Source: Lachnospiraceae bacterium (GTDB lineage Bacteria > Bacillota > Clostridia > Lachnospirales > Lachnospiraceae). From it: 64,000 bases of DNA. The notes beneath the pieces were generated by a model. That model searched no databases and was not told the DNA's origin. It saw nothing but the letters and a program-made list of their open reading frames with translations. The stretch spans positions 1,073 to 65,072 of the forward strand of contig CAVIJY010000002.1 in the NCBI GenBank assembly GCA_963643215.1, written 5' to 3'. Each line of letters opens with the position of its first letter. The first letter of the stretch is position 1. Positions 1 through 64,000 of this stretch are shown here, piece by piece. Both the position numbers and the translations under genes were made by a program.

Positions 1-63
1 TCCGCATGCCGTAAGACTCACGAGCATGCCTGCGGCAAGCATCATTGCCAGTATCTTTTTCAT
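1..63 (-). CDS. 5' end of a lipoprotein gene truncated by the window edge (MKKILAMMLAAGMLVSLTACG...)
   Basis: ATG at 63-61 follows a GGAGGAG Shine-Dalgarno at 73-79. The hydrophobic signal ends in lipobox L-T-A-C. It is absent from the ORF track only because it is truncated. Confidence 0.45.
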   Translation of the reverse strand, partial: MKKILAMMLAAGMLVSLTACG

Positions 64-108
64 AATAAATATCTCCTCCTGTTCTCGTCTGTCAACGATC
101 ATCTGTGA

Positions 109-1734
109 TTATTCTACCTTATTTTTCCTGTACTTCAAGCCCTTGTGCATTGTAAATGCGGCGATGCACGCCCATACTGCGCCAAGTCCGCCCAGCAGAG
201 CCCTTGCTCCGGCGGGCAGCGGTCCCAGGTCTCTTTCTCCTGCTCCCGCATCCGTCACGGTCTGATCCAGCCTGTACAGAGATGTCATATCAGCATACAG
301 GTTCTCTATATAGGCATCGTCTACCGTCTTTTTGCGCCGCACCGACTTGACCACATCCTCTATCATCTCTCCGGCGGCCTGACGAAGCGACGCGGATCCG
401 TTGAATACCGGAGTTACAAATGTATCCTGAGTATGATCTATCAGCAGCTGTGTCGCCTTTATCTTGACATCATAGTGCTGCGAGTCGTCCTCTCCGCTGC
501 GGCTCAGATAGTCCTGATATTCATCCGACTCCCGTGCGCATACAGTCACGGGCACATAGCCCTCCGTCTGCGCATATGCAGTCTGCACGCCGTCAGAGAG
601 CAGATATTGTACGAACAGCCATGCGGCGAGCACCTCCTGCGGATCCCTTTTATTGAATATACATATCGACGGTCCCTGAGATATCATCTTCGGATCAGAC
701 GGGTCAAGCTGCGGCACTGTCATTACTTCCGTTCTGAATTCTACCTTTTTTTCCTCCGCAATATCCGAAAGCGGCGCATTGCTGCCCATCCATGTCGAGC
801 CTGCGGATGAGTCAACGGCAAATATGCATTGTCCGGCATTCAGAAAATTCGCCGGATAGCCTGATATGGCAAATGTTGAAAATGCTCTGGATGCCGCATG
901 CTCCCTGACCTCCCGGAGCACCTGCGTTGTCTCATCCGAAAAGATCAGCACATTTCCCTCATCATCGGAATACGGCGCACCCATCTGTCTGAGTATGGTT
1001 ATCATCATATTGTCAGTTGACTTATAGATGAACGGTATGAGAACCTTCTGGCCGTTCAGGACAAATGTTCCGTCGTCGGCTTTTGCCATGGCGGCCTCAG
1101 ATACCTCCCATACATAATCCCATGTCAGCACATCCGGAAGCGTATATCCGAGCCTTTCAACCAGATCACGGTTTACATAGCATATCTCGGTGGAGCGCAC
1201 AAAAGGAACCGCATAGTAATGCCCGGAGAAGTAGCACTCGCTCATATACTCCTCTATCATATCCTCCCGCTCCGGCCCCTTATAGGCGAGCTCACTTCCG
1301 CCGAAGCCGTATCGTTCATCCGACATTAGCTCATCCAACTGGGCGACCGTGCCCTCGCCTGTCAGATATGTGGCTATATGGTCAGGATATGTGATGCAGA
1401 CATTGGGCGTGGTATCCGTTGATATATTCGTGATCACATCATTGTATATCCTCGAATAGTCAGTATACATCTTGGTATTGATCCTGATATTCGGATAGAG
1501 TGCCTCAAAGTCCCGGACCGCCTTCTCATATGCCAGCGTCTGATTCTTATTTGTCTCGTTTTTCGCCCAGAATGTGATCTCATAGCTTCGTGAAGTATCA
1601 AAGCTGTCCGGCATCACAAACTCCTTAGCCGCCTGCTCTCCGTGACAGCCTGTCATGAGCAGCACGCAGATGCAGAGCCATGCCGGACTCAAAAGGCGCA
1701 GCCATGCGCCCCGTGAAGCCGCAGCTGCCTTCAT
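109..1734 (-). CDS. ABC transporter extracellular solute-binding lipoprotein (carbohydrate type) with an extra C-terminal hydrophobic tail
   Basis: 541-aa ORF with lipoprotein signal LLMTGC. It is the last gene of an ATPase-permease-permease-SBP operon. The C-terminus is LPAGARALLGGLGAVWACIAAFTMHKGLKYRKNKVE. Confidence 0.8.
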   Translation of the reverse strand: MKAAAASRGAWLRLLSPAWLCICVLLMTGCHGEQAAKEFVMPDSFDTSRSYEITFWAKNETNKNQTLAYEKAVRDFEALYPNIRINTKMYTDYSRIYNDVITNISTDTTPNVCITYPDHIATYLTGEGTVAQLDELMSDERYGFGGSELAYKGPEREDMIEEYMSECYFSGHYYAVPFVRSTEICYVNRDLVERLGYTLPDVLTWDYVWEVSEAAMAKADDGTFVLNGQKVLIPFIYKSTDNMMITILRQMGAPYSDDEGNVLIFSDETTQVLREVREHAASRAFSTFAISGYPANFLNAGQCIFAVDSSAGSTWMGSNAPLSDIAEEKKVEFRTEVMTVPQLDPSDPKMISQGPSICIFNKRDPQEVLAAWLFVQYLLSDGVQTAYAQTEGYVPVTVCARESDEYQDYLSRSGEDDSQHYDVKIKATQLLIDHTQDTFVTPVFNGSASLRQAAGEMIEDVVKSVRRKKTVDDAYIENLYADMTSLYRLDQTVTDAGAGERDLGPLPAGARALLGGLGAVWACIAAFTMHKGLKYRKNKVE

Positions 1735-2594
1735 CCCTTTGTTCCTCCTCTCGATACACCCTCCATGATACGCTTTCTGAATATCAGAAACAGCACTATG
1801 ATCGGCACGGATATCATCACGACGGCCGCCATCATGGCAGGGACATTTTCCCGGCCGAAGCCGTTTTCGCGGATCTGCTGTATACCGTTTGAAACAAGAA
1901 AACGGCTTTGATCATCCGTGATAAGTCTCGGCCATGCATACGAGTTCCAGCACTCGATCACCTTAAGGATCGTGACGGTGACTATGGTCGGTCTTGATAT
2001 GGGGATCATGATTCTCAGAAGATATCTCAGATCCGAGGCCCCGTCTATCTTTGCAGCCTTGTACAGATTCTCCGGAATCATCTCGAAGTTTTCCTTCAGC
2101 AGATAGATATAAAATACCGATGTCACCGACGGAAGTATCAGACCCGAGAATGTGTTGCGCATACCGAGATTTGTTATGGTTACAAAGTTTGTGATGATGA
2201 CAAGCTCCGACGGAACCATCATCAGGGAAAGCAGTAGCGTAAACAGAACACCCTTTCCTTTAAAATCAAGCCTCGCAAATGCATATGCCGCCAGGACAGA
2301 TACCACCAGCATAAGCCCGGTTGTCACAGCCGCGTATATGACAGTATTGATCAGATACCGCATGAGCGGAACCTCTGTATATGCCTGTATATAGTTTTCA
2401 AGTGTAGGAGACGCCGTAAAAAGCTGAGGTATATATTCTGAATTGTATGCGCCGTAGCTTTTCAGAGATGTAAGTATCATCCAGTAAAAGGGAAACAGCA
2501 CGATGAACGCCCAGACCGTAAGCAGCGCATATATGACCGCTCGGCGGGCAGCTATGCCCCGGCGTATATTGCGATTTTTCATATCTCCGCTCAT
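1731..2594 (-). CDS. ABC transporter permease (MalG/UgpE-like)
   Basis: Multi-TM protein with a typical binding-protein-dependent transport motif region. The start was trimmed to the ATG at 2594, which overlaps the upstream stop (ATGA). Confidence 0.85.
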   Translation of the reverse strand: MSGDMKNRNIRRGIAARRAVIYALLTVWAFIVLFPFYWMILTSLKSYGAYNSEYIPQLFTASPTLENYIQAYTEVPLMRYLINTVIYAAVTTGLMLVVSVLAAYAFARLDFKGKGVLFTLLLSLMMVPSELVIITNFVTITNLGMRNTFSGLILPSVTSVFYIYLLKENFEMIPENLYKAAKIDGASDLRYLLRIMIPISRPTIVTVTILKVIECWNSYAWPRLITDDQSRFLVSNGIQQIRENGFGRENVPAMMAAVVMISVPIIVLFLIFRKRIMEGVSRGGTKG

Positions 2595-3502
2595 ACGGAC
2601 TCCCTTCTGATCATGAGATTTATGCATGTGACCGTCAGCACTATCACAAACAGAATCAGCGCTGCGGCGGATGCATACGACGGATAACCGCCGCTGTTGC
2701 CGTAGAGCATGTCATATATATAGCCGACTATAGTATTCATGCCTGCTGCATTAAGATCCGTTCCGAAGAGAGCCACGGCATCGCTGTATGCCTTGAAGGC
2801 TCCTATGAATCCGGTGATCACCAGATAAAAGATCATCGGAGATATCATCGGAAGAGTGATCCTGAAAAAGATGGCTGTTGAACCGGCCCCGTCAAGCTTG
2901 GCAGCGGCATAGTAGTTTCTGTCCACGGATGCCAGAGCACTGGTAAGTATCAGTATCTTAAATGGCAGCACTACCCATACAGTATAGATGCACAGCATCG
3001 TCATCTTCGCCCAGTACGGCCCTGTCACAAAATCAACGGACTGTCCCCCCGCCATATGTATGAGTGCATTGATCATCCCCTCCGAATAGGGTGTGGTTTT
3101 GAACAGTATCATGAAGACGAGCCCTACGGCCAGCGTGTTGGTCACATAGGGCAGAAAATATATCGTCTGATAGAGCTCTCTGAGCTTTGAGATCGAGCAA
3201 AGCCCGAGCGATATCATAAGCGCAAGACATGTTGATACAGGCACCGTGATGCCTACCAGTATAAACGTGTTTTTCAGAGCCTGAAGAAAGTAAATATCAT
3301 GCAGGACATAGGAGAAGTTATACCATCCCACTCCGAAATATCTTCCCGACGCAAAGTTATATCCCTCCTCAAGGGAGTATATGATGACATCTATGAGCGG
3401 ATAAACCATAAAGACCGCAAGAAATATTCCTGCAGGAAGCAGGTATATCAGCGGCCTGATATGCTTGTATACTCCCCGGCGTTGCAAACCGTCTTCTTTC
3501 AT
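2591..3502 (-). CDS. ABC transporter permease (MalF/UgpA-like)
   Basis: 303-aa multi-TM ORF. Its start overlaps the stop of the ATPase gene. Confidence 0.85.
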   Translation of the reverse strand: MKEDGLQRRGVYKHIRPLIYLLPAGIFLAVFMVYPLIDVIIYSLEEGYNFASGRYFGVGWYNFSYVLHDIYFLQALKNTFILVGITVPVSTCLALMISLGLCSISKLRELYQTIYFLPYVTNTLAVGLVFMILFKTTPYSEGMINALIHMAGGQSVDFVTGPYWAKMTMLCIYTVWVVLPFKILILTSALASVDRNYYAAAKLDGAGSTAIFFRITLPMISPMIFYLVITGFIGAFKAYSDAVALFGTDLNAAGMNTIVGYIYDMLYGNSGGYPSYASAAALILFVIVLTVTCINLMIRRESV

Positions 3503-4590
3503 CTGATGCGCCCCTGTGTCTGTCTGTCAAAAACCAGCAGCTTCTCCGGTCTTACGGTAAACCGGATCCGATCGCCCTGCTTTGCACCCGCAGAAGCTGC
3601 CGGTACTATGCTGCGCATGACCGGAGCCTCGCATTCCGCATGACTGCACAGCAGGCTTGTATCTCTCCCCATGACCTCAACCCGCTGCAAAGTACACGAA
3701 AGCGGGCCGTCCTTATCAGGGATGAAGCCCTCAGGACGGATACATACATATACATCCTTTTCCTCTGTGCCTGACACGATGCTGCCCACAGCATTATCTC
3801 CGATGTATACTCCTGTGCCGCGTATTCTGCCTTTGAATACATTGATCTGCGGTGTTCCAAGAAATCTGGCCACAAAGAGATTAACCGGATCATCATATAC
3901 ATCCTGCGGTCTGCCTATCTGCTGAAGCTTCCCTGCGTTCATCACTATAATGAGATCTGATATGCTCATGGCCTCATCCTGATCATGAGTGACAAACACG
4001 GTTGTTATCCCGGTTTCCTTCTGTATCCGGCGTATCTCCTCACGCGTTTGCAGACGGAGTCTTGCATCAAGATTGGACAGCGGCTCGTCCAGCAGCAGCA
4101 CAGACGGCATCCTTACAAGCGCTCTCGCTATCGCCACCCTCTGCTGCTGACCTCCGGAGAGCTGCGAAGGCTTTCTGTCAAGCTGCTCCTCTATCTGCAC
4201 CAGCCTGGCGGCCTCCAGCACCTTTTCCTTCATGGCCTCCCTTGAGAGTCTCCTGTCCTTTTTTACATTTTCAAGCGGAAAACGGATATTCTGCTCCACG
4301 GTCATATGCGGATAGAGAGCGTAATTCTGGAATACCATGCCCACGCCCCGATGCTCCGGCGGCACATCTGTCATATCGGCATCATCAAACCATATATGTC
4401 CGCTTGTCGGGCTTTCCAGTCCGCATATAAGATTCAGGGTTGTGCTTTTGCCGCATCCCGACGGTCCCAGCAGTGCCACCAGCTTCCCGTCCGGAATCTC
4501 AAAGTTAAAATCATCCACGGCAGTCACAGGTCTTTGCCCTCTCTGCCTGTCAAATATCTTGGTCAGATTTTCAAGAACAACCTTCATCAT
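3499..4590 (-). CDS. ABC transporter ATP-binding protein (MalK/MsmX/UgpC-like)
   Basis: Walker [10 protein letters not shown], signature [15 protein letters not shown] and Walker B LLLDEPLSNLD. A C-terminal MalK-like regulatory domain is present. Confidence 0.9.
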   Translation of the reverse strand: MMKVVLENLTKIFDRQRGQRPVTAVDDFNFEIPDGKLVALLGPSGCGKSTTLNLICGLESPTSGHIWFDDADMTDVPPEHRGVGMVFQNYALYPHMTVEQNIRFPLENVKKDRRLSREAMKEKVLEAARLVQIEEQLDRKPSQLSGGQQQRVAIARALVRMPSVLLLDEPLSNLDARLRLQTREEIRRIQKETGITTVFVTHDQDEAMSISDLIIVMNAGKLQQIGRPQDVYDDPVNLFVARFLGTPQINVFKGRIRGTGVYIGDNAVGSIVSGTEEKDVYVCIRPEGFIPDKDGPLSCTLQRVEVMGRDTSLLCSHAECEAPVMRSIVPAASAGAKQGDRIRFTVRPEKLLVFDRQTQGRIR

Positions 4591-4796
4591 TGTCCTCCAG
4601 ATTCAAGCACAAGCTGTGCTTGCTTCCAAACTTATCTCCTTGCTGCATACCGGTTTATTATATCAAACCGGTGCCGTGATTTCACAAAAATATGTAACTG
4701 CTCAGAGCCAAGCAAAATTTCGTAAATCAGACGAGAAATGCGAAGCATTTTGGAGGTTGGCTCTGAACAGTTACAAAAATATCAGCTCATGACACA

Positions 4797-4833
4797 CTTA
4801 AAAGACCCGGAGCAGTTTCATGCTGCCCGGGTC
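4797..4833 (-). terminator. Intrinsic terminator after phoR
   Basis: Minus strand reads GACCCGGGCAGC-loop-GCTCCGGGTC followed by TTTTAAG, 24 nt after the phoR stop. Confidence 0.55.
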
Positions 4834-4856
4834 GTAGTATAAATGTATGGCACATC

Positions 4857-6503
4857 TTAAAATGTAACCGAAATCGCGGTTCCCTTGTCGGGAGCACTTT
4901 CGATCTCAAGCTTTGCGTGATGATACTGCGCTGCATGCTTGACGATGGAGAGCCCCAGCCCTGTCCCGCCTGACTGCTTTGAGTGGCTCTTGTCAACTCT
5001 GAAGAATCGTTCAAATATCTTATCCTGATACTCCGGTGCTACTCCGATGCCTGTGTCCGCCACCCGAAGTCGCACATGCCCTTCATCATCCGACACAGAT
5101 ACTTTCACCTTGCCATCGATCTTATTGTATTTTATGGCATTGTCGCACAGATTGTATACTATCTCATACAGCAGCCGTCTCACACCGTTTACCATACCGT
5201 CGTCGCCCTCTATCTCAAATGTGATATTCTTCGCGGCGGCAGCATCCGACAGAGTCGCGCCCACTTCCTCTGCCACAGCCTTAAGCGATACATCCTCTCT
5301 GGGCATATCATCACCCTCGTCGAGCTGTGACAGCTTTATGATATCGTCTATCAAGGCTACAAGCCTCTCAGCCTCCTTGCGTATACGCTTTGTGAAGCGC
5401 GGCACATCCTCTTCCTTAACTATACCGTTTTCCATAAGCTCGGCAGAGCCTATGATCGACTGCAGCGGCGTTTTGAGCTCGTGGGAGACATTGGCTGTAA
5501 ACTCCTGACGGTTTTTCTCCGCATTGACCTGATCCGTTATGTCAAAGGCCATCAGCGCCATGCCGTATGTTCCCGCATCGGAATCAATGCGATTCATATC
5601 GAATTGATATATAAGCCCGTTTCTAATCTCTCTGAATGACGAATGTCCCTGCGCCTTCGTTTCTTCAAGCGCAATCCTCATGTCCTGTCTGCGGTCTATG
5701 GAAAGTATATCCGCTCCGGCCTGCACATCTCCAAGCCCGTAGAGCCTTCTGGCTGCCTGATTCAGCGTGAGCACCCGGCCGGACGCGTCTGTCAGTATAA
5801 GAGCCTCTCTCAGATTGTTTGTTATCTTGTCAAATTCCTCCCGCTTTTCCCTGAGCGTCATCATCTGGCTTTTTATCTGCTGCTGCTGTACATGAATACG
5901 ACGAAGCAGCGGCGATATCTCATCGTATGCATCATTTTCCAGCGGAGCATCCAGATTCAGCTCGTTGAGAGGCTTTACAACATCCTTTGCGACCCGTCTC
6001 GACAGCCATGCCGACAGCGCTATGGCAAGAACAGCCAGTATGCAGATAGGACGCGCCATACCCATAACCAGAAGCAGCGCAGTCGCGGTGCTCACCGAGA
6101 TACGCAGGACGCTTCCGTCCGAGAGCCGTTTTGCCTCATACATGGTCTGCTGCATCAGTGTGATCGACTTTCTGACGCTGCTTCCCTTACCGGTCTCCAG
6201 TGCCTCTCTGATCTCTTCGCGATCCGCGTGATTCTCCATAGATGCCGCATCAGCCTGATTGTCATACAGAACTCTCCCGTCCGGCGCAACAAGCGTCAAT
6301 CTGTAGTCATCAAGTTTCAGCCTTGACAGATAATCCGTGCCCAGCTCCTGCACAGCCTCTGCGGCAAATGTCAGCTCGTCCTGAAGCTGCATTTTCTGAA
6401 GCTGCGTAAAGTAAGGATACAGTATGCCGACTATGACGATGAGTCCTGCCAGCAGAACACCCAGGGCAACATTTAGCGTGGATCTGAATATCTTACCTGC
6501 CAT
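4857..6503 (-). CDS. phoR: Phosphate-regulon sensor histidine kinase (PhoR-like)
   Basis: TM region, PAS-like region, H-box SHELKTPL and HATPase motifs (DNAIKY, DTGIGV, GGTGLGLSIV). The start was trimmed to MAGKIF, which overlaps the response-regulator stop. It sits directly downstream of pst-phoU-phoP. Confidence 0.8.
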   Translation of the reverse strand: MAGKIFRSTLNVALGVLLAGLIVIVGILYPYFTQLQKMQLQDELTFAAEAVQELGTDYLSRLKLDDYRLTLVAPDGRVLYDNQADAASMENHADREEIREALETGKGSSVRKSITLMQQTMYEAKRLSDGSVLRISVSTATALLLVMGMARPICILAVLAIALSAWLSRRVAKDVVKPLNELNLDAPLENDAYDEISPLLRRIHVQQQQIKSQMMTLREKREEFDKITNNLREALILTDASGRVLTLNQAARRLYGLGDVQAGADILSIDRRQDMRIALEETKAQGHSSFREIRNGLIYQFDMNRIDSDAGTYGMALMAFDITDQVNAEKNRQEFTANVSHELKTPLQSIIGSAELMENGIVKEEDVPRFTKRIRKEAERLVALIDDIIKLSQLDEGDDMPREDVSLKAVAEEVGATLSDAAAAKNITFEIEGDDGMVNGVRRLLYEIVYNLCDNAIKYNKIDGKVKVSVSDDEGHVRLRVADTGIGVAPEYQDKIFERFFRVDKSHSKQSGGTGLGLSIVKHAAQYHHAKLEIESAPDKGTAISVTF

Positions 6504-7174
6504 CAGTCTGCCTCCCATCGATACCCGACATTTCTCACAGTCTCTATGTGAGAGCCGTAATCTCCAAGCTTCTGACGCAATGTCCTGATATGAGCATCCA
6601 GCGTTCTGGTGTCTCCCATATAGTCCATATCCCACACCTGCGAGAAAAGCTGCTCCCTTGTATATACCTTGCCCGCATGAGACAGAAACATACGCAGCAG
6701 CTCAAATTCCTTATATGTGAGCTGCACCCGCTCTCCGTCTGCCGTGACTGTTCTCTCATCAAGATTGACTATCAGGCCTCCCGCCTTCAGAAGCGTTGAT
6801 ACCTGCATCGGCTGACTTCTGCGAAGGACCGCCCTGACTCTGGACACCATCTCCATCACGCTGAAGGGCTTTACGATATAATCATCCGCCCCCAGATCGA
6901 GCCCTTTGATCCTGTCATATTCCTGTCCGCTGGCTGTGGCAAGAATCACCGGGATGGATCTGTAGGCCGCGGACTCCTTCATCCTTGTAAGCAGCTCCAT
7001 GCCGTTCATTCCCGGAAGCATCACATCAAGAACTATGAGCTCGGGCGTCTCCTTTTTCAGTGCCTCCCAGCATGACAGCCCGTCCTCATAACCCCTTGTC
7101 TCAAAGCCCGCGGATTCAAGCGCATACAGCTCTATATCTCTGATCCCGCTGTCATCCTCAACACACCAGATCAC
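6503..7174 (-). CDS. phoP: OmpR/PhoB-family response regulator
   Basis: A receiver domain (DDSGIRD...VLDVMLPGMNG) is joined to a winged-helix C-terminus (VRNVGYRW). Its position in the pho operon supports the call. Confidence 0.85.
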   Translation of the reverse strand: MIWCVEDDSGIRDIELYALESAGFETRGYEDGLSCWEALKKETPELIVLDVMLPGMNGMELLTRMKESAAYRSIPVILATASGQEYDRIKGLDLGADDYIVKPFSVMEMVSRVRAVLRRSQPMQVSTLLKAGGLIVNLDERTVTADGERVQLTYKEFELLRMFLSHAGKVYTREQLFSQVWDMDYMGDTRTLDAHIRTLRQKLGDYGSHIETVRNVGYRWEAD

Positions 7175-7830
7175 AGCTGCACCCCCTCATTTTCCTCGTG
7201 AACTCCCGTTACGGCATATATAACCCACTCGGCTATATTGGTTGCGTGATCTCCGATGCGCTCCAGATACTTCGTGATCATAAGTATATCCAGAGCAAAT
7301 TCTCCGTCCGACGGATTGTTCTTGATGAGCGTGATCAGATTGCTCTTGATTTTGTTGAAATAGTCGTCCACGATATCATCGCGGTTTATCACATCCTGTG
7401 CCAGATCCACATCCTTTTTGACAAATGCATCCACGCTTGATGTCACCATCCCCATAGTCTCGTTGACCATCTCGCGCAGAAGCTCAAGATTGTCAGTCGT
7501 CCGGCCGTTCAGAAACTCCACTATCTCGGATATATCCTCGGCCTGATCTCCGATCCGCTCCATATCAGTTATCATCTTCAGCGCCGCCGATATCTGACGT
7601 AGATCCCTCGCCACAGGCTGCTGATGAAGCAGCAGCTTCATACAGCTGCTTTCTATATCTCTCTCCATCTGATCTATGGCAGGCCCGTTGACGCGCACCT
7701 TTCTGGCAAGCTGCGTATCTCCGTCACCGAGTGCCTTGAAGGCCGAGCCTATAGCTTCCTCACACATGGCTCCCATCTCTATGATTTTTCGGTTGAGCTC
7801 AAACAGCTCCTCATCAAAACGGTTTCTCAT
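7171..7830 (-). CDS. phoU: Phosphate signalling complex protein PhoU
   Basis: 219 aa with two PhoU repeats (ERIGDQAEDI and ERIGDHATNIAEW), immediately after pstB. Confidence 0.9.
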   Translation of the reverse strand: MRNRFDEELFELNRKIIEMGAMCEEAIGSAFKALGDGDTQLARKVRVNGPAIDQMERDIESSCMKLLLHQQPVARDLRQISAALKMITDMERIGDQAEDISEIVEFLNGRTTDNLELLREMVNETMGMVTSSVDAFVKKDVDLAQDVINRDDIVDDYFNKIKSNLITLIKNNPSDGEFALDILMITKYLERIGDHATNIAEWVIYAVTGVHEENEGVQL

Positions 7831-8585
7831 CAGCCAAACCTCCCCGTTATATAATCCTCTGTACGCTTGTCCTTCGGCTGGGAGAATATATCATCGGTCT
7901 TTCCGAACTCGACAAGCTCTCCCAGCAGGAAAAATGCTGTATAGTCAGATACACGCACCGCCTGCTGCATATTGTGTGTGACCATAACTATCGTATACCT
8001 TTCCTTCAGCTCCATCACCAGCTCCTCGATATGCGATGTCGATATGGGATCCAGCGCCGATGTGGGCTCGTCCATCAGCAGCACCTTCGGCTGCACGGCC
8101 AGCGCTCTTGCTATGCACAGACGCTGCTGCTGCCCGCCCGACATCCCCAGAGCATTTTTCTTCAGTCTGTCCTTGACCTCATCCCATATCGCCGCTCCGC
8201 GAAGCGCCTGCTCGACTATCTCATCGAGCTGGGTCTTGTTCGTGATGCCGTGTGTGCGCGGTCCGTATGCAATATTATCATATATGCTCATAGGAAACGG
8301 GTTCGGCTTCTGAAATACCATTCCGATCTCCTTGCGCAGATTGTTCACATCCACATCCCCGGCAAATATATCATGACCGTCGTAGCATACCTTTCCTGTG
8401 ATCCTCACTGAGGGTATCAGATCATTCATCCGGTTGAGTGACTTCAGAAATGTCGACTTCCCGCACCCGGACGGGCCGATAAGCGCGGTGATGCACTTCT
8501 CGGGTATATCTATATTTATATTCTTAAGCGCCTGATGGTCTCCGTACCACAGGCACATATCCTTTACCGTTATAATTGAATTCAT
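7830..8585 (-). CDS. pstB: Phosphate ABC transporter ATP-binding protein PstB
   Basis: Walker [10 protein letters not shown], signature [15 protein letters not shown] and the PstB-typical C-terminus YITGRFG. Confidence 0.95.
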
Positions 8586-9439
8586 TGGCTTCTCCTTCTC
8601 GCAAAATACTCCTGAACCAGCGTCGCCGCAAGGTTGATGATCACCGTAAGTATCATCAGTATCGAAGCTATCGCAAACGCGGCCTCAAACTCACCCTGCT
8701 CCTTGGCATATACATAAAGCGCAACCGTCAGCGTGGCTCCCGGTGATGTCAGTCCCTCCGCAAAGCCGTGCACTGTATGCGCAAATCCCGCCGTAAACAG
8801 CAATGCGGCCGACTCCCCGAGTATGCGCCCCGCAGCCAGTATGCAGCCCGTGATCACACCGTCCACGCAGTTCGGAAGCACCACGGTGCGTACCACACGC
8901 CATTTGCCGGCTCCCAGTCCGAAGGCGCCCTCACGATAGGACTGCGGCACCGTCTTCAGACTTTCCTGAGTGTTTCGCATGATGGTCGGCAGATTCATTA
9001 TAACCAAAGTCAGCGCTCCTGACAGCAGGCTCGTCCCCATAGTGTTCGAAAAAAGCAGCATTCCTGCAAGACCGTATATGACAGAGGGGATGCCGGACAG
9101 CGTTTCTGCCGCATATTCTATAAGTGCTACGATCCTTTGATTGGTCGCATATTCAGTCAGATATATGGCTGCCCCGACTCCAAGGGGAAGCACCATCAAA
9201 AGCGTTGCTATCACAATATATACCGTGTTGAGCACATCCGGAAGGATACCGATGCGGTCCGAAAGATAGCTCGGGCTTGTTGACAGCAGCTCCCATGTGA
9301 CATTGGGAAGTCCTCTTTTCATCACATATATAAGCAGAAACGCCACAAGCGCCGCCGTCAGGCCTACGGATATCAGCATGAAAGCTCTCATCCGCAGCTC
9401 ATAGCCCTTTCTCTTGCCTGATAATGATTGATTCATCAT
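8582..9439 (-). CDS. pstA: Phosphate ABC transporter permease PstA
   Basis: 285-aa multi-TM permease lying between pstC and pstB. Confidence 0.9.
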
Positions 9440-9442
9440 GTT

Positions 9443-10372
9443 TTATTCCTTTTCATGCTTTAGAAAGAAGTTCAAAGCAGCATTGATCAGCATATTGAAG
9501 ATAAACAGGGTCAATGCTATCGAAAACAGCGCCTGTCTGTGCAATCCGCTCGAATATGACATCTCGCTGGATACTGCCGTAGTCAGAAAGCGCACGCTCT
9601 GAAACAATGAGTCCGGCATGTTCGAGGCGTTGCCGGCAACCATCATGACCGCCATGGCCTCTCCGACCGCTCTTCCTATGCCGAGCACTACAGCTGCCGC
9701 TATACCGCTTTTCGCTGCCGGGACCGATACTCTGAAATATGTCTCGATCGGCGTCGCGCCGAGCGCCAGAGATGCGTCCTCGTATTCCTTCGGTACAGCG
9801 TCAAGCGCAGTGACCGACATCTTGATGATGGAGGGCAATATCATGATGGCCAGCACAATGATCGCCGCCAGCAGACCCGCTCCGTCGGGAACTCCAAAGA
9901 TCTCCCGGATGCCGGGTACCAGAACCATCATGCCGACCAGTCCGTATACCACCGACGGGATACCCGCAAGAACACTGACTGCGGAGAGTATCGCAAATTT
10001 TGTCTTCGCCGATGCTATCTTGGAGAGGTATACCGCAGCCATAAAGCCCACCGGAACACCGAGCAGTATGGCTCCGGCTGTTCCGCACACGGTTGTCAGG
10101 ATAAACGGCAGGATACCGTACTTCGGATCGCCCGATGTAGGTGCCCACTTCCTTCCCAGCAGAAAATCCGCTATTCCTATCTCCTTTATGGCCGGTATAC
10201 CGGATATCACCAGATATGCCGTGATCAGAACAACACAGCCTACAGTGATCAGTCCGAGTATGAGAAATATCCCATGTATCAATTCTTCAATGAATGTCTT
10301 TGTCTTCATATTCAACCCGTATACAGCCAGAGCGGCCTTGTCTGTACCGCCCTGGCTGCGATTCGTCGTCAT
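9443..10372 (-). CDS. pstC: Phosphate ABC transporter permease PstC
   Basis: Multi-TM permease. The ORF-track N-terminal extension was trimmed to the ATG at 10372, which overlaps the pstS stop. Confidence 0.9.
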   Translation of the reverse strand: MTTNRSQGGTDKAALAVYGLNMKTKTFIEELIHGIFLILGLITVGCVVLITAYLVISGIPAIKEIGIADFLLGRKWAPTSGDPKYGILPFILTTVCGTAGAILLGVPVGFMAAVYLSKIASAKTKFAILSAVSVLAGIPSVVYGLVGMMVLVPGIREIFGVPDGAGLLAAIIVLAIMILPSIIKMSVTALDAVPKEYEDASLALGATPIETYFRVSVPAAKSGIAAAVVLGIGRAVGEAMAVMMVAGNASNMPDSLFQSVRFLTTAVSSEMSYSSGLHRQALFSIALTLFIFNMLINAALNFFLKHEKE

Positions 10373-11238
10373 TATTTTACAGGAACTGCACCGGCTGCCG
10401 AGATGATCTCGCCTGCAGCCTCGGATGTCGCATAGTCGAAGAACAGCTGGGCTGCATCCGAGAGCTTTGCATCTGTCTTTGTGACAAGCACGAAGGGACG
10501 CTGTACCACATAGCTTCCGTCCTTGATGGTCTCCTCTGAGGGTGTCACTCCGCCCACATTCAGAGCCTTGACCGTATTCTTTACCGATGCAAGCGATGCA
10601 TATCCTATGGCTGCCGGATTCTGGGATACCGTCGTGATCACATCGCCTGTGGATGTGAGCTCCTGACGATACTTGCACGCATCCTTTGTTCCGGTGATTG
10701 TCTCAAAGCCGTCCCTTGTGCCCGAGCCTGCCTCGCGGCCTATAACCACAATTTCTGCATCCTCGCCTCCGAGATCCTTCCAGTTTGTGATCTCCCCTGT
10801 ATAGATCTTAGCGATGGTATCGACATCGATATCCGAGAGAGCATTATCCGGGTTGACTATGATTGCGATGCCGTCATATGCCAGAACCGTCTCCGTGAGT
10901 CCTGCCGACTTCTCATCATCCTTGAGTGCTCTTGACGAGAGACCTATATCGCAGCGTCCCTCCTGTACCGCCTGAATGCCTGAGCCCGATCCGGTCGGAT
11001 TGTAGCTGAAGCTGATCTTTGTGTCATTCTGGAACGCCTCGCCCAGAGCTCCTATAACCTTTTCCATAGATGTAGAGCCGTCTGTTGATACGCTTCCCGT
11101 AACCTGTGCCGCCGCTGCTGCCGCTGTTGTTGCGGTATCCGCTGCAGCTGATGTCTGATCTGCTGTCGATGCGGAGCATCCGGCCAGCATCGAAGAAGCC
11201 ATAAGTCCTGCCAACAAAACACTGATTGTCTTTTTCAT
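10372..11238 (-). CDS. pstS: Phosphate-binding lipoprotein PstS
   Basis: Lipobox LAGCSA and a PBP-like domain (YNPTGSGSGI, GREAGSGTRD). It is the first gene of the pst operon. Confidence 0.9.
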   Translation of the reverse strand: MKKTISVLLAGLMASSMLAGCSASTADQTSAAADTATTAAAAAAQVTGSVSTDGSTSMEKVIGALGEAFQNDTKISFSYNPTGSGSGIQAVQEGRCDIGLSSRALKDDEKSAGLTETVLAYDGIAIIVNPDNALSDIDVDTIAKIYTGEITNWKDLGGEDAEIVVIGREAGSGTRDGFETITGTKDACKYRQELTSTGDVITTVSQNPAAIGYASLASVKNTVKALNVGGVTPSEETIKDGSYVVQRPFVLVTKTDAKLSDAAQLFFDYATSEAAGEIISAAGAVPVK

Positions 11239-11320
11239 TTTTGTCCTCCAGATTTTTGATAACTCTGTTATCGTTTTTTCTTTTTATCTCCTCGTTACGG
11301 TTATCATTCTAGGAGTCGAA

Positions 11321-11360
11321 TGTAAAATCCAAAATGCAGGTTATGTAAAATCCATGTAAA
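11321..11360 (-). promoter_or_regulatory. Pho-box-like direct repeats upstream of pstS
   Basis: Minus strand has TTTACA at 11360, 11349 and 11326. The first two are exactly 11 bp apart (TTTACA-N5-TTTACA), as in the Bacillus PhoP box consensus TT(A/T/C)ACA. Confidence 0.5.
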
Positions 11361-11392
11361 AAAGGCGACCAGCCTTTCCGCTTGATCGCCTT
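11358..11392 (-). terminator. Intrinsic terminator after the hydrolase gene
   Basis: AAGGCGA...TCGCCTT stem directly after the stop, followed by a T run on the minus strand. Confidence 0.55.
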
Positions 11393-12148
11393 TTATTTGA
11401 AAAAATTTATAACCTCATGTATTGCCAGATCCATGGATTTCGGGTCGGAGAATCTGTGATCGGCATTCTCTGCCCGGATCAGCTCTATCACATTGTTTTC
11501 CGCGAATGCTTCCGAGACCTCTATAGGTACCATCTCATCCTTCGTCCCGTGTATTATCAGGATATCGTCGGCATAGTCCATATAGTCGTTTTTTGATATG
11601 TCGCAGCTTTTAAGCTCCTCTATGAACTCGCGGTCGAGCTTTATGATCCGGTCATGTCCCCGCTTTACGTCTCTTCCTCTTGCCAGCTGATCCCACTCCT
11701 CCTGGGTGAAGTCTCTGGTCAGAGACTCGTATATGTTTATGGCCGGGCACCTTAGCGCAATTCTTTTAAATGGATTGCCCCGATCAGCCAGATACTTTAA
11801 TGTCAGGTAAGCACCCAGGCTTGATGAATAATTATAAAGCGCTCCGGCATGCAATGTGCCTCTCGCGTACTCACAGACAAGCTCTATATATGACATGCAG
11901 TCCTCAAGCCTCAGCTTGTTTCTGGCATCAGTTCCGTGGCACGGCCAGTCCGGTGTGATCACAGCATAGCCCTTGTACTGGGAAAGAAGGCGCTCTGCAA
12001 ACTTTGATACGGCCTTGTTGTCCTTGTTTCCGCCAAAGCCGTAGGTAGCGATGACCGCCGACTGTATGTCCCGAGGATCCTTTGCATAATACAGCTTGCA
12101 TCGTACGCTGTATCCTCTTTCATTAATATCAGTATATTTTTCATTCAT
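11393..12148 (-). CDS. Alpha/beta hydrolase (dienelactone hydrolase / S9-like)
   Basis: Nucleophile elbow YSSSLGAY, then HGTKDEMV and ADHRF as a candidate catalytic triad. The start (MNEKY, 12148) is uncertain. Confidence 0.65.
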   Translation of the reverse strand: MNEKYTDINERGYSVRCKLYYAKDPRDIQSAVIATYGFGGNKDNKAVSKFAERLLSQYKGYAVITPDWPCHGTDARNKLRLEDCMSYIELVCEYARGTLHAGALYNYSSSLGAYLTLKYLADRGNPFKRIALRCPAINIYESLTRDFTQEEWDQLARGRDVKRGHDRIIKLDREFIEELKSCDISKNDYMDYADDILIIHGTKDEMVPIEVSEAFAENNVIELIRAENADHRFSDPKSMDLAIHEVINFFK

Positions 12149-12229
12149 GGCTCTTATACCCGAAAAAATCCGCACAGACAACCGGTACTCCGATGTATGT
12201 GCGGATCTTAATGATGTTGCAGTCAGTCT

Positions 12230-13132
12230 TTATTCGGCATCTGCGAACTTAGCTGAAAGCTCGTCTATGGTTCCTGCCTCCTTAAGCTTGGCGATAGATG
12301 CATTGATCTTCTCAAGAAGCTCTGTGTTGCCCTTCTGAACGGCGATAGCATACTCCTCTGAAGCAAATGCCTCATCATCCTCGACGATCTTCAGACCCTC
12401 GTTGTTCTTGATATACTGGTTAGCTGTTGCGGAGTCGATGACAACTACATCGCACTTTCCGTTTACCAGCTCGAGAACGGCCTCTGTGCCCTTCTTGAAG
12501 GCCTCATACTCATAGCCCATCTCCTGAACAGCTGTCTCACCCGTATAGCCCTGGATGACAGTGATCTTCTTGCCTTCCATATCGGAAGCCTTGGCGATAT
12601 CGGAATCCTCCTTAACGATCATAACCTGCTTAGCTACATAGTACGGATCTGAGAAATCAACAGCCTCCTTGCGCTCCTCGGTTACAGTCATTCCTGCTAC
12701 TACAGCATCGATCTGTCCGCCTGTAAGAGCTACAAGCAGGGAATCAAACTCCATGTTGTTGACCTTTACTGTTGCGCCGTTGTCATCTGCGATCAGCTTG
12801 AACATCTGCATATCAATGCCTGTGTATCCGTCTACTGACTCAGGATCATCAGCCTCTGCAGGCATCTCGAAGGGAGGGAACTCGGCATTTGTTCCGATGG
12901 TCCACACAACAGCTTCAGCAGCCTCTGCTGCGGTTGTCTCTGCTCCTGCAGCTGTTGTTTCTGCCTCGGCTGCAGTTGTCTCTGCCTCGGCAGCTGTTGT
13001 CTCTGCTGCTGCGGTTGTCTCCTCTGCCTTTGTCTCCGTTGTTGAAGACGATGAGCTGCAGGCTGTAAGAGCAGATACTGCCATCATTCCTGCAAGCGCC
13101 ATTGCTGCAAATTTCTTGATACTCTTTTTCAT
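12230..13132 (-). CDS. Amino-acid ABC transporter substrate-binding lipoprotein
   Basis: MKKSIKKF...LTACSS lipobox, an ETTAAE low-complexity linker, then a PBP type-3 domain. A good RBS (GGAGGAAGAATT) precedes the ATG at 13132. Confidence 0.85.
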   Translation of the reverse strand: MKKSIKKFAAMALAGMMAVSALTACSSSSSTTETKAEETTAAAETTAAEAETTAAEAETTAAGAETTAAEAAEAVVWTIGTNAEFPPFEMPAEADDPESVDGYTGIDMQMFKLIADDNGATVKVNNMEFDSLLVALTGGQIDAVVAGMTVTEERKEAVDFSDPYYVAKQVMIVKEDSDIAKASDMEGKKITVIQGYTGETAVQEMGYEYEAFKKGTEAVLELVNGKCDVVVIDSATANQYIKNNEGLKIVEDDEAFASEEYAIAVQKGNTELLEKINASIAKLKEAGTIDELSAKFADAE

Positions 13133-13287
13133 AATTCTTCCTCCATAAAAAAACAAATCTTATATTGCCTCCGGGCTTCTTTGAGACTCGAAGCATCCGG
13201 GAATGCACAACCTTCATCGTCCATCGGACTCAATGCATTGTTTTAGCACATTTATCATTTTTGTCAACATGATGCCGCAAAATGTGC

Positions 13288-14016
13288 CTACAGCACCTTG
13301 CTCAGGAACTGCTTTGTGCGGTCGTTCTGCGGATTTGCAAATACAGCCTTGGGATCTCCGCTTTCCGCGACAACTCCGTCGTCTATGAACAGAAGCCTGG
13401 TTCCCACCTCTCTGGCAAATCCCATCTCATGAGTCACAACTACCATCGTCATGCCCTGCTCGGCCAGATTTCTCATTACATCAAGAACCTCACCGACCAT
13501 CTCCGGATCAAGTGCCGATGTCGGCTCATCAAAAAGCATGATCTCCGGATCCATCTCCAGAGCTCTGGCTATAGCCACACGCTGCTTCTGACCTCCCGAC
13601 AGCGCTGCCGGATAATCGTCAGCCCGATCCCCGAGCCCGACACGCTTTAAAAGCTCCAGACCCTTCTCTCTTGCCTGCTCCGGCGTCATCTTCTTGAGCT
13701 TAACCGGTGCAAGCGTGATATTCTCCATGACTGTCAGATGCGGGAACAGATTGAACTGCTGAAACACCATACCCATCTTCTGCCTGATCTGGTTGACATC
13801 TACCTTGCTGTCATTTATCTTCACACCGTCAATGATGATATCACCCTCGCTCGGCTCCTCAAGAAGATTCAGGCATCGAAGAAATGTGCTCTTTCCAGAG
13901 CCTGACGGGCCGATCACTACGACAACCTCGCCCTTGTCTATGTGCTCGTCGACACCGCACAGAACCTCTTTGTCTCCGAATTTTTTATGAAGATTTTTTA
14001 CCTGTATCATCGCCAT
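13288..14016 (-). CDS. Amino-acid ABC transporter ATP-binding protein (GlnQ-like)
   Basis: Walker [10 protein letters not shown], signature [15 protein letters not shown] and Walker [12 protein letters not shown]. The start was set at the ATG at 14016, 6 nt after GAGGTGA. Confidence 0.9.
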
Positions 14017-14024
14017 GTCGCCGA

Positions 14025-14714
14025 TCACCTCATCTCCGACTTTCTCAGTTTCTCCTCACACCTTCCCAGAACCAGTGTAAGCAGCTTCACAAGCACAAAG
14101 TATATAACCGCGGTTCCGATCAGCGGCATGAACGGCTTGTATGTTGCTGATTTTATGAAGTCGCCTGCCTTCTGGATATCTACAAGCCCTACATATCCTA
14201 CTATGGCCGTTTCCTTGATCAATGTGATAAACTCATTGCCCATAGCCGGGAATATATTCTTGACCGCCTGCGGAACTACTATATATGTCATGGTCTGGCT
14301 CGCGGACAGTCCGAGAGACCTTCCCGCCTCCGTCTGCCCCTTGTCTATGGACATGATGCCCGCACGGATGATCTCCGATACATATGCTCCGGAATTGATG
14401 CCGAAGGCGATTGATACGATGATCCATTTCGGCCAGTCGATGGTGGCAAATACTACAAAGTATATGATCATCAGCTGTGTGACCGAGGGTGTGCCTCTTA
14501 TGACATCCGTATATATCTTGCCAAGTCTGTTGAGAAGCTTGTTCTTCGACAGATTGCAAAGAGCCACCAGAAATCCGATGATCATGCCCAGCACTGCCGC
14601 AAATATCGAAACCTTGATAGTGACAGCAAGGCCGTCCACAAACATCAGATATCTATCTTTTTTTATAAAGCATTGATAGAAATCGGCTACTATTTTACTC
14701 CACCACTCGCTCAC
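14025..14714 (-). CDS. Amino-acid ABC transporter permease (HisM/GlnP-like)
   Basis: 229-aa multi-TM protein with a GTP..TQL motif region and a GTG start. Confidence 0.85.
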
Positions 14715-14771
14715 CGTATTACCTCACCGCATTTTTATAAATATGCATTTCTCGCAACTTTCGCCGAATTA

Positions 14772-14841
14772 TGGTTCGGGTGCACCCGAACCTCCGATTA
14801 CTCGGATTGTTTCGTGCTTCGCACTCCCACAATCCGGTCTC
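14772..14841 (-). repeat. Structured intergenic repeat, family 1, copy A
   Basis: Near-identical to 23634-23702 and 47244-47313. Contains the perfect 20-bp palindrome GGTTCGGGTGCACCCGAACC plus a nested hairpin GGATTGT..GTGC-GAA-GCAC..ACAATCC. Confidence 0.85.
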
Positions 14842-14985
14842 CATTCGGATTCTCGTGGGGCTTTTGCCCCACTTCATCCTCATTGAGAGGCGTGTCATAA
14901 ACTCTATCTCCCACCGACATGTCCCTAAAGGGACTAGCTGCGCGTCGCAGCATGTCGTGGGAGATGAGTTTTGACACTGTAATCA

Positions 14986-14994
14986 ATTATATCA
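14986..14994 (-). promoter_or_regulatory. Extended -10 promoter element (TGATATAAT) for the amino-acid ABC operon leader
   Basis: Minus strand reads TGATATAAT about 270 nt upstream of the permease start. The -35 is weak. Confidence 0.45.
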
Positions 14995-15028
14995 CAACCT
15001 GCATAAAAATGCACTATTTTTATTGTAT

Positions 15029-15562
15029 TTATTCAAGTGCGGTATTTTTAGCCTTGTTTATGGCGCTTCTCACTGCCGGAACGCTCAATATTGCAAATGT
15101 GATCACTGCCTCGGCTCCTATGTAGATGATGTTGTATACTGCCGAGTACGGCGCTGCTCCCCAGCCCTCCCATGCATATTCACCGAAGAATATCCAGCCT
15201 GAAAGAAAAGAGCACAGCCATCTTCCTGCACAGCCTGCAAGATATCCGACCTTCAATCCGTTCCTTGCGTTTGAGAAAAGACCCGCGCACAGCCCCAGCA
15301 CCGCAAATGCGCCGTAGTCAAGCACAACCTGTACAGGCGTCAGAAAATACGGCTCCATGACGAACTGAAGCAGTCCGTAAGCCGCTCCTGCGCAAAAGCC
15401 GGTCACCGGTCCGAAGAAATATCCGGGAAGCGCGCCGAACAGCATGGAGCACAGCGTAAGCGACCCTCCGGTCGGAAAGCTGAACAGCTTGATCATGCTT
15501 GTGACCGTGGCCAGCGCAACACACATGGCGCTGTAGACAAGAACCTTAACATTTTTAGACAT
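15029..15562 (-). CDS. thiT: ECF-type S component, thiamine transporter ThiT-like
   Basis: 177-aa six-TM protein directly downstream of a TPP riboswitch. The ATG at 15562 is preceded by an AAGGAGG Shine-Dalgarno. Confidence 0.65.
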   Translation of the reverse strand: MSKNVKVLVYSAMCVALATVTSMIKLFSFPTGGSLTLCSMLFGALPGYFFGPVTGFCAGAAYGLLQFVMEPYFLTPVQVVLDYGAFAVLGLCAGLFSNARNGLKVGYLAGCAGRWLCSFLSGWIFFGEYAWEGWGAAPYSAVYNIIYIGAEAVITFAILSVPAVRSAINKAKNTALE

Positions 15563-15638
15563 AAAAAAACCTCCTTCTGATATAGGAGGGGGATACAGGC
15601 GCAGAAAGCACGCCTTTCGCGCGCTCTGCAGTATCAAT

Positions 15639-15747
15639 GCTTCCTTCCGCCGGCATTATCCGGTTCAAGTTATAAGGGTCAGCCGCGACACGCACCCGGT
15701 ATCAAACCTCCGTGCATACGCCGGCCTTCTCAGCATCTGCTCCCCCA
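15639..15747 (-). promoter_or_regulatory. TPP (THI-box) riboswitch
   Basis: Minus strand reads GGGGGAGC..GCTGAGA..ACCCTTATAACTTGAACCGGATAATGCCGGCGGAAGGAAGC, which matches the THI-box core. Downstream, CCCTCCT could sequester the AGGAGG Shine-Dalgarno. Confidence 0.88.
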
Positions 15748-15825
15748 GCAATTTGGACACTTACAGTATATACAAAAAGCCTGTTAAAGCAACAGTGATT
15801 TCTTTCTTCTGCATCAACAGGTCTT

Positions 15826-17415
15826 CTACATCAGTGGAGCGAAGAGTCTGAAGAAGACCTGCATCAGCAATTTTCCTCTTCCCAGACGCGTCCCGTAGTC
15901 CTGCGTCACCTCGCGGGCCTGAGACATCATATGCTCAAGATCCTTTTTCGTATCCTCCACGGCCCTGCAGTTCATATATACGCAACCGTTTTCAAACTGA
16001 TGATAAAAGCTGCGATAGTCAAGATTGACGGTGCCGCAGGTGGCTACCAGATCATCTGCCACACACAGCTTGCAATGGGAAAATCCCGGCGACCATTCAA
16101 ATATCCGCACCCCGTTTCTGACCAGCATGGAATAATACGATCTGGTCGCATTGTATACCAGCTTTTTGTCCGGTATGCCGGGAGTGATTATCCGAACATC
16201 CACGCCGCGCTTGGCCGCTATGCTTAGCTCGTGCGCCATCTCATCCGTGATGATAAGATACGGCGTTGCAAACCAGCAGTATTCCGTGGCCTTGTCTATG
16301 ACCGTTATATAAACCTCCTCTCCCACATGCTCATGTCCGAGAGGGCTGTCCGCATACGGCTGCACAAATGCATCCTCTTGTGCCTGATGCTCTGTCTGCG
16401 GCATGAATCTGTCAAAATCCGCCTCATGATCCACCTGATCCTTCTGATAGCGGCTCTTTACTGCATTCCAGTTTTCCAGAAATGTGGCCGTCATGCTGCG
16501 AACCGCCTGCCCGGTTATCCTTATACCGGCATCCTTCCATTCTCCGTACGGCTGAGTGATATTAAAATACTCGTTGGCCAGATTATAGCCTCCGGTAAAT
16601 CCTGTCACGCCGTCTATGACGCATATCTTGCGGTGATCGCGATTGTTAAGAAATATATTCAGGCCGGGAAGAAAAGGATTGAAAAACCTGCATTTTATCC
16701 CCTTTGATGTCAGCCGACGCCTGAATTCTCTGTTGTTCACAAAAAATATGGAGCCGATGTCGTCATAGAATACGCGCACCTCCACTCCCGCGGCTGCACG
16801 CTCGGCGAGCAGCTCCTCTATCTCATGCCAGGTCTCCTTGTCCTCTATTGCATAATATTCCATGAATATAAATGACTCTGCCCTGCTGATAGCCTCCTTT
16901 TGCGCCTTCAGACACTCGGATGCCGATGAGAAGTATTTGATATCTGTATTCTGATAAACCGGATATCCGGCAGTGTTTTCGATATAGTGTGCAATGTTGT
17001 GCAAATGCCGGCTGAGGCCTCTGAGTCTGACCGACGCGGCATCGGTATCCTCTCCGGCCTGCCCCTCTTTAAGCTTGGGCAAGACTATGGCGTCTATATC
17101 CTCGTACCGTCTGCGCATCCTCTTTGTCGAAAGATTCAGACCGACCATCAGATACAGACCTATGCCCACCACAGGAAGCGTCATGATCAATATAATCCAC
17201 GGAAGCTTTGTGCTTGCTGCGCTGTCGCTGCTGTAGATGGCCAGCGCCAGTATCAGCGCGATGACCGTTAGAGACCGTGTCAGCCATTCCACAGCCGATG
17301 TGAGCTGGCCGATCTGTCTTGTCAGCAGCAATATCTCAAGCAATATGATAAGCGTCGTGAGCAGCAATCTTCCCACGCCGCTTCGCACCGCCGCCTTCTT
17401 TTCAACTGTATTCAT
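15826..17415 (-). CDS. cls: Cardiolipin synthase
   Basis: N-terminal TM helices plus two PLD HKD motifs (NRDHRKICVIDG and FSHCKLCVADD). The start codon is uncertain (ATG at 17415 or GTG at 17448). Confidence 0.85.
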   Translation of the reverse strand: MNTVEKKAAVRSGVGRLLLTTLIILLEILLLTRQIGQLTSAVEWLTRSLTVIALILALAIYSSDSAASTKLPWIILIMTLPVVGIGLYLMVGLNLSTKRMRRRYEDIDAIVLPKLKEGQAGEDTDAASVRLRGLSRHLHNIAHYIENTAGYPVYQNTDIKYFSSASECLKAQKEAISRAESFIFMEYYAIEDKETWHEIEELLAERAAAGVEVRVFYDDIGSIFFVNNREFRRRLTSKGIKCRFFNPFLPGLNIFLNNRDHRKICVIDGVTGFTGGYNLANEYFNITQPYGEWKDAGIRITGQAVRSMTATFLENWNAVKSRYQKDQVDHEADFDRFMPQTEHQAQEDAFVQPYADSPLGHEHVGEEVYITVIDKATEYCWFATPYLIITDEMAHELSIAAKRGVDVRIITPGIPDKKLVYNATRSYYSMLVRNGVRIFEWSPGFSHCKLCVADDLVATCGTVNLDYRSFYHQFENGCVYMNCRAVEDTKKDLEHMMSQAREVTQDYGTRLGRGKLLMQVFFRLFAPLM

Positions 17416-17523
17416 CCGATTAAATCCGTGACTCAACCTGTAGCTCACACTCCCTTGTAAAGTCAGACACTTGCTACACTATAACACAGCGGACACACCG
17501 TGTCAGTGTGTCCGCGTATTTTT

Positions 17524-17609
17524 ACGCGAAGCAATGAGTCAAAGTCTGAGCTTGCTCAAGACCTTGATGAATGCCGCGATAGCGAGGGAACACGCGAAGC
17601 GTGTTCCCG
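17524..17609 (+). repeat. Intergenic repeat, family 2, copy a (opposite orientation to the other two)
   Basis: ACGCGAAGCAATGAGTCAAAGTCTGAGCTTGCTCAAGACCTTGATGAATGCCGCGATAGCGAGG plus hairpin GGGAACACGCGAAGCGTGTTCCC. It is preceded by a hairpin (17491-17513) and a T run. Confidence 0.75.
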
Positions 17610-17612
17610 AGA

Positions 17613-18182
17613 TCACACAAACTTCACTATATCATCAAAGGCCAGCTTTGGTACATAGTAGTTGCGCTCGTCATCGACCCAGTACTTCAGCTCTCCGTCC
17701 TTCGCATCTGTCAGTGTGCTGGTGCAGCCAGGCTTTCCTATGGCTATCACAAGTCTTACAGACAGCTCGTCGGGGATGGATAAAAGCTCCTTTATCCCGC
17801 TTCTGACCACATTGCCCATGATGCAGCTTCCGTACCCTTTTTCGTACAGTGAAGCAACTATGGCATGTGTCGCTATGCCTGCGTCCACATCTGCCGCGCC
17901 CGGCGCTCCTGTCTCACACACAACTATAAATGCCGTAGGCTGCTCGTCCTTATGCGGCGTTCCTACTGACGGGTCGAGAGCCGCGGCAAATCTGACCAGA
18001 GGCTGCATCCGCTCCAGCGTCTCTGATCCGTTTACTGCATAGTAGCGAAGCGGCTGTTTGTTGCTTGCGCTGTTTGCTATTCTGGCATTTTCAAGCGCAT
18101 ATCTGAGTACATCCTCAGGCACCGGATCCTGCAGAAATCTCCTGTAGGTCCTGCACCCGAGCTGTATTTCATGCATATTCAT
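17613..18182 (-). CDS. Nitroreductase-family oxidoreductase
   Basis: Nitroreductase-like sequence (CRTYRRF, NKQPLRYYAV, GSCIMGN). The start was chosen 8 nt after GGAGG. Confidence 0.75.
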   Translation of the reverse strand: MNMHEIQLGCRTYRRFLQDPVPEDVLRYALENARIANSASNKQPLRYYAVNGSETLERMQPLVRFAAALDPSVGTPHKDEQPTAFIVVCETGAPGAADVDAGIATHAIVASLYEKGYGSCIMGNVVRSGIKELLSIPDELSVRLVIAIGKPGCTSTLTDAKDGELKYWVDDERNYYVPKLAFDDIVKFV

Positions 18183-18244
18183 TGACATATCCTCCTTTGT
18201 TCTGGCTCCTTCAGTATTTTCTGTGCTGCCCATCGGCATTTAGC

Positions 18245-18976
18245 TTACATCATAAAATATTGACATTCCTGACGATATGCTTCAGCTTCTTTTTGCATCA
18301 ATTCCAGTAATTTATCGACCTTTTGATGTTCTCTGAATTCTTTCAGACCTTCCAGATACCTGCTTCTGTCATCATCTAAAATGATAAACGGTTCCAGCTC
18401 ATCATATTTTAAGCTTTCCCGAAACAATATCATTCTTCCTGTTCTTCCGTTTCCATCCTGAAACGGATGAATTGACTCATATTTTGCATGAAATTCAGCA
18501 AGTGCTTTCATGCTTTTCTCTTGGCTGTGATACCGATCCAAAAGCTGCTTCATCTCTGTTTCCACATCTTTTGGCAAAGGGGTTTTATACATTCCTATCA
18601 TATTCGGGCGCTTCTTATAATCTCCGATAGCATATCCATTTGCCCGGTCTTCAAAAACTCCTGATTTTAATTCGTAATGCATCTGTTTAATCAAATCTTC
18701 TGTCAATTCCTCTTCCAGTGTATCCAGCATATAATTAAACATCAGGAAATGCCCGTTCATCTCTTCTACATCTTTCGCACGATAATAGTCGTCACTGGCC
18801 GGTAATGTTCCATTATCAAACAATGATGCCGTCTGTTCGGGCGTCAGCGTGCTTCCTTCGATTTTATTTGAATTATATGCCATCGCTCTTTGTGTATAGG
18901 CATAAACTCCTGATCTGTCAAATCGCTTTCGTTCTATTTTAAATCGTTCAACTAACCATTGTTTAAATTCCGGCAT
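18245..18976 (-). CDS. Fic-family protein (class II, with autoinhibitory SxxxEG helix)
   Basis: Fic motif HPFQDGNGRTGR, plus N-terminal SNKIEG matching the inhibitory [ST]xxxE[GN] motif. Confidence 0.85.
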   Translation of the reverse strand: MPEFKQWLVERFKIERKRFDRSGVYAYTQRAMAYNSNKIEGSTLTPEQTASLFDNGTLPASDDYYRAKDVEEMNGHFLMFNYMLDTLEEELTEDLIKQMHYELKSGVFEDRANGYAIGDYKKRPNMIGMYKTPLPKDVETEMKQLLDRYHSQEKSMKALAEFHAKYESIHPFQDGNGRTGRMILFRESLKYDELEPFIILDDDRSRYLEGLKEFREHQKVDKLLELMQKEAEAYRQECQYFMM

Positions 18977-19034
18977 CCTGATATCACCTCTTTTCTGTCC
19001 GAAATATTTTTTGAAGCATTCAAATCATCCGGAC

Positions 19035-20171
19035 TCAATAGTTCTCGTCTCCGCGGTCAATATTGATCCTGCATACATACTTATCATCGATCTCGAGCAT
19101 CAGCTTCGAAATCTGCTCCTTAAGTCTCTCCTCCTGCTGCGATGTATACCTGTACGGCACGGACAGATCAAAGCTTATGGGATGCTTTGCCCCGAACCTG
19201 ACCTGCAGATCGTGAAAGCCGGCATCAGGATCTAGTATTCCCAGCACCTGTGTCAGCTTGTCCCTGATCTTCAGTACACGGGCATCGTCCATCTCCGTGG
19301 GATCCACATGTACCACAAGATCTATCCCGTACTGCTCCTTGACGCCCTTCTCTATATGATCGGCCAGATGATGCGAGTCTATAAGCGAAAGGCTCTGGGG
19401 AACCTCGACATGGAGCGAGCCCATGTACCTTCCCGGGCCGTAGCCGTGAAGAATGATATCGTGAACGTCAACCACTCCCTCATATCCTATCACCGTGCTC
19501 CTGATCTTTTCTATAAGCGCCGGATCCGCTCTGTCTCCCAGCAGCATACCGACAGAATCCTTCATGATGCCGATTCCGCTCCACAGCACGATGCAGGATA
19601 TCAGAAGTCCTGCGTATCCGTCGATATTTATCCCCTTTGTATGATAGATTCCGACCGATATCAGTGTCGCGCCCGATGCGAAGGCATCCATGAGTGAATC
19701 CATGGCTGTCGCGTCGATGGTTCTGTTGTCAGTCTTTGCTGCCAGCGCCTTATTGAATACAAAAAGCCCGAGCTTTATGAATATGGATATTATCAGCAGA
19801 ATCAGCGATATGCTGTGCACGGTCAGCGGCTGCGGATTGCGGATATTCTCGACGGAGCTTTTCAGAAAATCTATTCCCACATTGAAGATCAGTACGGCTA
19901 TCACAAGAGTCGCTATATACTCCATCCTTCCGTATCCGAAGGGATGCTCTCTGTCTGTCGGCCTTCCGGATATCCTTGCCGCGGCAAGCGCTATCACGGA
20001 CGAGGCCGCGTCCGACATATTGTTGAACGCATCCGCGGTCACAGCGGTGGAATGACTCACCAGTCCTACACCCAGCTTCACGGCCGATAAAAGAACATTG
20101 CAGACAATGCCTGCAATCCCCGACAGTATGCCGTATTCAGTTCTTGTCTTGCCGGAGTTTTCTGCTCCCAT
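19035..20171 (-). CDS. Cation diffusion facilitator family transporter
   Basis: Six TM helices with a CDF signature region and a C-terminal cytoplasmic domain. Confidence 0.85.
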   Translation of the reverse strand: MGAENSGKTRTEYGILSGIAGIVCNVLLSAVKLGVGLVSHSTAVTADAFNNMSDAASSVIALAAARISGRPTDREHPFGYGRMEYIATLVIAVLIFNVGIDFLKSSVENIRNPQPLTVHSISLILLIISIFIKLGLFVFNKALAAKTDNRTIDATAMDSLMDAFASGATLISVGIYHTKGINIDGYAGLLISCIVLWSGIGIMKDSVGMLLGDRADPALIEKIRSTVIGYEGVVDVHDIILHGYGPGRYMGSLHVEVPQSLSLIDSHHLADHIEKGVKEQYGIDLVVHVDPTEMDDARVLKIRDKLTQVLGILDPDAGFHDLQVRFGAKHPISFDLSVPYRYTSQQEERLKEQISKLMLEIDDKYVCRINIDRGDENY

Positions 20172-20348
20172 CGTCTATGCACGCTCCGTTTTATATATTG
20201 TGCCGAAGCACATTCCTCATGATAATATCTGCATACTTTGTTAGTCAATTACAACAGCTTCGAAAGCAGAACCCGTGTCCATACTCTCGAAGCTGTCTGT
20301 TTTACATATTCTGCTTTTATATTCCGATGCCGGCTGATCCGTGTAAGC

Positions 20349-20858
20349 TCAGCCCTCCATGCTCTCCAGTGTCAGATATATCCTCTCACGAACCGAATCA
20401 AAGGCCTCGTCAAGCGAGTATGCAAGCTCCGTAAAGAGAAGCCTCTCAGCTGTATTCAGATATCTCTGCGTCATGCTGGTCACTGCCTTGCCTGATCTGA
20501 TCCGTGATGCTCTGGCCTTATACAGCGCCTTTATCAGCGCCATCATCTCTCTGGCATCATTTTTGTTGATCACAGCCGATATATATGGCTCTCCCCGCTT
20601 CCCCTCGGGCAGCTGCGGGCTTTCAAGAGCTTCTATATGCTCCATCAGGCCTCTTGCCTCGGCGCCGCTCAAGACCCTGTGGAACTTGTCCTCGGAGCCT
20701 TCAACCGCCACATAGAGCATACCGTTTTTATTCTCCGATGATACCAGCATATAGTACAGCTTCTCACTTCCCTTGGCGGCAAATGGCGGCACCAGTATGT
20801 CCCTGATTTCGCAAAGTCCCCGGCTCCCGTAAACAACAACATCGCCTATACTCAGCAT
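20349..20858 (-). CDS. CarD/CdnL-family transcriptional regulator
   Basis: The N-terminus MLSIGDVVVYGSRGLCEIRDI is typical of the CarD_CdnL_TRCF domain. Confidence 0.75.
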   Translation of the reverse strand: MLSIGDVVVYGSRGLCEIRDILVPPFAAKGSEKLYYMLVSSENKNGMLYVAVEGSEDKFHRVLSGAEARGLMEHIEALESPQLPEGKRGEPYISAVINKNDAREMMALIKALYKARASRIRSGKAVTSMTQRYLNTAERLLFTELAYSLDEAFDSVRERIYLTLESMEG

Positions 20859-21027
20859 CTCTCCTCCTTTGCCATGCTTTGCGTTCTTTTCCCGTCATCA
20901 TGATTGTACTTATATATATACTTTATCACATTTCCGGCAAAAACGCCTGCATCAATAACAACAAGGATTCAGACACCATTTATGGGTGATTTTGCACAAT
21001 CAGCTCCGCCTCTTTGTCAGGCAGCAC

Positions 21028-23427
21028 TTATTTCACGACAAAATTGATGATCTTGCCCGGCACATATATCTCCTTCACCAGGGTTTTGCCCTCGATAAAG
21101 GAAGCTACATTCCTGTTTGCCTTTGCTGCATCAAGAGCCTGATCCTTAGTGGCATCCGCTGCTACTGTCACCGTACCGCGCAGCTTTCCGTTGACCTGAA
21201 CGCCTACCTCTATGGTCTCGTCCACTGTCTTTGCCTCGTCATGCTCGGGCCACTGCGATACAGTTAAAAAGTCCGTATATCCGAGCTCGTGATATATCTC
21301 CTCCGTGATATGCGGCGCAAAGGGAGACAGCAGCTTGATAAATGTAACCAGCTGATCCCTGCCTATCTTTCCGACCTTGTAGATGTCATTGACCAGTCCC
21401 ATCATGGCAGCTATAGCCGTGTTGAACTTCATGTCGTCTATGTCAGACGATACTTTCTTTATGGTCTTGTGAAGCCCGGACTCCAGCTCATGAACAGGCT
21501 CCGGTGTGACGATATCCGTCATTGCGGCAACTCTGTCGAGGAATCTCTTGCAGCCCTTCACAGAAGCGTCATTCCACGGCGCCGCACTTCCGTAGTCTCC
21601 CATGAAAAGCACATAAACCCTGAGTGTGTCCGCGCCGTAGGCATCCACGATGTCCAGCGGGTCAACCACATTGCCCTTGGACTTGCTCATCTTCTCGCCG
21701 TCGGCGCCCAGTATCATTCCCTGTGCGCTTCTCTTCTTATAGGGCTCCGGACACGGCACCTCATTGATATCGTAAAGGAACTGATGCCAGAATCTCGAAT
21801 ACAGCAGATGCCTGGTCACATGCTCCATGCCTCCGTTGTACCAGTCTACCGGCATCCAGTATTTAAGCTTTTCCGGATCTGCAAATGCCTTGTCATTGTG
21901 CGGATCGCAGTATCTCAGGAAGTACCAGGATGAACCCGCCCACTGAGGCATGGTATCCGTCTCACGCTTTGCCGGTCCGCCGCACTTGGGACATGTGCAG
22001 TTTACAAAGCTGTCGATCTTCGCCAGAGGAGACTTTCCGTCCGTTCCCGGTTCAAAGTCCTGCACCTGAGGCAGTCTGAGCGGCAGCTGATCATACGGCA
22101 CGCCTACCACACCGCATTTCTCACAATGTATCAGCGGGATCGGCTCGCCCCAGTATCTCTGCCTGTTGAACGCCCAGTCCTTCATCTTGAACTGAACCCC
22201 GGCATGGCCTATACCCTGCTCCTGAAGATGCTCTATCATCCTGGCGATGGAGTCCTTCTTATTTGTCAGACCGTTGAGGAATCCGGAGTTGATCATCTCC
22301 CCGTCTCCTGTATAGGCCTCCTTTTCGATATCTCCGCCTCTGATGACCTCTACAATATCAATGCCGAACGCATGGGCGAAGTCCCAGTCTCTCTGATCAT
22401 GAGCAGGCACGGCCATGATCGCTCCGGTTCCGTATCCCATCATGACATAATCCGCCACGAATATCGGAACCTCTCTGCCTGTGATGGGATTGACCGCTGT
22501 GAGTCCCTCAAGCTTCAGGCCTGTCTTGTCCTTCACCAGCTGTGTGCGCTCAAACTCCGTCTTCTTTGCGCATTCCTCGCGATATGCAGTGACAGCTTCC
22601 ATGTTGGATATTCTGGAGGCATATCTGTCAATGATCGGATGCTCCGGAGCCATAACCATGAATGTCACTCCGAACAGCGTATCCGGGCGCGTCGTATATA
22701 TCTCTATCCTGTCGTCCTCGCCTGCGATCGGGAAGTTTACAAATGCTCCTGTGGACTTGCCGATCCAGTTGACCTCCTGCTGCTTTATAGCCTCGGGATA
22801 GTCCACATCATCCAGCCCTTTAAGAAGACGGTCCGCATACTTCGTTATCTTCAGATACCACACATCCTTGGGCAGCTGCACCACATCGCTGTGGCAGATA
22901 TCGCATTTTCCTCCCTGCGAGTCCTCATTGGAGAGCACCACCTTGCAGTGCGGACAGTAATTGACAAGAGCCTTGTTTCTGAATACAAGGCCGTGATCAA
23001 AGAGTTTGAGGAAGATCCACTGCGTCCATTTATAGTAGTCCTCATCCGTCGTATCTATGACGCGGGTCCAGTCAAATGAAAAGCCGACGCTTTTGAGCTG
23101 GTTTGAGAATCTCTTGATATTTGTATCCGTTATGATACGCGGATGTGTATTGGTCTTTACTGCATAGTTCTCGGTCGGAAGACCGAATGCGTCAAATCCG
23201 ATAGGCAATAGGACATTGTATCCCTGCATACGACGCTTTCTTCCGATAACCTCTATGCTGGAATACGCTTTGATATGACCGACATGCATTCCCGCCCCGC
23301 TCGGGTACGGAAACTCCACCAGTCCGTAGAATTTCGGCTTCTCGGAGAAATCCTCCGCGTGGAACAGACCTGCGTCCTCCCACTCCTTCTGCCATTTCGG
23401 CTCGATCTTCTTGAAATTGTAGTTCAT
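21028..23427 (-). CDS. leuS: Leucine--tRNA ligase
   Basis: 799 aa with HIGH-type motif (HVGH) and KMSKS, and overall LeuS architecture. Confidence 0.97.
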   Translation of the reverse strand: MNYNFKKIEPKWQKEWEDAGLFHAEDFSEKPKFYGLVEFPYPSGAGMHVGHIKAYSSIEVIGRKRRMQGYNVLLPIGFDAFGLPTENYAVKTNTHPRIITDTNIKRFSNQLKSVGFSFDWTRVIDTTDEDYYKWTQWIFLKLFDHGLVFRNKALVNYCPHCKVVLSNEDSQGGKCDICHSDVVQLPKDVWYLKITKYADRLLKGLDDVDYPEAIKQQEVNWIGKSTGAFVNFPIAGEDDRIEIYTTRPDTLFGVTFMVMAPEHPIIDRYASRISNMEAVTAYREECAKKTEFERTQLVKDKTGLKLEGLTAVNPITGREVPIFVADYVMMGYGTGAIMAVPAHDQRDWDFAHAFGIDIVEVIRGGDIEKEAYTGDGEMINSGFLNGLTNKKDSIARMIEHLQEQGIGHAGVQFKMKDWAFNRQRYWGEPIPLIHCEKCGVVGVPYDQLPLRLPQVQDFEPGTDGKSPLAKIDSFVNCTCPKCGGPAKRETDTMPQWAGSSWYFLRYCDPHNDKAFADPEKLKYWMPVDWYNGGMEHVTRHLLYSRFWHQFLYDINEVPCPEPYKKRSAQGMILGADGEKMSKSKGNVVDPLDIVDAYGADTLRVYVLFMGDYGSAAPWNDASVKGCKRFLDRVAAMTDIVTPEPVHELESGLHKTIKKVSSDIDDMKFNTAIAAMMGLVNDIYKVGKIGRDQLVTFIKLLSPFAPHITEEIYHELGYTDFLTVSQWPEHDEAKTVDETIEVGVQVNGKLRGTVTVAADATKDQALDAAKANRNVASFIEGKTLVKEIYVPGKIINFVVK

Positions 23428-23633
23428 CTTGTCCTATCTCCTTTTTAACGCATTAAAAGCGCGACACCTCGTCACCTTGCGAAATGTCCGCACCTGTTAA
23501 TCACTATAAAAGTGACTACAATCCCTGTCAAGGCGAAAGTCAACTGATGCTGCAATGTGGCGCTGAAGCCATGGCTGTGAGGATACACGGCCGAGTCTGA
23601 TCTCCGGACAGCTGCGGTTCGTGCTCTCAATTA

Positions 23634-23702
23634 TGGTTCGGGGTGCACCCGAACTTCCGGTTACACGGATTGTTTCGTGCTTCGCACTCCCACACTGTAA
23701 CC
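23634..23702 (-). repeat. Structured intergenic repeat, family 1, copy B
   Basis: Same core as copies A and C. The outer stem is changed in a compensatory way (GGTTACA...TGTAACC instead of CGGATTGT...ACAATCCG). Confidence 0.85.
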
Positions 23703-23802
23703 AATTATCTTGTCATTCTCAACATGCAACTCTTGCTTGCTTTCGGCATCTGTCATGGTATAAGTAAGAACGACAACGGCTTCATACATTTGTTGCAAAG
23801 GT

Positions 23803-24675
23803 ATGGTGAATGAGATGAGCTTTACACAAAGGGATCTGACAAGACTGACCGGCATGGTCGCCGCCGGAGTCATCAGTGCATTGAACATGGTTCTGTTCGT
23901 TCAGGCCGGAGAGCTGTTTCCGGGCGGGATGGCAGGACTCACTCTGCTGCTTCAGCGGAGCGCGCTGAAGTATCTCGGTCTCGCACTACCATACTCCACT
24001 GTCAATATAGCGCTGAACGCATTTCCCGTATATATTGGCTTCAGATATGTCGGGAAAAAATTCACTCTGTTCTCGCTGTTTATGATAGTTTTAAGCAGCT
24101 TTCTGGTTGACTTCTTTGGAATATTTCAGCCATTCACAGATGACATACTTCTGATCAGCGTCTTCGGAGGCATCATCAACGGCCTTGCCAACAGCATCGC
24201 CCTGCGTCAAAACGCCAGCTTCGGCGGAACAGACTTTCTGGCCATGTACATGAATGCCAGACATGGCATGGATTCCTGGAATATGATACTCGGAATCAAT
24301 ACTGTGATACTTTGTGTTGCCGGGATACTTTTCGGATGGGACAAGGCACTATACTCCATCATATATCAGTTTGCATCTACTCAGACAGTCAAGATGCTGT
24401 ACAAGAAGTACCAGCAGATTACTCTTCTGATAGTAACCAACAGCCCGGATGAGATATGCCGTGAAATCCGGCGAACAACCGGACACGGCTCAACCATACT
24501 GCGCGCAGAGGGAGCCTATAAGCACGAAGAACGCGATATCGTCTACTCTGTGGTCAGCGCCCCCGACAAAAGGCAGGTTTTAAGCCTTGTCCACAGAATA
24601 GATCCCACCGCATTCATCAATACCATGCGCACCGAGCAGGTTCAGGGCAAATTTGTGATCGAAAAGCAGGAATAA
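23803..24675 (+). CDS. YitT-family membrane protein (DUF2179 C-terminus)
   Basis: Five or six TM helices plus a C-terminal DUF2179-like domain. It is one of only two plus-strand genes. Confidence 0.8.
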   Translation: MVNEMSFTQRDLTRLTGMVAAGVISALNMVLFVQAGELFPGGMAGLTLLLQRSALKYLGLALPYSTVNIALNAFPVYIGFRYVGKKFTLFSLFMIVLSSFLVDFFGIFQPFTDDILLISVFGGIINGLANSIALRQNASFGGTDFLAMYMNARHGMDSWNMILGINTVILCVAGILFGWDKALYSIIYQFASTQTVKMLYKKYQQITLLIVTNSPDEICREIRRTTGHGSTILRAEGAYKHEERDIVYSVVSAPDKRQVLSLVHRIDPTAFINTMRTEQVQGKFVIEKQE

Positions 24676-24689
24676 ATCTGCAAGCAGAT

Positions 24690-25286
24690 CTACTTCCGTT
24701 CATCCTTTTCTTTTTCGATCGACTTCATCTCTTCCTGCTCTATCTGCTTTGCCAGCCGCAGCGTCTGAATGATGTTCGAGGCCAGCACTGCCAGCAGCGG
24801 CAGCAATATGATCGGGAAAAATATCAGAGGATTGGAAGCCAGCCTCACAAGCTTTCCCAGCAGCAGAGACGACCATACCACCTTTCCGATGATTTCACTC
24901 TCGAATACCGGCTCATCGTCGATGCTGTGATTTGCATCACCCTTTGTCCGGAATATAAGTTCTTCGCCTGACTGCTCGATACCCACTATCCTGTGAGTAT
25001 TGACCATGCCCATGATCTGCTCATCCTTGGAATAAAAGGATATCACATCGCCCGTCCTCAGCGCACCCGGATCCTCCTCCCTGACAACTATAAACGAGTC
25101 AACCGGAAGCTCCGGCTCCATGCTGCCCGACATGACACGAAATGCCGAATATCCGAATACCTTCGGTGTATCGCCGCTCTTTGTGTTGATGGCTACAAAC
25201 AGAACATATATCGCCGCAAGAATAATTGCAATTGATATGAAATTGATGATTCCTGTTATCACTTTCCTTATCATGCTGCTTCCCAT
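24690..25286 (-). CDS. sipW: Signal peptidase I, SipW/archaeal type (copy 2)
   Basis: N-terminal TM, catalytic box VMSGSMEP, a second conserved box HRIVG, and a C-terminal TM. It is the last gene of the riboswitch R1 unit. Confidence 0.85.
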   Translation of the reverse strand: MGSSMIRKVITGIINFISIAIILAAIYVLFVAINTKSGDTPKVFGYSAFRVMSGSMEPELPVDSFIVVREEDPGALRTGDVISFYSKDEQIMGMVNTHRIVGIEQSGEELIFRTKGDANHSIDDEPVFESEIIGKVVWSSLLLGKLVRLASNPLIFFPIILLPLLAVLASNIIQTLRLAKQIEQEEMKSIEKEKDERK

Positions 25287-25352
25287 ATCACGCTCGAAGA
25301 GCTCTCCGGGGGTTCAGATCTTTGCCGCTTATACCGCGGCATACGATTCTTG

Positions 25353-27713
25353 TCATTTTCTTCGTCCGAGCACACGGCCTATGTATCCGGACAGACTTGT
25401 ATCGTTCATCTCCCTGCTCAGCTCTCTGCCAAGCTCCCGGCGATTCTCCTCTGATTCGTCAAGCTCTCTTGTCTTTTTCTCAAGCTTTGAAGTAAGCTCC
25501 TCTATGCTCGCCTCCAGCTGTGACAGTTTCAGATCATTGCATGCCCTATCCTCCGCCCGAGCCGCATTTGCTTCGTCAAGCTCTCTTTGGAGCTCTCTTA
25601 AAGGCCTTTGAGCATCGATAGTCTCCTTCAGGCTTGCATTCTCCTGTTCCTGAGCCGATATCCTCTCAAGCAGCTCCTGCTGCGCCGCCTTGAGTCCGTC
25701 AGCCGTATCTCTGAGCTTCTGAAGATTCTCCAGAGCTTTTGAAAGCTCCTCCTGCACGCTGTCGCGAGCCTTCGTCATACGATCAAGCTCTTTTGATGTA
25801 GCTATGCGAAGCTTGTCCGCCACCTTCGCTTTTTCGCTCTCGGAGGCCGCCAGATCCTTATATCTTGCTATGTCCGCGTCGCTCGCCTGTCTGATGCCTG
25901 TAATCTTTGCATTGAACTCGGATACACTCGCCGCATACTTCTCGTTGAGCTTCGCTACACTGTCCTCATGCTCCTCTTTGAGCTTCGCTACACCGGACGC
26001 ATGCTCCGCATTGAGCTTCGCTAAACTTGCCTCATGCTCCGCATTCAGCCTTGCCGTGCCGGCTGTATGCTCCTTCTCGAGCCTTGTAATGTCGGCATCC
26101 TTTTCTTCTCTCAGCTGAGTCATGCTCTCTTCATGCTCCGCGTTGAGCACAGCTATGCTCTCGTCCCGCTCCTTGACAAGTCTGGCCATATCAGCCTCAT
26201 GCTTCGCATTCTGCCTTGCTATCTTTTCATTCTTTTCCTTCACGGCAGCGGCCACCTCAGCCTGTGAAGCTGCGGTTATATCGGCCACGGTTCTGTCCCG
26301 CTCTTCCTCGGCCTTCCTTATACCCTCTGTCTTCTCGGCTTCGGCCTTCTCGATGGCTGCCTGCTTCTCCTCCTCGGCCTTCTTTATACCCTCGGTCTTC
26401 TCAGCCTCGGCCTTCTCGATAGCCGCCTGCTTCTCCTCCTCAGCCTTCCTTATGCCCTCAGTTTTCTCAGCCTCAGCCTTCTCGATAGCCGCCTGCTTCT
26501 CCAGCTGAGCGCTTACGGCAGCGGCCTCCGCGTCAAGTGCCCGATTCTCCGCCTGTGCAGCACGCGCGTCCGCATCAGCTTTTGCATTCTCAGCCTCGAT
26601 GCGAGCCTGCTTTTCCTCCTCGTACTTGGCCTCGGCCTCCAGCTGAGCCTGAGTCACCTCCTCGATGAATACCCGGCGGATCTCCACATCCGGCAGATCC
26701 GGATCATCCACCTTCATCTCCTCTATCTTCTTGATGAACTTCGGGATTCTCTGACGGTGATGCTTCCAAAGCTCCTTCGTCAGCTCTCGATGATCAGGCT
26801 CGAGTATCGACTTGAACACCGCATAGTTCATGATAAAGTTCGAATACAGCTGGAACAGATACTCCTCATCGAACTGCAGCGTCGACTCCTCCACATTTAT
26901 GGAATAGCCGACCTCCTCATATGTCTCCAGAAACTGCCACAGCTTATAGCATATCCTGTAGTCGCGATCCTTCATCAGAAGGTTCGTCCTCTGTATAGGA
27001 CTGCGCACCTGCTGACATCCGTGCATCAGCTCGCAGAATGCGCTGTTTTTCAGAGCCATGGTCATACGCCTCACGCGATCGATACGCATGAAGACATTCA
27101 TATTGTCGCTGTCATTTTCGGCGAAGCTCTGCAGATTTTTTATAGTCATCTCGATCTTATAATCTATCTGCTCGTATGCATCGTCCACATGACTTGAAAA
27201 TGTCAGCTTGTTCCTTTTTTCATCTCCCGTAGACCAGAATATAACATCCGTTCTCTTATCGATGAATCTTACAAGGCGCTGGATGAGGTGGTATATGAAT
27301 CGGTTCTCATAAAGATCATATGTCTCCTCCACAGTTACATTCAGTATCTTTATGGGATTGACCTCACCGTCTTCCGCGCTTGCTATCAGCTGCGTGTTCT
27401 GACTCAGATGACGCACGCTCTCCGAGGAAATTCGCTTGGCAAGGGATACCGGCACGACCTCCTCGTTGGTTTTCAGCATACGGCGCGGATTCTCTATGAT
27501 CTTGTTTATGGAATCCAGCGCCTCCTCGATAGTGGACAGCCACCTCTCGTCCACCACCTTGCGCAGGATCTGATTCGTTTGATTGATCTCATTCTCACCT
27601 GCGCGGATCATGGTGAAAAGATATCTGAAGTACTTGTCGCCCTCCAGCGCTCCGCCTATGTTCTCAGCGTATTTCAGATACAGATCATTAAGTGTTGCGT
27701 TGTTTTCTTCCAT
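25353..27713 (-). CDS. McrC-N-terminal/DUF2357-like protein fused to a ~440-aa coiled coil; no nuclease motif recognised
   Basis: YDLYENRFIYHLIQRL is the McrC/DUF2357 hallmark (my recollection of the family). The C-terminal half is E/K/A-rich heptad sequence with internal repeats. The start was set at MEENNATL, 8 nt after GGGAG. Confidence 0.6.
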   Translation of the reverse strand: MEENNATLNDLYLKYAENIGGALEGDKYFRYLFTMIRAGENEINQTNQILRKVVDERWLSTIEEALDSINKIIENPRRMLKTNEEVVPVSLAKRISSESVRHLSQNTQLIASAEDGEVNPIKILNVTVEETYDLYENRFIYHLIQRLVRFIDKRTDVIFWSTGDEKRNKLTFSSHVDDAYEQIDYKIEMTIKNLQSFAENDSDNMNVFMRIDRVRRMTMALKNSAFCELMHGCQQVRSPIQRTNLLMKDRDYRICYKLWQFLETYEEVGYSINVEESTLQFDEEYLFQLYSNFIMNYAVFKSILEPDHRELTKELWKHHRQRIPKFIKKIEEMKVDDPDLPDVEIRRVFIEEVTQAQLEAEAKYEEEKQARIEAENAKADADARAAQAENRALDAEAAAVSAQLEKQAAIEKAEAEKTEGIRKAEEEKQAAIEKAEAEKTEGIKKAEEEKQAAIEKAEAEKTEGIRKAEEERDRTVADITAASQAEVAAAVKEKNEKIARQNAKHEADMARLVKERDESIAVLNAEHEESMTQLREEKDADITRLEKEHTAGTARLNAEHEASLAKLNAEHASGVAKLKEEHEDSVAKLNEKYAASVSEFNAKITGIRQASDADIARYKDLAASESEKAKVADKLRIATSKELDRMTKARDSVQEELSKALENLQKLRDTADGLKAAQQELLERISAQEQENASLKETIDAQRPLRELQRELDEANAARAEDRACNDLKLSQLEASIEELTSKLEKKTRELDESEENRRELGRELSREMNDTSLSGYIGRVLGRRK
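26306..26503 (-). repeat. In-frame tandem repeat, 3 x 66 nt (22 aa: QAAIEKAEAEKTEGI[RK]KAEEEK)
   Basis: Units start at 26306, 26372 and 26438 and are nearly identical at the DNA level. Confidence 0.9.
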
Positions 27714-27793
27714 CAGATATCTCCCGGCTGCAGACAATCAATCTCCCGCGGGCTCTTCAAAAGCCGGCGGGAGGCATATCCGATCCGCAGCAG

Positions 27794-27856
27794 CGCCTCA
27801 CGCGATCTCTGCGCATGAAGGCATTCATATTGTCATTGTCGGCGAAGCTTTGCATC
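27794..27856 (-). repeat. Intergenic relic copy of an internal segment (27067-27134) of the downstream gene
   Basis: CGCCTCACGCGATC..GCATGAAG.CATTCATATTGTC...GGCGAAGCT.TGCA is shared by both sites, at roughly 85% identity by eye. Confidence 0.7.
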
Positions 27857-27866
27857 ACGCTGTATT

Positions 27867-29600
27867 TCAATACAGATTCTGGATTCTTGTCAGATAATCC
27901 TGACTGTCCCTCATCTCGTTCTTGCCGAACACCTTCTCCATGTATACCATCAGATTCTTGATCTCATCACGGATGAACATCACATTCTGACTCTCGAACT
28001 TCTTGAGAATCTTTCTTGCAAATATGTAATCAAGACCGCCCAGCTCTGTTCCGCCGCATGCTACATACACGGGGATAAAATCATACATCTGCTTTGTGAT
28101 ACGGTTTCCGAATGCAAGCCTGAAGCGGCTCTGCAGATAGTTGTCAAGCTTTACCATCTTGGCAAGTGTGGCATCGCTTATCGGATGCTCATCCTTGGCC
28201 TTCGCGAAAAGCTCACGAAGATGCGCCGATGTCATCAGAAGCCTCGGCTCCATAGGACATTCAAACGGAGCAGCCTTTTCATTCAGCTCTATGGGCATCG
28301 CACGGTCATAAACCTTGTCGGTGATGGTAAATGTGGAATCGTCGTTGTTCGCCGTTCCGATATACCATGTGTTGTCGCTAACCTTAATCTTGCCGTTCTG
28401 AAGAAGCTCCGGATCCCCCGGCCACGGAGTGGGAACCAGCTCCACGAGCCATTCCTTCTTGTCAGGCATCTCCAGTACAGAAAGCATATCCGCAAAATAG
28501 TACTCTATACGCGCGAGGTTCATCTCATCCAGCACTATCATGGTGACATCCTCTCTGAAGCCCGCCTCATATACGGCCCTCAGAAATTCTGTCTCGTTGA
28601 AGCGCTTTGAGAATTCATTGAAATATCCCAGCAGATCCGTTCTCTCCCTGAATGACGGCTGCACAGATATCATCGTGGCCGGATTGTCAAGATACCGGCT
28701 GAATGAATACGGCAGTGATGTCTTACCTGTACCGGAGATACCCTCCAGAATCAGTATCTGACTCGAGGCCATACCCGCTACAAATCTTCGGACTATCTCA
28801 GGCGTATAGTACAGATGAAGCTGACTTGCGGCAAACCTTCTGTATCCCTCGACGATCTCCTCAAGCGTGACATTCTCATTGTATGCCGGCCACTCGTAGT
28901 CCCTGTACTTCTGATCCACCGCCTCCAGCTTCGGAAAGCGTGATGTGTTCGCACGTTCCTGCTCCTCTGCCGAGCTTTTGGCCTGAGCCACTGCCGTAGC
29001 AGCGGCGGCAGCAGCATTTGCTATGGTATCCGAGCTTATCTCTGCTCCCTCGATATTGCCGCCTATTCCCATGACAGTCCCGGCTGCAGCTCCGCCCTCG
29101 CCGGATACGGCTGTATCCGAGAGAGGATCCACAAGCCCGCCGACCAGTGCGCCTGCAGAACCGGCCGCACCGGGTACGCCGTCCCCATTCAGTCCGGCAG
29201 CTCCGTATCTGGCAAGCTCCTGTGTGGGAACCTTCATGGCGAGTATCTGCTCCTTCTCATCCATCAGCTCGAGCACCTGACGGTTGAGCCTTCCTATCTC
29301 CTTGTACAGCACCATGCTGTCCTGCCCGTCCATCCTCAGAGACGCCACCAGATAGATATGCCGTATGATAAGAATGATGATCAGGATCGGTATGGCTATC
29401 AATATGATCGCAAGGATGATAGACAGAAATCTTGCAACTATATTCATTGATACAAAATACGATCTGAATATGAGAGCGTATTCTCCCCAGCCCGTGATAA
29501 ATACCTTCACAAAGCCATTGATAAAATTCACAACCCATGAAGCTATGTTGTAGATGATTCTTGCTATCAGCTCATATGCGAGCTTGAGAAATTCACTCAT
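27867..29600 (-). CDS. Membrane-anchored McrB-like AAA+ (AAA_5) NTPase
   Basis: N-terminal TM helices (ILAIILIAIPILIIILII), a coiled coil and a G/A-rich linker. Then Walker A GISGTGKTS, Walker B MIVLDEMNLARIEYYF and GTANNDDS (compare McrB GTMNTADRS). The ATG overlaps the sipW stop. Confidence 0.7.
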   Translation of the reverse strand: MSEFLKLAYELIARIIYNIASWVVNFINGFVKVFITGWGEYALIFRSYFVSMNIVARFLSIILAIILIAIPILIIILIIRHIYLVASLRMDGQDSMVLYKEIGRLNRQVLELMDEKEQILAMKVPTQELARYGAAGLNGDGVPGAAGSAGALVGGLVDPLSDTAVSGEGGAAAGTVMGIGGNIEGAEISSDTIANAAAAAATAVAQAKSSAEEQERANTSRFPKLEAVDQKYRDYEWPAYNENVTLEEIVEGYRRFAASQLHLYYTPEIVRRFVAGMASSQILILEGISGTGKTSLPYSFSRYLDNPATMISVQPSFRERTDLLGYFNEFSKRFNETEFLRAVYEAGFREDVTMIVLDEMNLARIEYYFADMLSVLEMPDKKEWLVELVPTPWPGDPELLQNGKIKVSDNTWYIGTANNDDSTFTITDKVYDRAMPIELNEKAAPFECPMEPRLLMTSAHLRELFAKAKDEHPISDATLAKMVKLDNYLQSRFRLAFGNRITKQMYDFIPVYVACGGTELGGLDYIFARKILKKFESQNVMFIRDEIKNLMVYMEKVFGKNEMRDSQDYLTRIQNLY

Positions 29601-30400
29601 ATCCTGTCATCCTTGGATTCAGTCTGTTTTTTTGCGGACTCGTCCGCCTCAAGAGCCGCCAGCCGGGCCTGAGCCTGGGCAAGCTGTCTCTTCAGCCTCT
29701 CGGCCTCTGCCGCAGCATCCTCGCGGTTCTGCGCTCCTTCAGCAGACGCTCCCGCGTTAATCTGCGCCGCTGTACCTTTATCACTGTCCGGCTGCTCTGT
29801 TCGTACATTCTGTGCCGCCTGCGCCGCGGCCTGCGCTGTTTCTATGGCCACAGCCTTCTTCAGCTGGATGCTGACCATGATCAGGTGATATACCTGATAT
29901 ATGAAGAAGATCAGCATCGGCAGAACTATCACCACCAGAAATCCCGTCGAGCTTGACAGAAAGTCGAGCACCTTGCCGAGTCCCTTGACTCTTCCCGTGT
30001 ATTTTCCGACGATATCTCCGTCCGAGATGATATGAGTATCGCTTATCTGGTTGTTATCACCCTTTGTCACATAGGATCTGTATCCGCCGCTCTCGCTTAT
30101 CTCTACGATACGGTGAGTGTTCAGCGCGTACTGATTCAGAATGATGGTATGGAAGGTTATGATATCGCCCTCCTTCAATGTCGCGGGATCAACCTTTTTT
30201 ATGATGATCAGATCTCCCGCATCAAAGGTCGGGGACATTGATTCAGTCTGAACGGACAGCGGAGTATATCCGAACAGGTTGCTTACATTGTTCACGTCTC
30301 TGGTTGCAAGTGTGGTGAAGGTAAAAAGTGCCGCGAGCAGGATGACAGCCCATAACACAACGCTTGCAAGCACCGTCGCAACCTTCTTCAAGACTTCCAT
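29597..30400 (-). CDS. sipW: Signal peptidase I, SipW/archaeal type (copy 1) with C-terminal TM and ~90-aa charged tail
   Basis: Catalytic box VQTESMSP and second box HRIVE. A C-terminal TM is followed by the coiled tail AERLKRQLAQAQARLAALE. Confidence 0.85.
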   Translation of the reverse strand: MEVLKKVATVLASVVLWAVILLAALFTFTTLATRDVNNVSNLFGYTPLSVQTESMSPTFDAGDLIIIKKVDPATLKEGDIITFHTIILNQYALNTHRIVEISESGGYRSYVTKGDNNQISDTHIISDGDIVGKYTGRVKGLGKVLDFLSSSTGFLVVIVLPMLIFFIYQVYHLIMVSIQLKKAVAIETAQAAAQAAQNVRTEQPDSDKGTAAQINAGASAEGAQNREDAAAEAERLKRQLAQAQARLAALEADESAKKQTESKDDRI

Positions 30401-30425
30401 AATGATATTGTCCTTTCATGTTCAC

Positions 30426-31226
30426 TTATTCAAAGGGGATGTTGTTCTCATCAGTGCCTGTGAACTTCATGCGGATCGAAAACTGCTCCGTTTTAAGCTC
30501 ATTTGTGCATTCCTCGTCGCTTCCCTCAAGCCATATGCAGACATCTACGGGTTTGTCCTCCCCGGCGACGGCGGAAAACAAGGCATTTCTGTCATTATAA
30601 ACCATTTCGGTATCATTTGAAATGCCGAAAAATCGCACATTATCAAGGTTTTTGCTTTCATCCCCCATATCCGGATCATATACAAGGAATTTATCATCCA
30701 CTAAAAAGCCTATCCGCATGGCTTTGACCAGCGGCGCGCTGTCCGAGACTATAAGCGTAGCCTCCTCATCCCCGTCCTGCGCCGTAAGATGGACTATCAT
30801 ATCCCTGGATGCCATAAAATGAAGTCTGTATCGGATAAAGTCTCCGCTTTCCTCAGATGCGCTCTGTCCGAACTGATATGTGAATGTGATTCCGTCGTCC
30901 GTTGTGACGGGCTCAAGAGTCTTTGTCGTGATATCAACGCCTGTGTCCTGCAGTATCCTCTCGGCTATCTGATTGAAGCTCAGCGTCTGCACATATTCGT
31001 CGATCGTCTCGTGCGCATCAAGATCAAAACGCAGCGACTGCCCTGTCGTGATGTCAAGCCCTATGCCTCGCAGGCGCGTATTGTCGGCTATCGTAAACCA
31101 CGCCGCCGTGGCTGCCGTGATACTGACAAGAGCAATCAGGGCGATCAGAATCGTAGTTCTGACCGTCGATCTTCTGCTCATATTCAGTCTGTCAGTTCCC
31201 CGCTGCATATTCCTCGTCCCCTGCAT
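30426..31226 (-). CDS. TasA/camelysin-like secreted protein with SipW-type signal (putative fibre subunit)
   Basis: Signal ...ITAATAAWFTIAD. The C-terminus is IWLEGSDEECTNE...FSIRMKFTG. Confidence 0.65.
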   Translation of the reverse strand: MQGTRNMQRGTDRLNMSRRSTVRTTILIALIALVSITAATAAWFTIADNTRLRGIGLDITTGQSLRFDLDAHETIDEYVQTLSFNQIAERILQDTGVDITTKTLEPVTTDDGITFTYQFGQSASEESGDFIRYRLHFMASRDMIVHLTAQDGDEEATLIVSDSAPLVKAMRIGFLVDDKFLVYDPDMGDESKNLDNVRFFGISNDTEMVYNDRNALFSAVAGEDKPVDVCIWLEGSDEECTNELKTEQFSIRMKFTGTDENNIPFE

Positions 31227-31262
31227 CGCCCTTCTGTATCAAAAGCTCACATCCATGCGCTG

Positions 31263-31366
31263 TGTCGGCGGCTCTCGCGCTTGCGCTATGTCGTCGGCTC
31301 TCACCCTTGCTCCATGTCGTCGGCTCTCACCCTTGCGCTGTGTCGTCGGCTCTCGCCCGACTCCCG
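31263..31366 (-). repeat. Intergenic tandem repeat, 4 x 26 nt
   Basis: Units start at 31263, 31289, 31315 and 31341 (TGTCGTCGGCTCTCACCCTTGCGCTG on the plus strand). They lie between two TasA-like genes. Confidence 0.9.
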
Positions 31367-31382
31367 CATCAGCCGCTCCGCC

Positions 31383-32273
31383 TCATTCCTGTGTCAGCGC
31401 CGCATAGAATCCGAGCTTCATGGTGACCTCACTTGCTATGATTGATTCTACACAGTCCGGATCACAGCCCTCCAGATAAAAATATATATCCACAAGAACC
31501 GGCGTATTCAGCTCGATGACAGCCAGTGAGCTTTCGGGATATTCAGTCGAATCCGCCGTCATGGTCACTGTGGATATCGCAACAGCCGGATCGTCTACAG
31601 CATTTACGCTGCTTCCGTTCACCTCCAGAACCTGTCCCTCGCTCGCCAGTGTGCTCCCTATGTATGTATTGCTGCGTCTGTCCGAGGTCTCCTGCGCATC
31701 ATCAAAATATAGAATCACCGCGCTTGAGGAATCCTCCGAGAAGACAAATCCCAGCCTTGACGCCGCCAGTATGCCGCTTGAGTTTTCGTCTGTTCCTATG
31801 CTGTCCGTACCTGAGCCCTCATCAAGATATATGGCTGCTTTCATTCCCTCAAACCGATCAGTTCTGTCTGTGCGCACCTCCATATATATCTGGCCGTGAT
31901 AGCAATATGTGCCGTTCTCGTCGATATCTACCTCTTCGTATACGCCGTATCCGTCATTACTGTCCTCGGATATGGATACCGCGTGAGCCCAGCTTTGCAG
32001 ATCGGAGGTGGATACCGGAAGCAGCATATCATCCTCAGAGGAATTGACCCGGCTTATCTCCGCTTCGTCATTCCGGCTCAGATCACCTTCACTTGTTCCG
32101 AGAAGCAGCTCCAGACCGTCCTCCCCGGTGCGACCCGAGGCGTAGCTCGTATAGACCCTCTGGTTTCCCGTAAACCACGCATATGTGGCGCTTCCCAGAG
32201 AAAAGGCAAGGATCATGATCCACGCAAACGATATAAGCAGCGTCTTCTGCATAGAGCCCATATCCATCCTCAT
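31383..32273 (-). CDS. TasA/camelysin-like secreted protein with SipW-type signal
   Basis: Signal ...LGSATYAWFTGN. The C-terminus is YFYLEGCDPDCVES...VTMKLGFYA. Confidence 0.65.
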   Translation of the reverse strand: MRMDMGSMQKTLLISFAWIMILAFSLGSATYAWFTGNQRVYTSYASGRTGEDGLELLLGTSEGDLSRNDEAEISRVNSSEDDMLLPVSTSDLQSWAHAVSISEDSNDGYGVYEEVDIDENGTYCYHGQIYMEVRTDRTDRFEGMKAAIYLDEGSGTDSIGTDENSSGILAASRLGFVFSEDSSSAVILYFDDAQETSDRRSNTYIGSTLASEGQVLEVNGSSVNAVDDPAVAISTVTMTADSTEYPESSLAVIELNTPVLVDIYFYLEGCDPDCVESIIASEVTMKLGFYAALTQE

Positions 32274-32286
32274 GCCTCATCCTCCG

Positions 32287-33153
32287 TCAATCCGAATCAA
32301 CGCCTATACCGGCAAATCCCATATTGAATCTCACATCCCCGCCCTGAACATCATTGACACAGCCGTCATCGCAGCCCTCAAGATAAAGATAATATTCCAC
32401 GGTTATGACCGTATTGGCCGGAATCAGTGCCAGCGCGCGGCTTCCCGCGGTAAAGTCGTTCTGGCCTGCCGAATATGCCATATATCCGGCGATATCCTCT
32501 GCGGGATCGGCGACAAATGCAGGATATCCGCCCGCATCGACTCCGTCAATAACGACATTTTCCTTTTCTACGGTGAGTGATGCCTCCGGAGTGGAGCCTG
32601 TCCTGTCCATGTCCAGCTGATCGAGCGCGAGTATCACACGTGCCAGCTCGTCTCCTGTGGACTCATTGCGCAATACCAGTCCGAGACGCGCCGCCTGCTC
32701 GGCGCCGTTGCCCATGGTAAAGAGCATGTCGGCTCTGTTCAGATATACATTGCAATCCTGATTTTCCGCCAGCAGATAGACATTTCCGTGAAATATCATG
32801 GCATCAAGCGTCGACTGAACGGTGATCTCCCGAAATCCGGTGGATATGCCGTTCCTGTCCTGAGCGATTGACTCATACCAGCGCTCGAGTGTGGATGTCG
32901 ATACCGGGTACAGGCTCTCGGACTCATTGTTCTGATATGAGAGCGCACACTCTGTGCCGAAGGAGCCGCTGTAGGAATCCGAAATCTTCAGATCCACGCC
33001 GCCCCGCCCTACGGAGCCCGCCATAGGCGTGATATTGGTATCAACGCCGAATGTAAACCACGCAAAAGCAGCTCCTCCCAGCGCCAGAAGCGCCAAAAGA
33101 AGCCATACCAGAGATGCAAGCAGTGTGGTTTTCCTCAGCGAATTTTTATCCAT
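32287..33153 (-). CDS. TasA/camelysin-like secreted protein with SipW-type signal
   Basis: Signal ...LGGAAFAWFTFG. The C-terminus YLYLEGCDDGCVNDVQGGDVRFNMGFAG resembles camelysin FLDNGKDQNKFQGDSIKLDFTFDAT. Confidence 0.7.
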   Translation of the reverse strand: MDKNSLRKTTLLASLVWLLLALLALGGAAFAWFTFGVDTNITPMAGSVGRGGVDLKISDSYSGSFGTECALSYQNNESESLYPVSTSTLERWYESIAQDRNGISTGFREITVQSTLDAMIFHGNVYLLAENQDCNVYLNRADMLFTMGNGAEQAARLGLVLRNESTGDELARVILALDQLDMDRTGSTPEASLTVEKENVVIDGVDAGGYPAFVADPAEDIAGYMAYSAGQNDFTAGSRALALIPANTVITVEYYLYLEGCDDGCVNDVQGGDVRFNMGFAGIGVDSD

Positions 33154-33159
33154 TTACTG

Positions 33160-34074
33160 TCACGAGCCCTGATATCCCGCAAATGATATCGAAAGATTAT
33201 CAAAGATCTCGCCCTCTATATCCGAATAGCAGTCAGGATCGCATCCCTCCAGCCATACATAGACATCTATCTTCACCGGATCTCCGTATGATGCACCGGT
33301 GTCGCCTGATGCTCCTTTGCCGCTTACAGTACAGATCTGAACGGAATCGCTCTTCAGCGTCACCTTACCGGTTTCTGTGTCATAGCTGCACATGTTGTCG
33401 CTGTCATAGGTCTCTACAGGAACCACTGACCCGTCTGTCTTTTCATGATCCAGCACCAGATTCAGGTACGAGCCGTCTGCACTGTATCCTTCTTTTGTAT
33501 TGTATTGTCCGGACGCTCCCGGCGTCGAATCAAGTTCAAAGAAGAACTGCTTTCCGTTCTCGACAACCAGCCCGATGCGAAGAGCCTTGGCCAGCTTCTC
33601 TCCGGTGCCTGACTCGCCTATCTGAGATACATATATCGGCAGATCTCCGTCGTATGATGTACGAAGGAAAAGCTGCGTATGATAGAAATCAGCGGTATCA
33701 GCGCGTCCGAATACCGATGCCAGCATGTAGTTTCTTTCTGCATCTCCTGCCGTAAATTTCTGAGCTGACTGGAATCCTCCGTCCTGCGCCGATGTGTCGA
33801 TATAGTCGGTCGACACAGGCGTCAGTATCACCGTTTTATCATCATTGCCGACCTTCAGACTTGTCGATGTGCCGTAATCACCGTCCTTCGCATTGGAGAT
33901 CTGCAGCGAGACCGAGGATCCGGCCGTCATCTTCACATCTATAGTATTGCCGCTTGTATGATATATATACCAGGCAAATGTAGTCACGGTAGCGGTCATC
34001 AGCGCAAGAAGCATGAATACGGCGGCCCCCAGCAGCTGCCTTCTCAGCACTGTGCTGTGTTCATTTCGTTCCAT
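33160..34074 (-). CDS. TasA/camelysin-like secreted protein with SipW-type signal
   Basis: The start was trimmed to MERNEHS at 34074. Signal ...ATVTTFAWYIYH. The C-terminus is YVWLEGCDPDCYSDIEGEIFDNLSISFAG. Confidence 0.65.
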   Translation of the reverse strand: MERNEHSTVLRRQLLGAAVFMLLALMTATVTTFAWYIYHTSGNTIDVKMTAGSSVSLQISNAKDGDYGTSTSLKVGNDDKTVILTPVSTDYIDTSAQDGGFQSAQKFTAGDAERNYMLASVFGRADTADFYHTQLFLRTSYDGDLPIYVSQIGESGTGEKLAKALRIGLVVENGKQFFFELDSTPGASGQYNTKEGYSADGSYLNLVLDHEKTDGSVVPVETYDSDNMCSYDTETGKVTLKSDSVQICTVSGKGASGDTGASYGDPVKIDVYVWLEGCDPDCYSDIEGEIFDNLSISFAGYQGS

Positions 34075-34078
34075 GATA

Positions 34079-36118
34079 TCATTCCTCTGATTTACGGTTT
34101 GACGGACTGGCAAGCTGAGGCCTTGAATCCGTCTCTGACGATGTATCCGAGTTCTTATCACTGTCTTTTTTATCTGTTCCGTCCGTGGTTTTATCCGCGG
34201 GCTTAGTGCTGACATCGGCCTTCGGATCCGTGATTCCGTCTATCGTGAGATCGTTTATAAAATCCGTCTCGACATCTATGATACGGTTTACAATCATATC
34301 AGCCTGTGCATCATCGGCGAGTATCAGCGATGCATACTCCTGCCCCTCCTCGCCTGCGACTATATCGCTGTATATGATGTCTATTCTTTCTATCCTCGTA
34401 TCCTCATCAGCAGACATAAGCAGGATATAAGCGGCTATATCATCCTCTGTATATCCGTCTGCCAGCTTGCTGAGTCTGCCTCTCTCATCATATACCGCGC
34501 ATACCGTCATATCCTCGGCAACTGCGCAATACGAGGCCTTCCTCAGGAATCTCTGCGACAGCACTATGCCGACGGACACCGGTTCGTCAGAGGCTGCCGT
34601 CTCAGCCGCTGTTGTTTTCTCAGCTGCGGTTGTCTCCTCAGCTGCACTTGTCTCCGCAGACGCGGTTGTCTCTGCAGCTGCGGTTGTCTCTTCGGCTGCG
34701 GATGTTTCCTCAGCTACGGTTGTTTCCGCAGATACAGTTGTTTCTGCAGCTGTGGTTGTCTTCTCGGCTGCGCTTGTCTCCGCAGGCTTTGTCTCGGGTG
34801 TCTTTGTTATGATTCCGTCTGCGACATCATCGGCCTCAAACTCAAGACCGCTGCCGTCGCCCTTTGCAAATCTTATTCCGGCATCCTCCGGCAGCTCAAG
34901 CACCAGCTCTCCGGCTATCATATCGTCATCAAGCTTTGCCACCTTGAGACCCACAGTACCGTCCGCCATGGCACTCTCGAACACATTTCCGAGATACTCC
35001 TCCGCTGCTCCGAGCGTATCAGGCATGCCGGATATATATTTTGCCGATCCGTATATGTTTATCTGTGCATCATAGTATACGGGAGCGGCGCTCTGTCTGT
35101 ATTCCCTGATCTCCTCCGGGTCTATAAAAAGATAGCTGTCAAGATAGAGCATGGAGGCTCCTTCTGTGATATCTATGGCAGCATCCTCTCCGTCTGCACC
35201 ATCCTCGGCCATCTCGCAGGCTCTCTTAAAATCGGCCGTCCACACCGCCGCTGTCTCTGCATCTATTCCGTCTGTAATCTCGAGATCATAGCCGTCATTA
35301 CAGTATATAATCTCAGTATCGGAGGCTCCGGCCAGCTTCACCACCGCCGCGCCGTCATCGCATTCGTATTCTGCCAGCCATACATCATCTTCCGGCTCAT
35401 CATAAAAAGCAGCAGCAGGCTCCGTATATTCCAGCTCTGTCTCCATGCCGCGAACCGCAGCATAGCAGCCGTCATTGACGCTTACCATCACACTGTTTAT
35501 GCTCATATCTGTCTGGTCAAACCTGAGTATATAGTTTCTGCCGACCTCATCGATATAATAGCTGCAGGCCTCCAGTTTCTCTTCATCCAGATCTATGATA
35601 TATATGAGTTCTCCGTCATTTGCCACGACGGCTCTTTTCAGCTGATCAAGGCTTATCTCCCCGTCAGCTGCCGTCAGTGCAAGCGTATGCCCCTGCTCCT
35701 CGTATTCAGAGTCAAACGATATCCTGAGCTCTATATCCGGCTCTGACTTGCAGAAATATGTATTGATCGCTATGATCGTCTCCCGCTGCGCAGGGTTGAG
35801 CGTAAAGTCATGAAGATAGCTTTCTGTCCTGATTTTCTCGTCTTGAGCCTCGTATATCAGTCTGGCCGCATTCGACTTAAAGACATAGTTAAGAAGCAGC
35901 CTGTCGGCATCACCGTATTCTTCCTCTATCTGCCGTCCGAAGGCATCGAGAATCTCCTCGTTTACCGAGAAAAATGCCTTTCTCTCATCGCTTTCCTCTG
36001 ATGCCCATGTTCCCGGCGCAGCAGCACATATCATAAAAGCAGCAGCAAGAAGCATCGCAAGGCATCTCCTTGCGATGCGTCCGCATCTTATATATCTGTC
36101 TATGACAGATCGAAGCAT
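34079..36118 (-). CDS. Secreted acidic protein of unknown function with a conventional Sec signal; first gene of the R1 unit
   Basis: Signal ...AAAPGTWA/SEES. It is very D/E-rich, has an ETTAAE low-complexity segment and a K/D/S-rich tail. I recognise no family. Confidence 0.5.
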   Translation of the reverse strand: MLRSVIDRYIRCGRIARRCLAMLLAAAFMICAAAPGTWASEESDERKAFFSVNEEILDAFGRQIEEEYGDADRLLLNYVFKSNAARLIYEAQDEKIRTESYLHDFTLNPAQRETIIAINTYFCKSEPDIELRISFDSEYEEQGHTLALTAADGEISLDQLKRAVVANDGELIYIIDLDEEKLEACSYYIDEVGRNYILRFDQTDMSINSVMVSVNDGCYAAVRGMETELEYTEPAAAFYDEPEDDVWLAEYECDDGAAVVKLAGASDTEIIYCNDGYDLEITDGIDAETAAVWTADFKRACEMAEDGADGEDAAIDITEGASMLYLDSYLFIDPEEIREYRQSAAPVYYDAQINIYGSAKYISGMPDTLGAAEEYLGNVFESAMADGTVGLKVAKLDDDMIAGELVLELPEDAGIRFAKGDGSGLEFEADDVADGIITKTPETKPAETSAAEKTTTAAETTVSAETTVAEETSAAEETTAAAETTASAETSAAEETTAAEKTTAAETAASDEPVSVGIVLSQRFLRKASYCAVAEDMTVCAVYDERGRLSKLADGYTEDDIAAYILLMSADEDTRIERIDIIYSDIVAGEEGQEYASLILADDAQADMIVNRIIDVETDFINDLTIDGITDPKADVSTKPADKTTDGTDKKDSDKNSDTSSETDSRPQLASPSNRKSEE

Positions 36119-36160
36119 CTCCTATTTCCTTCCTGTCTGTATATCAGTATAACTCGCTCT

Positions 36161-36364
36161 GACTTTGGCTCATTGCTTCGCGTAACTGCGGAAAACTCGC
36201 CTTGCGGTTTTCCTCGTTATCGCGGCATTCACCAAGGTCCCGTGCAAGCACGTGACCGTCAAGAATCTCTCCCTTTGCCGTGGATATGCTTCGCGCATCC
36301 ACGGCTGCGTGAGCGCTTCTTGACTTCCCCGTATACGGGGACTTTGGCTCATTGCTTCGCGTAA
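36161..36364 (-). repeat. Intergenic repeat, family 2, copy b (two 25-nt direct repeats flanking a 154-nt core)
   Basis: GACTTTGGCTCATTGCTTCGCGTAA occurs at 36161-36185 and 36340-36364. The core shares CCGCGATAACGAGGAAAAC..GTTTTCC with copies a and c and has extra hairpins. Confidence 0.8.
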
Positions 36365-36475
36365 AAAAACCAGCTCACATGTAAATCTCTGTGACCTGGC
36401 AACTGGCTGGCTGCAATGCCGCAGCCCCTATAGCTTTGCGTCATCGGATCGCTCCGATTTTGCCTTCTTTTCAAT
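36363..36475 (-). promoter_or_regulatory. c-di-GMP-I (GEMM-I) riboswitch R1 with terminator
   Basis: Minus strand reads AGAAGGCAAAATCGGA-GCGA-TCCGATGACGCAAAGCTATAGGGGCTGC..GCAGCCAGCCAGTTGCC. A CCAGGTCACA..TGTGAGCTGG hairpin and T7 follow. Confidence 0.85.
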
Positions 36476-36482
36476 CGATACC

Positions 36483-36511
36483 ATGATACCATCCATTTCA
36501 GCGTAAATCAA
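36483..36511 (-). promoter_or_regulatory. Sigma-A-type promoter for R1 (TTGATT-17-TATCAT)
   Basis: -35 at 36511-36506 and -10 at 36488-36483, about 8 nt upstream of the aptamer. Confidence 0.6.
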
Positions 36512-36521
36512 GACTTCAATC

Positions 36522-38828
36522 TCATCTCTCGCATACTCTGGCAAAGAGATATCCCAGGCTTCCCATCTCTTCCTTTGTGAGTATCCGATGATTTTTCTCC
36601 ATCTCCCGCCTGATGGCTACCATGATCTCCAAGAGTCCGATGGGCACACCCTGAGCAGCTGCCAGATAAGCAGCCGTGAGCGCCACATTTTTGATGATGG
36701 CTCCGGTGAATTTAAATATCCTTGCCAGCTCACGATAGTCAACCTCCGAGGCAACCGGCGCCTGCTTCGGGAACACACTGCTCCATATCTCATAGCGGAT
36801 CTGCTCATCAGGCTCCTTGAACAGGAGATAATATCTGAATCTTCTCAGGAACGCATTATCTATGGATGTCATGTTGTTTGTCGCAAGTATCGATATCCCG
36901 TCGAATTCCTCTATGCATTGCAGCAGCAAAGAGGACTCTATATTGGCAAAACGCTCATTGGCATCCTTTGCATCCATACGCTTGTTGAATATGGAATCGG
37001 CCTCGTCAAAGAAAAGCACGCTGTTGCTCTTTTTTGCCTGATCAAATATCCTTCTGATATTCTTCTCCGTCTCTCCGACATATTTGTCTATAAGCTGAGA
37101 AAGATCTATCTTGTAAAGCTCCATCCCGAGCTCATTGGCCACGACCTGCGCAGCCATGGTCTTTCCGGTTCCGGGAGGACCTGCAAAAAGCACGGTTACC
37201 CCTGAGCCGTACGGAACCTTGCTCTCGAAATTCCACTCCTGCATGACGATATGACGGTTTCTTACAGTATCGCACACATCCCTCAGCAGCGTCTTATCTC
37301 TGGGATCCATCTTGATATCATCCCATTTAAACGGCGACTCAACCTTCTGTGTATGATCCTTGAGCGGATGCCCCATGACCGCATAGCAGCTTTTATAAAG
37401 CATCCCTCGTGATACATCCTCATGCAGAAATGCCTGTCTTGCCGCCCGGTTTATCTGTCCCGGCGTCAGTGTGAAGCTGTTGGCCAGCTGCTGTATCTCT
37501 CCCTCGGAAAGAGCAAGGCTCCTGTCGCCGCTATAGCCTCGAAGATAGTATGTCCATATCCTCGCTCTTGTGACGGCATCCGGCATCTTCACTGCAAAAA
37601 GATATACACCCTCGATGTAGTCCGGCACTGTCTCCGCCTCAATCAGCATACATACCGGAACATTCACAGATCCGGCTTTTCCTGTCAGCCAGCTTATATA
37701 CAGCTTCTGCCGATCCGCAGAGTAGCCTCCCAGCCCGGATATGACCAGCATCCTGTCTGTCACTATACACTCGCGCACCGCATACAGTGTATGATCCATC
37801 AGCACAGAGATGTCTCCGGCTGCATTTGCCTCATTCAGACACTCTCCCGCATCGTACTCTATCGCACGCATACCGGTGTCTGCCAATGCTCCTGCCGCTA
37901 TAGTGTGCTTTCCCGCTCCGCGCGCTCCCCAGAGGACAATCGGAGCTGAGTATGACCTGAGACGGCGGGCGAGACTCTCCCTGTCATCCCTCATATAAGC
38001 ATACGGAGAATCCTGCGCGGAATCGTCCTCGGACGCCGCGCCGCTCAACATATGCATACCGTACAGCAGATTCAGAGAAGCCTGAGCCGCATCCGGTATA
38101 CGTCCATATGTAAGTCCTGTCGGAAATCCTGCCGCAGAAGCACTTGCCGCAAAGCCGTTGGCCTCATCCGTCATCAGCTCGTACAGCCGCATGTCAAGCT
38201 GCGGTGTCAAGTGGAATATATCCTCTGCTCCGTCGCACTCCGGGAAGAGATATCCGAGAGAATCAGCGACCTCACTCAGCATTCTGCTCACGCGGGCTCC
38301 GCCGTAAAGCCCGTCTCCGAACAGGAGATTTACCACATCATACAGACTTTTCGCCCCCACCATCGATGCATAGTCTCTGTCCAGATATACATGATAGTAG
38401 TAAATCAATGTCTCCGTCATCCAGTCCGGAAGCAACAGCCTTTCAAGCAGTATATTCAGCGCCGGGATCTTTCCTGCCGTCACGCTGACATCCCGGCGCG
38501 CGATGATCTGGTCGGCCCACAGCTGCGCGGTCTGACCCTCTGACAGCCCCCGCATGATCAGTCTTGTGCGCAGGTATTCAATTGCTCTCACACATCGTGA
38601 CAGCTCTGTTGATTCCGGTCCCGACAGCACAGTCTCTCCCACTGCAGCATCACTCGCTGTAGCATCGCGCGGCTCAAGCATCTGCAAACCACTCTTTTCC
38701 AGAAGGCTCTGCCGCTCCTGCATGATTTCAAGTATTCTCAGGTCAACGAAAACAGACAGCTCCTCGACATATTCAAAGCTGTCTGTATATGGTCTGTCTC
38801 CTGCAAATCGTACCAACGGATCATTCAT
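36522..38828 (-). CDS. Two-domain AAA+ ATPase (degenerate D1, canonical classic-clade D2)
   Basis: D1 is LWGARGAGKHT. D2 has GPPGTGKTMAAQVVANELG, Walker B VLFFDEADSIF and ILATNN..DNAFLRRF. Confidence 0.8.
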   Translation of the reverse strand: MNDPLVRFAGDRPYTDSFEYVEELSVFVDLRILEIMQERQSLLEKSGLQMLEPRDATASDAAVGETVLSGPESTELSRCVRAIEYLRTRLIMRGLSEGQTAQLWADQIIARRDVSVTAGKIPALNILLERLLLPDWMTETLIYYYHVYLDRDYASMVGAKSLYDVVNLLFGDGLYGGARVSRMLSEVADSLGYLFPECDGAEDIFHLTPQLDMRLYELMTDEANGFAASASAAGFPTGLTYGRIPDAAQASLNLLYGMHMLSGAASEDDSAQDSPYAYMRDDRESLARRLRSYSAPIVLWGARGAGKHTIAAGALADTGMRAIEYDAGECLNEANAAGDISVLMDHTLYAVRECIVTDRMLVISGLGGYSADRQKLYISWLTGKAGSVNVPVCMLIEAETVPDYIEGVYLFAVKMPDAVTRARIWTYYLRGYSGDRSLALSEGEIQQLANSFTLTPGQINRAARQAFLHEDVSRGMLYKSCYAVMGHPLKDHTQKVESPFKWDDIKMDPRDKTLLRDVCDTVRNRHIVMQEWNFESKVPYGSGVTVLFAGPPGTGKTMAAQVVANELGMELYKIDLSQLIDKYVGETEKNIRRIFDQAKKSNSVLFFDEADSIFNKRMDAKDANERFANIESSLLLQCIEEFDGISILATNNMTSIDNAFLRRFRYYLLFKEPDEQIRYEIWSSVFPKQAPVASEVDYRELARIFKFTGAIIKNVALTAAYLAAAQGVPIGLLEIMVAIRREMEKNHRILTKEEMGSLGYLFARVCER

Positions 38829-38997
38829 CTATGTTTCTCCTATGTTCCGACCTTAAAAACCTGAGGCATATTCAAAGCCTCCTTCTTTTGCAAATTCTAA
38901 TATCAGATGCGCCGTCTGTCCTGATATTCGCAGCTTCGCCAAACCCTGTTTCACAGATATTCTGACATGTCTCCGGCAAAATGTCCATGCATCATCC

Positions 38998-41900
38998 TCA
39001 GCTCGTCCCCGCGGGAATCTCTATCTTGGAATCGGATGCGATCTTCGTATCGTTGACCTTTACCTCGACATTCACATCGCTGCTCAGCTTAAAGCCGTCA
39101 AGTATGATTGCTTCGCTAGAGGATGTAACCGTGATCTCATCTCTGGATGCCACAGACTTCGGATCGGTATCTGATGCTTTCTCGTAGTTGTATGCGAACA
39201 GCGGCACTATGTCAACCGTCGTGTCTGTAGTCGTCTGATAACTGTAGGACACCACAAACTCATCCTCCAGCTTCGCTGTATATGCCGTACCCTCCGGAAT
39301 ATCTGAAAAGGCTTCGCCGGTATTCAGCGCTTGGATATTCCTGATAACCGTAGCCTGCGTCCAGTCATCATCTATGCCCCATACTCCGTCAGCAGGCTTC
39401 TCTACCTCATCGGTCTGAGTAATCGTGGTATCCGCTGTTTTGTTGTATTCCGTGATCGTACGGAAGAACCTTTCGGAGCTGTCCGTCGAAGCAGTCATCT
39501 GCGTGTCCGCGTTCATGACAGTTACATCCGCCGCCTTATATACACAGGCGGCACCGGCTACAGCGGCTCCGGATCCTGCTGCTTCAGACTCAAATGTGAC
39601 CGTGATTTTATCTGATGATGTCACCGCGGAAGCTGCCGCGCTGTTCTTAAATTCTAGCGCTACGGCAGCGTCCTTTACCGCCGCGAAGCCTACACCGTCG
39701 GGGCATCTGCCTGTGTCTGATGTCACTGTCTCCATAGTCTCTGTTCGTGTGATCTCCTGCATGCCGGTGTTCGGATTGGAGCAGATATCAAGATAGAACA
39801 GATAGGCCCCGATACCTGATGCCGAGCCAAGTGCGTACTCTCCCCTGTTGACAGGGATCTGAAAGTAATACACCGCAGACTGAATGAGATTCTCCGTAGC
39901 AGTGATCCATGCTGTATCAAATACAAGATTTGCATCAGTTACACATGCCGGAGCATCTGATGCAGGTGTATCATACTCGCCGCCGCTGTATGAAGAATAT
40001 GTCCCATCCGCATATTCATATACATAGCTGCCCGAATCCTTGTATATTCGACTTATCTCCTTGATATCTGTGATTTTGTTCTCATCATCCCTGTAAATAT
40101 GATGCAGCGAGAAGAAGCTTGTGTTATTGCCATAATATGTTCCTGCATAGAACGAGATATATCCCGCCTGATTGAGCATAAAGTCTATGCTGTTGCGCGG
40201 CATCTGATAATTGTCATAACTGATGCCGTTTATCCACGCTGTCGGCATCTCTGCCACATTGGCCTTACTGATAGTCGCCGGCATAAAGTGAAGCCCGTAG
40301 ATGGTTCCCGCATCGGCTTCAAACATATCTGCCAGCTCCTCCCGGGCCGCATCATATACCGTTTTGTTCAGCCCAAGCTCAGTCAGAGTCTTTTTGGTTA
40401 TGCCCGATACATCTGAACTTATATTTGTATTGTTCGCATTCGCACTGTCCGAGATGCGAAACTGTCCATCAGTAGTCTGTGTCAGAATCTCGAGCTGTCC
40501 GTCAGCATATGCGGATAATCCGTTAAGCGATGCCGTAAGCCTCCCGGCCAGGGAATATCCGGCAACACGTATATTTCCCAGAGGATTTGAACCGGCTTCC
40601 GATTTCTGCTCTGCTCCTCCGACAAAATATCCAGTATTTGCATATCCGTCCTCCGTGCTTTCAGTTCGCGTGCTGTATCCGCCGGAGGGATAAGAGCCTG
40701 TGACTGTCTCATTTACAGCAATCGGAAATATGGAATCGTAGGTGGCATAGACTGCGCTTGCGGATTCCGTGATTGTATATTGATAGGTTATCTTTTCATT
40801 CTTTGATGTCTGCGTGCATTCGTAGGCGCTTGTGTCTCCGTCGGCGACCTTGATTATCTGCACCTTTGGAGTGTTTCCCTTGGCATTACTTGTCGTGGAT
40901 TCACTTGTGTCTGTACTGACCTTCCAGATTCTGTACGATACAAAAGAGTTCAAATACCATGTGAAATTCAGATAATATGTTGTTCCGCCTGAGCTGTCCG
41001 GCTTTGTAGCCAGATAGTATATTGAAGGATCTGCAGCGTCGGCAGCCTGCATTTCCCATTGCGTTACCCCGCTGTTTTCAATTTTAAGAGTGCCTGCAGA
41101 GGTATCCACATTCAGATACTTTCTTTCATCATCCGCTGCAATTGACAAGTATCCATCATTGTCGAAATGCCACTGCGCTTTATAGTCAGTGTTTTTCGCG
41201 CCTTTTACAGAGCCGACATACGGAAGTGAGGCTTCGTTGCTTTGTAAATAGCTTTCGATTTTCCATGTATTATCGCAGGAATAGTCACTGTACAGATAGT
41301 GATAATTATTACGAAGATAATATGATTCCTGTATATTTACTACCTGCTCTGCCTGCTCTACCTTCCATTTGCCGTCTGAGGTGTCATAAAACAGATAATA
41401 TGTTCCGCTGTTGTAAACATAGCCTCCGGCTACTGAGGTGCGCGTCCATGCGCTGGCACTTGCATATGCCGTTTCAATCTTAAGCGACAGATCGCTGTCT
41501 ATAGTTAGAAAATATGTAGTGCTGCCCGACTTAGTGATCAGATAGCTGCTTCCCCCGGTGACATGATCATGACTCACATATGACCACAGCGTTGCATCGT
41601 CTTCGCTGTCTGCGGCTACTATACTTGTACCGCTGAGTGTGAGGTATTTACCGTTTTGCTGTATGGTAAATGTCTCGCAATTCTTTGTGGTGTATGTCGT
41701 CGTCCTGGTCATGGTTTCTGAACCTGTCGGCTGGGTGATATTGTCAGCTCCATGAAGAGCTGCATATGTGCCTGAAGAGTTGGATGAAAAGCTATAGGAA
41801 GCCCAATCATCGCTGAAATTTTTGAACGCAGCGTTCGAAACGGACACCTTTCCCGAATACTCAATCTCTCCGTCCAGAGAAAACGCTGCATTCGGGTTTG

Positions 41901-43005
41901 ATCTTGTATAGTTCGCGGTCACACCGGTATACACCGGAGCGTCTGATGTCTTGCCGCTGCCGTAGACATTCTTCAGTCTCTGAAACAGAGACTTCATGTC
42001 GATGGTTCCGCCGAATTCGCTGTCTGCCTCTCTTACCTCAAAATCCGCCGATTTGACGCACACGCTGTGCGCCACACCAACGATCTTGGAGGTGTCGCAA
42101 TATCCTACTGTGGTATAGTACGACAGCTTCTCTGTGGGTATCATATCATCAGCCGATGTGCCCACATCGACTCCCGCGGATGCTGCCGAGCCGTCTATGC
42201 TGCCGTTCACCAGTACATCTGCCATGCCTGCGCTGCCACCGACATAGCCCGCGGCCAGTCCGGCAAGACAGCGCTGTGTTTTGCCTACTACCGATATATT
42301 GTCTATCTTCACATTTTCTATCGATGCGATCACGCTGCTGCTTACAGCGCTCCCGCTGTACTCGCCGACCACTCCGAACAGTCCTATGATCTCGGCCTCT
42401 TCTCCCAGATCCGTCGCGCCGTCCTTGGCCAGCTCCTCCTTGACCTGCAGCGGCATCTCCGAATCCTTGCCCGATCCGGCCTCCATATCTGTTCCGTCAG
42501 CTCTGTTGCTTATCGTCAGATTGCTGATTGTATAGCCGTTGCCGTCAAAGCTGCCCACAAAGGGATACTCCTTTGTTCCTATGGGCGGGAGCACCCAGCC
42601 CGTCATATCAAGATCCGCCGAAAGATAGAAATAAAACGGCGGCTCATCGGAATCGTTAAAGTAACCCAGATACTGCAGCCATGCCAGATTGTAGAGCTGT
42701 TCAGGCGTCTTGATCTCGTATGCCGCCGGAGTATCAACAGCCTTGTGCTCCTCATCAGTATATGATGTGCCGTCAGCCTTTTTGCCGAATACAGGGGATC
42801 CGTCAGCATCATAACCTGTGACGATCTCATCCGGCTGTGATCCGTCTCCTGATTCGAAATATCTGGCCACATATGTTACCGATCCGGCCAGCTCTATATC
42901 CGCCTTGTGAATCTCGCCGTACCACGCAAAAGAGGCGCCGGTTATAGCAACCAGCGCCAGTATGATGCATATCTGTGAGCATATACGCCGCATCATGTAC
43001 TTCAT
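38998..43005 (-). CDS. Giant secreted protein (1335 aa) with SipW-type signal and GLUG/beta-helix-like N-terminal module; putative adhesin
   Basis: Signal ...ITGASFAWYGEI. FDGNGYTISNLTISN and IGLFGVVG/LAGLAAGYV motifs are present. The centre is rich in Y/S/T/G repeats. Confidence 0.7.
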   Translation of the reverse strand: MKYMMRRICSQICIILALVAITGASFAWYGEIHKADIELAGSVTYVARYFESGDGSQPDEIVTGYDADGSPVFGKKADGTSYTDEEHKAVDTPAAYEIKTPEQLYNLAWLQYLGYFNDSDEPPFYFYLSADLDMTGWVLPPIGTKEYPFVGSFDGNGYTISNLTISNRADGTDMEAGSGKDSEMPLQVKEELAKDGATDLGEEAEIIGLFGVVGEYSGSAVSSSVIASIENVKIDNISVVGKTQRCLAGLAAGYVGGSAGMADVLVNGSIDGSAASAGVDVGTSADDMIPTEKLSYYTTVGYCDTSKIVGVAHSVCVKSADFEVREADSEFGGTIDMKSLFQRLKNVYGSGKTSDAPVYTGVTANYTRSNPNAAFSLDGEIEYSGKVSVSNAAFKNFSDDWASYSFSSNSSGTYAALHGADNITQPTGSETMTRTTTYTTKNCETFTIQQNGKYLTLSGTSIVAADSEDDATLWSYVSHDHVTGGSSYLITKSGSTTYFLTIDSDLSLKIETAYASASAWTRTSVAGGYVYNSGTYYLFYDTSDGKWKVEQAEQVVNIQESYYLRNNYHYLYSDYSCDNTWKIESYLQSNEASLPYVGSVKGAKNTDYKAQWHFDNDGYLSIAADDERKYLNVDTSAGTLKIENSGVTQWEMQAADAADPSIYYLATKPDSSGGTTYYLNFTWYLNSFVSYRIWKVSTDTSESTTSNAKGNTPKVQIIKVADGDTSAYECTQTSKNEKITYQYTITESASAVYATYDSIFPIAVNETVTGSYPSGGYSTRTESTEDGYANTGYFVGGAEQKSEAGSNPLGNIRVAGYSLAGRLTASLNGLSAYADGQLEILTQTTDGQFRISDSANANNTNISSDVSGITKKTLTELGLNKTVYDAAREELADMFEADAGTIYGLHFMPATISKANVAEMPTAWINGISYDNYQMPRNSIDFMLNQAGYISFYAGTYYGNNTSFFSLHHIYRDDENKITDIKEISRIYKDSGSYVYEYADGTYSSYSGGEYDTPASDAPACVTDANLVFDTAWITATENLIQSAVYYFQIPVNRGEYALGSASGIGAYLFYLDICSNPNTGMQEITRTETMETVTSDTGRCPDGVGFAAVKDAAVALEFKNSAAASAVTSSDKITVTFESEAAGSGAAVAGAACVYKAADVTVMNADTQMTASTDSSERFFRTITEYNKTADTTITQTDEVEKPADGVWGIDDDWTQATVIRNIQALNTGEAFSDIPEGTAYTAKLEDEFVVSYSYQTTTDTTVDIVPLFAYNYEKASDTDPKSVASRDEITVTSSSEAIILDGFKLSSDVNVEVKVNDTKIASDSKIEIPAGTS

Positions 43006-43080
43006 GTTCCCGTATTCCCCTTTGCAGGCTCAGGCACTCCGCCCAGCACTGCATCGCTGTATACACAAACCTGTCCTGTA

Positions 43081-46000
43081 TCATGCGGCCGGAACCTCGA
43101 TGGAGGCTCCTTTGCTCAGCTCAGTATCGTTGATCGTCGCACTGTACGGACTTACTATCTCATCACCTCTGATAGTGATAGCCTTATCCGAGGCAGCTCT
43201 GATAGTATATTCCGACAGTTCGCTGCTCTTGTCAATAGGTTCAGCACCCATAGCCGGGTAATCCTCATCCTGTATCGATGATATTCCTCCATTGGTCAGA
43301 AGCGTCGGGTGAGATACTATGCTCACATTTGCGCCGTTTTCATCATAATAATGGTACCTGATGATCGTATCAGCGGCCGCAATATCGTGCCCGTCATCCT
43401 CGAAGTTCGTATCCTGCGTTCCTTCGTCGGCCTCCCAGTCGCTGTAGATATAGCGCTCTGCCGTCCTGGTCACAGCACCGGCATTATCCGTCGACTCCTT
43501 CGTAGTCGTCACAGTAAATGTCGTCTCCTTTGTGGTGCAGTTGTAGGTATAGACCGTAATCTTCTCCGTTTCATCCTTCGATGTTGCAGTCGCTGTCATA
43601 GTCAGCTCGTTGCCGTTTGAATCCTCCAGCACGATGCCGTCCCCGACAAATGCTCCTGTCCCTATACCCGTGCTGCTGACCGTAAGCACAGCCCTGTCGC
43701 CGCTCCTGCTGATAGAGGCGCTCGCTACCGAGCCTGCGGCCATGACCGCGCATGCCGAGTCTGAATCCGATGTATATCCGCTGCCCGCTGCCACAAGCTG
43801 TACTCCCTTTGGATACTCATATGTATCCCTTGTGACAGTCGTGATCTCTGTCAGCTCCTGCTTTCGCAGCTCCTGAGCATTGGTCGAAAGGTCAAGATAC
43901 ATCAGATACCCTCCGCTGCTGCCGCTCACGCTGCCCAGTGCGTACTCGCCCGCATTTGCCGGTATCTCGAAGTAAAAGACACGATTACTGCCGTAGGAGA
44001 TAGCGTCATTATATCCGATCCATTCCATATCAAATACCTTGTCCACTCTCCCGGCAGAGGACGAGTAGGTGCCGTCGCTGTACAGATACACATATACGCC
44101 TGCCTCAGCTGTCGAGTATACCTGGGCTATCTCCTTGATATCCGTGATCTCCTGTGTCGCCTCATCTCTGATTATCTGATGAAGCGTAAAAAAGCTCTTA
44201 TTTCCGGAATAATATTCTCCGGCAAAGAAGTTTATATACCCGGCCTCCCGAAGATTGAAGTCTATGCAATGGCGCGGAACCTTATAGTTTGCATACTCAT
44301 TGCGATCTATGACCGCCTTCGGTATCACAGCCGCATCATCCTTGGCGATGCTCGCGTCCATGAAATGAAGTCCGTATACATACGACTGTCCGCTCAGTGT
44401 CTTTAAAAACGCTGTCTTTGAGTCATCATACTTGACAAAAGTATGGCTTGTCGGAATCGTCTGTATCCCGCTGTCATTTATCGTATAAACGGAGGTAAAG
44501 GCTCCGCTGTTCTTATTGTATGAGGCGGATATATTGCTTATTGTGTAACCGGATACACGGATGTCTCCTGAGCTTCTCGGCCAATAACCGCTGCTCCTGT
44601 AGCTGGATCCCGATACGATATATCCGGTATTGATATCCTTGACAGCATATCCGTTCGCCTGATTTTCAGCCGTCAGCGGCAGGTAGGTGTCCGGTACGGT
44701 TGCAGTGGCGCTCGCTGTGGTTGTGCTCTGCGTAGTGGTCGGCTTTTGAGCAGCTGTTGATATCAGTGACAGTGTCTCCGCCGGCATGTTTGCCGCCTTG
44801 AATGTAAGCACAGCCGCTTCCTCCGCAGGAGCATATGTCGGCTCGATCTCAAAGCTTGCGTCACCTGCAGCAGAGTTCAGACGTCGATTGCTGCTGTATG
44901 ACAGCCCGCTGCTGCCTACGCTCAGAACATAGTAGTAGGTTCTCCCCCAGCCCCCTCCTGAACTTGCAGAGATGTAGTAGTAGGTGGCTCCTGAGTATGT
45001 ATATGCGCTCCATATGCTGTTGGATGTGCTCTGAGAGCCGGTGAGGCTCACATAATAATTTCCCCCGTATGCGTTACTTGCCAGATAAAGATAATACTCC
45101 GTTCCGTTCACATCCGTGCTGATATAGTATCCGCCTGACGCCGCTGTGACACTCCACCATGCGGCGCTGTCAATATCTGTCGTGGTGGAAAAACTGCGAT
45201 TCGATGATACCGTCACATATGTTCCGTATCCGTTTGATATCACATATCCGCTTTTCCCTGCTGCCAGCACCCAGCTCCCGGACGCGTCGTCATATGCTAT
45301 ATAGTACCTTGTTGTAACTCCTCCGGTTGTATAGTCACTGTACAGCCTTCCGTCATCATCTCTCGTCCATGCCGTAGCCGTGGCTGAGGTATAGTCACCT
45401 GATGCGATAAGCGTCCCGCCGTCATTGTACAGATAATAGTCTGCTCCGCCTGCAGATGTGCTGATCACATACTTTCCGTCAGTATTTTCATATACATACC
45501 ACTTCGAGGCGGTTTCGGAATCCGCTGATGCTGTCACCGAGTCTCCCGTCCCGGAGTAGACCATATAGTGCTCTCCGTCCGTGATATAGGAGCGCTTTGC
45601 TGCGGATATCAGCGTCCAGCATTGTGCAGTTTCATCATACTTCAGATAGTAGTCGGTCTCTCCGTCCGTAGTATATATACGATTGCTTTCCCGAATCCAT
45701 GTCACTGCCGAGGTGCTGTCCGCAGTTATAGTCAGCTCTGTGCCGGACCGGCTCAGATAATACACTTCATCGTCTATATATGTCTCCAGCGTGCCGGAAT
45801 CCGCGCCGGAAAAAACCCACTTTGTCGCCGTATCCTCACTGTCCCCGGTTTCAATCCCCGTCACAGTGGCGTTCAGATAGTGTGTCCCGTCAGAGGCGAT
45901 CACTGCGCCCACCTCCTCATGCGAATAGGTGGTATTGATGTATGTTTTGCTGACGGTAAAGTCCGCTGCACCGATCAGATAATTATACATCGTGCTCCAG

Positions 46001-47214
46001 CCGCTTGAGTAATGTGCGGCAAGCGTCGCCGAGCCGGCCTTTTCATCCGTATAATTTCGTATGTACTGCGATATGATCTGAGGATTGCTGTATGCAGTCA
46101 CGCTGGTTCCGTCCGCCTGCGTGACCGTGGTCTCCGTCGCATAGTATGTGGGATTCGTGCCGTTGCTCTCCATATATTCTATACGGTTGTACAGGCTGAG
46201 CATATCAATGGAGCCGCCCCATGCGTCCCCGCTTGCCTGCGCATCCGCTCTGGAGATCATAAGACCCGGCTTCGACATCTCAATCGTCGCTACATCAAGT
46301 GTGTCCTTGTACTCGTCCTCGCAGTAGCCCACCAGCATATAGTCGGACAGCTTGTCTGTCATGCTTTCCGAATCAAGCGCCTCTGCTCCGGTCTCGTTGC
46401 TGATGGTTCCGTCGCTTACCGCAATCTCCGCAAGAGTCCCGTTTACATAGCCTGCGGCCAGACCCGCAAGAGACCTTTGCGTTCTGGTTTCTATGACTAT
46501 CCCGTCGATACGCAGGTTCTTTATCTCTGATATGGCGCCCGAATATGTGGCACCTCCGCTATACTCGCCGACCACTCCGAACAGTCCTATGATCTCGGCC
46601 TCTTCTCCGAGATCTGTCGCGCCGTCCTTGGCCAGCTCCTCCTTGACCTGCAGCGGCATCTCCGAATCCTTGCCCGATCCGGCCTCCATATCTGTTCCGT
46701 CAGCTCTGTTGCTTATCGTCAGATTGCTGATTGTATAGCCGTTGCCGTCAAAGCTGCCAAGAAAGGGATATTCCTTTGTTCCTATGGGCGGAAGCACCCA
46801 GCCCGTCATATTAAGATCGGCCGAAAGATAAAAATAGAACGGCTGCTCATTAAAATACCCCAGATACTGCAGCCATGCCAGATTGTAGAGCTGCTCGGGC
46901 GTCTTGATCTCGTATGCCGCCGCAGTGTCGACAGCCTTGTGCTCCTCATCCGTATATGATGTGCCGTCTGGCTTTTTGCCGAATACAGGGGATCCGTCCG
47001 CATCATAGCCTGTGACGATCTCATCCGGCTGTGATCCGTCGCCCGACTCGAAGTATCTGGCCACATAGGTTACCGATCCGGCCAGATCCACACCGGCCCT
47101 GCGGATCTCTCCGTACCAGGCCAAAGAAGCGCCGGTCGTCACGGCCAGCGCCATCAGCAGGGATATCCCTGTATATATTCGCAATATCTTCTGTCGCATC
47201 CTTTTCTGCATCAT
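43081..47214 (-). CDS. Giant secreted protein (1377 aa), paralogue of 38998-43005
   Basis: The start was trimmed to MMQKRMRQK at 47214 because the upstream ORF extension runs through repeat family 1. Signal ...TTGASLAWYGEI. About 200 N-terminal aa are nearly identical to the neighbour. Confidence 0.7.
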   Translation of the reverse strand: MMQKRMRQKILRIYTGISLLMALAVTTGASLAWYGEIRRAGVDLAGSVTYVARYFESGDGSQPDEIVTGYDADGSPVFGKKPDGTSYTDEEHKAVDTAAAYEIKTPEQLYNLAWLQYLGYFNEQPFYFYLSADLNMTGWVLPPIGTKEYPFLGSFDGNGYTISNLTISNRADGTDMEAGSGKDSEMPLQVKEELAKDGATDLGEEAEIIGLFGVVGEYSGGATYSGAISEIKNLRIDGIVIETRTQRSLAGLAAGYVNGTLAEIAVSDGTISNETGAEALDSESMTDKLSDYMLVGYCEDEYKDTLDVATIEMSKPGLMISRADAQASGDAWGGSIDMLSLYNRIEYMESNGTNPTYYATETTVTQADGTSVTAYSNPQIISQYIRNYTDEKAGSATLAAHYSSGWSTMYNYLIGAADFTVSKTYINTTYSHEEVGAVIASDGTHYLNATVTGIETGDSEDTATKWVFSGADSGTLETYIDDEVYYLSRSGTELTITADSTSAVTWIRESNRIYTTDGETDYYLKYDETAQCWTLISAAKRSYITDGEHYMVYSGTGDSVTASADSETASKWYVYENTDGKYVISTSAGGADYYLYNDGGTLIASGDYTSATATAWTRDDDGRLYSDYTTGGVTTRYYIAYDDASGSWVLAAGKSGYVISNGYGTYVTVSSNRSFSTTTDIDSAAWWSVTAASGGYYISTDVNGTEYYLYLASNAYGGNYYVSLTGSQSTSNSIWSAYTYSGATYYYISASSGGGWGRTYYYVLSVGSSGLSYSSNRRLNSAAGDASFEIEPTYAPAEEAAVLTFKAANMPAETLSLISTAAQKPTTTQSTTTASATATVPDTYLPLTAENQANGYAVKDINTGYIVSGSSYRSSGYWPRSSGDIRVSGYTISNISASYNKNSGAFTSVYTINDSGIQTIPTSHTFVKYDDSKTAFLKTLSGQSYVYGLHFMDASIAKDDAAVIPKAVIDRNEYANYKVPRHCIDFNLREAGYINFFAGEYYSGNKSFFTLHQIIRDEATQEITDIKEIAQVYSTAEAGVYVYLYSDGTYSSSAGRVDKVFDMEWIGYNDAISYGSNRVFYFEIPANAGEYALGSVSGSSGGYLMYLDLSTNAQELRKQELTEITTVTRDTYEYPKGVQLVAAGSGYTSDSDSACAVMAAGSVASASISRSGDRAVLTVSSTGIGTGAFVGDGIVLEDSNGNELTMTATATSKDETEKITVYTYNCTTKETTFTVTTTKESTDNAGAVTRTAERYIYSDWEADEGTQDTNFEDDGHDIAAADTIIRYHYYDENGANVSIVSHPTLLTNGGISSIQDEDYPAMGAEPIDKSSELSEYTIRAASDKAITIRGDEIVSPYSATINDTELSKGASIEVPAA

Positions 47215-47243
47215 GCATCTCGTCCTTTGACTATGCGAAAGAT

Positions 47244-47313
47244 TGGTTCGGGTGCACCCGAACCTTCGGTTACTCGGATTGTTTCGTGCTTCGCACTCCC
47301 ACAATCCGGTCTC
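47244..47313 (-). repeat. Structured intergenic repeat, family 1, copy C
   Basis: Same 70-nt element as copies A and B. It lies intercistronically between 47368-48288 and the giant gene. Confidence 0.85.
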
Positions 47314-47367
47314 AATTCGCGAATGCTCTACGGTAGTTGCGATCGCTTGTCTCGGTGAAGTGAGATG

Positions 47368-48288
47368 TCACTCAACCGTGACAGATGTGATGTCGGCATT
47401 AAAGTTCTCGGTTACACGCTGGTTCAGTCGTCCCGACAGAGACTGATAATTGCTGTTCAGATAAACTTCAACCAGAGCCTGTGAGTAGTCAAACTTTATG
47501 AAGAATACCGCTGTAGTGATGCCGTTGTCATATGTGGTGGTATCATAGCCCGAGAAGTTAAATGTCAGGCTGTTTGACTTGGTTGCATCTCCAAGCTCTG
47601 TATATCTTCCGTGCGCCTCAGGAATGGCCGAAAAAAAGCTTTTTAGCTCCGGCGCGCCCTCGCCGCTCCATGTCAGCCCCTTGCAGCCCTTATATACCGT
47701 ATCCGCGTCTGTCTCAGTCTCCAGTGAGGGTATCTGCACAGCCTGAGCCGCAACTACATTAGATAGATTCAGAGCGATATTTCCCTGAGTCCAATGCTTG
47801 TCAGCATCTGTTTTCGTGTATCTCAGTCCCTCATCATCTGTGGCATTCTTCAGATCTCCGGTGTTTTCCCGGTTCAGCGTGACTGTGATATCACCCTTGT
47901 CGGACACCTTCTGACCGGCTATGGTCAGGCGCATGTATACGGCTGTATCCTCGTTCCTTCCGACTACGGCATCATATCCGTTCATGGAGACCTTATCTGG
48001 AGAGCTGATCACAGCTCCGGTCGCTGATATCTTTCCGTCACTGCCGGTTGTCAGCTCACCGTAGTAAAGATTGCACTCGGTGACAGCCAGCTGTGTATCA
48101 TCCGATACTATGGCCGTCTCTCCTCTCTGAGCGATGCGGCCGAAGACCTGCCATGCTCCCGTCAGCGCGGCTGCCATGATCACCACCGACAGCAGCGCCA
48201 GAACAGCCAGTATTGCAGTAACGCCGCCCTTTCCTCCGGGCAGAGAAAAGGGCGGACGCTTTTTATCATTATCCTGTGAACTCTTCAT
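47368..48288 (-). CDS. Secreted/membrane protein with weaker SipW-like signal (LTGAWQVFG)
   Basis: ATG at 48288, 6 nt after GAGGAG. It has a TM/signal but no W-x-EG-x-D C-terminal motif. Confidence 0.5.
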   Translation of the reverse strand: MKSSQDNDKKRPPFSLPGGKGGVTAILAVLALLSVVIMAAALTGAWQVFGRIAQRGETAIVSDDTQLAVTECNLYYGELTTGSDGKISATGAVISSPDKVSMNGYDAVVGRNEDTAVYMRLTIAGQKVSDKGDITVTLNRENTGDLKNATDDEGLRYTKTDADKHWTQGNIALNLSNVVAAQAVQIPSLETETDADTVYKGCKGLTWSGEGAPELKSFFSAIPEAHGRYTELGDATKSNSLTFNFSGYDTTTYDNGITTAVFFIKFDYSQALVEVYLNSNYQSLSGRLNQRVTENFNADITSVTVE

Positions 48289-48299
48289 AATGGCTCCTC

Positions 48300-49406
48300 T
48301 CAATCACCGCCGGTTGTCGTCGGAACCACTCCAACATAGCTGACCTTCACGCTCAAGCCGATGTCATCACTGTCAGACATGCCGACCATAGCCGCGCTGT
48401 CGGTACCCTCCAGCCATACATACACCTCGACATCCACTCCTGCTGTAGTCGCGGTGCAGAGCTTTGTGGTGCCTGCCTCATATATATGCTCTGATCCCGA
48501 TGACTTTTTCCCCTCATAGTCGGCCAATCCCGCGTCTCCGACTGTTATCGCAGGACTCTCAAGCTTCCATGTCGCCGAAGAGCCTGCTGTGGTTTCCTCT
48601 ACTATCGCCTTGTAGTTTGTATCTGCATCTCCGTCCGTATTACCGCTTTCGGTCTCCGCTACCGGAGCATATATGAGAAGCACATCCCCGCTTTTAATTC
48701 CTACACGAACCGCCTTTTTAAAGCTGTCCTTGCCGCTTGAGGTGCCGCTGGTATTTAAGGTTACCGTGATCGGAGCGTCCGGATTCAGATATATATCAAG
48801 ATCGCCGCTTTCGGTATACAGATTGTCGCATGTATAGTAGTACGCGGTTCTTTGCTGATTCTCAAAGGCATTCGTATAAACGCCTGATACCCCGGTTGAA
48901 TCAAGCTCGATCCCGCCGCCTGTAGTTATCTTCGTGAAGTCATCCGCCAGCGGCGCGGATATGTCCACCGTGGTGGTTGTGGTTGATCCCGAAGCGTCAA
49001 TAGTATACCCGCCCAGTCTGAAGCTGCTCGCATAGAACCAGTTCGTAAGATCATTGGTCGATATGGGATACAAGGCCGCTTCGATATTTCGTGTCACGCT
49101 TTCTGCATACTTCTTATCCTCATCCGCCTGAGCCTTCTCGCTTGACGGTCTGATATACAGGGACGGCGACGGAGTATCCGAGGTGATAGAGGAGTTGGCG
49201 CTTTCCACCTTTTTGTTGCTGGCAAACCACGCACGCGAAAGAAACGCACCCGTGGACATCCCTGCCACAAGCACGCTCACCATGATGAGCATTATCTGCT
49301 GGTGCATGCGTCTGCGCAACTGCGCGACAGACGGCACGGACTGCCCGTCCCGGACTGCCTCCTGTTCATTATCATATATGCGGTTTTTATCCCTGTTAAA
49401 CAGCAT
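48300..49406 (-). CDS. TasA/camelysin-like secreted protein with SipW-type signal; first gene of the R2 unit
   Basis: Start MLFNRDKN at 49406, after GAGGAA. Signal ...GAFLSRAWFASN. The C-terminus is VYVWLEGTDSAAMVG...LSVKVSYVG. In-frame upstream ATGs inside repeat family 2 cannot be excluded. Confidence 0.6.
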   Translation of the reverse strand: MLFNRDKNRIYDNEQEAVRDGQSVPSVAQLRRRMHQQIMLIMVSVLVAGMSTGAFLSRAWFASNKKVESANSSITSDTPSPSLYIRPSSEKAQADEDKKYAESVTRNIEAALYPISTNDLTNWFYASSFRLGGYTIDASGSTTTTTVDISAPLADDFTKITTGGGIELDSTGVSGVYTNAFENQQRTAYYYTCDNLYTESGDLDIYLNPDAPITVTLNTSGTSSGKDSFKKAVRVGIKSGDVLLIYAPVAETESGNTDGDADTNYKAIVEETTAGSSATWKLESPAITVGDAGLADYEGKKSSGSEHIYEAGTTKLCTATTAGVDVEVYVWLEGTDSAAMVGMSDSDDIGLSVKVSYVGVVPTTTGGD

Positions 49407-49426
49407 AAAATGATTCCTCAAGCTCT

Positions 49427-49544
49427 GACCTTGGCTCATTGCTTCGCGTAACTGCGGAAAACACGCTTTGCGAGTTTTCCTCGTTATCGCGGCGTTCATC
49501 AATGTCCTGAGCAAGCTCGGACCTTGATTCATTGCTTCGCGTAA
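49427..49544 (-). repeat. Intergenic repeat, family 2, copy c (two 25-nt direct repeats flanking a 68-nt core)
   Basis: GACCTTGGCTCATTGCTTCGCGTAA at 49427-49451 and GACCTTGATTCATTGCTTCGCGTAA at 49520-49544. The core contains the hairpin GGAAAACTCGCAAAGCGTGTTTTCC. Confidence 0.8.
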
Positions 49545-49650
49545 AAAAAATCAGCCGCTGCAAATATATATTATCTGCAACTGGCTGACTTATTCAAGTC
49601 CCTTTAGCTTTGCGTCACCGCTTCACAACGGCTTTGCCCCTCTATTTGTG
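49543..49650 (-). promoter_or_regulatory. c-di-GMP-I (GEMM-I) riboswitch R2 with terminator
   Basis: Minus strand reads GAGGGGCAAAGCCGTT-GTGA-AGCGGTGACGCAAAGCTAAAGGGACTT..AAGTCAGCCAGTTGC. The terminator is TCAGCCAGTTGCAGAT..ATTTGCAGCGGCTGA plus T8, and its 5' arm overlaps the aptamer 3' strand. Confidence 0.88.
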
Positions 49651-49657
49651 TATACAC

Positions 49658-49686
49658 AGTTTAACGTCACAACCGACTCTTGTCAA
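49658..49686 (-). promoter_or_regulatory. Sigma-A-type promoter for R2 (TTGACA-17-TAAACT)
   Basis: -35 at 49686-49681 and -10 at 49663-49658. Confidence 0.55.
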
Positions 49687-49699
49687 TTATGTTTTGTTT

Positions 49700-50002
49700 T
49701 TACATCACAGCAGCTCTGTACGGTTCTATTTCCGCAATATCTTTTGCAATACTCGTTTTCAGTGCTCTTATATCAATATCATTTTGCATATCCAGAAAAT
49801 ATCGATCCGATACACCGAAGAATTTAGCCAGTCTCAAGGATGTGTCGGGGGTAATTCTCCTACCGCTGTTCAGGATAGCCTGTATTCTGGATACGGGAAC
49901 ATGAATGCCCTGAGCCAACTTATAGGCCGAAATATTCATCGGCTCCATGAACTCTTCTTTGAGGATTTCACCCATCGCGGGCGCTTTAATATACTCAGTC
50001 AT
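49700..50002 (-). CDS. higA: HigA-family antitoxin (XRE HTH)
   Basis: 100 aa. ISAYKLAQGIHVPVSRIQAILNGRRITPDTSLRLAKFFG is typical of HigA. It lies downstream of higB. Confidence 0.85.
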   Translation of the reverse strand: MTEYIKAPAMGEILKEEFMEPMNISAYKLAQGIHVPVSRIQAILNSGRRITPDTSLRLAKFFGVSDRYFLDMQNDIDIRALKTSIAKDIAEIEPYRAAVM

Positions 50003-50044
50003 GCTTCTCCTCCCCTCCGTTTATCGCAGCATGCCTATGCTCCG

Positions 50045-50329
50045 CTAATGATAATCAACGATTTCGACATGATAGAACTCGTTTCGTCCTTCTATCGAAA
50101 AGCAAATACGATACTGGTCATTGATTCGAATGCTGTATTGTCCTTCCCTGTCGCCATGGAGAGCCTCCAGGCGATTTGCGGGAGGAACTTTCAGATCCTC
50201 CAAGCATCCTGCATTGTCTATCATGATCAACTTTCGCAGCGCCACCCGCTGAATATCATGTGGGAGCTTCTTTGAAAAAATCTGCTGATAGATTTTCTGC
50301 GTCTCCTTGTCATTGAAGCTCTTTATCAT
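50045..50329 (-). CDS. higB: HigB-family (RelE/ParE superfamily) toxin
   Basis: 94 aa. MIKSF.DKETQKIY...LEALHGDREGQYSIRINDQYRICF matches plasmid-maintenance killer HigB. Confidence 0.85.
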   Translation of the reverse strand: MIKSFNDKETQKIYQQIFSKKLPHDIQRVALRKLIMIDNAGCLEDLKVPPANRLEALHGDREGQYSIRINDQYRICFSIEGRNEFYHVEIVDYH

Positions 50330-50511
50330 GCAGCTATATTATACCCGTTTCGCGTGTATTTTCAATGGTGTGTCGCGCAGAATTTTGCATGGAATAAATG
50401 TGTTTCTATCTCATTATTCGTTGTAAAAAATGTGGTTATGCAGCGAAATTTCGTCGCAATTTTTGTGATTATATATTATACTGTGCCTATATCATAAACG
50501 GAGGTGCCCAT

Positions 50512-51810
50512 ATGTACCGTATTGCAATTGAAAAGCTATCAAAATGGAAGGAAAGCAAGCATCGCAAACCTTTGATTATCGAAGGTGCCCGGCAGGTTGG
50601 CAAGACCTGGCTGATGAAAGAATTCGGCAGACAGGCTTATGCCGATACCGTATATATCAATTTTGACTCCAATTCCAGAATGACAGAGCTGTTTGCTTCC
50701 GATCTGGATACGGAGCGGCTGATAATGGGATTAGAGTTATATATCGGACGCAAAATTGATCCTGACAATTCATTGCTGATATTTGATGAAGTGCAGGAAG
50801 TCCCGAGAGCGCTAAGTTCACTCAAATATTTCTACGAGAACGCCCCTCAATATCACATCATGTGTGCAGGATCCCTGCTCGGCATCGCTATGCATCAGGG
50901 CACATCTTTCCCCGTAGGCAAGGTGGATTTTCTAAAGCTGTATCCTCTTTCTTTCAGGGAATTTCTGATGGCCACCGGCAAAGAGCATTACGCAGAATTA
51001 CTTGTTAAACAGGATTTTAAAATGATTACAGGCTTCAAGCAGACATACATCGATGCCTTGAAGCACTATTACTTTGTCGGCGGGATGCCCGAAGCGGTAC
51101 AAATTTTTGTTGAAAGTTGGGATTTTAGTGAGGTTCGCAGAATTCAAAGCGGAATCCTGGCAGCATACGAGCAGGATTTTTCCAAACATGCTCCCAATGA
51201 AATTGTTCCGAGGCTGCGCATGCTGTGGAACAGCATACCCTCGCAGCTGGCAAAAGAAAATAAGAAGTTTATCTATGGTCTTGTTCGTGAGGGTGCCAGA
51301 GCCAAAGATTATGAAACAGCAATCATGTGGCTCAGCGACTGCGGTCTCGTCCACAAGGTAAGCCGCATCAGCGCAGCGGATATCCCTTTGCGGGCACATG
51401 AGGATCTTAAAGCCTTTAAACTGTTTGTGTTGGATGTCGGACTTCTTGGCTGCATGACCGGACTGCGCCAGAGCACTTTGCTTGACGGCAATAGTCTTTT
51501 TGTAGAGTTCAAAGGCGCACTGACAGAACAGTATGTTTATCAGCAGCTCAAAACTGTCGATGGTCTAGAGGTTTATTACTACACCAACGACAGAGGATCC
51601 TGTGAGGTGGACTTTGTCGTTGATACCGGTGAAATGATTATTCCCGTAGAGGTGAAGGCAGAAGTAAACCTGAAAGCCAAGAGTCTGAAAACCTATCGGG
51701 AGAGATTTTCTCCCGAAATTTCCGTTCGCACATCCATGGCGGACTATAAAAAAGAGGACTGGCTCATCAATCTGCCGCTGTATGCTATAGATCAGATTGC
51801 GAATATATAG
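50512..51810 (+). CDS. AAA-domain ATPase with DUF4143 C-terminus
   Basis: Start MYRIAIEKL follows GGAGGTG. Walker A GARQVGKTW and Walker B LLIFDEVQ. The architecture is typical of the widespread AAA_14/DUF4143 family. Confidence 0.8.
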   Translation: MYRIAIEKLSKWKESKHRKPLIIEGARQVGKTWLMKEFGRQAYADTVYINFDSNSRMTELFASDLDTERLIMGLELYIGRKIDPDNSLLIFDEVQEVPRALSSLKYFYENAPQYHIMCAGSLLGIAMHQGTSFPVGKVDFLKLYPLSFREFLMATGKEHYAELLVKQDFKMITGFKQTYIDALKHYYFVGGMPEAVQIFVESWDFSEVRRIQSGILAAYEQDFSKHAPNEIVPRLRMLWNSIPSQLAKENKKFIYGLVREGARAKDYETAIMWLSDCGLVHKVSRISAADIPLRAHEDLKAFKLFVLDVGLLGCMTGLRQSTLLDGNSLFVEFKGALTEQYVYQQLKTVDGLEVYYYTNDRGSCEVDFVVDTGEMIIPVEVKAEVNLKAKSLKTYRERFSPEISVRTSMADYKKEDWLINLPLYAIDQIANI

Positions 51811-51875
51811 CATGAGAATGTTTTCAAAAGATGCACTTTGATTCTGTGAGATCGCAAAAACTGTGAGATCACAAA

Positions 51876-51901
51876 CAGGGGAGACCGCATGGCCTCCCCT
51901 G
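51876..51901 (-). terminator. Hairpin terminator between convergent genes (ends the R3 unit)
   Basis: CAGGGGAG-N10-CTCCCCTG, with TTTG following on the minus strand, 30 nt after the 385-aa gene stop. Confidence 0.5.
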
Positions 51902-51930
51902 TCATATCATTCTATCCTGTCAGATCCTGC

Positions 51931-53088
51931 TTATGTCGTAGGCATCTTGCACTGATTCGTTACATCAACCGGATACAGTCCGTCCACCAGCTTGTATACA
52001 AAACTGGATGTACCAAATGTTGTGCTAGTCGTGTACAGCTTTGTTCCGTCTGTCATAGCTACGCTAAGCTCGTAGTACTTTGTGCCGTCGATCGCGACTG
52101 TCTTGTCATCAGTTGTCTGTGCTGTCGCTGTCGACAGATCTGTCTTTGCTGCTGTGCTTGTTGCATTCAGCTTGGTTACAGCATCTGTTGTATCATCCTG
52201 AAGTGTTATCGCAACATCCAGATTCCATGCATCCGTCAGATTTGCAAATGTCGAGTTGGTGCACTTCTTATCCATACCTTCGATCCACATACGTATGGCA
52301 ACCTTATAGTACCTTGTCTCACCTGCAGCGATGTTGTCATCAATCACAGCATTTTCATTATTGGGTGTAAAGTCACAGGTCGCCACACTTGTCTCGCCCT
52401 CTACAGCTTCTGTACCATTTTGGTATTCATAACCGGTAGGTGCATATACCCACTTAAGGCTTGCCTTATCGATGGGGGCAACAGAAGTACTTTGTGTTGT
52501 TGTACCGGCATCTGTGACAAATACTGCTGTACGGAATGCCTTGATGGCCTCTGCATCTACACCGCCGTATACAAGATTAAGTCCTGTCATCACAACCTTC
52601 TGAGCAGAGGAGCCTGTGTTTACAGCCTTAAGACGGAAAACATAGTCTATATAACCCTTAGCACCATCAGTAGTCTTTATCTCATAGTTCTCAGAGAACT
52701 TGTTCTTGTATCCTGCAGATCCTGCCTCCTGGCCTGTAGTTGCATATTCAATAAATACATTATCGATTTGTGAACCGTCAGCTCTTGCATTTTTTGTGCT
52801 TGTATAGTAGAAATCATCGCCGTCAATCGTCGAAACAGGCTCCAGCAATGCGCTCTGCGACTGAACCAGCGCAGTCGCGAAATCTGTTTCAGGCACAGGA
52901 GTAGTCTGATTCTCTATTGTATCTTTCGCGATGAACAGGTTGTTGCTTACCTTTGTCGTCACGCTCATGCCTGTAGCCGTAACCTTGTTGTTTATCGCAA
53001 ACCATGCATATGTCGAGCTGCCGAGTGCTATAGCTGCGACCAGCACCATTGCGATTGCAGCCATCAGCTGCCTTCTTAATGCCTTCAT
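51931..53088 (-). CDS. TasA/camelysin-like secreted protein with SipW-type signal (candidate major subunit; monocistronic)
   Basis: Signal MKALRRQLMAAIAMVLVAAIALGSSTYAWFAINN, a strong RBS (GGAGG) and the C-terminus IRMWIEGMDKKCTNS. Confidence 0.7.
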   Translation of the reverse strand: MKALRRQLMAAIAMVLVAAIALGSSTYAWFAINNKVTATGMSVTTKVSNNLFIAKDTIENQTTPVPETDFATALVQSQSALLEPVSTIDGDDFYYTSTKNARADGSQIDNVFIEYATTGQEAGSAGYKNKFSENYEIKTTDGAKGYIDYVFRLKAVNTGSSAQKVVMTGLNLVYGGVDAEAIKAFRTAVFVTDAGTTTQSTSVAPIDKASLKWVYAPTGYEYQNGTEAVEGETSVATCDFTPNNENAVIDDNIAAGETRYYKVAIRMWIEGMDKKCTNSTFANLTDAWNLDVAITLQDDTTDAVTKLNATSTAAKTDLSTATAQTTDDKTVAIDGTKYYELSVAMTDGTKLYTTSTTFGTSSFVYKLVDGLYPVDVTNQCKMPTT

Positions 53089-53218
53089 AATCTTACCTCC
53101 GAGTAAATTCTTTGCCGGCCTGCACAGGCCTCAAAGGCATGCTCTGCATGTCCCTGACTTGTCCGGACTGTATTTGTCCGAACTATTTCATCCGAACTGT
53201 CTCGTCCAAGCTGCATAT

Positions 53219-53330
53219 AAAAAAACACATCTGCACCCTTTCGAAGCACAAATGTGGCAACTGGCTGACTGAGATCCCAGTCCCTCTAGTTTTGCGTCAC
53301 AACCTCACGATTGCTTTGCCCTTATCACTT
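53219..53330 (-). promoter_or_regulatory. c-di-GMP-I (GEMM-I) riboswitch R3 with terminator
   Basis: Minus strand reads AAGGGCAAAGCAATC-GTGA-GGTTGTGACGCAAAACTAGAGGGACTGGG..TCAGTCAGCCAGTTGCC. A CACATTTGTGC..GTGCAGATGTG hairpin and T7 follow. Confidence 0.85.
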
Positions 53331-53336
53331 GGTTCG

Positions 53337-53365
53337 AGTATAACTGCTGCAATAGCTAAAATCAA
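53337..53365 (-). promoter_or_regulatory. Sigma-A-type promoter for R3 (TTGATT-17-TATACT)
   Basis: -35 at 53365-53360 and -10 at 53342-53337, with the aptamer starting about 8 nt downstream. Confidence 0.6.
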
Positions 53366-53480
53366 GCTTAAATAGAGAAACAATACTGTCAATTTTGCAT
53401 CGTTTTGAATACAGTAGTTTCATTCTCCCTTATTCTTTGTTTCTTATTCCTTATTCCTTATTCCCTATCACCGTTTCGCG

Positions 53481-54752
53481 TCACTGTGTGCCGGAAGCAT
53501 CCGTGCTCTCGCTCTGCTCTCCCCCGTTGCGTCTGGTATACCAGTTCACATTCTGATACTTGAAGTAGTCGGGAGCTTCTGTTCCTGCCGCGCCGATGGG
53601 TCTGTCTCCGCTGATGCTGTCCTTGATATCCTGTATGAACTTCGCAAGGAGCGTGGTTTCATTGTTGTCCGCCGCCGCGATGTTCATAGAGAACTCGACC
53701 GAGCCGCCTATGATGTCATCGATGCACTCGGGATCGTCTCCCTCCATCCATATGACGACAGTATACTTGTTGACATATCCTACCTTGAAGTCATTCTCCT
53801 GAAATGAGCATACCACCTTGGGGCTTTCAAAGTTCACGCAGCCCTGCTCCGGCTCCCCGCCGGCAGACGGCCATGCATACACTGTTCTGACTCCGTCTCT
53901 CCATACGGCGACTCTCGCCGCCTCCTCTGCGCCCTTGGAGCTGGAGTCCAGCGTGACTCTAGCTATATAGTCCACATCCTCCTTGCCCGCATTTCTCACA
54001 TAATAGGTATATGCCATATAGTTGCGTCCGTTATGACCCCCGTCCACATCCGCTATATCAAACGGCAGATCCTCTATGGATATATTGGTCGCGTCCTCCA
54101 CATGACTTGCCACAAGCCTTGCGGTAGGCGATGTAAACTCGGGATCCGCCGACATGGCTATTCCCTTCCTGAAAAGCTCAAGTCTGTCCAGATTGATGGT
54201 GAAGTTGCCCATCCGCTCCTGCATGAACGCCAGTATGAAAAGAAGCGCTATCGCCATGAGCGACCCCATCAGAAAGAGTCGCATTTTGTCAAGCCTCAGC
54301 AGAGCCCGTCCTATCAGCTTCGCGCGTCTTACGGGGATATATGTGCTGAGTACATCGCGGGTATCCTCCTGATTGTAGTTGTAATCAGCCTTTCCGATAT
54401 CCTCGACACGAACCATGCGGAAGCTCTGCCGCTTCTTACTTCTTTTGAAGAGTCTTTTTTTTGAGTTCTCCGGTTCGCCGTCTCTGTCCGCACGAGCAAA
54501 CCGTCGAAGACCACGCGACTGCTTTTTCTGCCCCTCGGGGAGCTGAGCTTTGCCTGAGGCTTCATTCTCACCCGGAGTCTGAGTCCATCCCGGAGCCTTG
54601 ATCTCGCCCGAAGCCTCCGGCTGCCCGTCACTTCGAGTATCAGCTCTCTCGGGTTCGGTCTCCTGCATCTCCTCCTCGAGCGGATCTCCTATCTCATATT
54701 CATTTGTATCGGCATCCTGTCTGTACTTGTCATGCCAGTGCTTATCATTCAT
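53481..54752 (-). CDS. Membrane-anchored TasA-like protein (acidic cytoplasmic N-terminus, one TM, extracellular TasA-like domain)
   Basis: TM LFLMGSLMAIALLFILAFM without an A-W-F cleavage-type motif. The C-terminus VVIWMEGDDPECIDDIIGGSVEFSMNIAA is shared with the fibre-subunit family. Confidence 0.6.
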   Translation of the reverse strand: MNDKHWHDKYRQDADTNEYEIGDPLEEEMQETEPERADTRSDGQPEASGEIKAPGWTQTPGENEASGKAQLPEGQKKQSRGLRRFARADRDGEPENSKKRLFKRSKKRQSFRMVRVEDIGKADYNYNQEDTRDVLSTYIPVRRAKLIGRALLRLDKMRLFLMGSLMAIALLFILAFMQERMGNFTINLDRLELFRKGIAMSADPEFTSPTARLVASHVEDATNISIEDLPFDIADVDGGHNGRNYMAYTYYVRNAGKEDVDYIARVTLDSSSKGAEEAARVAVWRDGVRTVYAWPSAGGEPEQGCVNFESPKVVCSFQENDFKVGYVNKYTVVIWMEGDDPECIDDIIGGSVEFSMNIAAADNNETTLLAKFIQDIKDSISGDRPIGAAGTEAPDYFKYQNVNWYTRRNGGEQSESTDASGTQ

Positions 54753-54785
54753 AGCCTTACCTCTGTGCTCGCATCCGTTCCGGCA

Positions 54786-55466
54786 TCAGAGCTTGTATAC
54801 CTTTCTTGCGTGCTCTACATACAGAGCCATCCGCTCCTTCTCCTCCGGGTCTGCAAAGCGGTACTGGATACCGCACATGAACTTGTACATGCTGCCCTTC
54901 GGAGCCTCCCGCTCCCAGCATACGACTCCGGATATATCGTCAATCCCGGCGCCGTCCGGCTCCGTGCCCACACGCGGCAGACTGCAGTTTATGACCTCGC
55001 CCACCTCGAATCTGCTGCTCATAAAGAGCGCCATACCTCCTGCGGAGATATCCAGCGTGAAGCCCTCGCTCGGCTCTATCACGCCATCCGCATTGACAGG
55101 CCAGGTCTCCGACATATAGCTCATGCGAAGAGATATCCTGTATCGTGTGTCCTGACGCTGCGTGTACTGACGCTGGTTGCTGACCCTGCGTATCTTCCAG
55201 CAGCTTCTGAAGCCCTCCGTGACCGCATCATCGGCAAATCCCGCTATGATCATCTCCTCGGAGCCTGACTCATAGCGGAACAGGAGCTTTTGCATATTGT
55301 CGAACTCGGCTTTTCTGCCGTCGCTCATCGGTACGGTTATCAGAAATGCCGCATCATCCACCTGCTTCACGAAGGTGCATATCATATTGAATTGCGGATC
55401 CTGCCCTGCGGGCATCTCCCTTGCGGCCTGCATTCGCATGCCCGGTTTTATCGTAAGCTCAGCCAT
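54786..55466 (-). CDS. YcgR-like PilZ-domain c-di-GMP receptor
   Basis: RxxxR (QRQDTRYRI) and D-x-S-x-x-G (LDISAGGMAL) PilZ motifs in the C-terminal half, with an N-terminal PilZN-like half. Confidence 0.75.
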   Translation of the reverse strand: MAELTIKPGMRMQAAREMPAGQDPQFNMICTFVKQVDDAAFLITVPMSDGRKAEFDNMQKLLFRYESGSEEMIIAGFADDAVTEGFRSCWKIRRVSNQRQYTQRQDTRYRISLRMSYMSETWPVNADGVIEPSEGFTLDISAGGMALFMSSRFEVGEVINCSLPRVGTEPDGAGIDDISGVVCWEREAPKGSMYKFMCGIQYRFADPEEKERMALYVEHARKVYKL

Positions 55467-57300
55467 CTAAACTCTCTTTCCTGTATATGTCGCACATTTT
55501 ATCATAGACCGCCTTGAATGTCTCTATGAGCCGCGGTCCGAAGGAGCCGCATTCCCCGTCAAGTATCATGCGGTACACCTGTGACGGTGCATACGCGTCC
55601 TTGTATGAGCGCGGGCTGATGAGCGCGTCAAAGACATCCGCAAGCGAAACCGCCTGCACGCCTATCGATATCTCGTCTCCCTTCAGCCCCTCCGGATAGC
55701 CTCCTCCGTCATATCTTTCGTGATGATGGAGCGCCACATCTCTGCAGCATGCAAGCATCTCCTCCTGTCCTCTGGCATGGATACGGTCTATGATCTGCGC
55801 CCCGCGCAGCGTATGACTGCGCATGATTTCATGCTCCTCCTCGCTGAGCACACCCGGCTTGTTCAATATGGCATCCGGTACGGCGATCTTTCCTATATCG
55901 TGCATCACGGCGGCCATTGCATACATATCTACGGTGCTTTTGTTCAGTCCGTAATGCGGGCTGCGCTCCGAGAGATCCGTGAGCAGTATCCTGACCAGCT
56001 CGGATACATGCGCTATATGCGGGCCGCTTTCGACATTTCGAAACTCAACAAGACCTGCCATCGTGATGAGCATGATCTGGTTGTATTCATCGAGCCTGGC
56101 CTGCTCCAGACGCTCCGACTGCTGCGCCTTGTACTGCGTGATCCTGTCGATATCGTTGCGGTAAACCCTGTACCGGCTCCTGCCTATGGGCACCAGTATC
56201 TCGGAATATGTCTTTGCCTTTCTCGAGCCGGGACGGTTCAGCACCGTCTCCATGATATACTGTCCGTCTCTGACAGCCTTTTTCAGAAAGTTCTCATCCA
56301 GCAGCCGCATGTATCTGCTCTGCGTCTCCTGCGGGATGATCCCGTGCCTCGCGTAGCTGTCTATCTGCCCGGAAAAGCTGTATGACTTCTCCATACGCAC
56401 GAAGCGGCCTTTCTTCTTCTCATACGGGAACAGTCTGTCGCCGTCGATGTCTATCTCGTATATCCCGTCAAAAAGCGCCGCCAGATCCGGATCCTCGATA
56501 AATGCTTTGTTCTCCAGCGCAAGTCCGTTCTGTATCATGCCGTTGTCGTACTGGCTGGTCACGGCCTTGATATATATGATGCCGCGGTATCTCCTGACTT
56601 TTCCTGAGATCTCCGGTATCCGCTCGAATCGAAGCTGTATGTACTGCGGCTCGTTCTCTCTGCGGATACAGACTATGCTTGTAACCTCGGTTCTCCCCTC
56701 GTCAAATGCCGCCGTAAGCGACTTTCTGCTCCAGTGCTTTTGAAGTATGAGAGACGAGTCGTCATCCACCAGTTCAAGCAGATATGTCAGCAGTGCCTCG
56801 TAGCGTCCCCTCCTCGGCAGCTTTGCAGATCCGTCAGCGGCCTGACTCTGCGCATCCTCCGGGGTCTTCGAAGAATCTTCTCCCTCTCCGGTTCCGGCCT
56901 CGCTCTCATCAACTATCCTTCCCGTGCCGCTTTCGATATGATATGAGTCGCCTCCTATATCGGCAGATGCCACCAGAAGATATATCTTCTCCATGACTTT
57001 CGCGATTCTGACGCCTGCGTACCCGCCGTCACCATCCTCCGGGGAGCTCTTCGGCTGCTCCGGGCGTGAGTACCTGACTGTTTTGGATGTATTGATCCTG
57101 CGCACAGGCTCTTCCGCGCCCTCTTCGTCCTTCGGAAGGATCCCGAACATGCGAAGAGCGGCAGCTGCGCTGCGCAGCGTGCTGCCGTTCCTCGATCTTT
57201 TCTCCGTCATCCCCGTGAGAACAGCGTCTCTCGGACTTGCGGAGCCATATTCATCTGTCTCGCCGGCTTCCTGTCTCGGGCTTTCGTCTTCATCAAACAC
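55459..57300 (-). CDS. HD-GYP domain phosphodiesterase (c-di-GMP hydrolase type) with large unknown N-terminal region
   Basis: AAVMHDIGKIAVP...HHHERYDGGGYPEGL...LADVFDAL. Its stop overlaps the PilZ gene start by 8 nt. Confidence 0.8.
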   Translation of the reverse strand: MFDEDESPRQEAGETDEYGSASPRDAVLTGMTEKRSRNGSTLRSAAAALRMFGILPKDEEGAEEPVRRINTSKTVRYSRPEQPKSSPEDGDGGYAGVRIAKVMEKIYLLVASADIGGDSYHIESGTGRIVDESEAGTGEGEDSSKTPEDAQSQAADGSAKLPRRGRYEALLTYLLELVDDDSSLILQKHWSRKSLTAAFDEGRTEVTSIVCIRRENEPQYIQLRFERIPEISGKVRRYRGIIYIKAVTSQYDNGMIQNGLALENKAFIEDPDLAALFDGIYEIDIDGDRLFPYEKKKGRFVRMEKSYSFSGQIDSYARHGIIPQETQSRYMRLLDENFLKKAVRDGQYIMETVLNRPGSRKAKTYSEILVPIGRSRYRVYRNDIDRITQYKAQQSERLEQARLDEYNQIMLITMAGLVEFRNVESGPHIAHVSELVRILLTDLSERSPHYGLNKSTVDMYAMAAVMHDIGKIAVPDAILNKPGVLSEEEHEIMRSHTLRGAQIIDRIHARGQEEMLACCRDVALHHHERYDGGGYPEGLKGDEISIGVQAVSLADVFDALISPRSYKDAYAPSQVYRMILDGECGSFGPRLIETFKAVYDKMCDIYRKESLDG

Positions 57301-57345
57301 AGCGTGCCCCCTCCGGCCCGTCTCTGAAGATCCGGGCTATGCGGA

Positions 57346-59118
57346 TCAATATCTGGCTCCCTCCGGTATGCCCGCCACCGATCCGTCGTTGAGATTATAA
57401 GTCACACCTGCTGCATCTGTAAAGCTGCCCTTTACCATGGCTCCCAGCGTTCCCTGGCTTCCGTCGCTCAGATAATACTGATATCCGCCGTCTTCTATCC
57501 AGCCCGTCACCATCCTGTGATCGGCGTCAAAGTAGTACCAGTCACTCTCTATCTGCTTCCATCCCGGCCCGACAGCTGTTCCGTTCTTGTCGAAATAGTA
57601 CCACGCACCCAGCGTATACTGCCATCCCTTGACCCTGTTTCCGTCCTCATCTCTCATGGTCATCGATCCGGCTGTGTATCTGATCTCGCCGTCAGTGGTA
57701 TTTGCCAGAGCCCACTCGTCGAGATTGCTGATCTCTACGGCCTTTGAGGTGAGATAATATTTGGAGGATGCGTCCGAGCCCATGGCATAAAGCTTGACAT
57801 TTATAGGCTCAAGATCTGAGCTCGTGTCATCATATTCGAAGTATCCTCCCAGATCATAATAGTTTGTGCTGATGATCTCCGCATGGAGCTGCGTCTTTCC
57901 CTGATATATGGCTATCTTGTATCTTGAGGCGCGATCGACCTTCTTCCAGTTGAGCACAGTCGCCTCGTTGATATAGAGATTGCTTGGCGTCTCAAGCGTC
58001 AGCTTCGGTATATAGTAAAATGTCAGTCTCGCGCTTGTAGATGATCTCGATGTCACCTGCACATCACTTCCGCGGCAGCTGAAGACCGTGCTGCTCGTAA
58101 ATTCATAGTTGTTTCCTGCCTTGAGCAGCATGGAGACCTGCACGCCGCTTCCCGCGCTCCACTGCTCCTGAGGCTGGCTGTATGTGATATTCTCTATCGT
58201 AAAGCCTGTTCCGGCCGTAAATGTAGTCGTCGACAGCTTTCCCGGCTCAACCGACTTTTCCGATACGCTGATGGCCGCCTTCGTCAGCTTGGTCAAGACA
58301 GGCGGTGACATCCTTGTCCCTGATGCAGATACCGACTGCCCCTGTGACACATATTCTCCTGACTCATTTACCGGGTACCCGTCCGGCGTAGTGGTATTTA
58401 CATACAGATTGCCGTTCTTCTTGTCAAAGTAGTACCATTTCCCGCTGATCTGCTGCCAGCCCGTCTGCATGACGCCCTTGCTTGAGAAATGGTATCTCTG
58501 CCCTCCGTCGTCTATCCACTCGTTCTTGGCCTTGATGCCGCCGCTCTTGTAGTAGAACCAGGTTCCGTCCAGCTGGTACTCCCATCCTAGCTTGCCTGAC
58601 TCTGCCTCGGCCTCCACGGTCTTGATGCGGTTCTTGATGGTCTTGAGAGTATCGTAGTCGATTTCCAGCTCCTCGCTCTCGACCATAGTCTCCTCGCCGC
58701 CGTTCACAGAATATACAGCGAAGTAGTAGCTTCCTGTGCCGTTGTTGGCGATATATGATGTCGCATCAAAGCTGCCTCCCGAGACCTTGCCCCAGTTTCT
58801 GATGACCCGGCTGCTGTAGCCCTTGTATATGAGAAGCTTATATGCTGTGGAGCTCTCGGCCTTCTCCCATCGGCATCTCACGGTTCCTGTCGCGGAGTCC
58901 AGATCCCACCACGCATCTCCTATAGTATAGTCCTTGTCATCATCTGTGGCGGCGTGAGCCTCGATCCGCAGCGCAGATGCCGCTGCAAGGAAGGCGCCGG
59001 TGCCTGTCAGCACAGAGGCCGCCGCTATCGCAAAAGAAGCCGCGGCCATGGTCAGTCGTCCCTTCCATGCCGCAGCTGTCATATATGTCTTATCTGTACA
59101 AAACAGACTTGTCCTCAT
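57346..59118 (-). CDS. Secreted protein with cell-wall-binding (CW_binding_1 / choline-binding-like) repeats
   Basis: Repeats include GWQQISGKWYYFDKKNGNLY, GWQYTLGAWYYFDKNGTAVGPGW, KQIESDWYYFDADHRMVTGW and others. A signal peptide is present; the exact start is uncertain. Confidence 0.75.
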   Translation of the reverse strand: MRTSLFCTDKTYMTAAAWKGRLTMAAASFAIAAASVLTGTGAFLAAASALRIEAHAATDDDKDYTIGDAWWDLDSATGTVRCRWEKAESSTAYKLLIYKGYSSRVIRNWGKVSGGSFDATSYIANNGTGSYYFAVYSVNGGEETMVESEELEIDYDTLKTIKNRIKTVEAEAESGKLGWEYQLDGTWFYYKSGGIKAKNEWIDDGGQRYHFSSKGVMQTGWQQISGKWYYFDKKNGNLYVNTTTPDGYPVNESGEYVSQGQSVSASGTRMSPPVLTKLTKAAISVSEKSVEPGKLSTTTFTAGTGFTIENITYSQPQEQWSAGSGVQVSMLLKAGNNYEFTSSTVFSCRGSDVQVTSRSSTSARLTFYYIPKLTLETPSNLYINEATVLNWKKVDRASRYKIAIYQGKTQLHAEIISTNYYDLGGYFEYDDTSSDLEPINVKLYAMGSDASSKYYLTSKAVEISNLDEWALANTTDGEIRYTAGSMTMRDEDGNRVKGWQYTLGAWYYFDKNGTAVGPGWKQIESDWYYFDADHRMVTGWIEDGGYQYYLSDGSQGTLGAMVKGSFTDAAGVTYNLNDGSVAGIPEGARY

Positions 59119-59336
59119 ATGTTACTTACCCGCTTTCTGTTAGCTTGATCCCATCTCGTACTGCATCCATGGAAACTATAAAGCAGGCATTTGCAAATTT
59201 CAAGTCTGCCCGGATTACGGCAGGCTTACAAAGAGCTTAAGGAATCAGTCATCTCATACCGCGCAGTCCCTGCATCCGTGCCGGGTATCCTTATGTCTGC
59301 GCAGCTGTCTCCACGCAGTCCCGAAGCGGCCTCAGA

Positions 59337-60446
59337 TCACAACATCGGCTTCTGCGGTATATACTCATACTCCGCCGAGAGGAAGTTGTCCCAGTTGACC
59401 TCGACTCCGAGTCCTGGTCTGTCAGGCACCATCAGAAGGCCGTTTTCCAGCTTCAGGGGAGTCTTGAGAAATGCTTCATTCTCATCCCATGCGCGTCCCT
59501 GCGACTCCTGGAATACTATATTGGGCAGCGTGATATCCACATGAGCCGCCTGAAGCGTCGCCAGTATGGAATTGGAGTTGTGCGGCTGTACCTTCATGAA
59601 TTTCTTGCCTGTCATGCCGCCGATGAGCTTTGTCTCAAGTATGCCGCCGTCATGAGTGAGATCCGGCTGCACCACAGACGCGATCTCCCGCATATTCTCA
59701 AAGCGGAAGCCGAAGCGCGAGAATACCCTCTCACCATGCGCTATGGGCGTGCGCACCGTGGCTGCAAGGCGCTTATAGCCTGCTATATCCTCCGGATATA
59801 CCGGCTCCTCTATGTACATGAGTCCCAGCGGCTCGGCCTTGCGGAAATACTCTCTCATGGTGTCGATGTCCGTGCAGTGCACATCAACCATCAGATCTAC
59901 ATCCCAGCCCACGGCCTCTCTCACCGCCTTGAGCATGTCTATGCCGTGCTTAACCCGGTGAGGATCGCTGGCGGGAGTGCAGAACGGACCGCCCTTGAGC
60001 GCCGTAAAGCCCTTGGCTACTGTAGCAGCGGCGGTCTCGGCAGCCTTCTCGGGTGATCCGCCCATGCCCCATCCGCCGTATACGCGGACGCCGTCTCTCT
60101 TTTTTCCGCCGAGCAGATTGTAGATCGGCTCGCCCAGCGCCTTGCCTATGATATCCCAGAGTGCGCACTCAACGCCTGCAAACGCCGTGATATTTACAAC
60201 GCCGCCGCTTGAGCGCCACGCGTCCAGCGCATAGTAGTTGTGGAACATATCATTGATGCAGAATACATCCTTGCCTATCATCAGATATGCCAGATCGCTC
60301 TGGATAGCCTCGTACACTGCCTTTTCCTTCTGTCTGAGCGTGCATTCGCCCACACCGGAGATGCCCTCGTCCGTATCGACCTTGACCCAGATGACATTGC
60401 GTCCGACAGACTTGCGCATATATGTATTTATAGCTGTAATCTTCAT
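59337..60446 (-). CDS. Enolase-superfamily enzyme (mandelate racemase / D-galactonate or mannonate dehydratase-like)
   Basis: MKITAINTY...VKVDTDEGISGVGE capping domain plus a barrel with MYIEEP and HGER-type motifs. Confidence 0.75.
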   Translation of the reverse strand: MKITAINTYMRKSVGRNVIWVKVDTDEGISGVGECTLRQKEKAVYEAIQSDLAYLMIGKDVFCINDMFHNYYALDAWRSSGGVVNITAFAGVECALWDIIGKALGEPIYNLLGGKKRDGVRVYGGWGMGGSPEKAAETAAATVAKGFTALKGGPFCTPASDPHRVKHGIDMLKAVREAVGWDVDLMVDVHCTDIDTMREYFRKAEPLGLMYIEEPVYPEDIAGYKRLAATVRTPIAHGERVFSRFGFRFENMREIASVVQPDLTHDGGILETKLIGGMTGKKFMKVQPHNSNSILATLQAAHVDITLPNIVFQESQGRAWDENEAFLKTPLKLENGLLMVPDRPGLGVEVNWDNFLSAEYEYIPQKPML

Positions 60447-61507
60447 GCCTGCACCTCCTCATATCCTTCCAGATCAGGCTCCGCACCCAGACCCGCCGCG
60501 CCGTCATTCAGGATCAGCTTTCCGTCCTTTATCTCATGAGCCAGCCTCCATGTGCCTGAAGCCCGTTCCAGATCGGCAAGCGAGATGTCAAGCTGCGACA
60601 GATTGGCCGCTACTGCCGCGCTGTGGATATTGGCCAGGAATCCTCCGAAGCTCTCATATGTATACGAAACCTTCAGATAATGCGCCTCCGTCAGAGTCGT
60701 CACTATGCGGGTCTCGCATATGCCGCCGATGGTATCAGTGTCAAATGTGACGGTAGCCACATCTCCCTTTTCTATAAACTGCTCCAGCTCCAGCACTGAA
60801 GCGGCATATTCTCCGTCCTCCATGGGCTGATCAAATGTCTGAGCCAGCTTGTATATGCCTCCGAAGTCTCCGTACAGGCAGGGATTTGAGACACACGCTA
60901 TCTCCATATCCTCGATATCCTTAAAGAGCGACATGGTCTGATCATGGTCAAGTATATGATCCAGATCCAGTGTTATCTTTATATCCGGTCCTACGGCCTT
61001 CCTGACGGCTCTTATCACATCCGCGGCCGGAGTCATCACCAGCCTGCGGAAATCCAGCGTGGCAAAGGGCAGTCCGTGAAGCGGATTGAACTTAATGGAT
61101 GTGTATCCCTTTGCAACAACCTTTACCGCCGCCTCTGCATACTCCTGCGGCGTGACACAGTCGGTATCCCATCCGCATGCTCTCAGCACTATGGGACGCA
61201 GCATCTTTCCTCCCAGCAGGTTGTATACCGGCTGTCTTGTCTTCTTTCCGAAGATGTCCCACATGCAGGCCTCTACAGCTCCCAGAGCTGATGAAAGCGG
61301 TCCGTTGTCATGGCATCTGAACATCTCTCCCATGCTCTCCGTGTTGTAGACGGATCTTCCTATGAGTCTGTTCTTCACCAGTCCCAGAGTAAACTGTGCG
61401 ATAGGACATGCAAGCTCGCTGTAGCCCTTCAGGCCGTTCTCCGCCTCTACCTCCACGATAGCCGGAGCGCCTGTCTTTTTGTACAGGCGTATCGCCTTGA
61501 TCTTCAT
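60443..61507 (-). CDS. Enolase-superfamily enzyme (MR/MLE family), second paralogue
   Basis: The start was trimmed to MKIKAIRLY at 61507. Its stop overlaps the downstream paralogue's start. Confidence 0.7.
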   Translation of the reverse strand: MKIKAIRLYKKTGAPAIVEVEAENGLKGYSELACPIAQFTLGLVKNRLIGRSVYNTESMGEMFRCHDNGPLSSALGAVEACMWDIFGKKTRQPVYNLLGGKMLRPIVLRACGWDTDCVTPQEYAEAAVKVVAKGYTSIKFNPLHGLPFATLDFRRLVMTPAADVIRAVRKAVGPDIKITLDLDHILDHDQTMSLFKDIEDMEIACVSNPCLYGDFGGIYKLAQTFDQPMEDGEYAASVLELEQFIEKGDVATVTFDTDTIGGICETRIVTTLTEAHYLKVSYTYESFGGFLANIHSAAVAANLSQLDISLADLERASGTWRLAHEIKDGKLILNDGAAGLGAEPDLEGYEEVQA

Positions 61508-61564
61508 AAATAACCCCCTTTGCGGTGTTTGAATCCTGCGTACCAGGTCAGTGTAGCACGCAAA

Positions 61565-61589
61565 CACCCCGTACACAATGTACGGGGTG
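61565..61589 (-). terminator. Perfect 11-bp hairpin, possible prfC terminator
   Basis: CACCCCGTACA-CAA-TGTACGGGGTG is followed on the minus strand only by TTTG, a weak U tract. Confidence 0.35.
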
Positions 61590-61753
61590 TTATACATTCC
61601 ATACCTCTTCGTTTCCTCGCGATGCTCAGCGGTTCGCTGTCTCCACTCCGCCGTCGCGCTTCGCGCTCGAGCGATCGTGGACAGCTATCGCATGGCACTT
61701 CGTAAACGCGTGCTGCTTGCGCGGCACGCGAACTCAGTGCTCAAACTCAGTGC

Positions 61754-63337
61754 TCATCGGCTGAATTCGCTCAGCACCAGACCGGGGTTGCGGTCCAGAG
61801 TCATCCGTATGCTCCATTCATTTGCCCAGATCAGCAGCGGATTGCCCTTCAGATCCTCCACGCGCTTCATATCGCTGGTGCCCTGCAGCCTGTCCACGGG
61901 AACAGGAGTCTCGACAACCCAGCGGATATGCTCATAGGGGAGTATATCCATCGCAACCTCGACATTATACTCATTCTTCAGTCTGTATGTCAGCACCTCA
62001 AACTGCAGCACGCCGACCACTCCGACTATGATCTCCTCCATTCCGGTATTCATCTCTCGGAATATCTGGATGGCTCCCTCCTGCGCTATCTGATAGATGC
62101 CCTTCGTGAACTGCTTGCGCTTCATCGTATCCACCTGACGAACCCTCGCAAAATGCTCCGGGGCAAATGTCGGTATGCCCTCGAACTGCACTTTCTTCTT
62201 CGCCGTGGATATGGTGTCTCCTATGGAGAATATGCCCGGATCAAATATGCCGATGATATCTCCGGCGTATGCCCTCTCTACGATCTTGCGCTCGTCCGCC
62301 ATCATCTGCGTCGACTGATTCAGGCGCAGCTTCCGGCCGGTCTGTACATGATCGACCTCCATTCCGGCCTCGTACTCACCCGAGCAGATGCGCATGAAGG
62401 CGATGCGGTCACGATGCGCCTTGTTCATATTGGCCTGTATTTTGAATACAAATGCCGAGAAGAACTCATCCTGCATGGGATCAACTATCCCGTCCAGCGT
62501 CTCTCTGGGCAGCGGTGATGTGGTCATCTTAAGGAAATGCTCCAGAAATGTCTGCACACCGAAATTGGTCAGCGCCGATCCGAAAAATACCGGCGAGAGC
62601 TCGCCCCTGTCAACCCTTGCCTGATCGAGCTCGTCGCTGGCTCCGTCCAGCATCTCTATATCATCCAGAAGCTGTCTGTGAAAGCCCGGCGTGATGAGCG
62701 AATCCAGCTCCGGATCCTGCGCGTCTATGTATCTTGTCTCAACCTCCTCCATACCCGCATGCGCGGCTGTGAAGAGATTCACCTTTCCTGATGTGCGGTC
62801 ATAGACCCCCTTGAAGCTCTTGCCGCTTCCTATCGGCCAGTTCACCGGGCATGTTCTTATGCCCAGCACCGATTCTATCTCGTCCAGCAGCTCGTAGGGA
62901 TCTCTCGAATCACGATCCAGCTTGTTTATAAATGTAAATATGGGAATATGGCGCAGTGTACATACCTTGAAGAGCTTGATGGTCTGCGCCTCCACGCCTT
63001 TTCCCGCGTCGATGACCATGACCGCTGAATCTGCAGCCATGAGCGTACGGTATGTATCCTCGGAGAAGTCCTGATGTCCCGGTGTATCCAGTATGTTGAT
63101 GCAGAAGCCGTCATAGTTGAACTGCATCACGGATGATGTGACGGAGATTCCTCTCTCCTTTTCTATATCCATCCAGTCTGAAACTGCGTATTTCTGTGTC
63201 TTCTTGCCCTTTACGGAGCCTGCCAGATTGATAGCTCCGCCGTAGAGCAGGAACTTCTCCGTGAGTGTTGTCTTCCCGGCATCCGGGTGGGATATGATTG
63301 CAAATGTGCGTCTCTTCTTTACCTCATCAAAAAGCAT
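61754..63337 (-). CDS. prfC: Peptide chain release factor 3
   Basis: GTPase motifs AIISHPDAGKTT, DTPGHQDF and NKLD, with RF3-like length and C-terminal domains. Confidence 0.93.
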   Translation of the reverse strand: MLFDEVKKRRTFAIISHPDAGKTTLTEKFLLYGGAINLAGSVKGKKTQKYAVSDWMDIEKERGISVTSSVMQFNYDGFCINILDTPGHQDFSEDTYRTLMAADSAVMVIDAGKGVEAQTIKLFKVCTLRHIPIFTFINKLDRDSRDPYELLDEIESVLGIRTCPVNWPIGSGKSFKGVYDRTSGKVNLFTAAHAGMEEVETRYIDAQDPELDSLITPGFHRQLLDDIEMLDGASDELDQARVDRGELSPVFFGSALTNFGVQTFLEHFLKMTTSPLPRETLDGIVDPMQDEFFSAFVFKIQANMNKAHRDRIAFMRICSGEYEAGMEVDHVQTGRKLRLNQSTQMMADERKIVERAYAGDIIGIFDPGIFSIGDTISTAKKKVQFEGIPTFAPEHFARVRQVDTMKRKQFTKGIYQIAQEGAIQIFREMNTGMEEIIVGVVGVLQFEVLTYRLKNEYNVEVAMDILPYEHIRWVVETPVPVDRLQGTSDMKRVEDLKGNPLLIWANEWSIRMTLDRNPGLVLSEFSR

Positions 63338-63342
63338 GTTTT

Positions 63343-64000
63343 TTAATACCCCACTATGATACCGTTTCTCTCTGCATAGAAGCAGTCGAGACCTCTGGTC
63401 TTATATATACTGATCATCTCGGCGTTGATGCCGAGCTCCCTGACTATGCTGTCCTTGAGCTGCTGAGCCAGCTGAGGATTGTTTACATGAGATATCACTA
63501 TCTCGTTGTCCGGACGGTTGCGGCGCTCACGGATGTCCCCGATGATGGAGGCTATAACCTTGGCATTGCCCCGTGCGCTGTTCTTCAGCTTTATGCGGCC
63601 CTCTCCGTCGTCCGTGCCGATGCCCCACAGCTTCAGAGCCTTTGCAAAGAAGCCGACTATGGGCGTCACACGGCCGTTCTTTATCAGATTGTTGTATGAG
63701 CAAAGCGCAAAAACAGTATGGGTATGCTTTGCCTGATCCTTGGCCATCTCCACGACCCTGTCAAAATCATATCCCGCCTTGATGCACTCTATAACCTTGT
63801 TGATGATGATGATATTGGTCGGGCCTGTGCCGCCGGAATCTATGACATCCACCTTCTTGTCCGCGTGCTTTTCCTGTATCATGTGGCGCCCGGCCATAGC
63901 GGCATTGAAGCTTCCCGATAGATTCTGAGATATGGTAAATGCTATCGCATGCCCCTGCCTCTCGAAATACTGAAGCCACTCTCCCGGCGACGGGCATGCC
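63343..64000 (-). CDS. DegV-family fatty-acid-binding protein, 5' end beyond the window
   Basis: The frame stays open upstream of the ORF-track Met. Translation ...ACPSPGEWLQYFERQGHAIAFTISQNLSGSFNAA...VDVIDSGG matches the DegV TSxPSPxxF / ISSxLSGT motifs. Confidence 0.8.
   Translation of the reverse strand, partial: ACPSPGEWLQYFERQGHAIAFTISQNLSGSFNAAMAGRHMIQEKHADKKVDVIDSGGTGPTNIIIINKVIECIKAGYDFDRVVEMAKDQAKHTHTVFALCSYNNLIKNGRVTPIVGFFAKALKLWGIGTDDGEGRIKLKNSARGNAKVIASIIGDIRERRNRPDNEIVISHVNNPQLAQQLKDSIVRELGINAEMISIYKTRGLDCFYAERNGIIVGY

Follow-up and report, generated by a model that had tools for sequence, protein, structure and literature searches.

Class I (GEMM-I) riboswitches that turn transcription on have already been validated. 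In Bacillus thuringiensis, Bc2 lies ahead of the collagen adhesion protein gene cap and acts as an ON switch, with c-di-GMP promoting read-through both in in vitro termination assays and in vivo (PMC4933901, PMC6366702). The pilM riboswitch of Geobacter metallireducens, which has the GEMM-I fold and senses cGAMP, is likewise ON, and its aptamer and terminator are mutually exclusive (PMC9262584). Cd1 (Cdi-1-3), located ahead of flgB in Clostridioides difficile, is an OFF switch: its aptamer can form alongside the terminator, and both face competition from an antiterminator (PMC9262584, PMC6366702). Every functional class I riboswitch of C. difficile is OFF (PMC6366702), and therefore the class alone cannot give the direction of control.

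We analysed a 64,000-nucleotide stretch of a Lachnospiraceae bacterium genome (contig CAVIJY010000002.1; hereafter, the window), which carries three GEMM-I riboswitches, R1, R2 and R3. R2, on the minus strand, is predicted with good confidence to be a class I (GEMM-I) c-di-GMP riboswitch working as a transcription-elongation ON switch, and as such it is a new member of the Bc2 and pilM type. Like Bc2, it combines a class I aptamer with a following intrinsic terminator, belongs to a Firmicute and would have a cell-surface protein as its target; the regulated genes are unrelated, and the ON direction, shown experimentally for Bc2, is predicted for R2. The resemblance to pilM lies in spacing: pilM RNA is binding-competent at 77-101 nt and its terminator is able to form from nt 92, while the R2 aptamer takes ~75 nt and its terminator ~101 nt. 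The two differ in ligand (cGAMP versus the c-di-GMP-type G20 of R2), in phylum and in the genes controlled, which are pilus genes for pilM. With Cd1, R2 shares a class I c-di-GMP aptamer, an intrinsic terminator and an origin in Clostridia, but it leaves no room for coexistence, as 12-15 aptamer nucleotides lie inside the terminator.

Promoter, aptamer and terminator of R2

An earlier note on this DNA had described a promoter, an aptamer, a terminator and an overlap between the last two, and all four were found again, on the minus strand. The -35 hexamer TTGACA (49686-49681) was identified by direct reading and by a consensus scan, and is separated by a 17-nt spacer from the -10 hexamer TAAACT (49663-49658). 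The combination TTGACA-17-TAAACT matched at 10/12 in the scan, and we propose that it is a sigma-70-type promoter; judging from spacing only, transcription would start near 49651.

The aptamer (49648-49573, minus strand) matched the Rfam model RF01051 over its full length (1-87 of 87) with 56.2 bits against a gathering threshold of 35 (E = 2.7e-8 for the 64-kb window), the lowest score among the three aptamers of the window. It contains the P2 hairpin (49632-49617; GCCGUU-GUGA-AGCGGU, with the GNRA loop GUGA) and the P3 hairpin (49609-49579), and 8 of its 18 pairs show compensatory changes among 14 related aptamers. The Rfam alignment places G20 at 49638, A47 at 49611 and C92 at 49577, and pairs C44 (49614) with G83 (49585) between the helices; the numbers 20/44/47/83/92 were carried over to R2 through this alignment and what we take to be the Vc2 sequence. 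The roles of these bases, G20, A47 and C92 as contacts and C44-G83 as a pair, have been described (PMC4744006, PMC5888326). At positions 20/47/92, R2 has the canonical G/A/C, the c-di-GMP contact set, and all conserved aptamer positions are intact. R2 is thus predicted to bind c-di-GMP, which would make it a c-di-GMP-sensing RNA switch of a known, common kind. In a permissive Rfam search the c-di-GMP-I-UAU variant gave the best E-value, yet its 52.2 bits fall below its own threshold of 65.9, and the bases (G/A/C, not U/A/U) also rule it out.

A different cyclic dinucleotide, such as 3'3'-cGAMP, could in principle be sensed with the same fold and the same ON logic. Geobacter riboswitches of the GEMM-I fold that sense cGAMP were first annotated as c-di-GMP riboswitches (PMC9262584), and position 20 varies among the related aptamers (A in L003, L004 and L009; U in L007). 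We nevertheless regard another ligand as very improbable for R2, given its G20, A47 and C92, the presence of PilZ and HD-GYP-like genes in the same locus, and the occurrence of leaders of the same design before EAL phosphodiesterases.

The outer parts of the aptamer are less typical. No convincing flank complementarity that could form the closing helix P1 was found in R2 or its relatives; position 93, opposite G19, is an A where the consensus base is C, and the RF01051 consensus is itself without P1. As P1 is not evident, the mechanism is argued below from P3 and C92 only. P3 is short. The 11-nt tetraloop receptor that the Rfam consensus has in P3 is missing here, and it was absent from all aptamers examined, both in this locus and in the homologous loci L001-L016.

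The terminator (minus strand) consists of a 5' arm at 49588-49572 (UCAGCCAGUUGCAGAU being 49588-49573), a loop at 49571-49567 and a 3' arm at 49566-49551 (UAUUUGCAGCGGCUGA, within which AUUUGCAGCGGCUGA is 49565-49551), with the U8 tract (49550-49543) directly 3' of the stem. RNAfold pairs 49588-49572 with 49566-49551 through 16 base pairs and a single bulged A (49582), which replaces the 3x2 internal loop drawn previously; three extra pairs extend into the U tract. The hairpin alone has an energy of -24.4 kcal/mol. Common to aptamer and terminator is GUCAGCCAGUUGC (49589-49577), that is, the P3 3' strand plus C92. Within the terminator 5' arm, 12 of the 17 nucleotides (49588-49577) are also aptamer nucleotides, and the count rises to 15 when the stem's three-pair extension 5' of 49588 is included. 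The reuse of the aptamer 3' segment, which the earlier note had read from the sequence, can thus be put at 12-15 nt. Its observation that R1 and R3 have no obvious overlap also held: their terminators start at C92 or immediately behind it, taking in 2 and 0 aptamer nucleotides, against 15 in R2. No antiterminator is visible in the sequence of R1 and R3, whose terminators share 0-2 nt with the aptamer (to C92).

Upstream of R2 lies a higB-higA toxin-antitoxin operon (50329-49700). Since higA ends at 49700 and no other terminator precedes the hairpin, the hairpin and U8 might mainly serve to terminate this operon, the overlap with the aptamer being incidental. This seems most improbable to us, as the same overlap occurs in L016 and L010, which have no toxin-antitoxin genes there, and as comparison with L015 makes the higBA block look inserted. 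Read-through from higBA would also be gated by the riboswitch, so that such a role is compatible with the ON-switch reading. A plus-strand ORF lying over R2 (49610-50275) was set aside as spurious, being antisense to higA/higB and without family support.

Folding energetics and the proposed kinetic switch

The 109-nt R2 leader has a minimum free energy of -37.0 kcal/mol, compared with -22.2 +/- 2.7 for dinucleotide shuffles (z = -5.5; 0 of 200 shuffles were as good), and the stability of its fold is not due to chance. The minimum-energy fold contains the terminator and P2, and P3 is absent from it. When the aptamer was enforced, the leader folded at -21.1 kcal/mol and the sole downstream structure was a residual 7-bp A/U-rich hairpin (GCAGAUA..UAUUUGC, 49578-49560, minus strand), which is not a terminator because 9 nt separate it from the U tract. 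In the folding model, this hairpin is a likely nucleation site for invasion by the terminator. The competition between aptamer and terminator that had been anticipated from the overlap is therefore borne out by constrained RNAfold: the two folds are mutually exclusive, and no terminator is left in the aptamer state. This is the arrangement on which a transcriptional ON switch is built.

At equilibrium, the terminator ensemble is more stable than the aptamer ensemble by 16.3 kcal/mol. The ligand can contribute up to ~8.5 kcal/mol (c-di-GMP at 0.1-10 uM, Kd from 10 pM to 10 nM), and an equilibrium switch was rejected, as the preference of 16 kcal/mol for the terminator exceeds any plausible ligand term. 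Any switching must therefore be kinetic, i.e., co-transcriptional. While the transcript is 75-86 nt long, the aptamer fold comes to within ~1 kcal/mol of the best fold, and the decision window, from the synthesis of C92 to the end of U8, spans ~34 nt (about 1-2 s). With equilibrium ruled out, the ligand would have to bind inside this ~34-nt window for the switch to work.

These same figures, a 16 kcal/mol bias to the terminator and a ~34-nt window, would also suit a constitutive attenuator, namely a genuine GEMM-I relative that has lost switching, in which the very stable terminator would form every time, leaving expression to leakage or other inputs. The lack of an evident P1, a P3 that is shortened and a score below those of the other two aptamers point in that direction too. 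We consider such a loss unlikely, however: the conserved aptamer positions are intact, the score is well over the threshold, and pilM, a validated ON switch, works with a similar window, its RNA being binding-competent from 77 to 101 nt (PMC9262584).

As a kinetic ON switch, R2 would operate as follows. Transcription would begin near 49651, and the aptamer, comprising P2, P3 and the G20/A47/C92 pocket, would be complete after ~75 nt; the following 26 nt would supply the strand complementary to the P3 3' strand. Without ligand, this strand would nucleate at the small A/U hairpin and then displace P3, giving a 16-19-bp terminator directly before U8, at which RNA polymerase would stop. Bound c-di-GMP would lock the base of P3 and C92 in place; invasion would be too slow and no terminator would stand at the U tract, so that polymerase would carry on into genes 1 and 2 and both giant-protein genes, and perhaps into the AAA+ gene as well.

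Conservation and co-variation of the leader design

The R2-type overlap, with 15 aptamer nucleotides in the terminator arm, and a dedicated TTGACA promoter were also found ahead of the gene-1 orthologues in L016 and L010/L138, whose proteins are 49% and ~31% identical to that of gene 1. The orthologous promoters read TTGACA-17-TAAAAT in L016 and TTGACA-17-TAATAT in L010. The closest relatives of gene 1, in L014 and L015 (68% and 66% identity), have no riboswitch ahead of the gene, and riboswitch control of gene 1 is therefore dispensable. Compensatory changes for R2 had been sought in these two loci, which were unusable, the riboswitch being missing there.

To widen the comparison, we used a metagenomic set of 112 unique leaders that share the ..GUUGCA 3' end. 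A deep overlap was scored in 33 of them, or ~30 after the doubtful calls L036, L105 and L115, and among these leaders ~15 different terminator 3' arms occur. Opposite the variable aptamer position Y, the base follows Y, with 20 U-A, 6 C-G and 3 U-G combinations. The terminator 3' arm thus co-varies with the aptamer across ~15 independent designs. This bears on the attenuator reading from both sides: the closest gene-1 relatives manage without a riboswitch, as that reading would allow, but the exact design has been kept in distant orthologous leaders and in ~15 independent terminator variants.

The genes behind the two leader types also differ. Among the deep-overlap leaders, six stand ahead of genes for EAL phosphodiesterases, eight ahead of those for gene-1/TasA-like secreted proteins, two ahead of UPF0167 and one ahead of a gene for a 1159-aa Ig-domain protein. 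Where the terminator is separate, an arrangement that resembles Cd1, the leader precedes methyl-accepting chemotaxis proteins in 12 cases and EAL or gene-1-family genes in none. Two leaders scored as deep-overlap stand before chemotaxis receptor genes, and their hairpins look like misclassifications. Taken as predictions from gene context, the two sets fit ON versus OFF control.

The downstream genes and the secreted-protein cluster

Between the R2 terminator and the ribosome-binding site, the 5' UTR contains a repeat element (49546-49419, minus strand) with two copies of TTACGCGAAGCAATGAG.CAAGGTC (49544-49520 and 49451-49427), which is absent from the orthologous leaders. A ~95-nt repeat occurs as an insertion behind three terminator-like hairpins, among them those of the R1 and R2 leaders. 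It had no match in Rfam or in viral contigs, and within 1.06 Mb of fetched loci it recurred only in another assembly of the same organism. The repeat could be a mobile element that targets terminators, or a further regulatory RNA.

Gene 1 (49406-48300, minus strand; 368 aa) has the ribosome-binding site GAGGAA at 49419-49414, and its start was set by P0001, a database protein of 368 aa that is identical to its product, and by the N-terminus, which is conserved in the alignment. The product is secreted and beta-rich and has a ..RAWFASN.. signal-peptide motif. It matched no Pfam or NCBIfam family at E <= 0.01, no PDB sequence profile, and neither the TasA/camelysin profile (Pfam Peptidase_M73) nor the SipW-cognate signal-peptide model; one paralogue in L138 matched Peptidase_M73 with 17.1 bits (E = 0.005), short of the 22.5-bit threshold. 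A Foldseek search of PDB with its AlphaFold2 model (pLDDT 74.5) returned no match at E < 0.01, the best being 0.011; the TasA fibre 8aur ranked third with E = 0.046 and TM 0.19/0.28, which is not significant. The label "TasA-like", given to gene 1 previously, is thus weakly supported: the signal-peptide motif, a distant paralogy and the signal peptidase of the cluster speak for it, and the family and structure searches gave it no match in Pfam or NCBIfam and no significant structural one.

Gene 2 (48288-47368; 306 aa), annotated with a 13-nt overlap with the end of gene 1, had no domain match in Pfam or NCBIfam. Gene 3 (47214-43081) encodes a giant protein of ~1377 aa with an N-terminal ..SLAWY.. 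signal-like segment, and gene 4 (43005-38998) its 1335-aa paralogue, ~50% identical over the first 570 residues; both are on the minus strand, as is gene 2. The giant proteins found nothing in Pfam or NCBIfam, and they belong to a family of at least 879 proteins, none of them named and practically none with a Pfam domain, which leaves the term "adhesin" used for them in the earlier note unsupported. Gene 5 (38828-36522, minus strand) encodes a 768-aa AAA+ ATPase (PF00004, E = 2.4e-34). Its place in the R2 transcription unit is uncertain: a 169-nt gap precedes it, the promoter and aptamer of R1 follow it directly, and it is missing from the syntenic L138 cluster. No convincing terminator was found on the minus strand from 49540 to 36522, which includes a weak hairpin with a poor U tract (42958-42934) near the start of gene 4.

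The cluster comprises several paralogous secreted proteins with SipW-type signal peptides and, at its end, an S26 (SipW-like) signal peptidase (29597-30400; PF10502, 24.5 bits against 22.9), which shares 62% identity with the gene that closes the L138 cluster. There, one R2-type riboswitch heads the whole cluster; here, three GEMM-I riboswitches divide the cluster between them, and it adjoins PilZ and HD-GYP-like genes. The locus itself encodes one PilZ protein and one HD-GYP-like protein.

The closest described counterparts of the cluster are two systems for matrix fibres that depend on a signal peptidase, TasA/TapA/SipW of Bacillus subtilis and BsaA/SipW of Clostridium perfringens (the latter described in PMC7395162). 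They share with it paralogous secreted beta-rich proteins, the ..AW(F/Y).. motif and an S26 signal peptidase, but have no counterpart of the 1000-1400-aa proteins. To our knowledge, neither system has been reported as riboswitch-controlled.

The R2 design, in which a terminator arm is the P3 3' strand, is frequent in gut and rumen metagenomes and adds little that is new for riboswitch biology. It does offer a sequence-only rule for direction, with deep overlap going with EAL and secreted-protein genes and a separate terminator with chemotaxis receptors. In gut and rumen Clostridia, R2-type riboswitches stand at the front of a conserved cluster that is entirely without annotation and is made up of five or six paralogous secreted proteins, one or two proteins of 1000-1400 aa and a dedicated signal peptidase. 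The products of this cluster could quite possibly, if not probably, form a new extracellular fibre, or an apparatus for adhesion, that c-di-GMP induces. Overall, the domain-less secreted-protein cluster of Lachnospiraceae and related gut bacteria is probably induced at high c-di-GMP, in the sessile or adherent state, and this predicted induction provides both a starting hypothesis and an induction handle for the proteins of the cluster.

Promoter, aptamer and terminator of R2

Reading of the sequence from 49700 to 49400 located the elements of the c-di-GMP-I riboswitch R2 on the minus strand: a TTGACA −35 hexamer (49686-49681), a 17-nt spacer and a TAAACT −10 hexamer (49663-49658), scoring 10/12 in a consensus scan, followed after a leader of ~10 nt by a class I c-di-GMP aptamer (49648-49573; full-length Rfam match, 56.2 bits, E = 2.7e-8). 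This bears out the promoter and aptamer order proposed in the earlier note. All three aptamers of the window, including R1 (36474-36395, minus, 62.1 bits) and R3 (53330-53253, minus, 59.0 bits), reach the curated c-di-GMP-I threshold of 35 bits. Rfam also matched a Clostridiales-1 RNA (14795-14985, minus, 115 bits) and a TPP riboswitch (15625-15756, minus, 57.2 bits, barely over the threshold of 54.3).

The Rfam consensus alignment places the contact positions G20, A47 and C92 at 49638, 49611 and 49577 and the interhelical C44-G83 pair at 49614 and 49585, under a map from Vc2 numbering. G20, A47 and C92 are the ligand contacts of Vc2 (PMC4744006, PMC5888326). In an alignment of 14 related aptamers (three from the window, eight from homologous-gene loci and three metagenomic), helices P2 and P3 are backed by compensatory changes at 8 of 18 pairs. 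No closing helix P1 was recognisable in R2, the base after C92 is A where the consensus has C, and P3 is short and devoid of the consensus 11-nt tetraloop receptor. The c-di-GMP-I-UAU variant came first in a permissive Rfam search, but its 52.2 bits fall short of the threshold of 65.9, and R2 carries G/A/C; we assign a small probability to a ligand other than c-di-GMP. Judged by sequence, R2 would belong to RF01051 and to the terminator-competition ON platform on every testable feature.

The terminator ends in a U8 tract at 49550-49543 (minus), and its arms and their shared segment GUCAGCCAGUUGC lie exactly where they had been claimed. The terminator itself thus stands, while the pairing first drawn for it gives way to a better RNAfold stem, in which 49588-49572 pairs with 49566-49551 through 16 pairs with a single bulged A, and three further pairs are possible into the U tract. 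The hairpin by itself reaches −24.4 kcal/mol, and the 109-nt leader −37.0 kcal/mol versus −22.2 ± 2.7 in shuffles (z = −5.5; 0 of 200 match it).

The R3-controlled gene and R2 are separated by the toxin-antitoxin pair higB/higA (50329-49700, minus) and, on the plus strand, by a gene for an AAA_14/DUF4143 ATPase (50398-51810). Together these have the look of an inserted block, because in L015, an Agathobacter contig, gene 1 immediately follows the R3-type gene and R2 is absent. With higBA upstream on the same strand, the R2 hairpin might serve mainly as its terminator, a reading to which we give little weight.

Fold competition and predicted direction

The terminator stem proper shares 12 nt (49588-49577) with the P3 3' strand and C92, or 15 nt with the extension. 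In the unconstrained RNAfold optimum P2 persists, P3 is gone and the terminator is present; when the aptamer pairs are enforced, the sole remnant is a 7-bp A/U hairpin (49578-49560), which stops 9 nt short of U8 and, as modelled, is not a terminator. The two folds are therefore mutually exclusive, and the suggested competition between aptamer folding and termination holds.

The terminator ensemble is favoured over the aptamer ensemble by 16.3 kcal/mol, which exceeds the computed c-di-GMP contribution of 1.5–8.5 kcal/mol (0.1–10 µM ligand, Kd 10 pM to 10 nM) and rules out a thermodynamic switch at equilibrium. An attenuator that does not switch is an unlikely reading of this leader. Since a switch cannot be thermodynamic, c-di-GMP would have to trap the R2 aptamer co-transcriptionally, before the terminator forms. 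Counted from the inferred start, transcripts of 75–86 nt have an aptamer fold at most ~1 kcal/mol from the optimum; a full terminator takes ~101 nt of transcript, and the last residue of U8 is nt 109. This computed timing resembles that measured for the pilM riboswitch, which is binding-competent from 77 to 101 nt and reaches its decision at 102 (PMC9262584).

The arrangement is also like that of pilM, a characterised ON switch whose aptamer and terminator cannot form together. It is the opposite of that of Cd1, which switches OFF; there the two coexist and an antiterminator competes (PMC9262584). A class I ON switch acting by anti-termination is experimentally established for Bc2, upstream of the adhesin gene cap (PMC4933901). 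In C. difficile, every class I example is OFF (PMC6366702), so direction has to be judged case by case. For R2, we predict that it is probably an ON switch for transcription, in which c-di-GMP would block the terminator. Class I ON switches and the mutually exclusive design are already known, and R2 adds another member.

Leader architecture in homologous and metagenomic loci

Homologues of gene 1, the first gene downstream of R2, number ~100 in Lachnospiraceae, Oscillospiraceae and other Clostridia, and GEMM-I aptamers lie directly 5' of them in six comparison loci (L003, L004, L007, L009, L010 and L016). The terminator arm takes in 15 nt of aptamer sequence in R2, in L016 (49% protein identity) and in L010b/L138 (~31%), and each of these deep-overlap leaders has its own TTGACA-17-TAAxxT promoter. 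R1, R3 and most homologous leaders have a terminator that begins at G91-C93 and shares only 0–3 nt with the aptamer, in agreement with what had been noticed for R1 and R3; an antiterminator is not seen in them. Sequence alone does not show the direction of control in R1 and R3, and ON is the likelier of the two given the deep-overlap leaders of orthologous genes elsewhere.

No riboswitch precedes gene 1 in the closest relatives, L014 and L015. L010 has both riboswitches in the order of the window, and the two-riboswitch layout therefore looks ancestral. Ligand-contact position 20 is A in the GEMM-I aptamers of L003 (7847-7925), L004 (7817-7894) and L009 (5322-5399), all before gene-1 homologues in other Clostridia, and U in that of L007 (7805-7884). 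In Geobacter, A20 is associated with cGAMP sensing, so the orthologous leaders may differ in ligand specificity.

A metagenome search for aptamers with the 3' end ..GYCAGCCAGUUGCA yielded 112 unique full-flank leaders, R2, L010b and L016 included. Deep overlap was found in 33, an abutting terminator in 10, a separate terminator in 46 and no terminator within 90 nt in 23. A few of the deep-overlap calls (L036, L105, L115) are doubtful; the remainder represent ~15 distinct terminator 3' arms. The base facing the sole variable aptamer position of the common strand follows that position (U-A 20, C-G 6, U-G 3): aptamer and terminator arm co-vary. Tandem aptamers of the ..UUGCA subtype also occur, three in L039 (4684-5185, ~220 nt apart) and two in L029 (771-897).

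Downstream genes sort by architecture. EAL phosphodiesterases (6 versus 0), the gene-1 family or TasA-like secreted proteins (8 versus 0) and UPF0167 (2 versus 0) follow deep-overlap rather than separate-terminator leaders, and a 1159-aa Ig-domain protein follows one further deep-overlap leader. Methyl-accepting chemotaxis proteins follow 12 separate-terminator leaders and two deep-overlap ones, both doubtful hairpin calls; by Pfam, all five sampled separate-terminator genes encode chemotaxis receptors. At high c-di-GMP, phosphodiesterases and surface proteins are expected to be induced and chemotaxis repressed. Gene context and expected physiology together thus support an ON direction for the deep-overlap design.

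The cluster downstream of R2

Gene 1 (48300-49406, minus; 368 aa, start 49406) is identical to database protein P0001, and the 306-aa gene overlaps its end by 13 nt. Two giant paralogues follow (43081-47214 and 38998-43005, minus; ~1377 and 1335 aa), ~50% identical across their first 570 residues, and then, 169 nt further on, an AAA+ ATPase gene (PF00004). No convincing terminator was found between R2 and R1 on the minus strand. A weak G+C-rich hairpin at the giant-gene junction (42958-42934, minus; GGCGCTGGTT..AACCGGCGCC then TCTTTTG) falls inside the 1335-aa ORF as annotated, no more than 25 codons from its start; the hairpin might act as an internal attenuator, or translation might in truth begin further downstream. 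The R1 promoter lies at most 11 nt past the AAA+ stop codon and the R1 aptamer begins 47 nt past it, so read-through would reach the R1 terminator.

Between U8 and the ribosome-binding site, R2 carries a 128-nt insert (49546-49419, minus) that orthologous leaders lack. Its repeat, TTACGCGAAGCAATGAG.CAA.GTC, has five copies within the window, at three sites: this one, the R1 leader (36366-36156, minus) and a position between two minus-strand genes (17520-17610, plus). Each site starts where a terminator-like hairpin has its T-run, and two of these hairpins are the R1 and R2 terminators. The ~95-nt unit (TTTT-ACGCGAAGCAATGAG.CAA.GTC ... GATGAAYGCCGCGATAACGAGGAAAAC..GTTTTCCGCAG) contains GCGAAGC mini-hairpin motifs and is followed in two of three cases by a second copy of its first 30 nt. 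Rfam gave no match to it and, in the data searched, it is absent beyond the window save in a second assembly of this organism. Possible identities of the repeat are a leader RNA and a miniature mobile element that targets terminators. The fold of the R2 insert is only modestly more stable than those of shuffled sequences (z = −2.5). The insert leaves the riboswitch logic unchanged and lengthens the 5' UTR, and it might affect translation or stability.

The first four proteins downstream of R2 have no Pfam or NCBIfam matches. The gene-1 profile returned nothing significant from the PDB by sequence, and its AlphaFold2 model (pLDDT 74.5) had no Foldseek match with E < 0.01. The giant-protein family comprises at least 879 homologues of 900–2300 aa, which are encoded in metagenome-assembled genomes of Clostridia and Bacilli and are without exception unnamed or hypothetical, with a precomputed Pfam domain in only 1 of the 120 listed; the giant proteins carry repeated ..YYL.. 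segments, and calling them adhesins is conjecture.

The R2 cluster sits in a co-directional ~28-kb array (29597-57300, minus) with the three riboswitches in the order R3, R2, R1, which also encodes a PilZ protein (54786-55466, minus) and an HD-GYP-like protein (55459-57300, minus) just upstream of the R2 cluster, six paralogous small secreted proteins, the two giant paralogues, the AAA+ ATPase and an S26 signal peptidase. An ..AW(F/Y).. motif past a hydrophobic N-terminal segment is common to gene 1, gene 3 (the giant gene at 43081-47214) and the R3 gene; gene 1 and the R3 gene are distant paralogues of four ~270-350-aa genes downstream of R1; the S26 peptidase closes the array (29597-30400); and synteny with L138 is full, a single R2-type riboswitch there heading the entire cluster down to the peptidase. 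These features favour a TasA/SipW-like secreted-fibre system. For gene 1 individually, the earlier "TasA-like" label agrees with motif, paralogy and peptidase but not with the Pfam and NCBIfam results, and the TasA fibre is only the third-ranked Foldseek match (E = 0.046). Among characterised systems, TasA/TapA/SipW and the BsaA/SipW of C. perfringens (PMC7395162) come closest, and the R2 cluster is at most a candidate member of that group. Compared with L138 and L010, where the core cluster lies behind one riboswitch, the window has a duplicated giant gene and, in addition, the AAA+ gene, R1 and a 679-aa gene. The R2 riboswitch itself is ordinary; the more interesting object is the unannotated cluster that it marks.

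Follow-up and report, generated by a model that had tools for sequence, protein, structure and literature searches.

The minus strand of the analysed window (the whole stretch of 64,000 nucleotides) carries, between the stop codon of a membrane-protein gene (53481-54752) and a convergent plus-strand gene (50398-51810, encoding an AAA_14/DUF4143 ATPase), a compact unit consisting of a sigma-70-like promoter, a c-di-GMP-I (GEMM-I) aptamer (R3), a leader terminator, a spacer, and a single gene for a secreted protein of 385 aa (Table 1). Two more RF01051 matches (36395-36474 and 49573-49648; cmscan) lie in the window on the same strand as R3. Upstream of R3, a PilZ protein (54786-55466) and an HD_5 protein similar to HD-GYP-type c-di-GMP phosphodiesterases are encoded, and the window contains two SipW-type (archaeal/ER-type) signal peptidases, both of which also match the Bacillus SipW model at scores under its cutoff. 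The features listed in an earlier reading of this DNA made from the sequence only (hereafter the sequence-only reading) were all found on the minus strand, displaced by no more than about 1 nt from the positions given there.

Table 1. Coordinates of the R3 unit and of the signal peptidase genes in the window
Feature	Position	Strand	Details
Sigma-70-like promoter	53337..53365	(-)	TTGATT -35 (53365-53360), 17-nt spacer, TATACT -10 (53342-53337)
Predicted P1 helix	53249..53331	(-)	CAAGUG (53331-53326) pairs with CAUUUG (53254-53249)
c-di-GMP-I (GEMM-I) aptamer R3	53253..53330	(-)	RF01051 match
P2 of R3	53314-53309 / 53304-53299	(-)	GUGA tetraloop 53308-53305
P3 of R3	53291-53259	(-)	cmscan alignment
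Intrinsic terminator of the leader	53219..53256	(-)	13-bp hairpin 53256-53226 and U7 53225-53219
Leader spacer	53101..53218	(-)	118 nt, U-tract to RBS; direct repeats TCCGAACT (53177-53204); GUUCGGAC/GUCCGGAC hairpin
RBS and start codon	53086..53100	(-)	GGAGG 53100-53096, 7-nt spacer, ATG 53088-53086
385-aa secreted protein	51931..53088	(-)	ORF
Terminator-like hairpin ending the subunit transcript	51875..51902	(-)	12-bp GC-rich stem, 4-nt loop, then UUGU
SipW-type signal peptidase	29597-30400		TIGR02228 104.3 bits, cutoff 51.85
SipW-type signal peptidase	24690-25286		TIGR02228 96.3 bits, cutoff 51.85

Concerning the aptamer, cmscan with Rfam 15 yielded a significant RF01051 match of 59.0 bits (gathering score 35), with an E-value of 5.4e-9 across the whole 64-kb window and extending over model positions 1-87 of 87, i.e., the full length. 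The GEMM-I core recognized in the sequence-only reading is thus confirmed, and its motifs are all present in the alignment: GGCAAAGC, the GUGA-loop P2, GACGCAAAAC, and P3 with its AGCCAGUUGCC end. G20, A47, and C92, the ligand-contacting positions of the published Vc2 structures (in Vc2 numbering), are canonical in R3, where they correspond to 53320, 53293, and 53257, respectively (cmscan and 33-sequence alignment). P2 and P3 of the aptamers from related loci show strong covariation: when 33 of these aptamers were aligned and scored on the consensus P2/P3 structure, 96.3 % of the cells held standard pairs, both sides changed in 10 of the 17 pairs, and the covariation score was matched by none of 500 shuffles (slid controls were 14-40 % paired). 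R3 is therefore almost certainly a bona fide class-I c-di-GMP aptamer, as far as its sequence can tell, and would be expected to bind c-di-GMP. The c-di-GMP-I-GGC variant (RF03167) was rejected as an assignment, as R3 reaches 52.2 bits against that model, below the model's own gathering score of 59, and has A, not G, at position 47; R3 was thus kept in RF01051. In a scan of the small region, the E-value of RF03167 was better than that of RF01051.

The leader terminator (-13.6 kcal/mol) was found by a terminator scan as well as in full-length folds, and it possesses the GC-containing hairpin with an immediately following U-run that characterizes intrinsic (rho-independent) terminators; the hairpin plus U7 described before is thus present, with a 13-bp stem. 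This stem starts at C93, the second C of the terminal GCC, 4 nt inside the Rfam match, such that the nucleotides of the P1 3' strand all belong to the terminator 5' arm. Since the latter begins within the 3' end of the aptamer, P1 and the terminator are mutually exclusive, which amounts to an ON-switch layout. In the predicted folds, P1 belongs to the minimum-free-energy structure of transcripts ending ahead of the terminator 3' arm; longer transcripts that contain this arm form the terminator in place of P1 and retain P2 and P3. P1 is AU-rich, has just 6 bp, and its first nucleotide coincides with the predicted transcription start (about 53331-53329) or is 1-2 nt away from it. The overall fold of the leader is not more stable than that of shuffled sequence (z = -0.93). 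A comparison with the closest species representative, an Agathobacter sp. MAG (L044) whose flanking genes exhibit about 80 % DNA identity, revealed that pairing within the terminator is retained despite several changes on both arms; in P1, one pair is altered to a wobble and one to an A-C mismatch, such that covariation gives P1 weak support at most. The same kind of overlap occurs in 33 of the 38 c-di-GMP-I clan riboswitches of the window and the related loci, in which a hairpin followed by a U-run (gap of 0-4 nt) starts 4-21 nt inside the aptamer, with stem sequences that are unrelated to each other. An equivalent arrangement is known from the pbuE (ydhL) adenine riboswitch of B. subtilis, where the terminator 5' arm is made of the aptamer 3' strand and the ligand blocks the terminator; its ON logic is that predicted for R3, its aptamer and ligand are unrelated. 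By this architecture, R3 probably constitutes a transcriptional ON switch. The direction of the switch had not been addressed in the sequence-only reading.

The leader continues over 130 nt from the U-tract to the ATG, and this distance, the GGAGG-N7-ATG, and the 385-aa ORF could all be read from the sequence as described before. In L078, a locus with about 96 % identical DNA, the spacer is about 99 % identical; L044 conserves just the RBS region, including GGAGGTAA, and not the repeats. A second RNA element in the spacer was considered and rejected, the sole Rfam match (FourU, E 0.4) being taken as chance. At the other end of the gene, the region of 76 nt that holds the downstream hairpin is unusually stable (-30 kcal/mol, z = -3.39). 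The terminator placed at 51876-51901 in the sequence-only reading is accordingly present as a strong hairpin, with a U-tract that is imperfect. In L078, the ATPase gene is absent and riboswitch R2 comes next, the subunit gene standing alone there as well.

The 385-aa protein begins with a signal-peptide-like helix (residues 2-23), followed by the segment STYAWFxxNxxVTxTGM (24-41), an all-beta core (about 40-300) with an invariant W-x-E-G-x-D-x-x-C motif, and a small C-terminal beta domain. The N-terminal segment is near-invariant in the family, and the most conserved columns fall into two sets (T26, A28, W29, F30, N33, V36, T39, G40, and M41; R266, W268, E270, G271, D273, and C276). AlphaFold2 modelled the full-length protein with a pLDDT of 87.3 and a pTM of 0.83, and the core (residues 29-300) with a pLDDT of 89.3 and a pTM of 0.87; the sole low-confidence stretch of the full-length model, residues 19-39, coincides with the most conserved residues (24-41). 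Neither Pfam nor NCBIfam (no match at E <= 0.1) provided an assignment, and a search of the PDB sequences with the family profile gave 0 matches at E <= 10. Concerning the predicted structures, Foldseek against the PDB returned one match at E <= 1e-3, FimA, with the core model (E 6.6e-4, TM 0.28/0.42), and none with the full model; weaker matches of the core model include the TasA fibre, EcpA, CooA, CanA, and Ena, and no match of either model reached a TM of 0.5. Fibre subunits are over-represented among these weak matches, by which fold equivalence is not established.

The sequence-only reading had called the protein TasA-like, and this could not be upheld as a statement of homology, since Pfam, NCBIfam, hhalign, the PDB profile search, and Foldseek detected none. 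Membership in the TasA/camelysin family was rejected, the domain, profile, and fold tests all being negative or insignificant: Pfam Peptidase_M73 matches neither the 385-aa protein nor any of 62 relatives, hhalign against B. subtilis TasA gave a probability of 0.4 % over 11 columns round the cleavage motif, and in Foldseek the full model reached the TasA fibre 8aur_A at E 0.08 and TM 0.17, the core model at E 9.3e-3 and TM 0.26/0.29 (rank 10). TIGR04088, the NCBIfam model of the SipW-cognate signal peptide, did not match either, NCBIfam being empty at E <= 0.1. By eye, the cleavage region GSSTYA|WF looks similar to GGGTWA|AF of TasA. Without detectable homology, "TasA-like" is therefore applicable just as an analogy of biogenesis, comprising the SipW context and the similar cleavage region.

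The family to which the protein belongs is large and has no Pfam or NCBIfam model: A word-index search found at least 1,229 homologs, and of the representatives of clusters at 50 % identity, an exhaustive profile search recovered 5,248 at E <= 1e-3, 1,889 of them at E <= 1e-10. A genome scan located relatives in Ruminococcus flavefaciens, R. albus, Lachnospiraceae, Oscillospiraceae, Erysipelotrichaceae, and Collinsella. Searching the window itself with the family profile gives five significant paralogs (410, 266, 296, 288, and 351 aa), and, by inspection, the N-terminal ...S(L/F)AWY motif recurs in two giant proteins of 1,407 and 1,335 aa. The upstream membrane protein weakly shares a C-terminal region, W-M-E-G-D-D-P-E-C (hhalign E 0.0019, 14.6 % probability).

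Among members of the family, identity over the first 45-70 residues amounts to 57-78 % even in distant genomes, and the remainder is unrelated. In L044, the body of the subunit cannot be aligned, despite the identity of the flanking genes. When proteins were clustered at 90 % identity, the cluster of the subunit contained 1 member, compared to 9-11 for the neighbouring PilZ, membrane-protein, and SipW genes. The subunit gene also exhibits a GC3 of 0.45 versus 0.58-0.70 around it, and is situated in a low-GC block (about 49.45-53.5 kb). Such a pattern, with the N-terminus kept and the body replaced, is characteristic of filament or surface antigens that are exposed and undergo horizontal exchange.

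In order to place R3 among its relatives, 80 related loci (about 0.46 Mb) were scanned with Rfam at gathering thresholds, giving 38 matches in the c-di-GMP-I clan. In 11 other loci, the riboswitch is situated directly upstream (54-390 nt) of a subunit gene of the family (L001, L043, L044, L046, L048, L050, L056, L061, L078, L080, and L081). In 9 more (L002, L005, L007, L012, L016, L027, L059, L063, and L077), it precedes an operon in which the subunit gene comes last, typically in the order standalone EAL protein, membrane protein, subunit; the EAL domain was confirmed by Pfam in L002, L005, and L012. The remaining matches precede a membrane-protein gene, other paralogs, or SipW genes. Many family loci, those of cultured R. 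flavefaciens and R. albus included, have no riboswitch within the 3-kb flanks, such that the pairing of riboswitch and subunit is frequent, not universal. The genome of C. difficile 630, described as exceptionally rich in this respect, contains 12 class-I riboswitches (PMC6200980).

The explanation that likely accounts best for the whole of these observations is that R3 is a class-I ON riboswitch gating the secreted subunit of an extracellular fibre or surface polymer. A sigma-70-type promoter lying some 6-8 nt ahead of the aptamer would initiate transcription. In the absence of c-di-GMP, the 13-bp hairpin with its U7 would form and transcription would stop. Binding of c-di-GMP to the three-helix junction would stabilize P1 and thereby withhold the terminator 5' arm, such that the polymerase could pass through the 130-nt leader into the single gene. 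The SipW-type peptidases encoded in the locus would most likely remove the signal peptide of the product after ...STYA, and this cleavage would expose the highly conserved N-terminal segment WFxxNxxVTxTGM, by which subunits may assemble into an extracellular fibre or surface polymer, with the segment probably acting as the donor strand.

That the 385-aa protein is a fibre subunit has about an even chance of being correct. The co-occurrence of paralogs and giant proteins in one locus, the conserved and predicted-disordered N-terminus, the weak structural matches to fibre subunits, the replacement of the body between relatives that share the N-terminus, the single-member cluster of the subunit at 90 % identity, and the presence of SipW-type peptidases favour a fibre. 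Against a fibre stand the lack of any structural match reaching a TM of 0.5 and of detected homology to known fibre proteins. The sequence-only reading had reasoned that a single structural gene under its own switch is to be expected for a major fibre subunit needed in large excess. A need for excess is plausible; codon usage (Nc 46.9) gives no sign of very high expression, and this unremarkable bias therefore lends the notion of a large excess no support.

With the aptamer taken as real, it is rather unlikely that the protein is a monomeric surface protein, an adhesin, or an S-layer-like coat component that is processed by SipW and does not polymerize. Such a protein would agree with the lack of a significant sequence or structure match to any fibre protein and with the occurrence of carbohydrate-binding modules and yeast adhesin domains among the weak Foldseek matches, and the hypervariable body would suit any exposed antigen. 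However, a near-invariant, predicted-disordered segment just past the likely cleavage site is hard to explain for a monomer, and the paralogs, together with giant proteins that share the N-terminal module and nothing else, resemble sets of a major pilin, minor pilins, and a tip adhesin.

Another explanation concerns not the fibre, but the origin of the transcript, and would make R3 mainly an internal attenuator of a transcript that comprises the PilZ, membrane-protein, and subunit genes, with the predicted promoter contributing little. No terminator was found in the stretch that separates the promoter from position 53481, where the upstream gene ends, so the PilZ and membrane-protein genes may be a source of read-through, and in L002, L005, L007, L012, and L016 the three equivalent genes constitute one riboswitch-led operon with very short gaps. 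The promoter credited to R3 in the sequence-only reading is present, with a consensus score of just 9/12; since matches of this type are common in the region (23 versus 10.9 +/- 3.3 in shuffles), the score is weak by itself. What supports the promoter, and speaks against internal attenuation, is its conservation: L044 keeps both hexamers and their spacing (TTGCTT-17-TATACT) amid intergenic DNA that is unalignable, the -10 lying in a conserved block, AGCAGTTATACTCGA, and the DNA ahead of the promoter failing to align. In L078 the promoter is identical. Moreover, the aptamer starts at the distance expected from the transcription start, and both sources of transcription could coexist, with the riboswitch gating both. 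A role mainly as internal attenuator is thus unlikely, and the promoter proposed for R3 is plausible. The gene can be called monocistronic, as in the sequence-only reading, concerning its downstream side, where the hairpin and the convergent gene bound the unit; on its upstream side, the possible read-through qualifies the term.

The direction of the switch has to be weighed against the situation in C. difficile, where the class-I riboswitches tested were uniformly OFF (PMC6200980), such that the ON direction proposed for R3 follows from its architecture. An OFF switch, or a constitutive attenuator that does not switch, might also be suggested by the terminator being far more stable than the predicted P1. 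An OFF switch, however, needs a terminator that is compatible with the ligand-bound aptamer as well as a separate anti-terminator. The terminator of R3 consumes the P1 3' strand and C93, the leader folds predicted no separate anti-terminator, and the recurrence of the terminator/aptamer overlap among the relatives argues in the same direction, which renders this explanation quite improbable. Very improbable is a type IV pilin-like or archaellin-like protein whose N-terminal hydrophobic helix is retained as the filament core, a reading that draws on the combination of conserved N-terminus and variable body typical of pilins and on weak Pfam Arch_flagellin matches at residues 12-64 in 5 of 62 members, and that was rejected as the match is sub-threshold (20.8 bits versus a cutoff of 29.5) and covers the hydrophobic stretch only, the leader MKALRRQL lacks the G/A at position -1 required by the prepilin peptidase, the predicted helix is short and stops at residue 23, and the proteins scanned from 19 to 64 kb include no PilB/PilC/PilD-type genes and SipW-type peptidases instead.

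Compared to known RF01051 riboswitches (V. cholerae Vc2, the Cdi-1 series of C. difficile), R3 agrees in the full-length model match, the GNRA tetraloop on P2, the GACGCAAA junction, G20/A47/C92, and the use of an intrinsic terminator as the expression platform. Unlike in the RF01051 consensus, P3 of R3 is devoid of bulged tetraloop-receptor segments, which is usual for class-I aptamers in which the loop is not GAAA. The difference to the class-I riboswitches of C. difficile lies in the aptamer 3' end, which in R3 forms part of the terminator and thereby predicts ON. In that species, class II acts as ON (PMC6200980): the class-II riboswitch Cdi-2-4 is a c-di-GMP ON switch directly before the major pilin gene pilA1, and high c-di-GMP induces the filament (PMC6200980). 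Functionally, R3 would resemble this arrangement as a (predicted) ON riboswitch directly before a gene for a surface filament; Cdi-2-4/pilA1 differs in its class-II aptamer and in concerning type IV pili, and no homology is implied.

Concerning the protein, the system that R3 would gate resembles those of TasA (tapA-sipW-tasA in B. subtilis) and BsaA, which forms fibres and is linked to sipW in the C. perfringens sipW-bsaABC operon (PMC7395162; bioRxiv 10.1101/2024.11.04.621531), in the secretion of a beta-rich protein, the SipW-type peptidase in the locus, and the T-[WY]-A-x-F cleavage region. A disordered N-terminal segment is the donor strand in TasA (PMC9674648) and has been modelled as such in BsaA (bioRxiv 10.1101/2024.11.04.621531). 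Despite this general similarity, there are clear differences: The protein gated by R3 is larger, has two domains and the W-x-E-G-x-D-x-x-C motif, and shows no detectable homology to TasA or BsaA, and it is accompanied by several paralogs, by giant proteins, and by partners of the PilZ/EAL type. Literature searches did not reveal c-di-GMP riboswitch control of tasA or bsaA, nor anything matching a riboswitch/SipW/PilZ fibre system in Clostridia or the subunit family. The RNA is an ordinary new instance of the well-known RF01051, and the protein system that it controls appears to be uncharacterised.

A more far-reaching proposal, whose chances we place somewhat below even, is that R3 is one of three class-I ON riboswitches that, together with PilZ/EAL receptors and an HD-GYP-like enzyme, might control an undescribed SipW-dependent fibre system of gut and rumen Firmicutes, made up of a major subunit, minor paralogs, giant tip-like proteins, and a membrane-anchored paralog. 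Among the pili and matrix fibres of Gram-positive bacteria, it would form a new class, without sequence relationship to TasA, sortase pili, or type IV pili. The major subunit of this proposed system would combine a near-invariant N-terminal assembly module with a hypervariable, horizontally exchanged body.

The value of R3 lies in pointing to an unnamed and widespread system of secreted proteins under c-di-GMP control. The coupling to c-di-GMP is recognizable in the related loci, where riboswitches precede subunit genes, EAL-led operons, membrane-protein genes, and SipW genes, with PilZ or EAL proteins alongside. In contrast to C. difficile, with its class-I OFF and class-II ON switches, these loci appear to provide a large natural set of class-I aptamers with a predicted ON layout. 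The subunit varies between close strains as flagellins and pilins do. If fibres form, major fibre-degrading and butyrate-producing gut anaerobes would possess an adhesion or matrix structure that is induced by c-di-GMP.

Besides R3, the c-di-GMP-I riboswitch (RF01051) ahead of the 385-aa secreted subunit gene, the locus contains two further RF01051 riboswitches (R1 and R2) on the same strand, and in both of them a terminator overlaps the aptamer. R1 is followed by a gene for a 679-aa protein and then by further paralogs of the subunit, R2 by genes for proteins of 410 and 311 aa and for the two giant proteins. Concerning the leaders, those of R1 and R2 contain, 3' of their terminators, four of the five copies of a 24-nt element, TACGCGAAGCAATGAGCCAAAGTC, for which no copy would be expected in the window; an ATG lies inside every copy, and the R3 leader holds none. 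The spacer of the R3 leader possesses direct repeats (TCCGAACT) with an 8-bp hairpin, which are kept in L078 (a related locus around 96% identical in DNA) but not in L044 (Agathobacter sp. MAG, around 80% identical in the flanking genes). The gap that separates the R3 promoter from the upstream gene contains a GGAATAA-type tandem repeat, which exhibits one additional unit in L078 compared with the window.

Two longest-ORF starts are probably placed too far upstream: that of the 423-aa protein (53481-54752, -), the majority of whose cluster measures 363 aa, and that of the 410-aa protein (48300-49532, -), whose L078 homolog is called at 368 aa.

In the alignment of related aptamers, around one third carry A instead of the ligand-contacting G at position 20 (Vc2 numbering), among them those of L001, L080, and L081, in which the leader from aptamer to start codon spans 380-382 nt. 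In GEMM-Ib riboswitches, the change from G20 to A has been linked to cGAMP or to a relaxed specificity. The aptamer of L017 (5716-5793) scores narrowly above the threshold of the GGC-variant model (59.2 vs. 59; RF03167), and in some relatives the first aptamer is followed by a second one, in tandem or partly degenerate.

Features in the window and in related loci (L handles; positions within the respective locus)
Feature	Position	Strand	Remark
R1	36395-36474	-	62 bits
R2	49573-49648	-	56 bits
TACGCGAAGCAATGAGCCAAAGTC	17523-17546	+	
TACGCGAAGCAATGAGCCAAAGTC	36161-36184	-	
TACGCGAAGCAATGAGCCAAAGTC	36340-36363	-	
TACGCGAAGCAATGAGCCAAAGTC	49427-49450	-	
TACGCGAAGCAATGAGCCAAAGTC	49520-49543	-	
TCCGAACT repeats	53177-53204		
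GGAATAA-type repeat	53423-53464		
AAA_14/DUF4143 ATPase gene	50398-51810	+	convergent to subunit gene
AAA_5 (McrB-like) + DUF2357 (McrC-like) gene pair	25353-29600	-	between two SipW-type peptidase genes
PilZ protein	54786-55466		
Clostridiales-1 RNA	14795-14985	-	115 bits; outside locus
TPP riboswitch	15625-15756	-	57 bits; outside locus
A at position 20 (examples)	L001 2532-2611; L080 132-211; L081 3680-3759		others exist
Second aptamers, tandem or degenerate	L002 1154-1330; L063 883-962 and 1033-1112		

The AAA_14/DUF4143 ATPase gene is missing at the equivalent position of L078, and we therefore infer around 2.2 kb of inserted DNA. It is situated in a block of low GC content (around 49.45-53.5 kb), a property shared by the subunit and ATPase genes (GC3 of 0.45-0.49 vs. 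0.58-0.70 in the flanks). The AAA_5/DUF2357 pair resembles a module for restriction or defence that the locus gained by insertion. The Clostridiales-1 RNA and the TPP riboswitch are consistent with an origin from Clostridia.

At the position ahead of the membrane-protein gene, the window, L078, and L044 encode a PilZ protein, and many genomes (L002, L005, L007, L012, L016, and L059) encode a standalone protein with an EAL domain. Since either of them is found at the same position, it appears that this system can use either of EAL and PilZ, two different c-di-GMP-binding modules, in place of the other.
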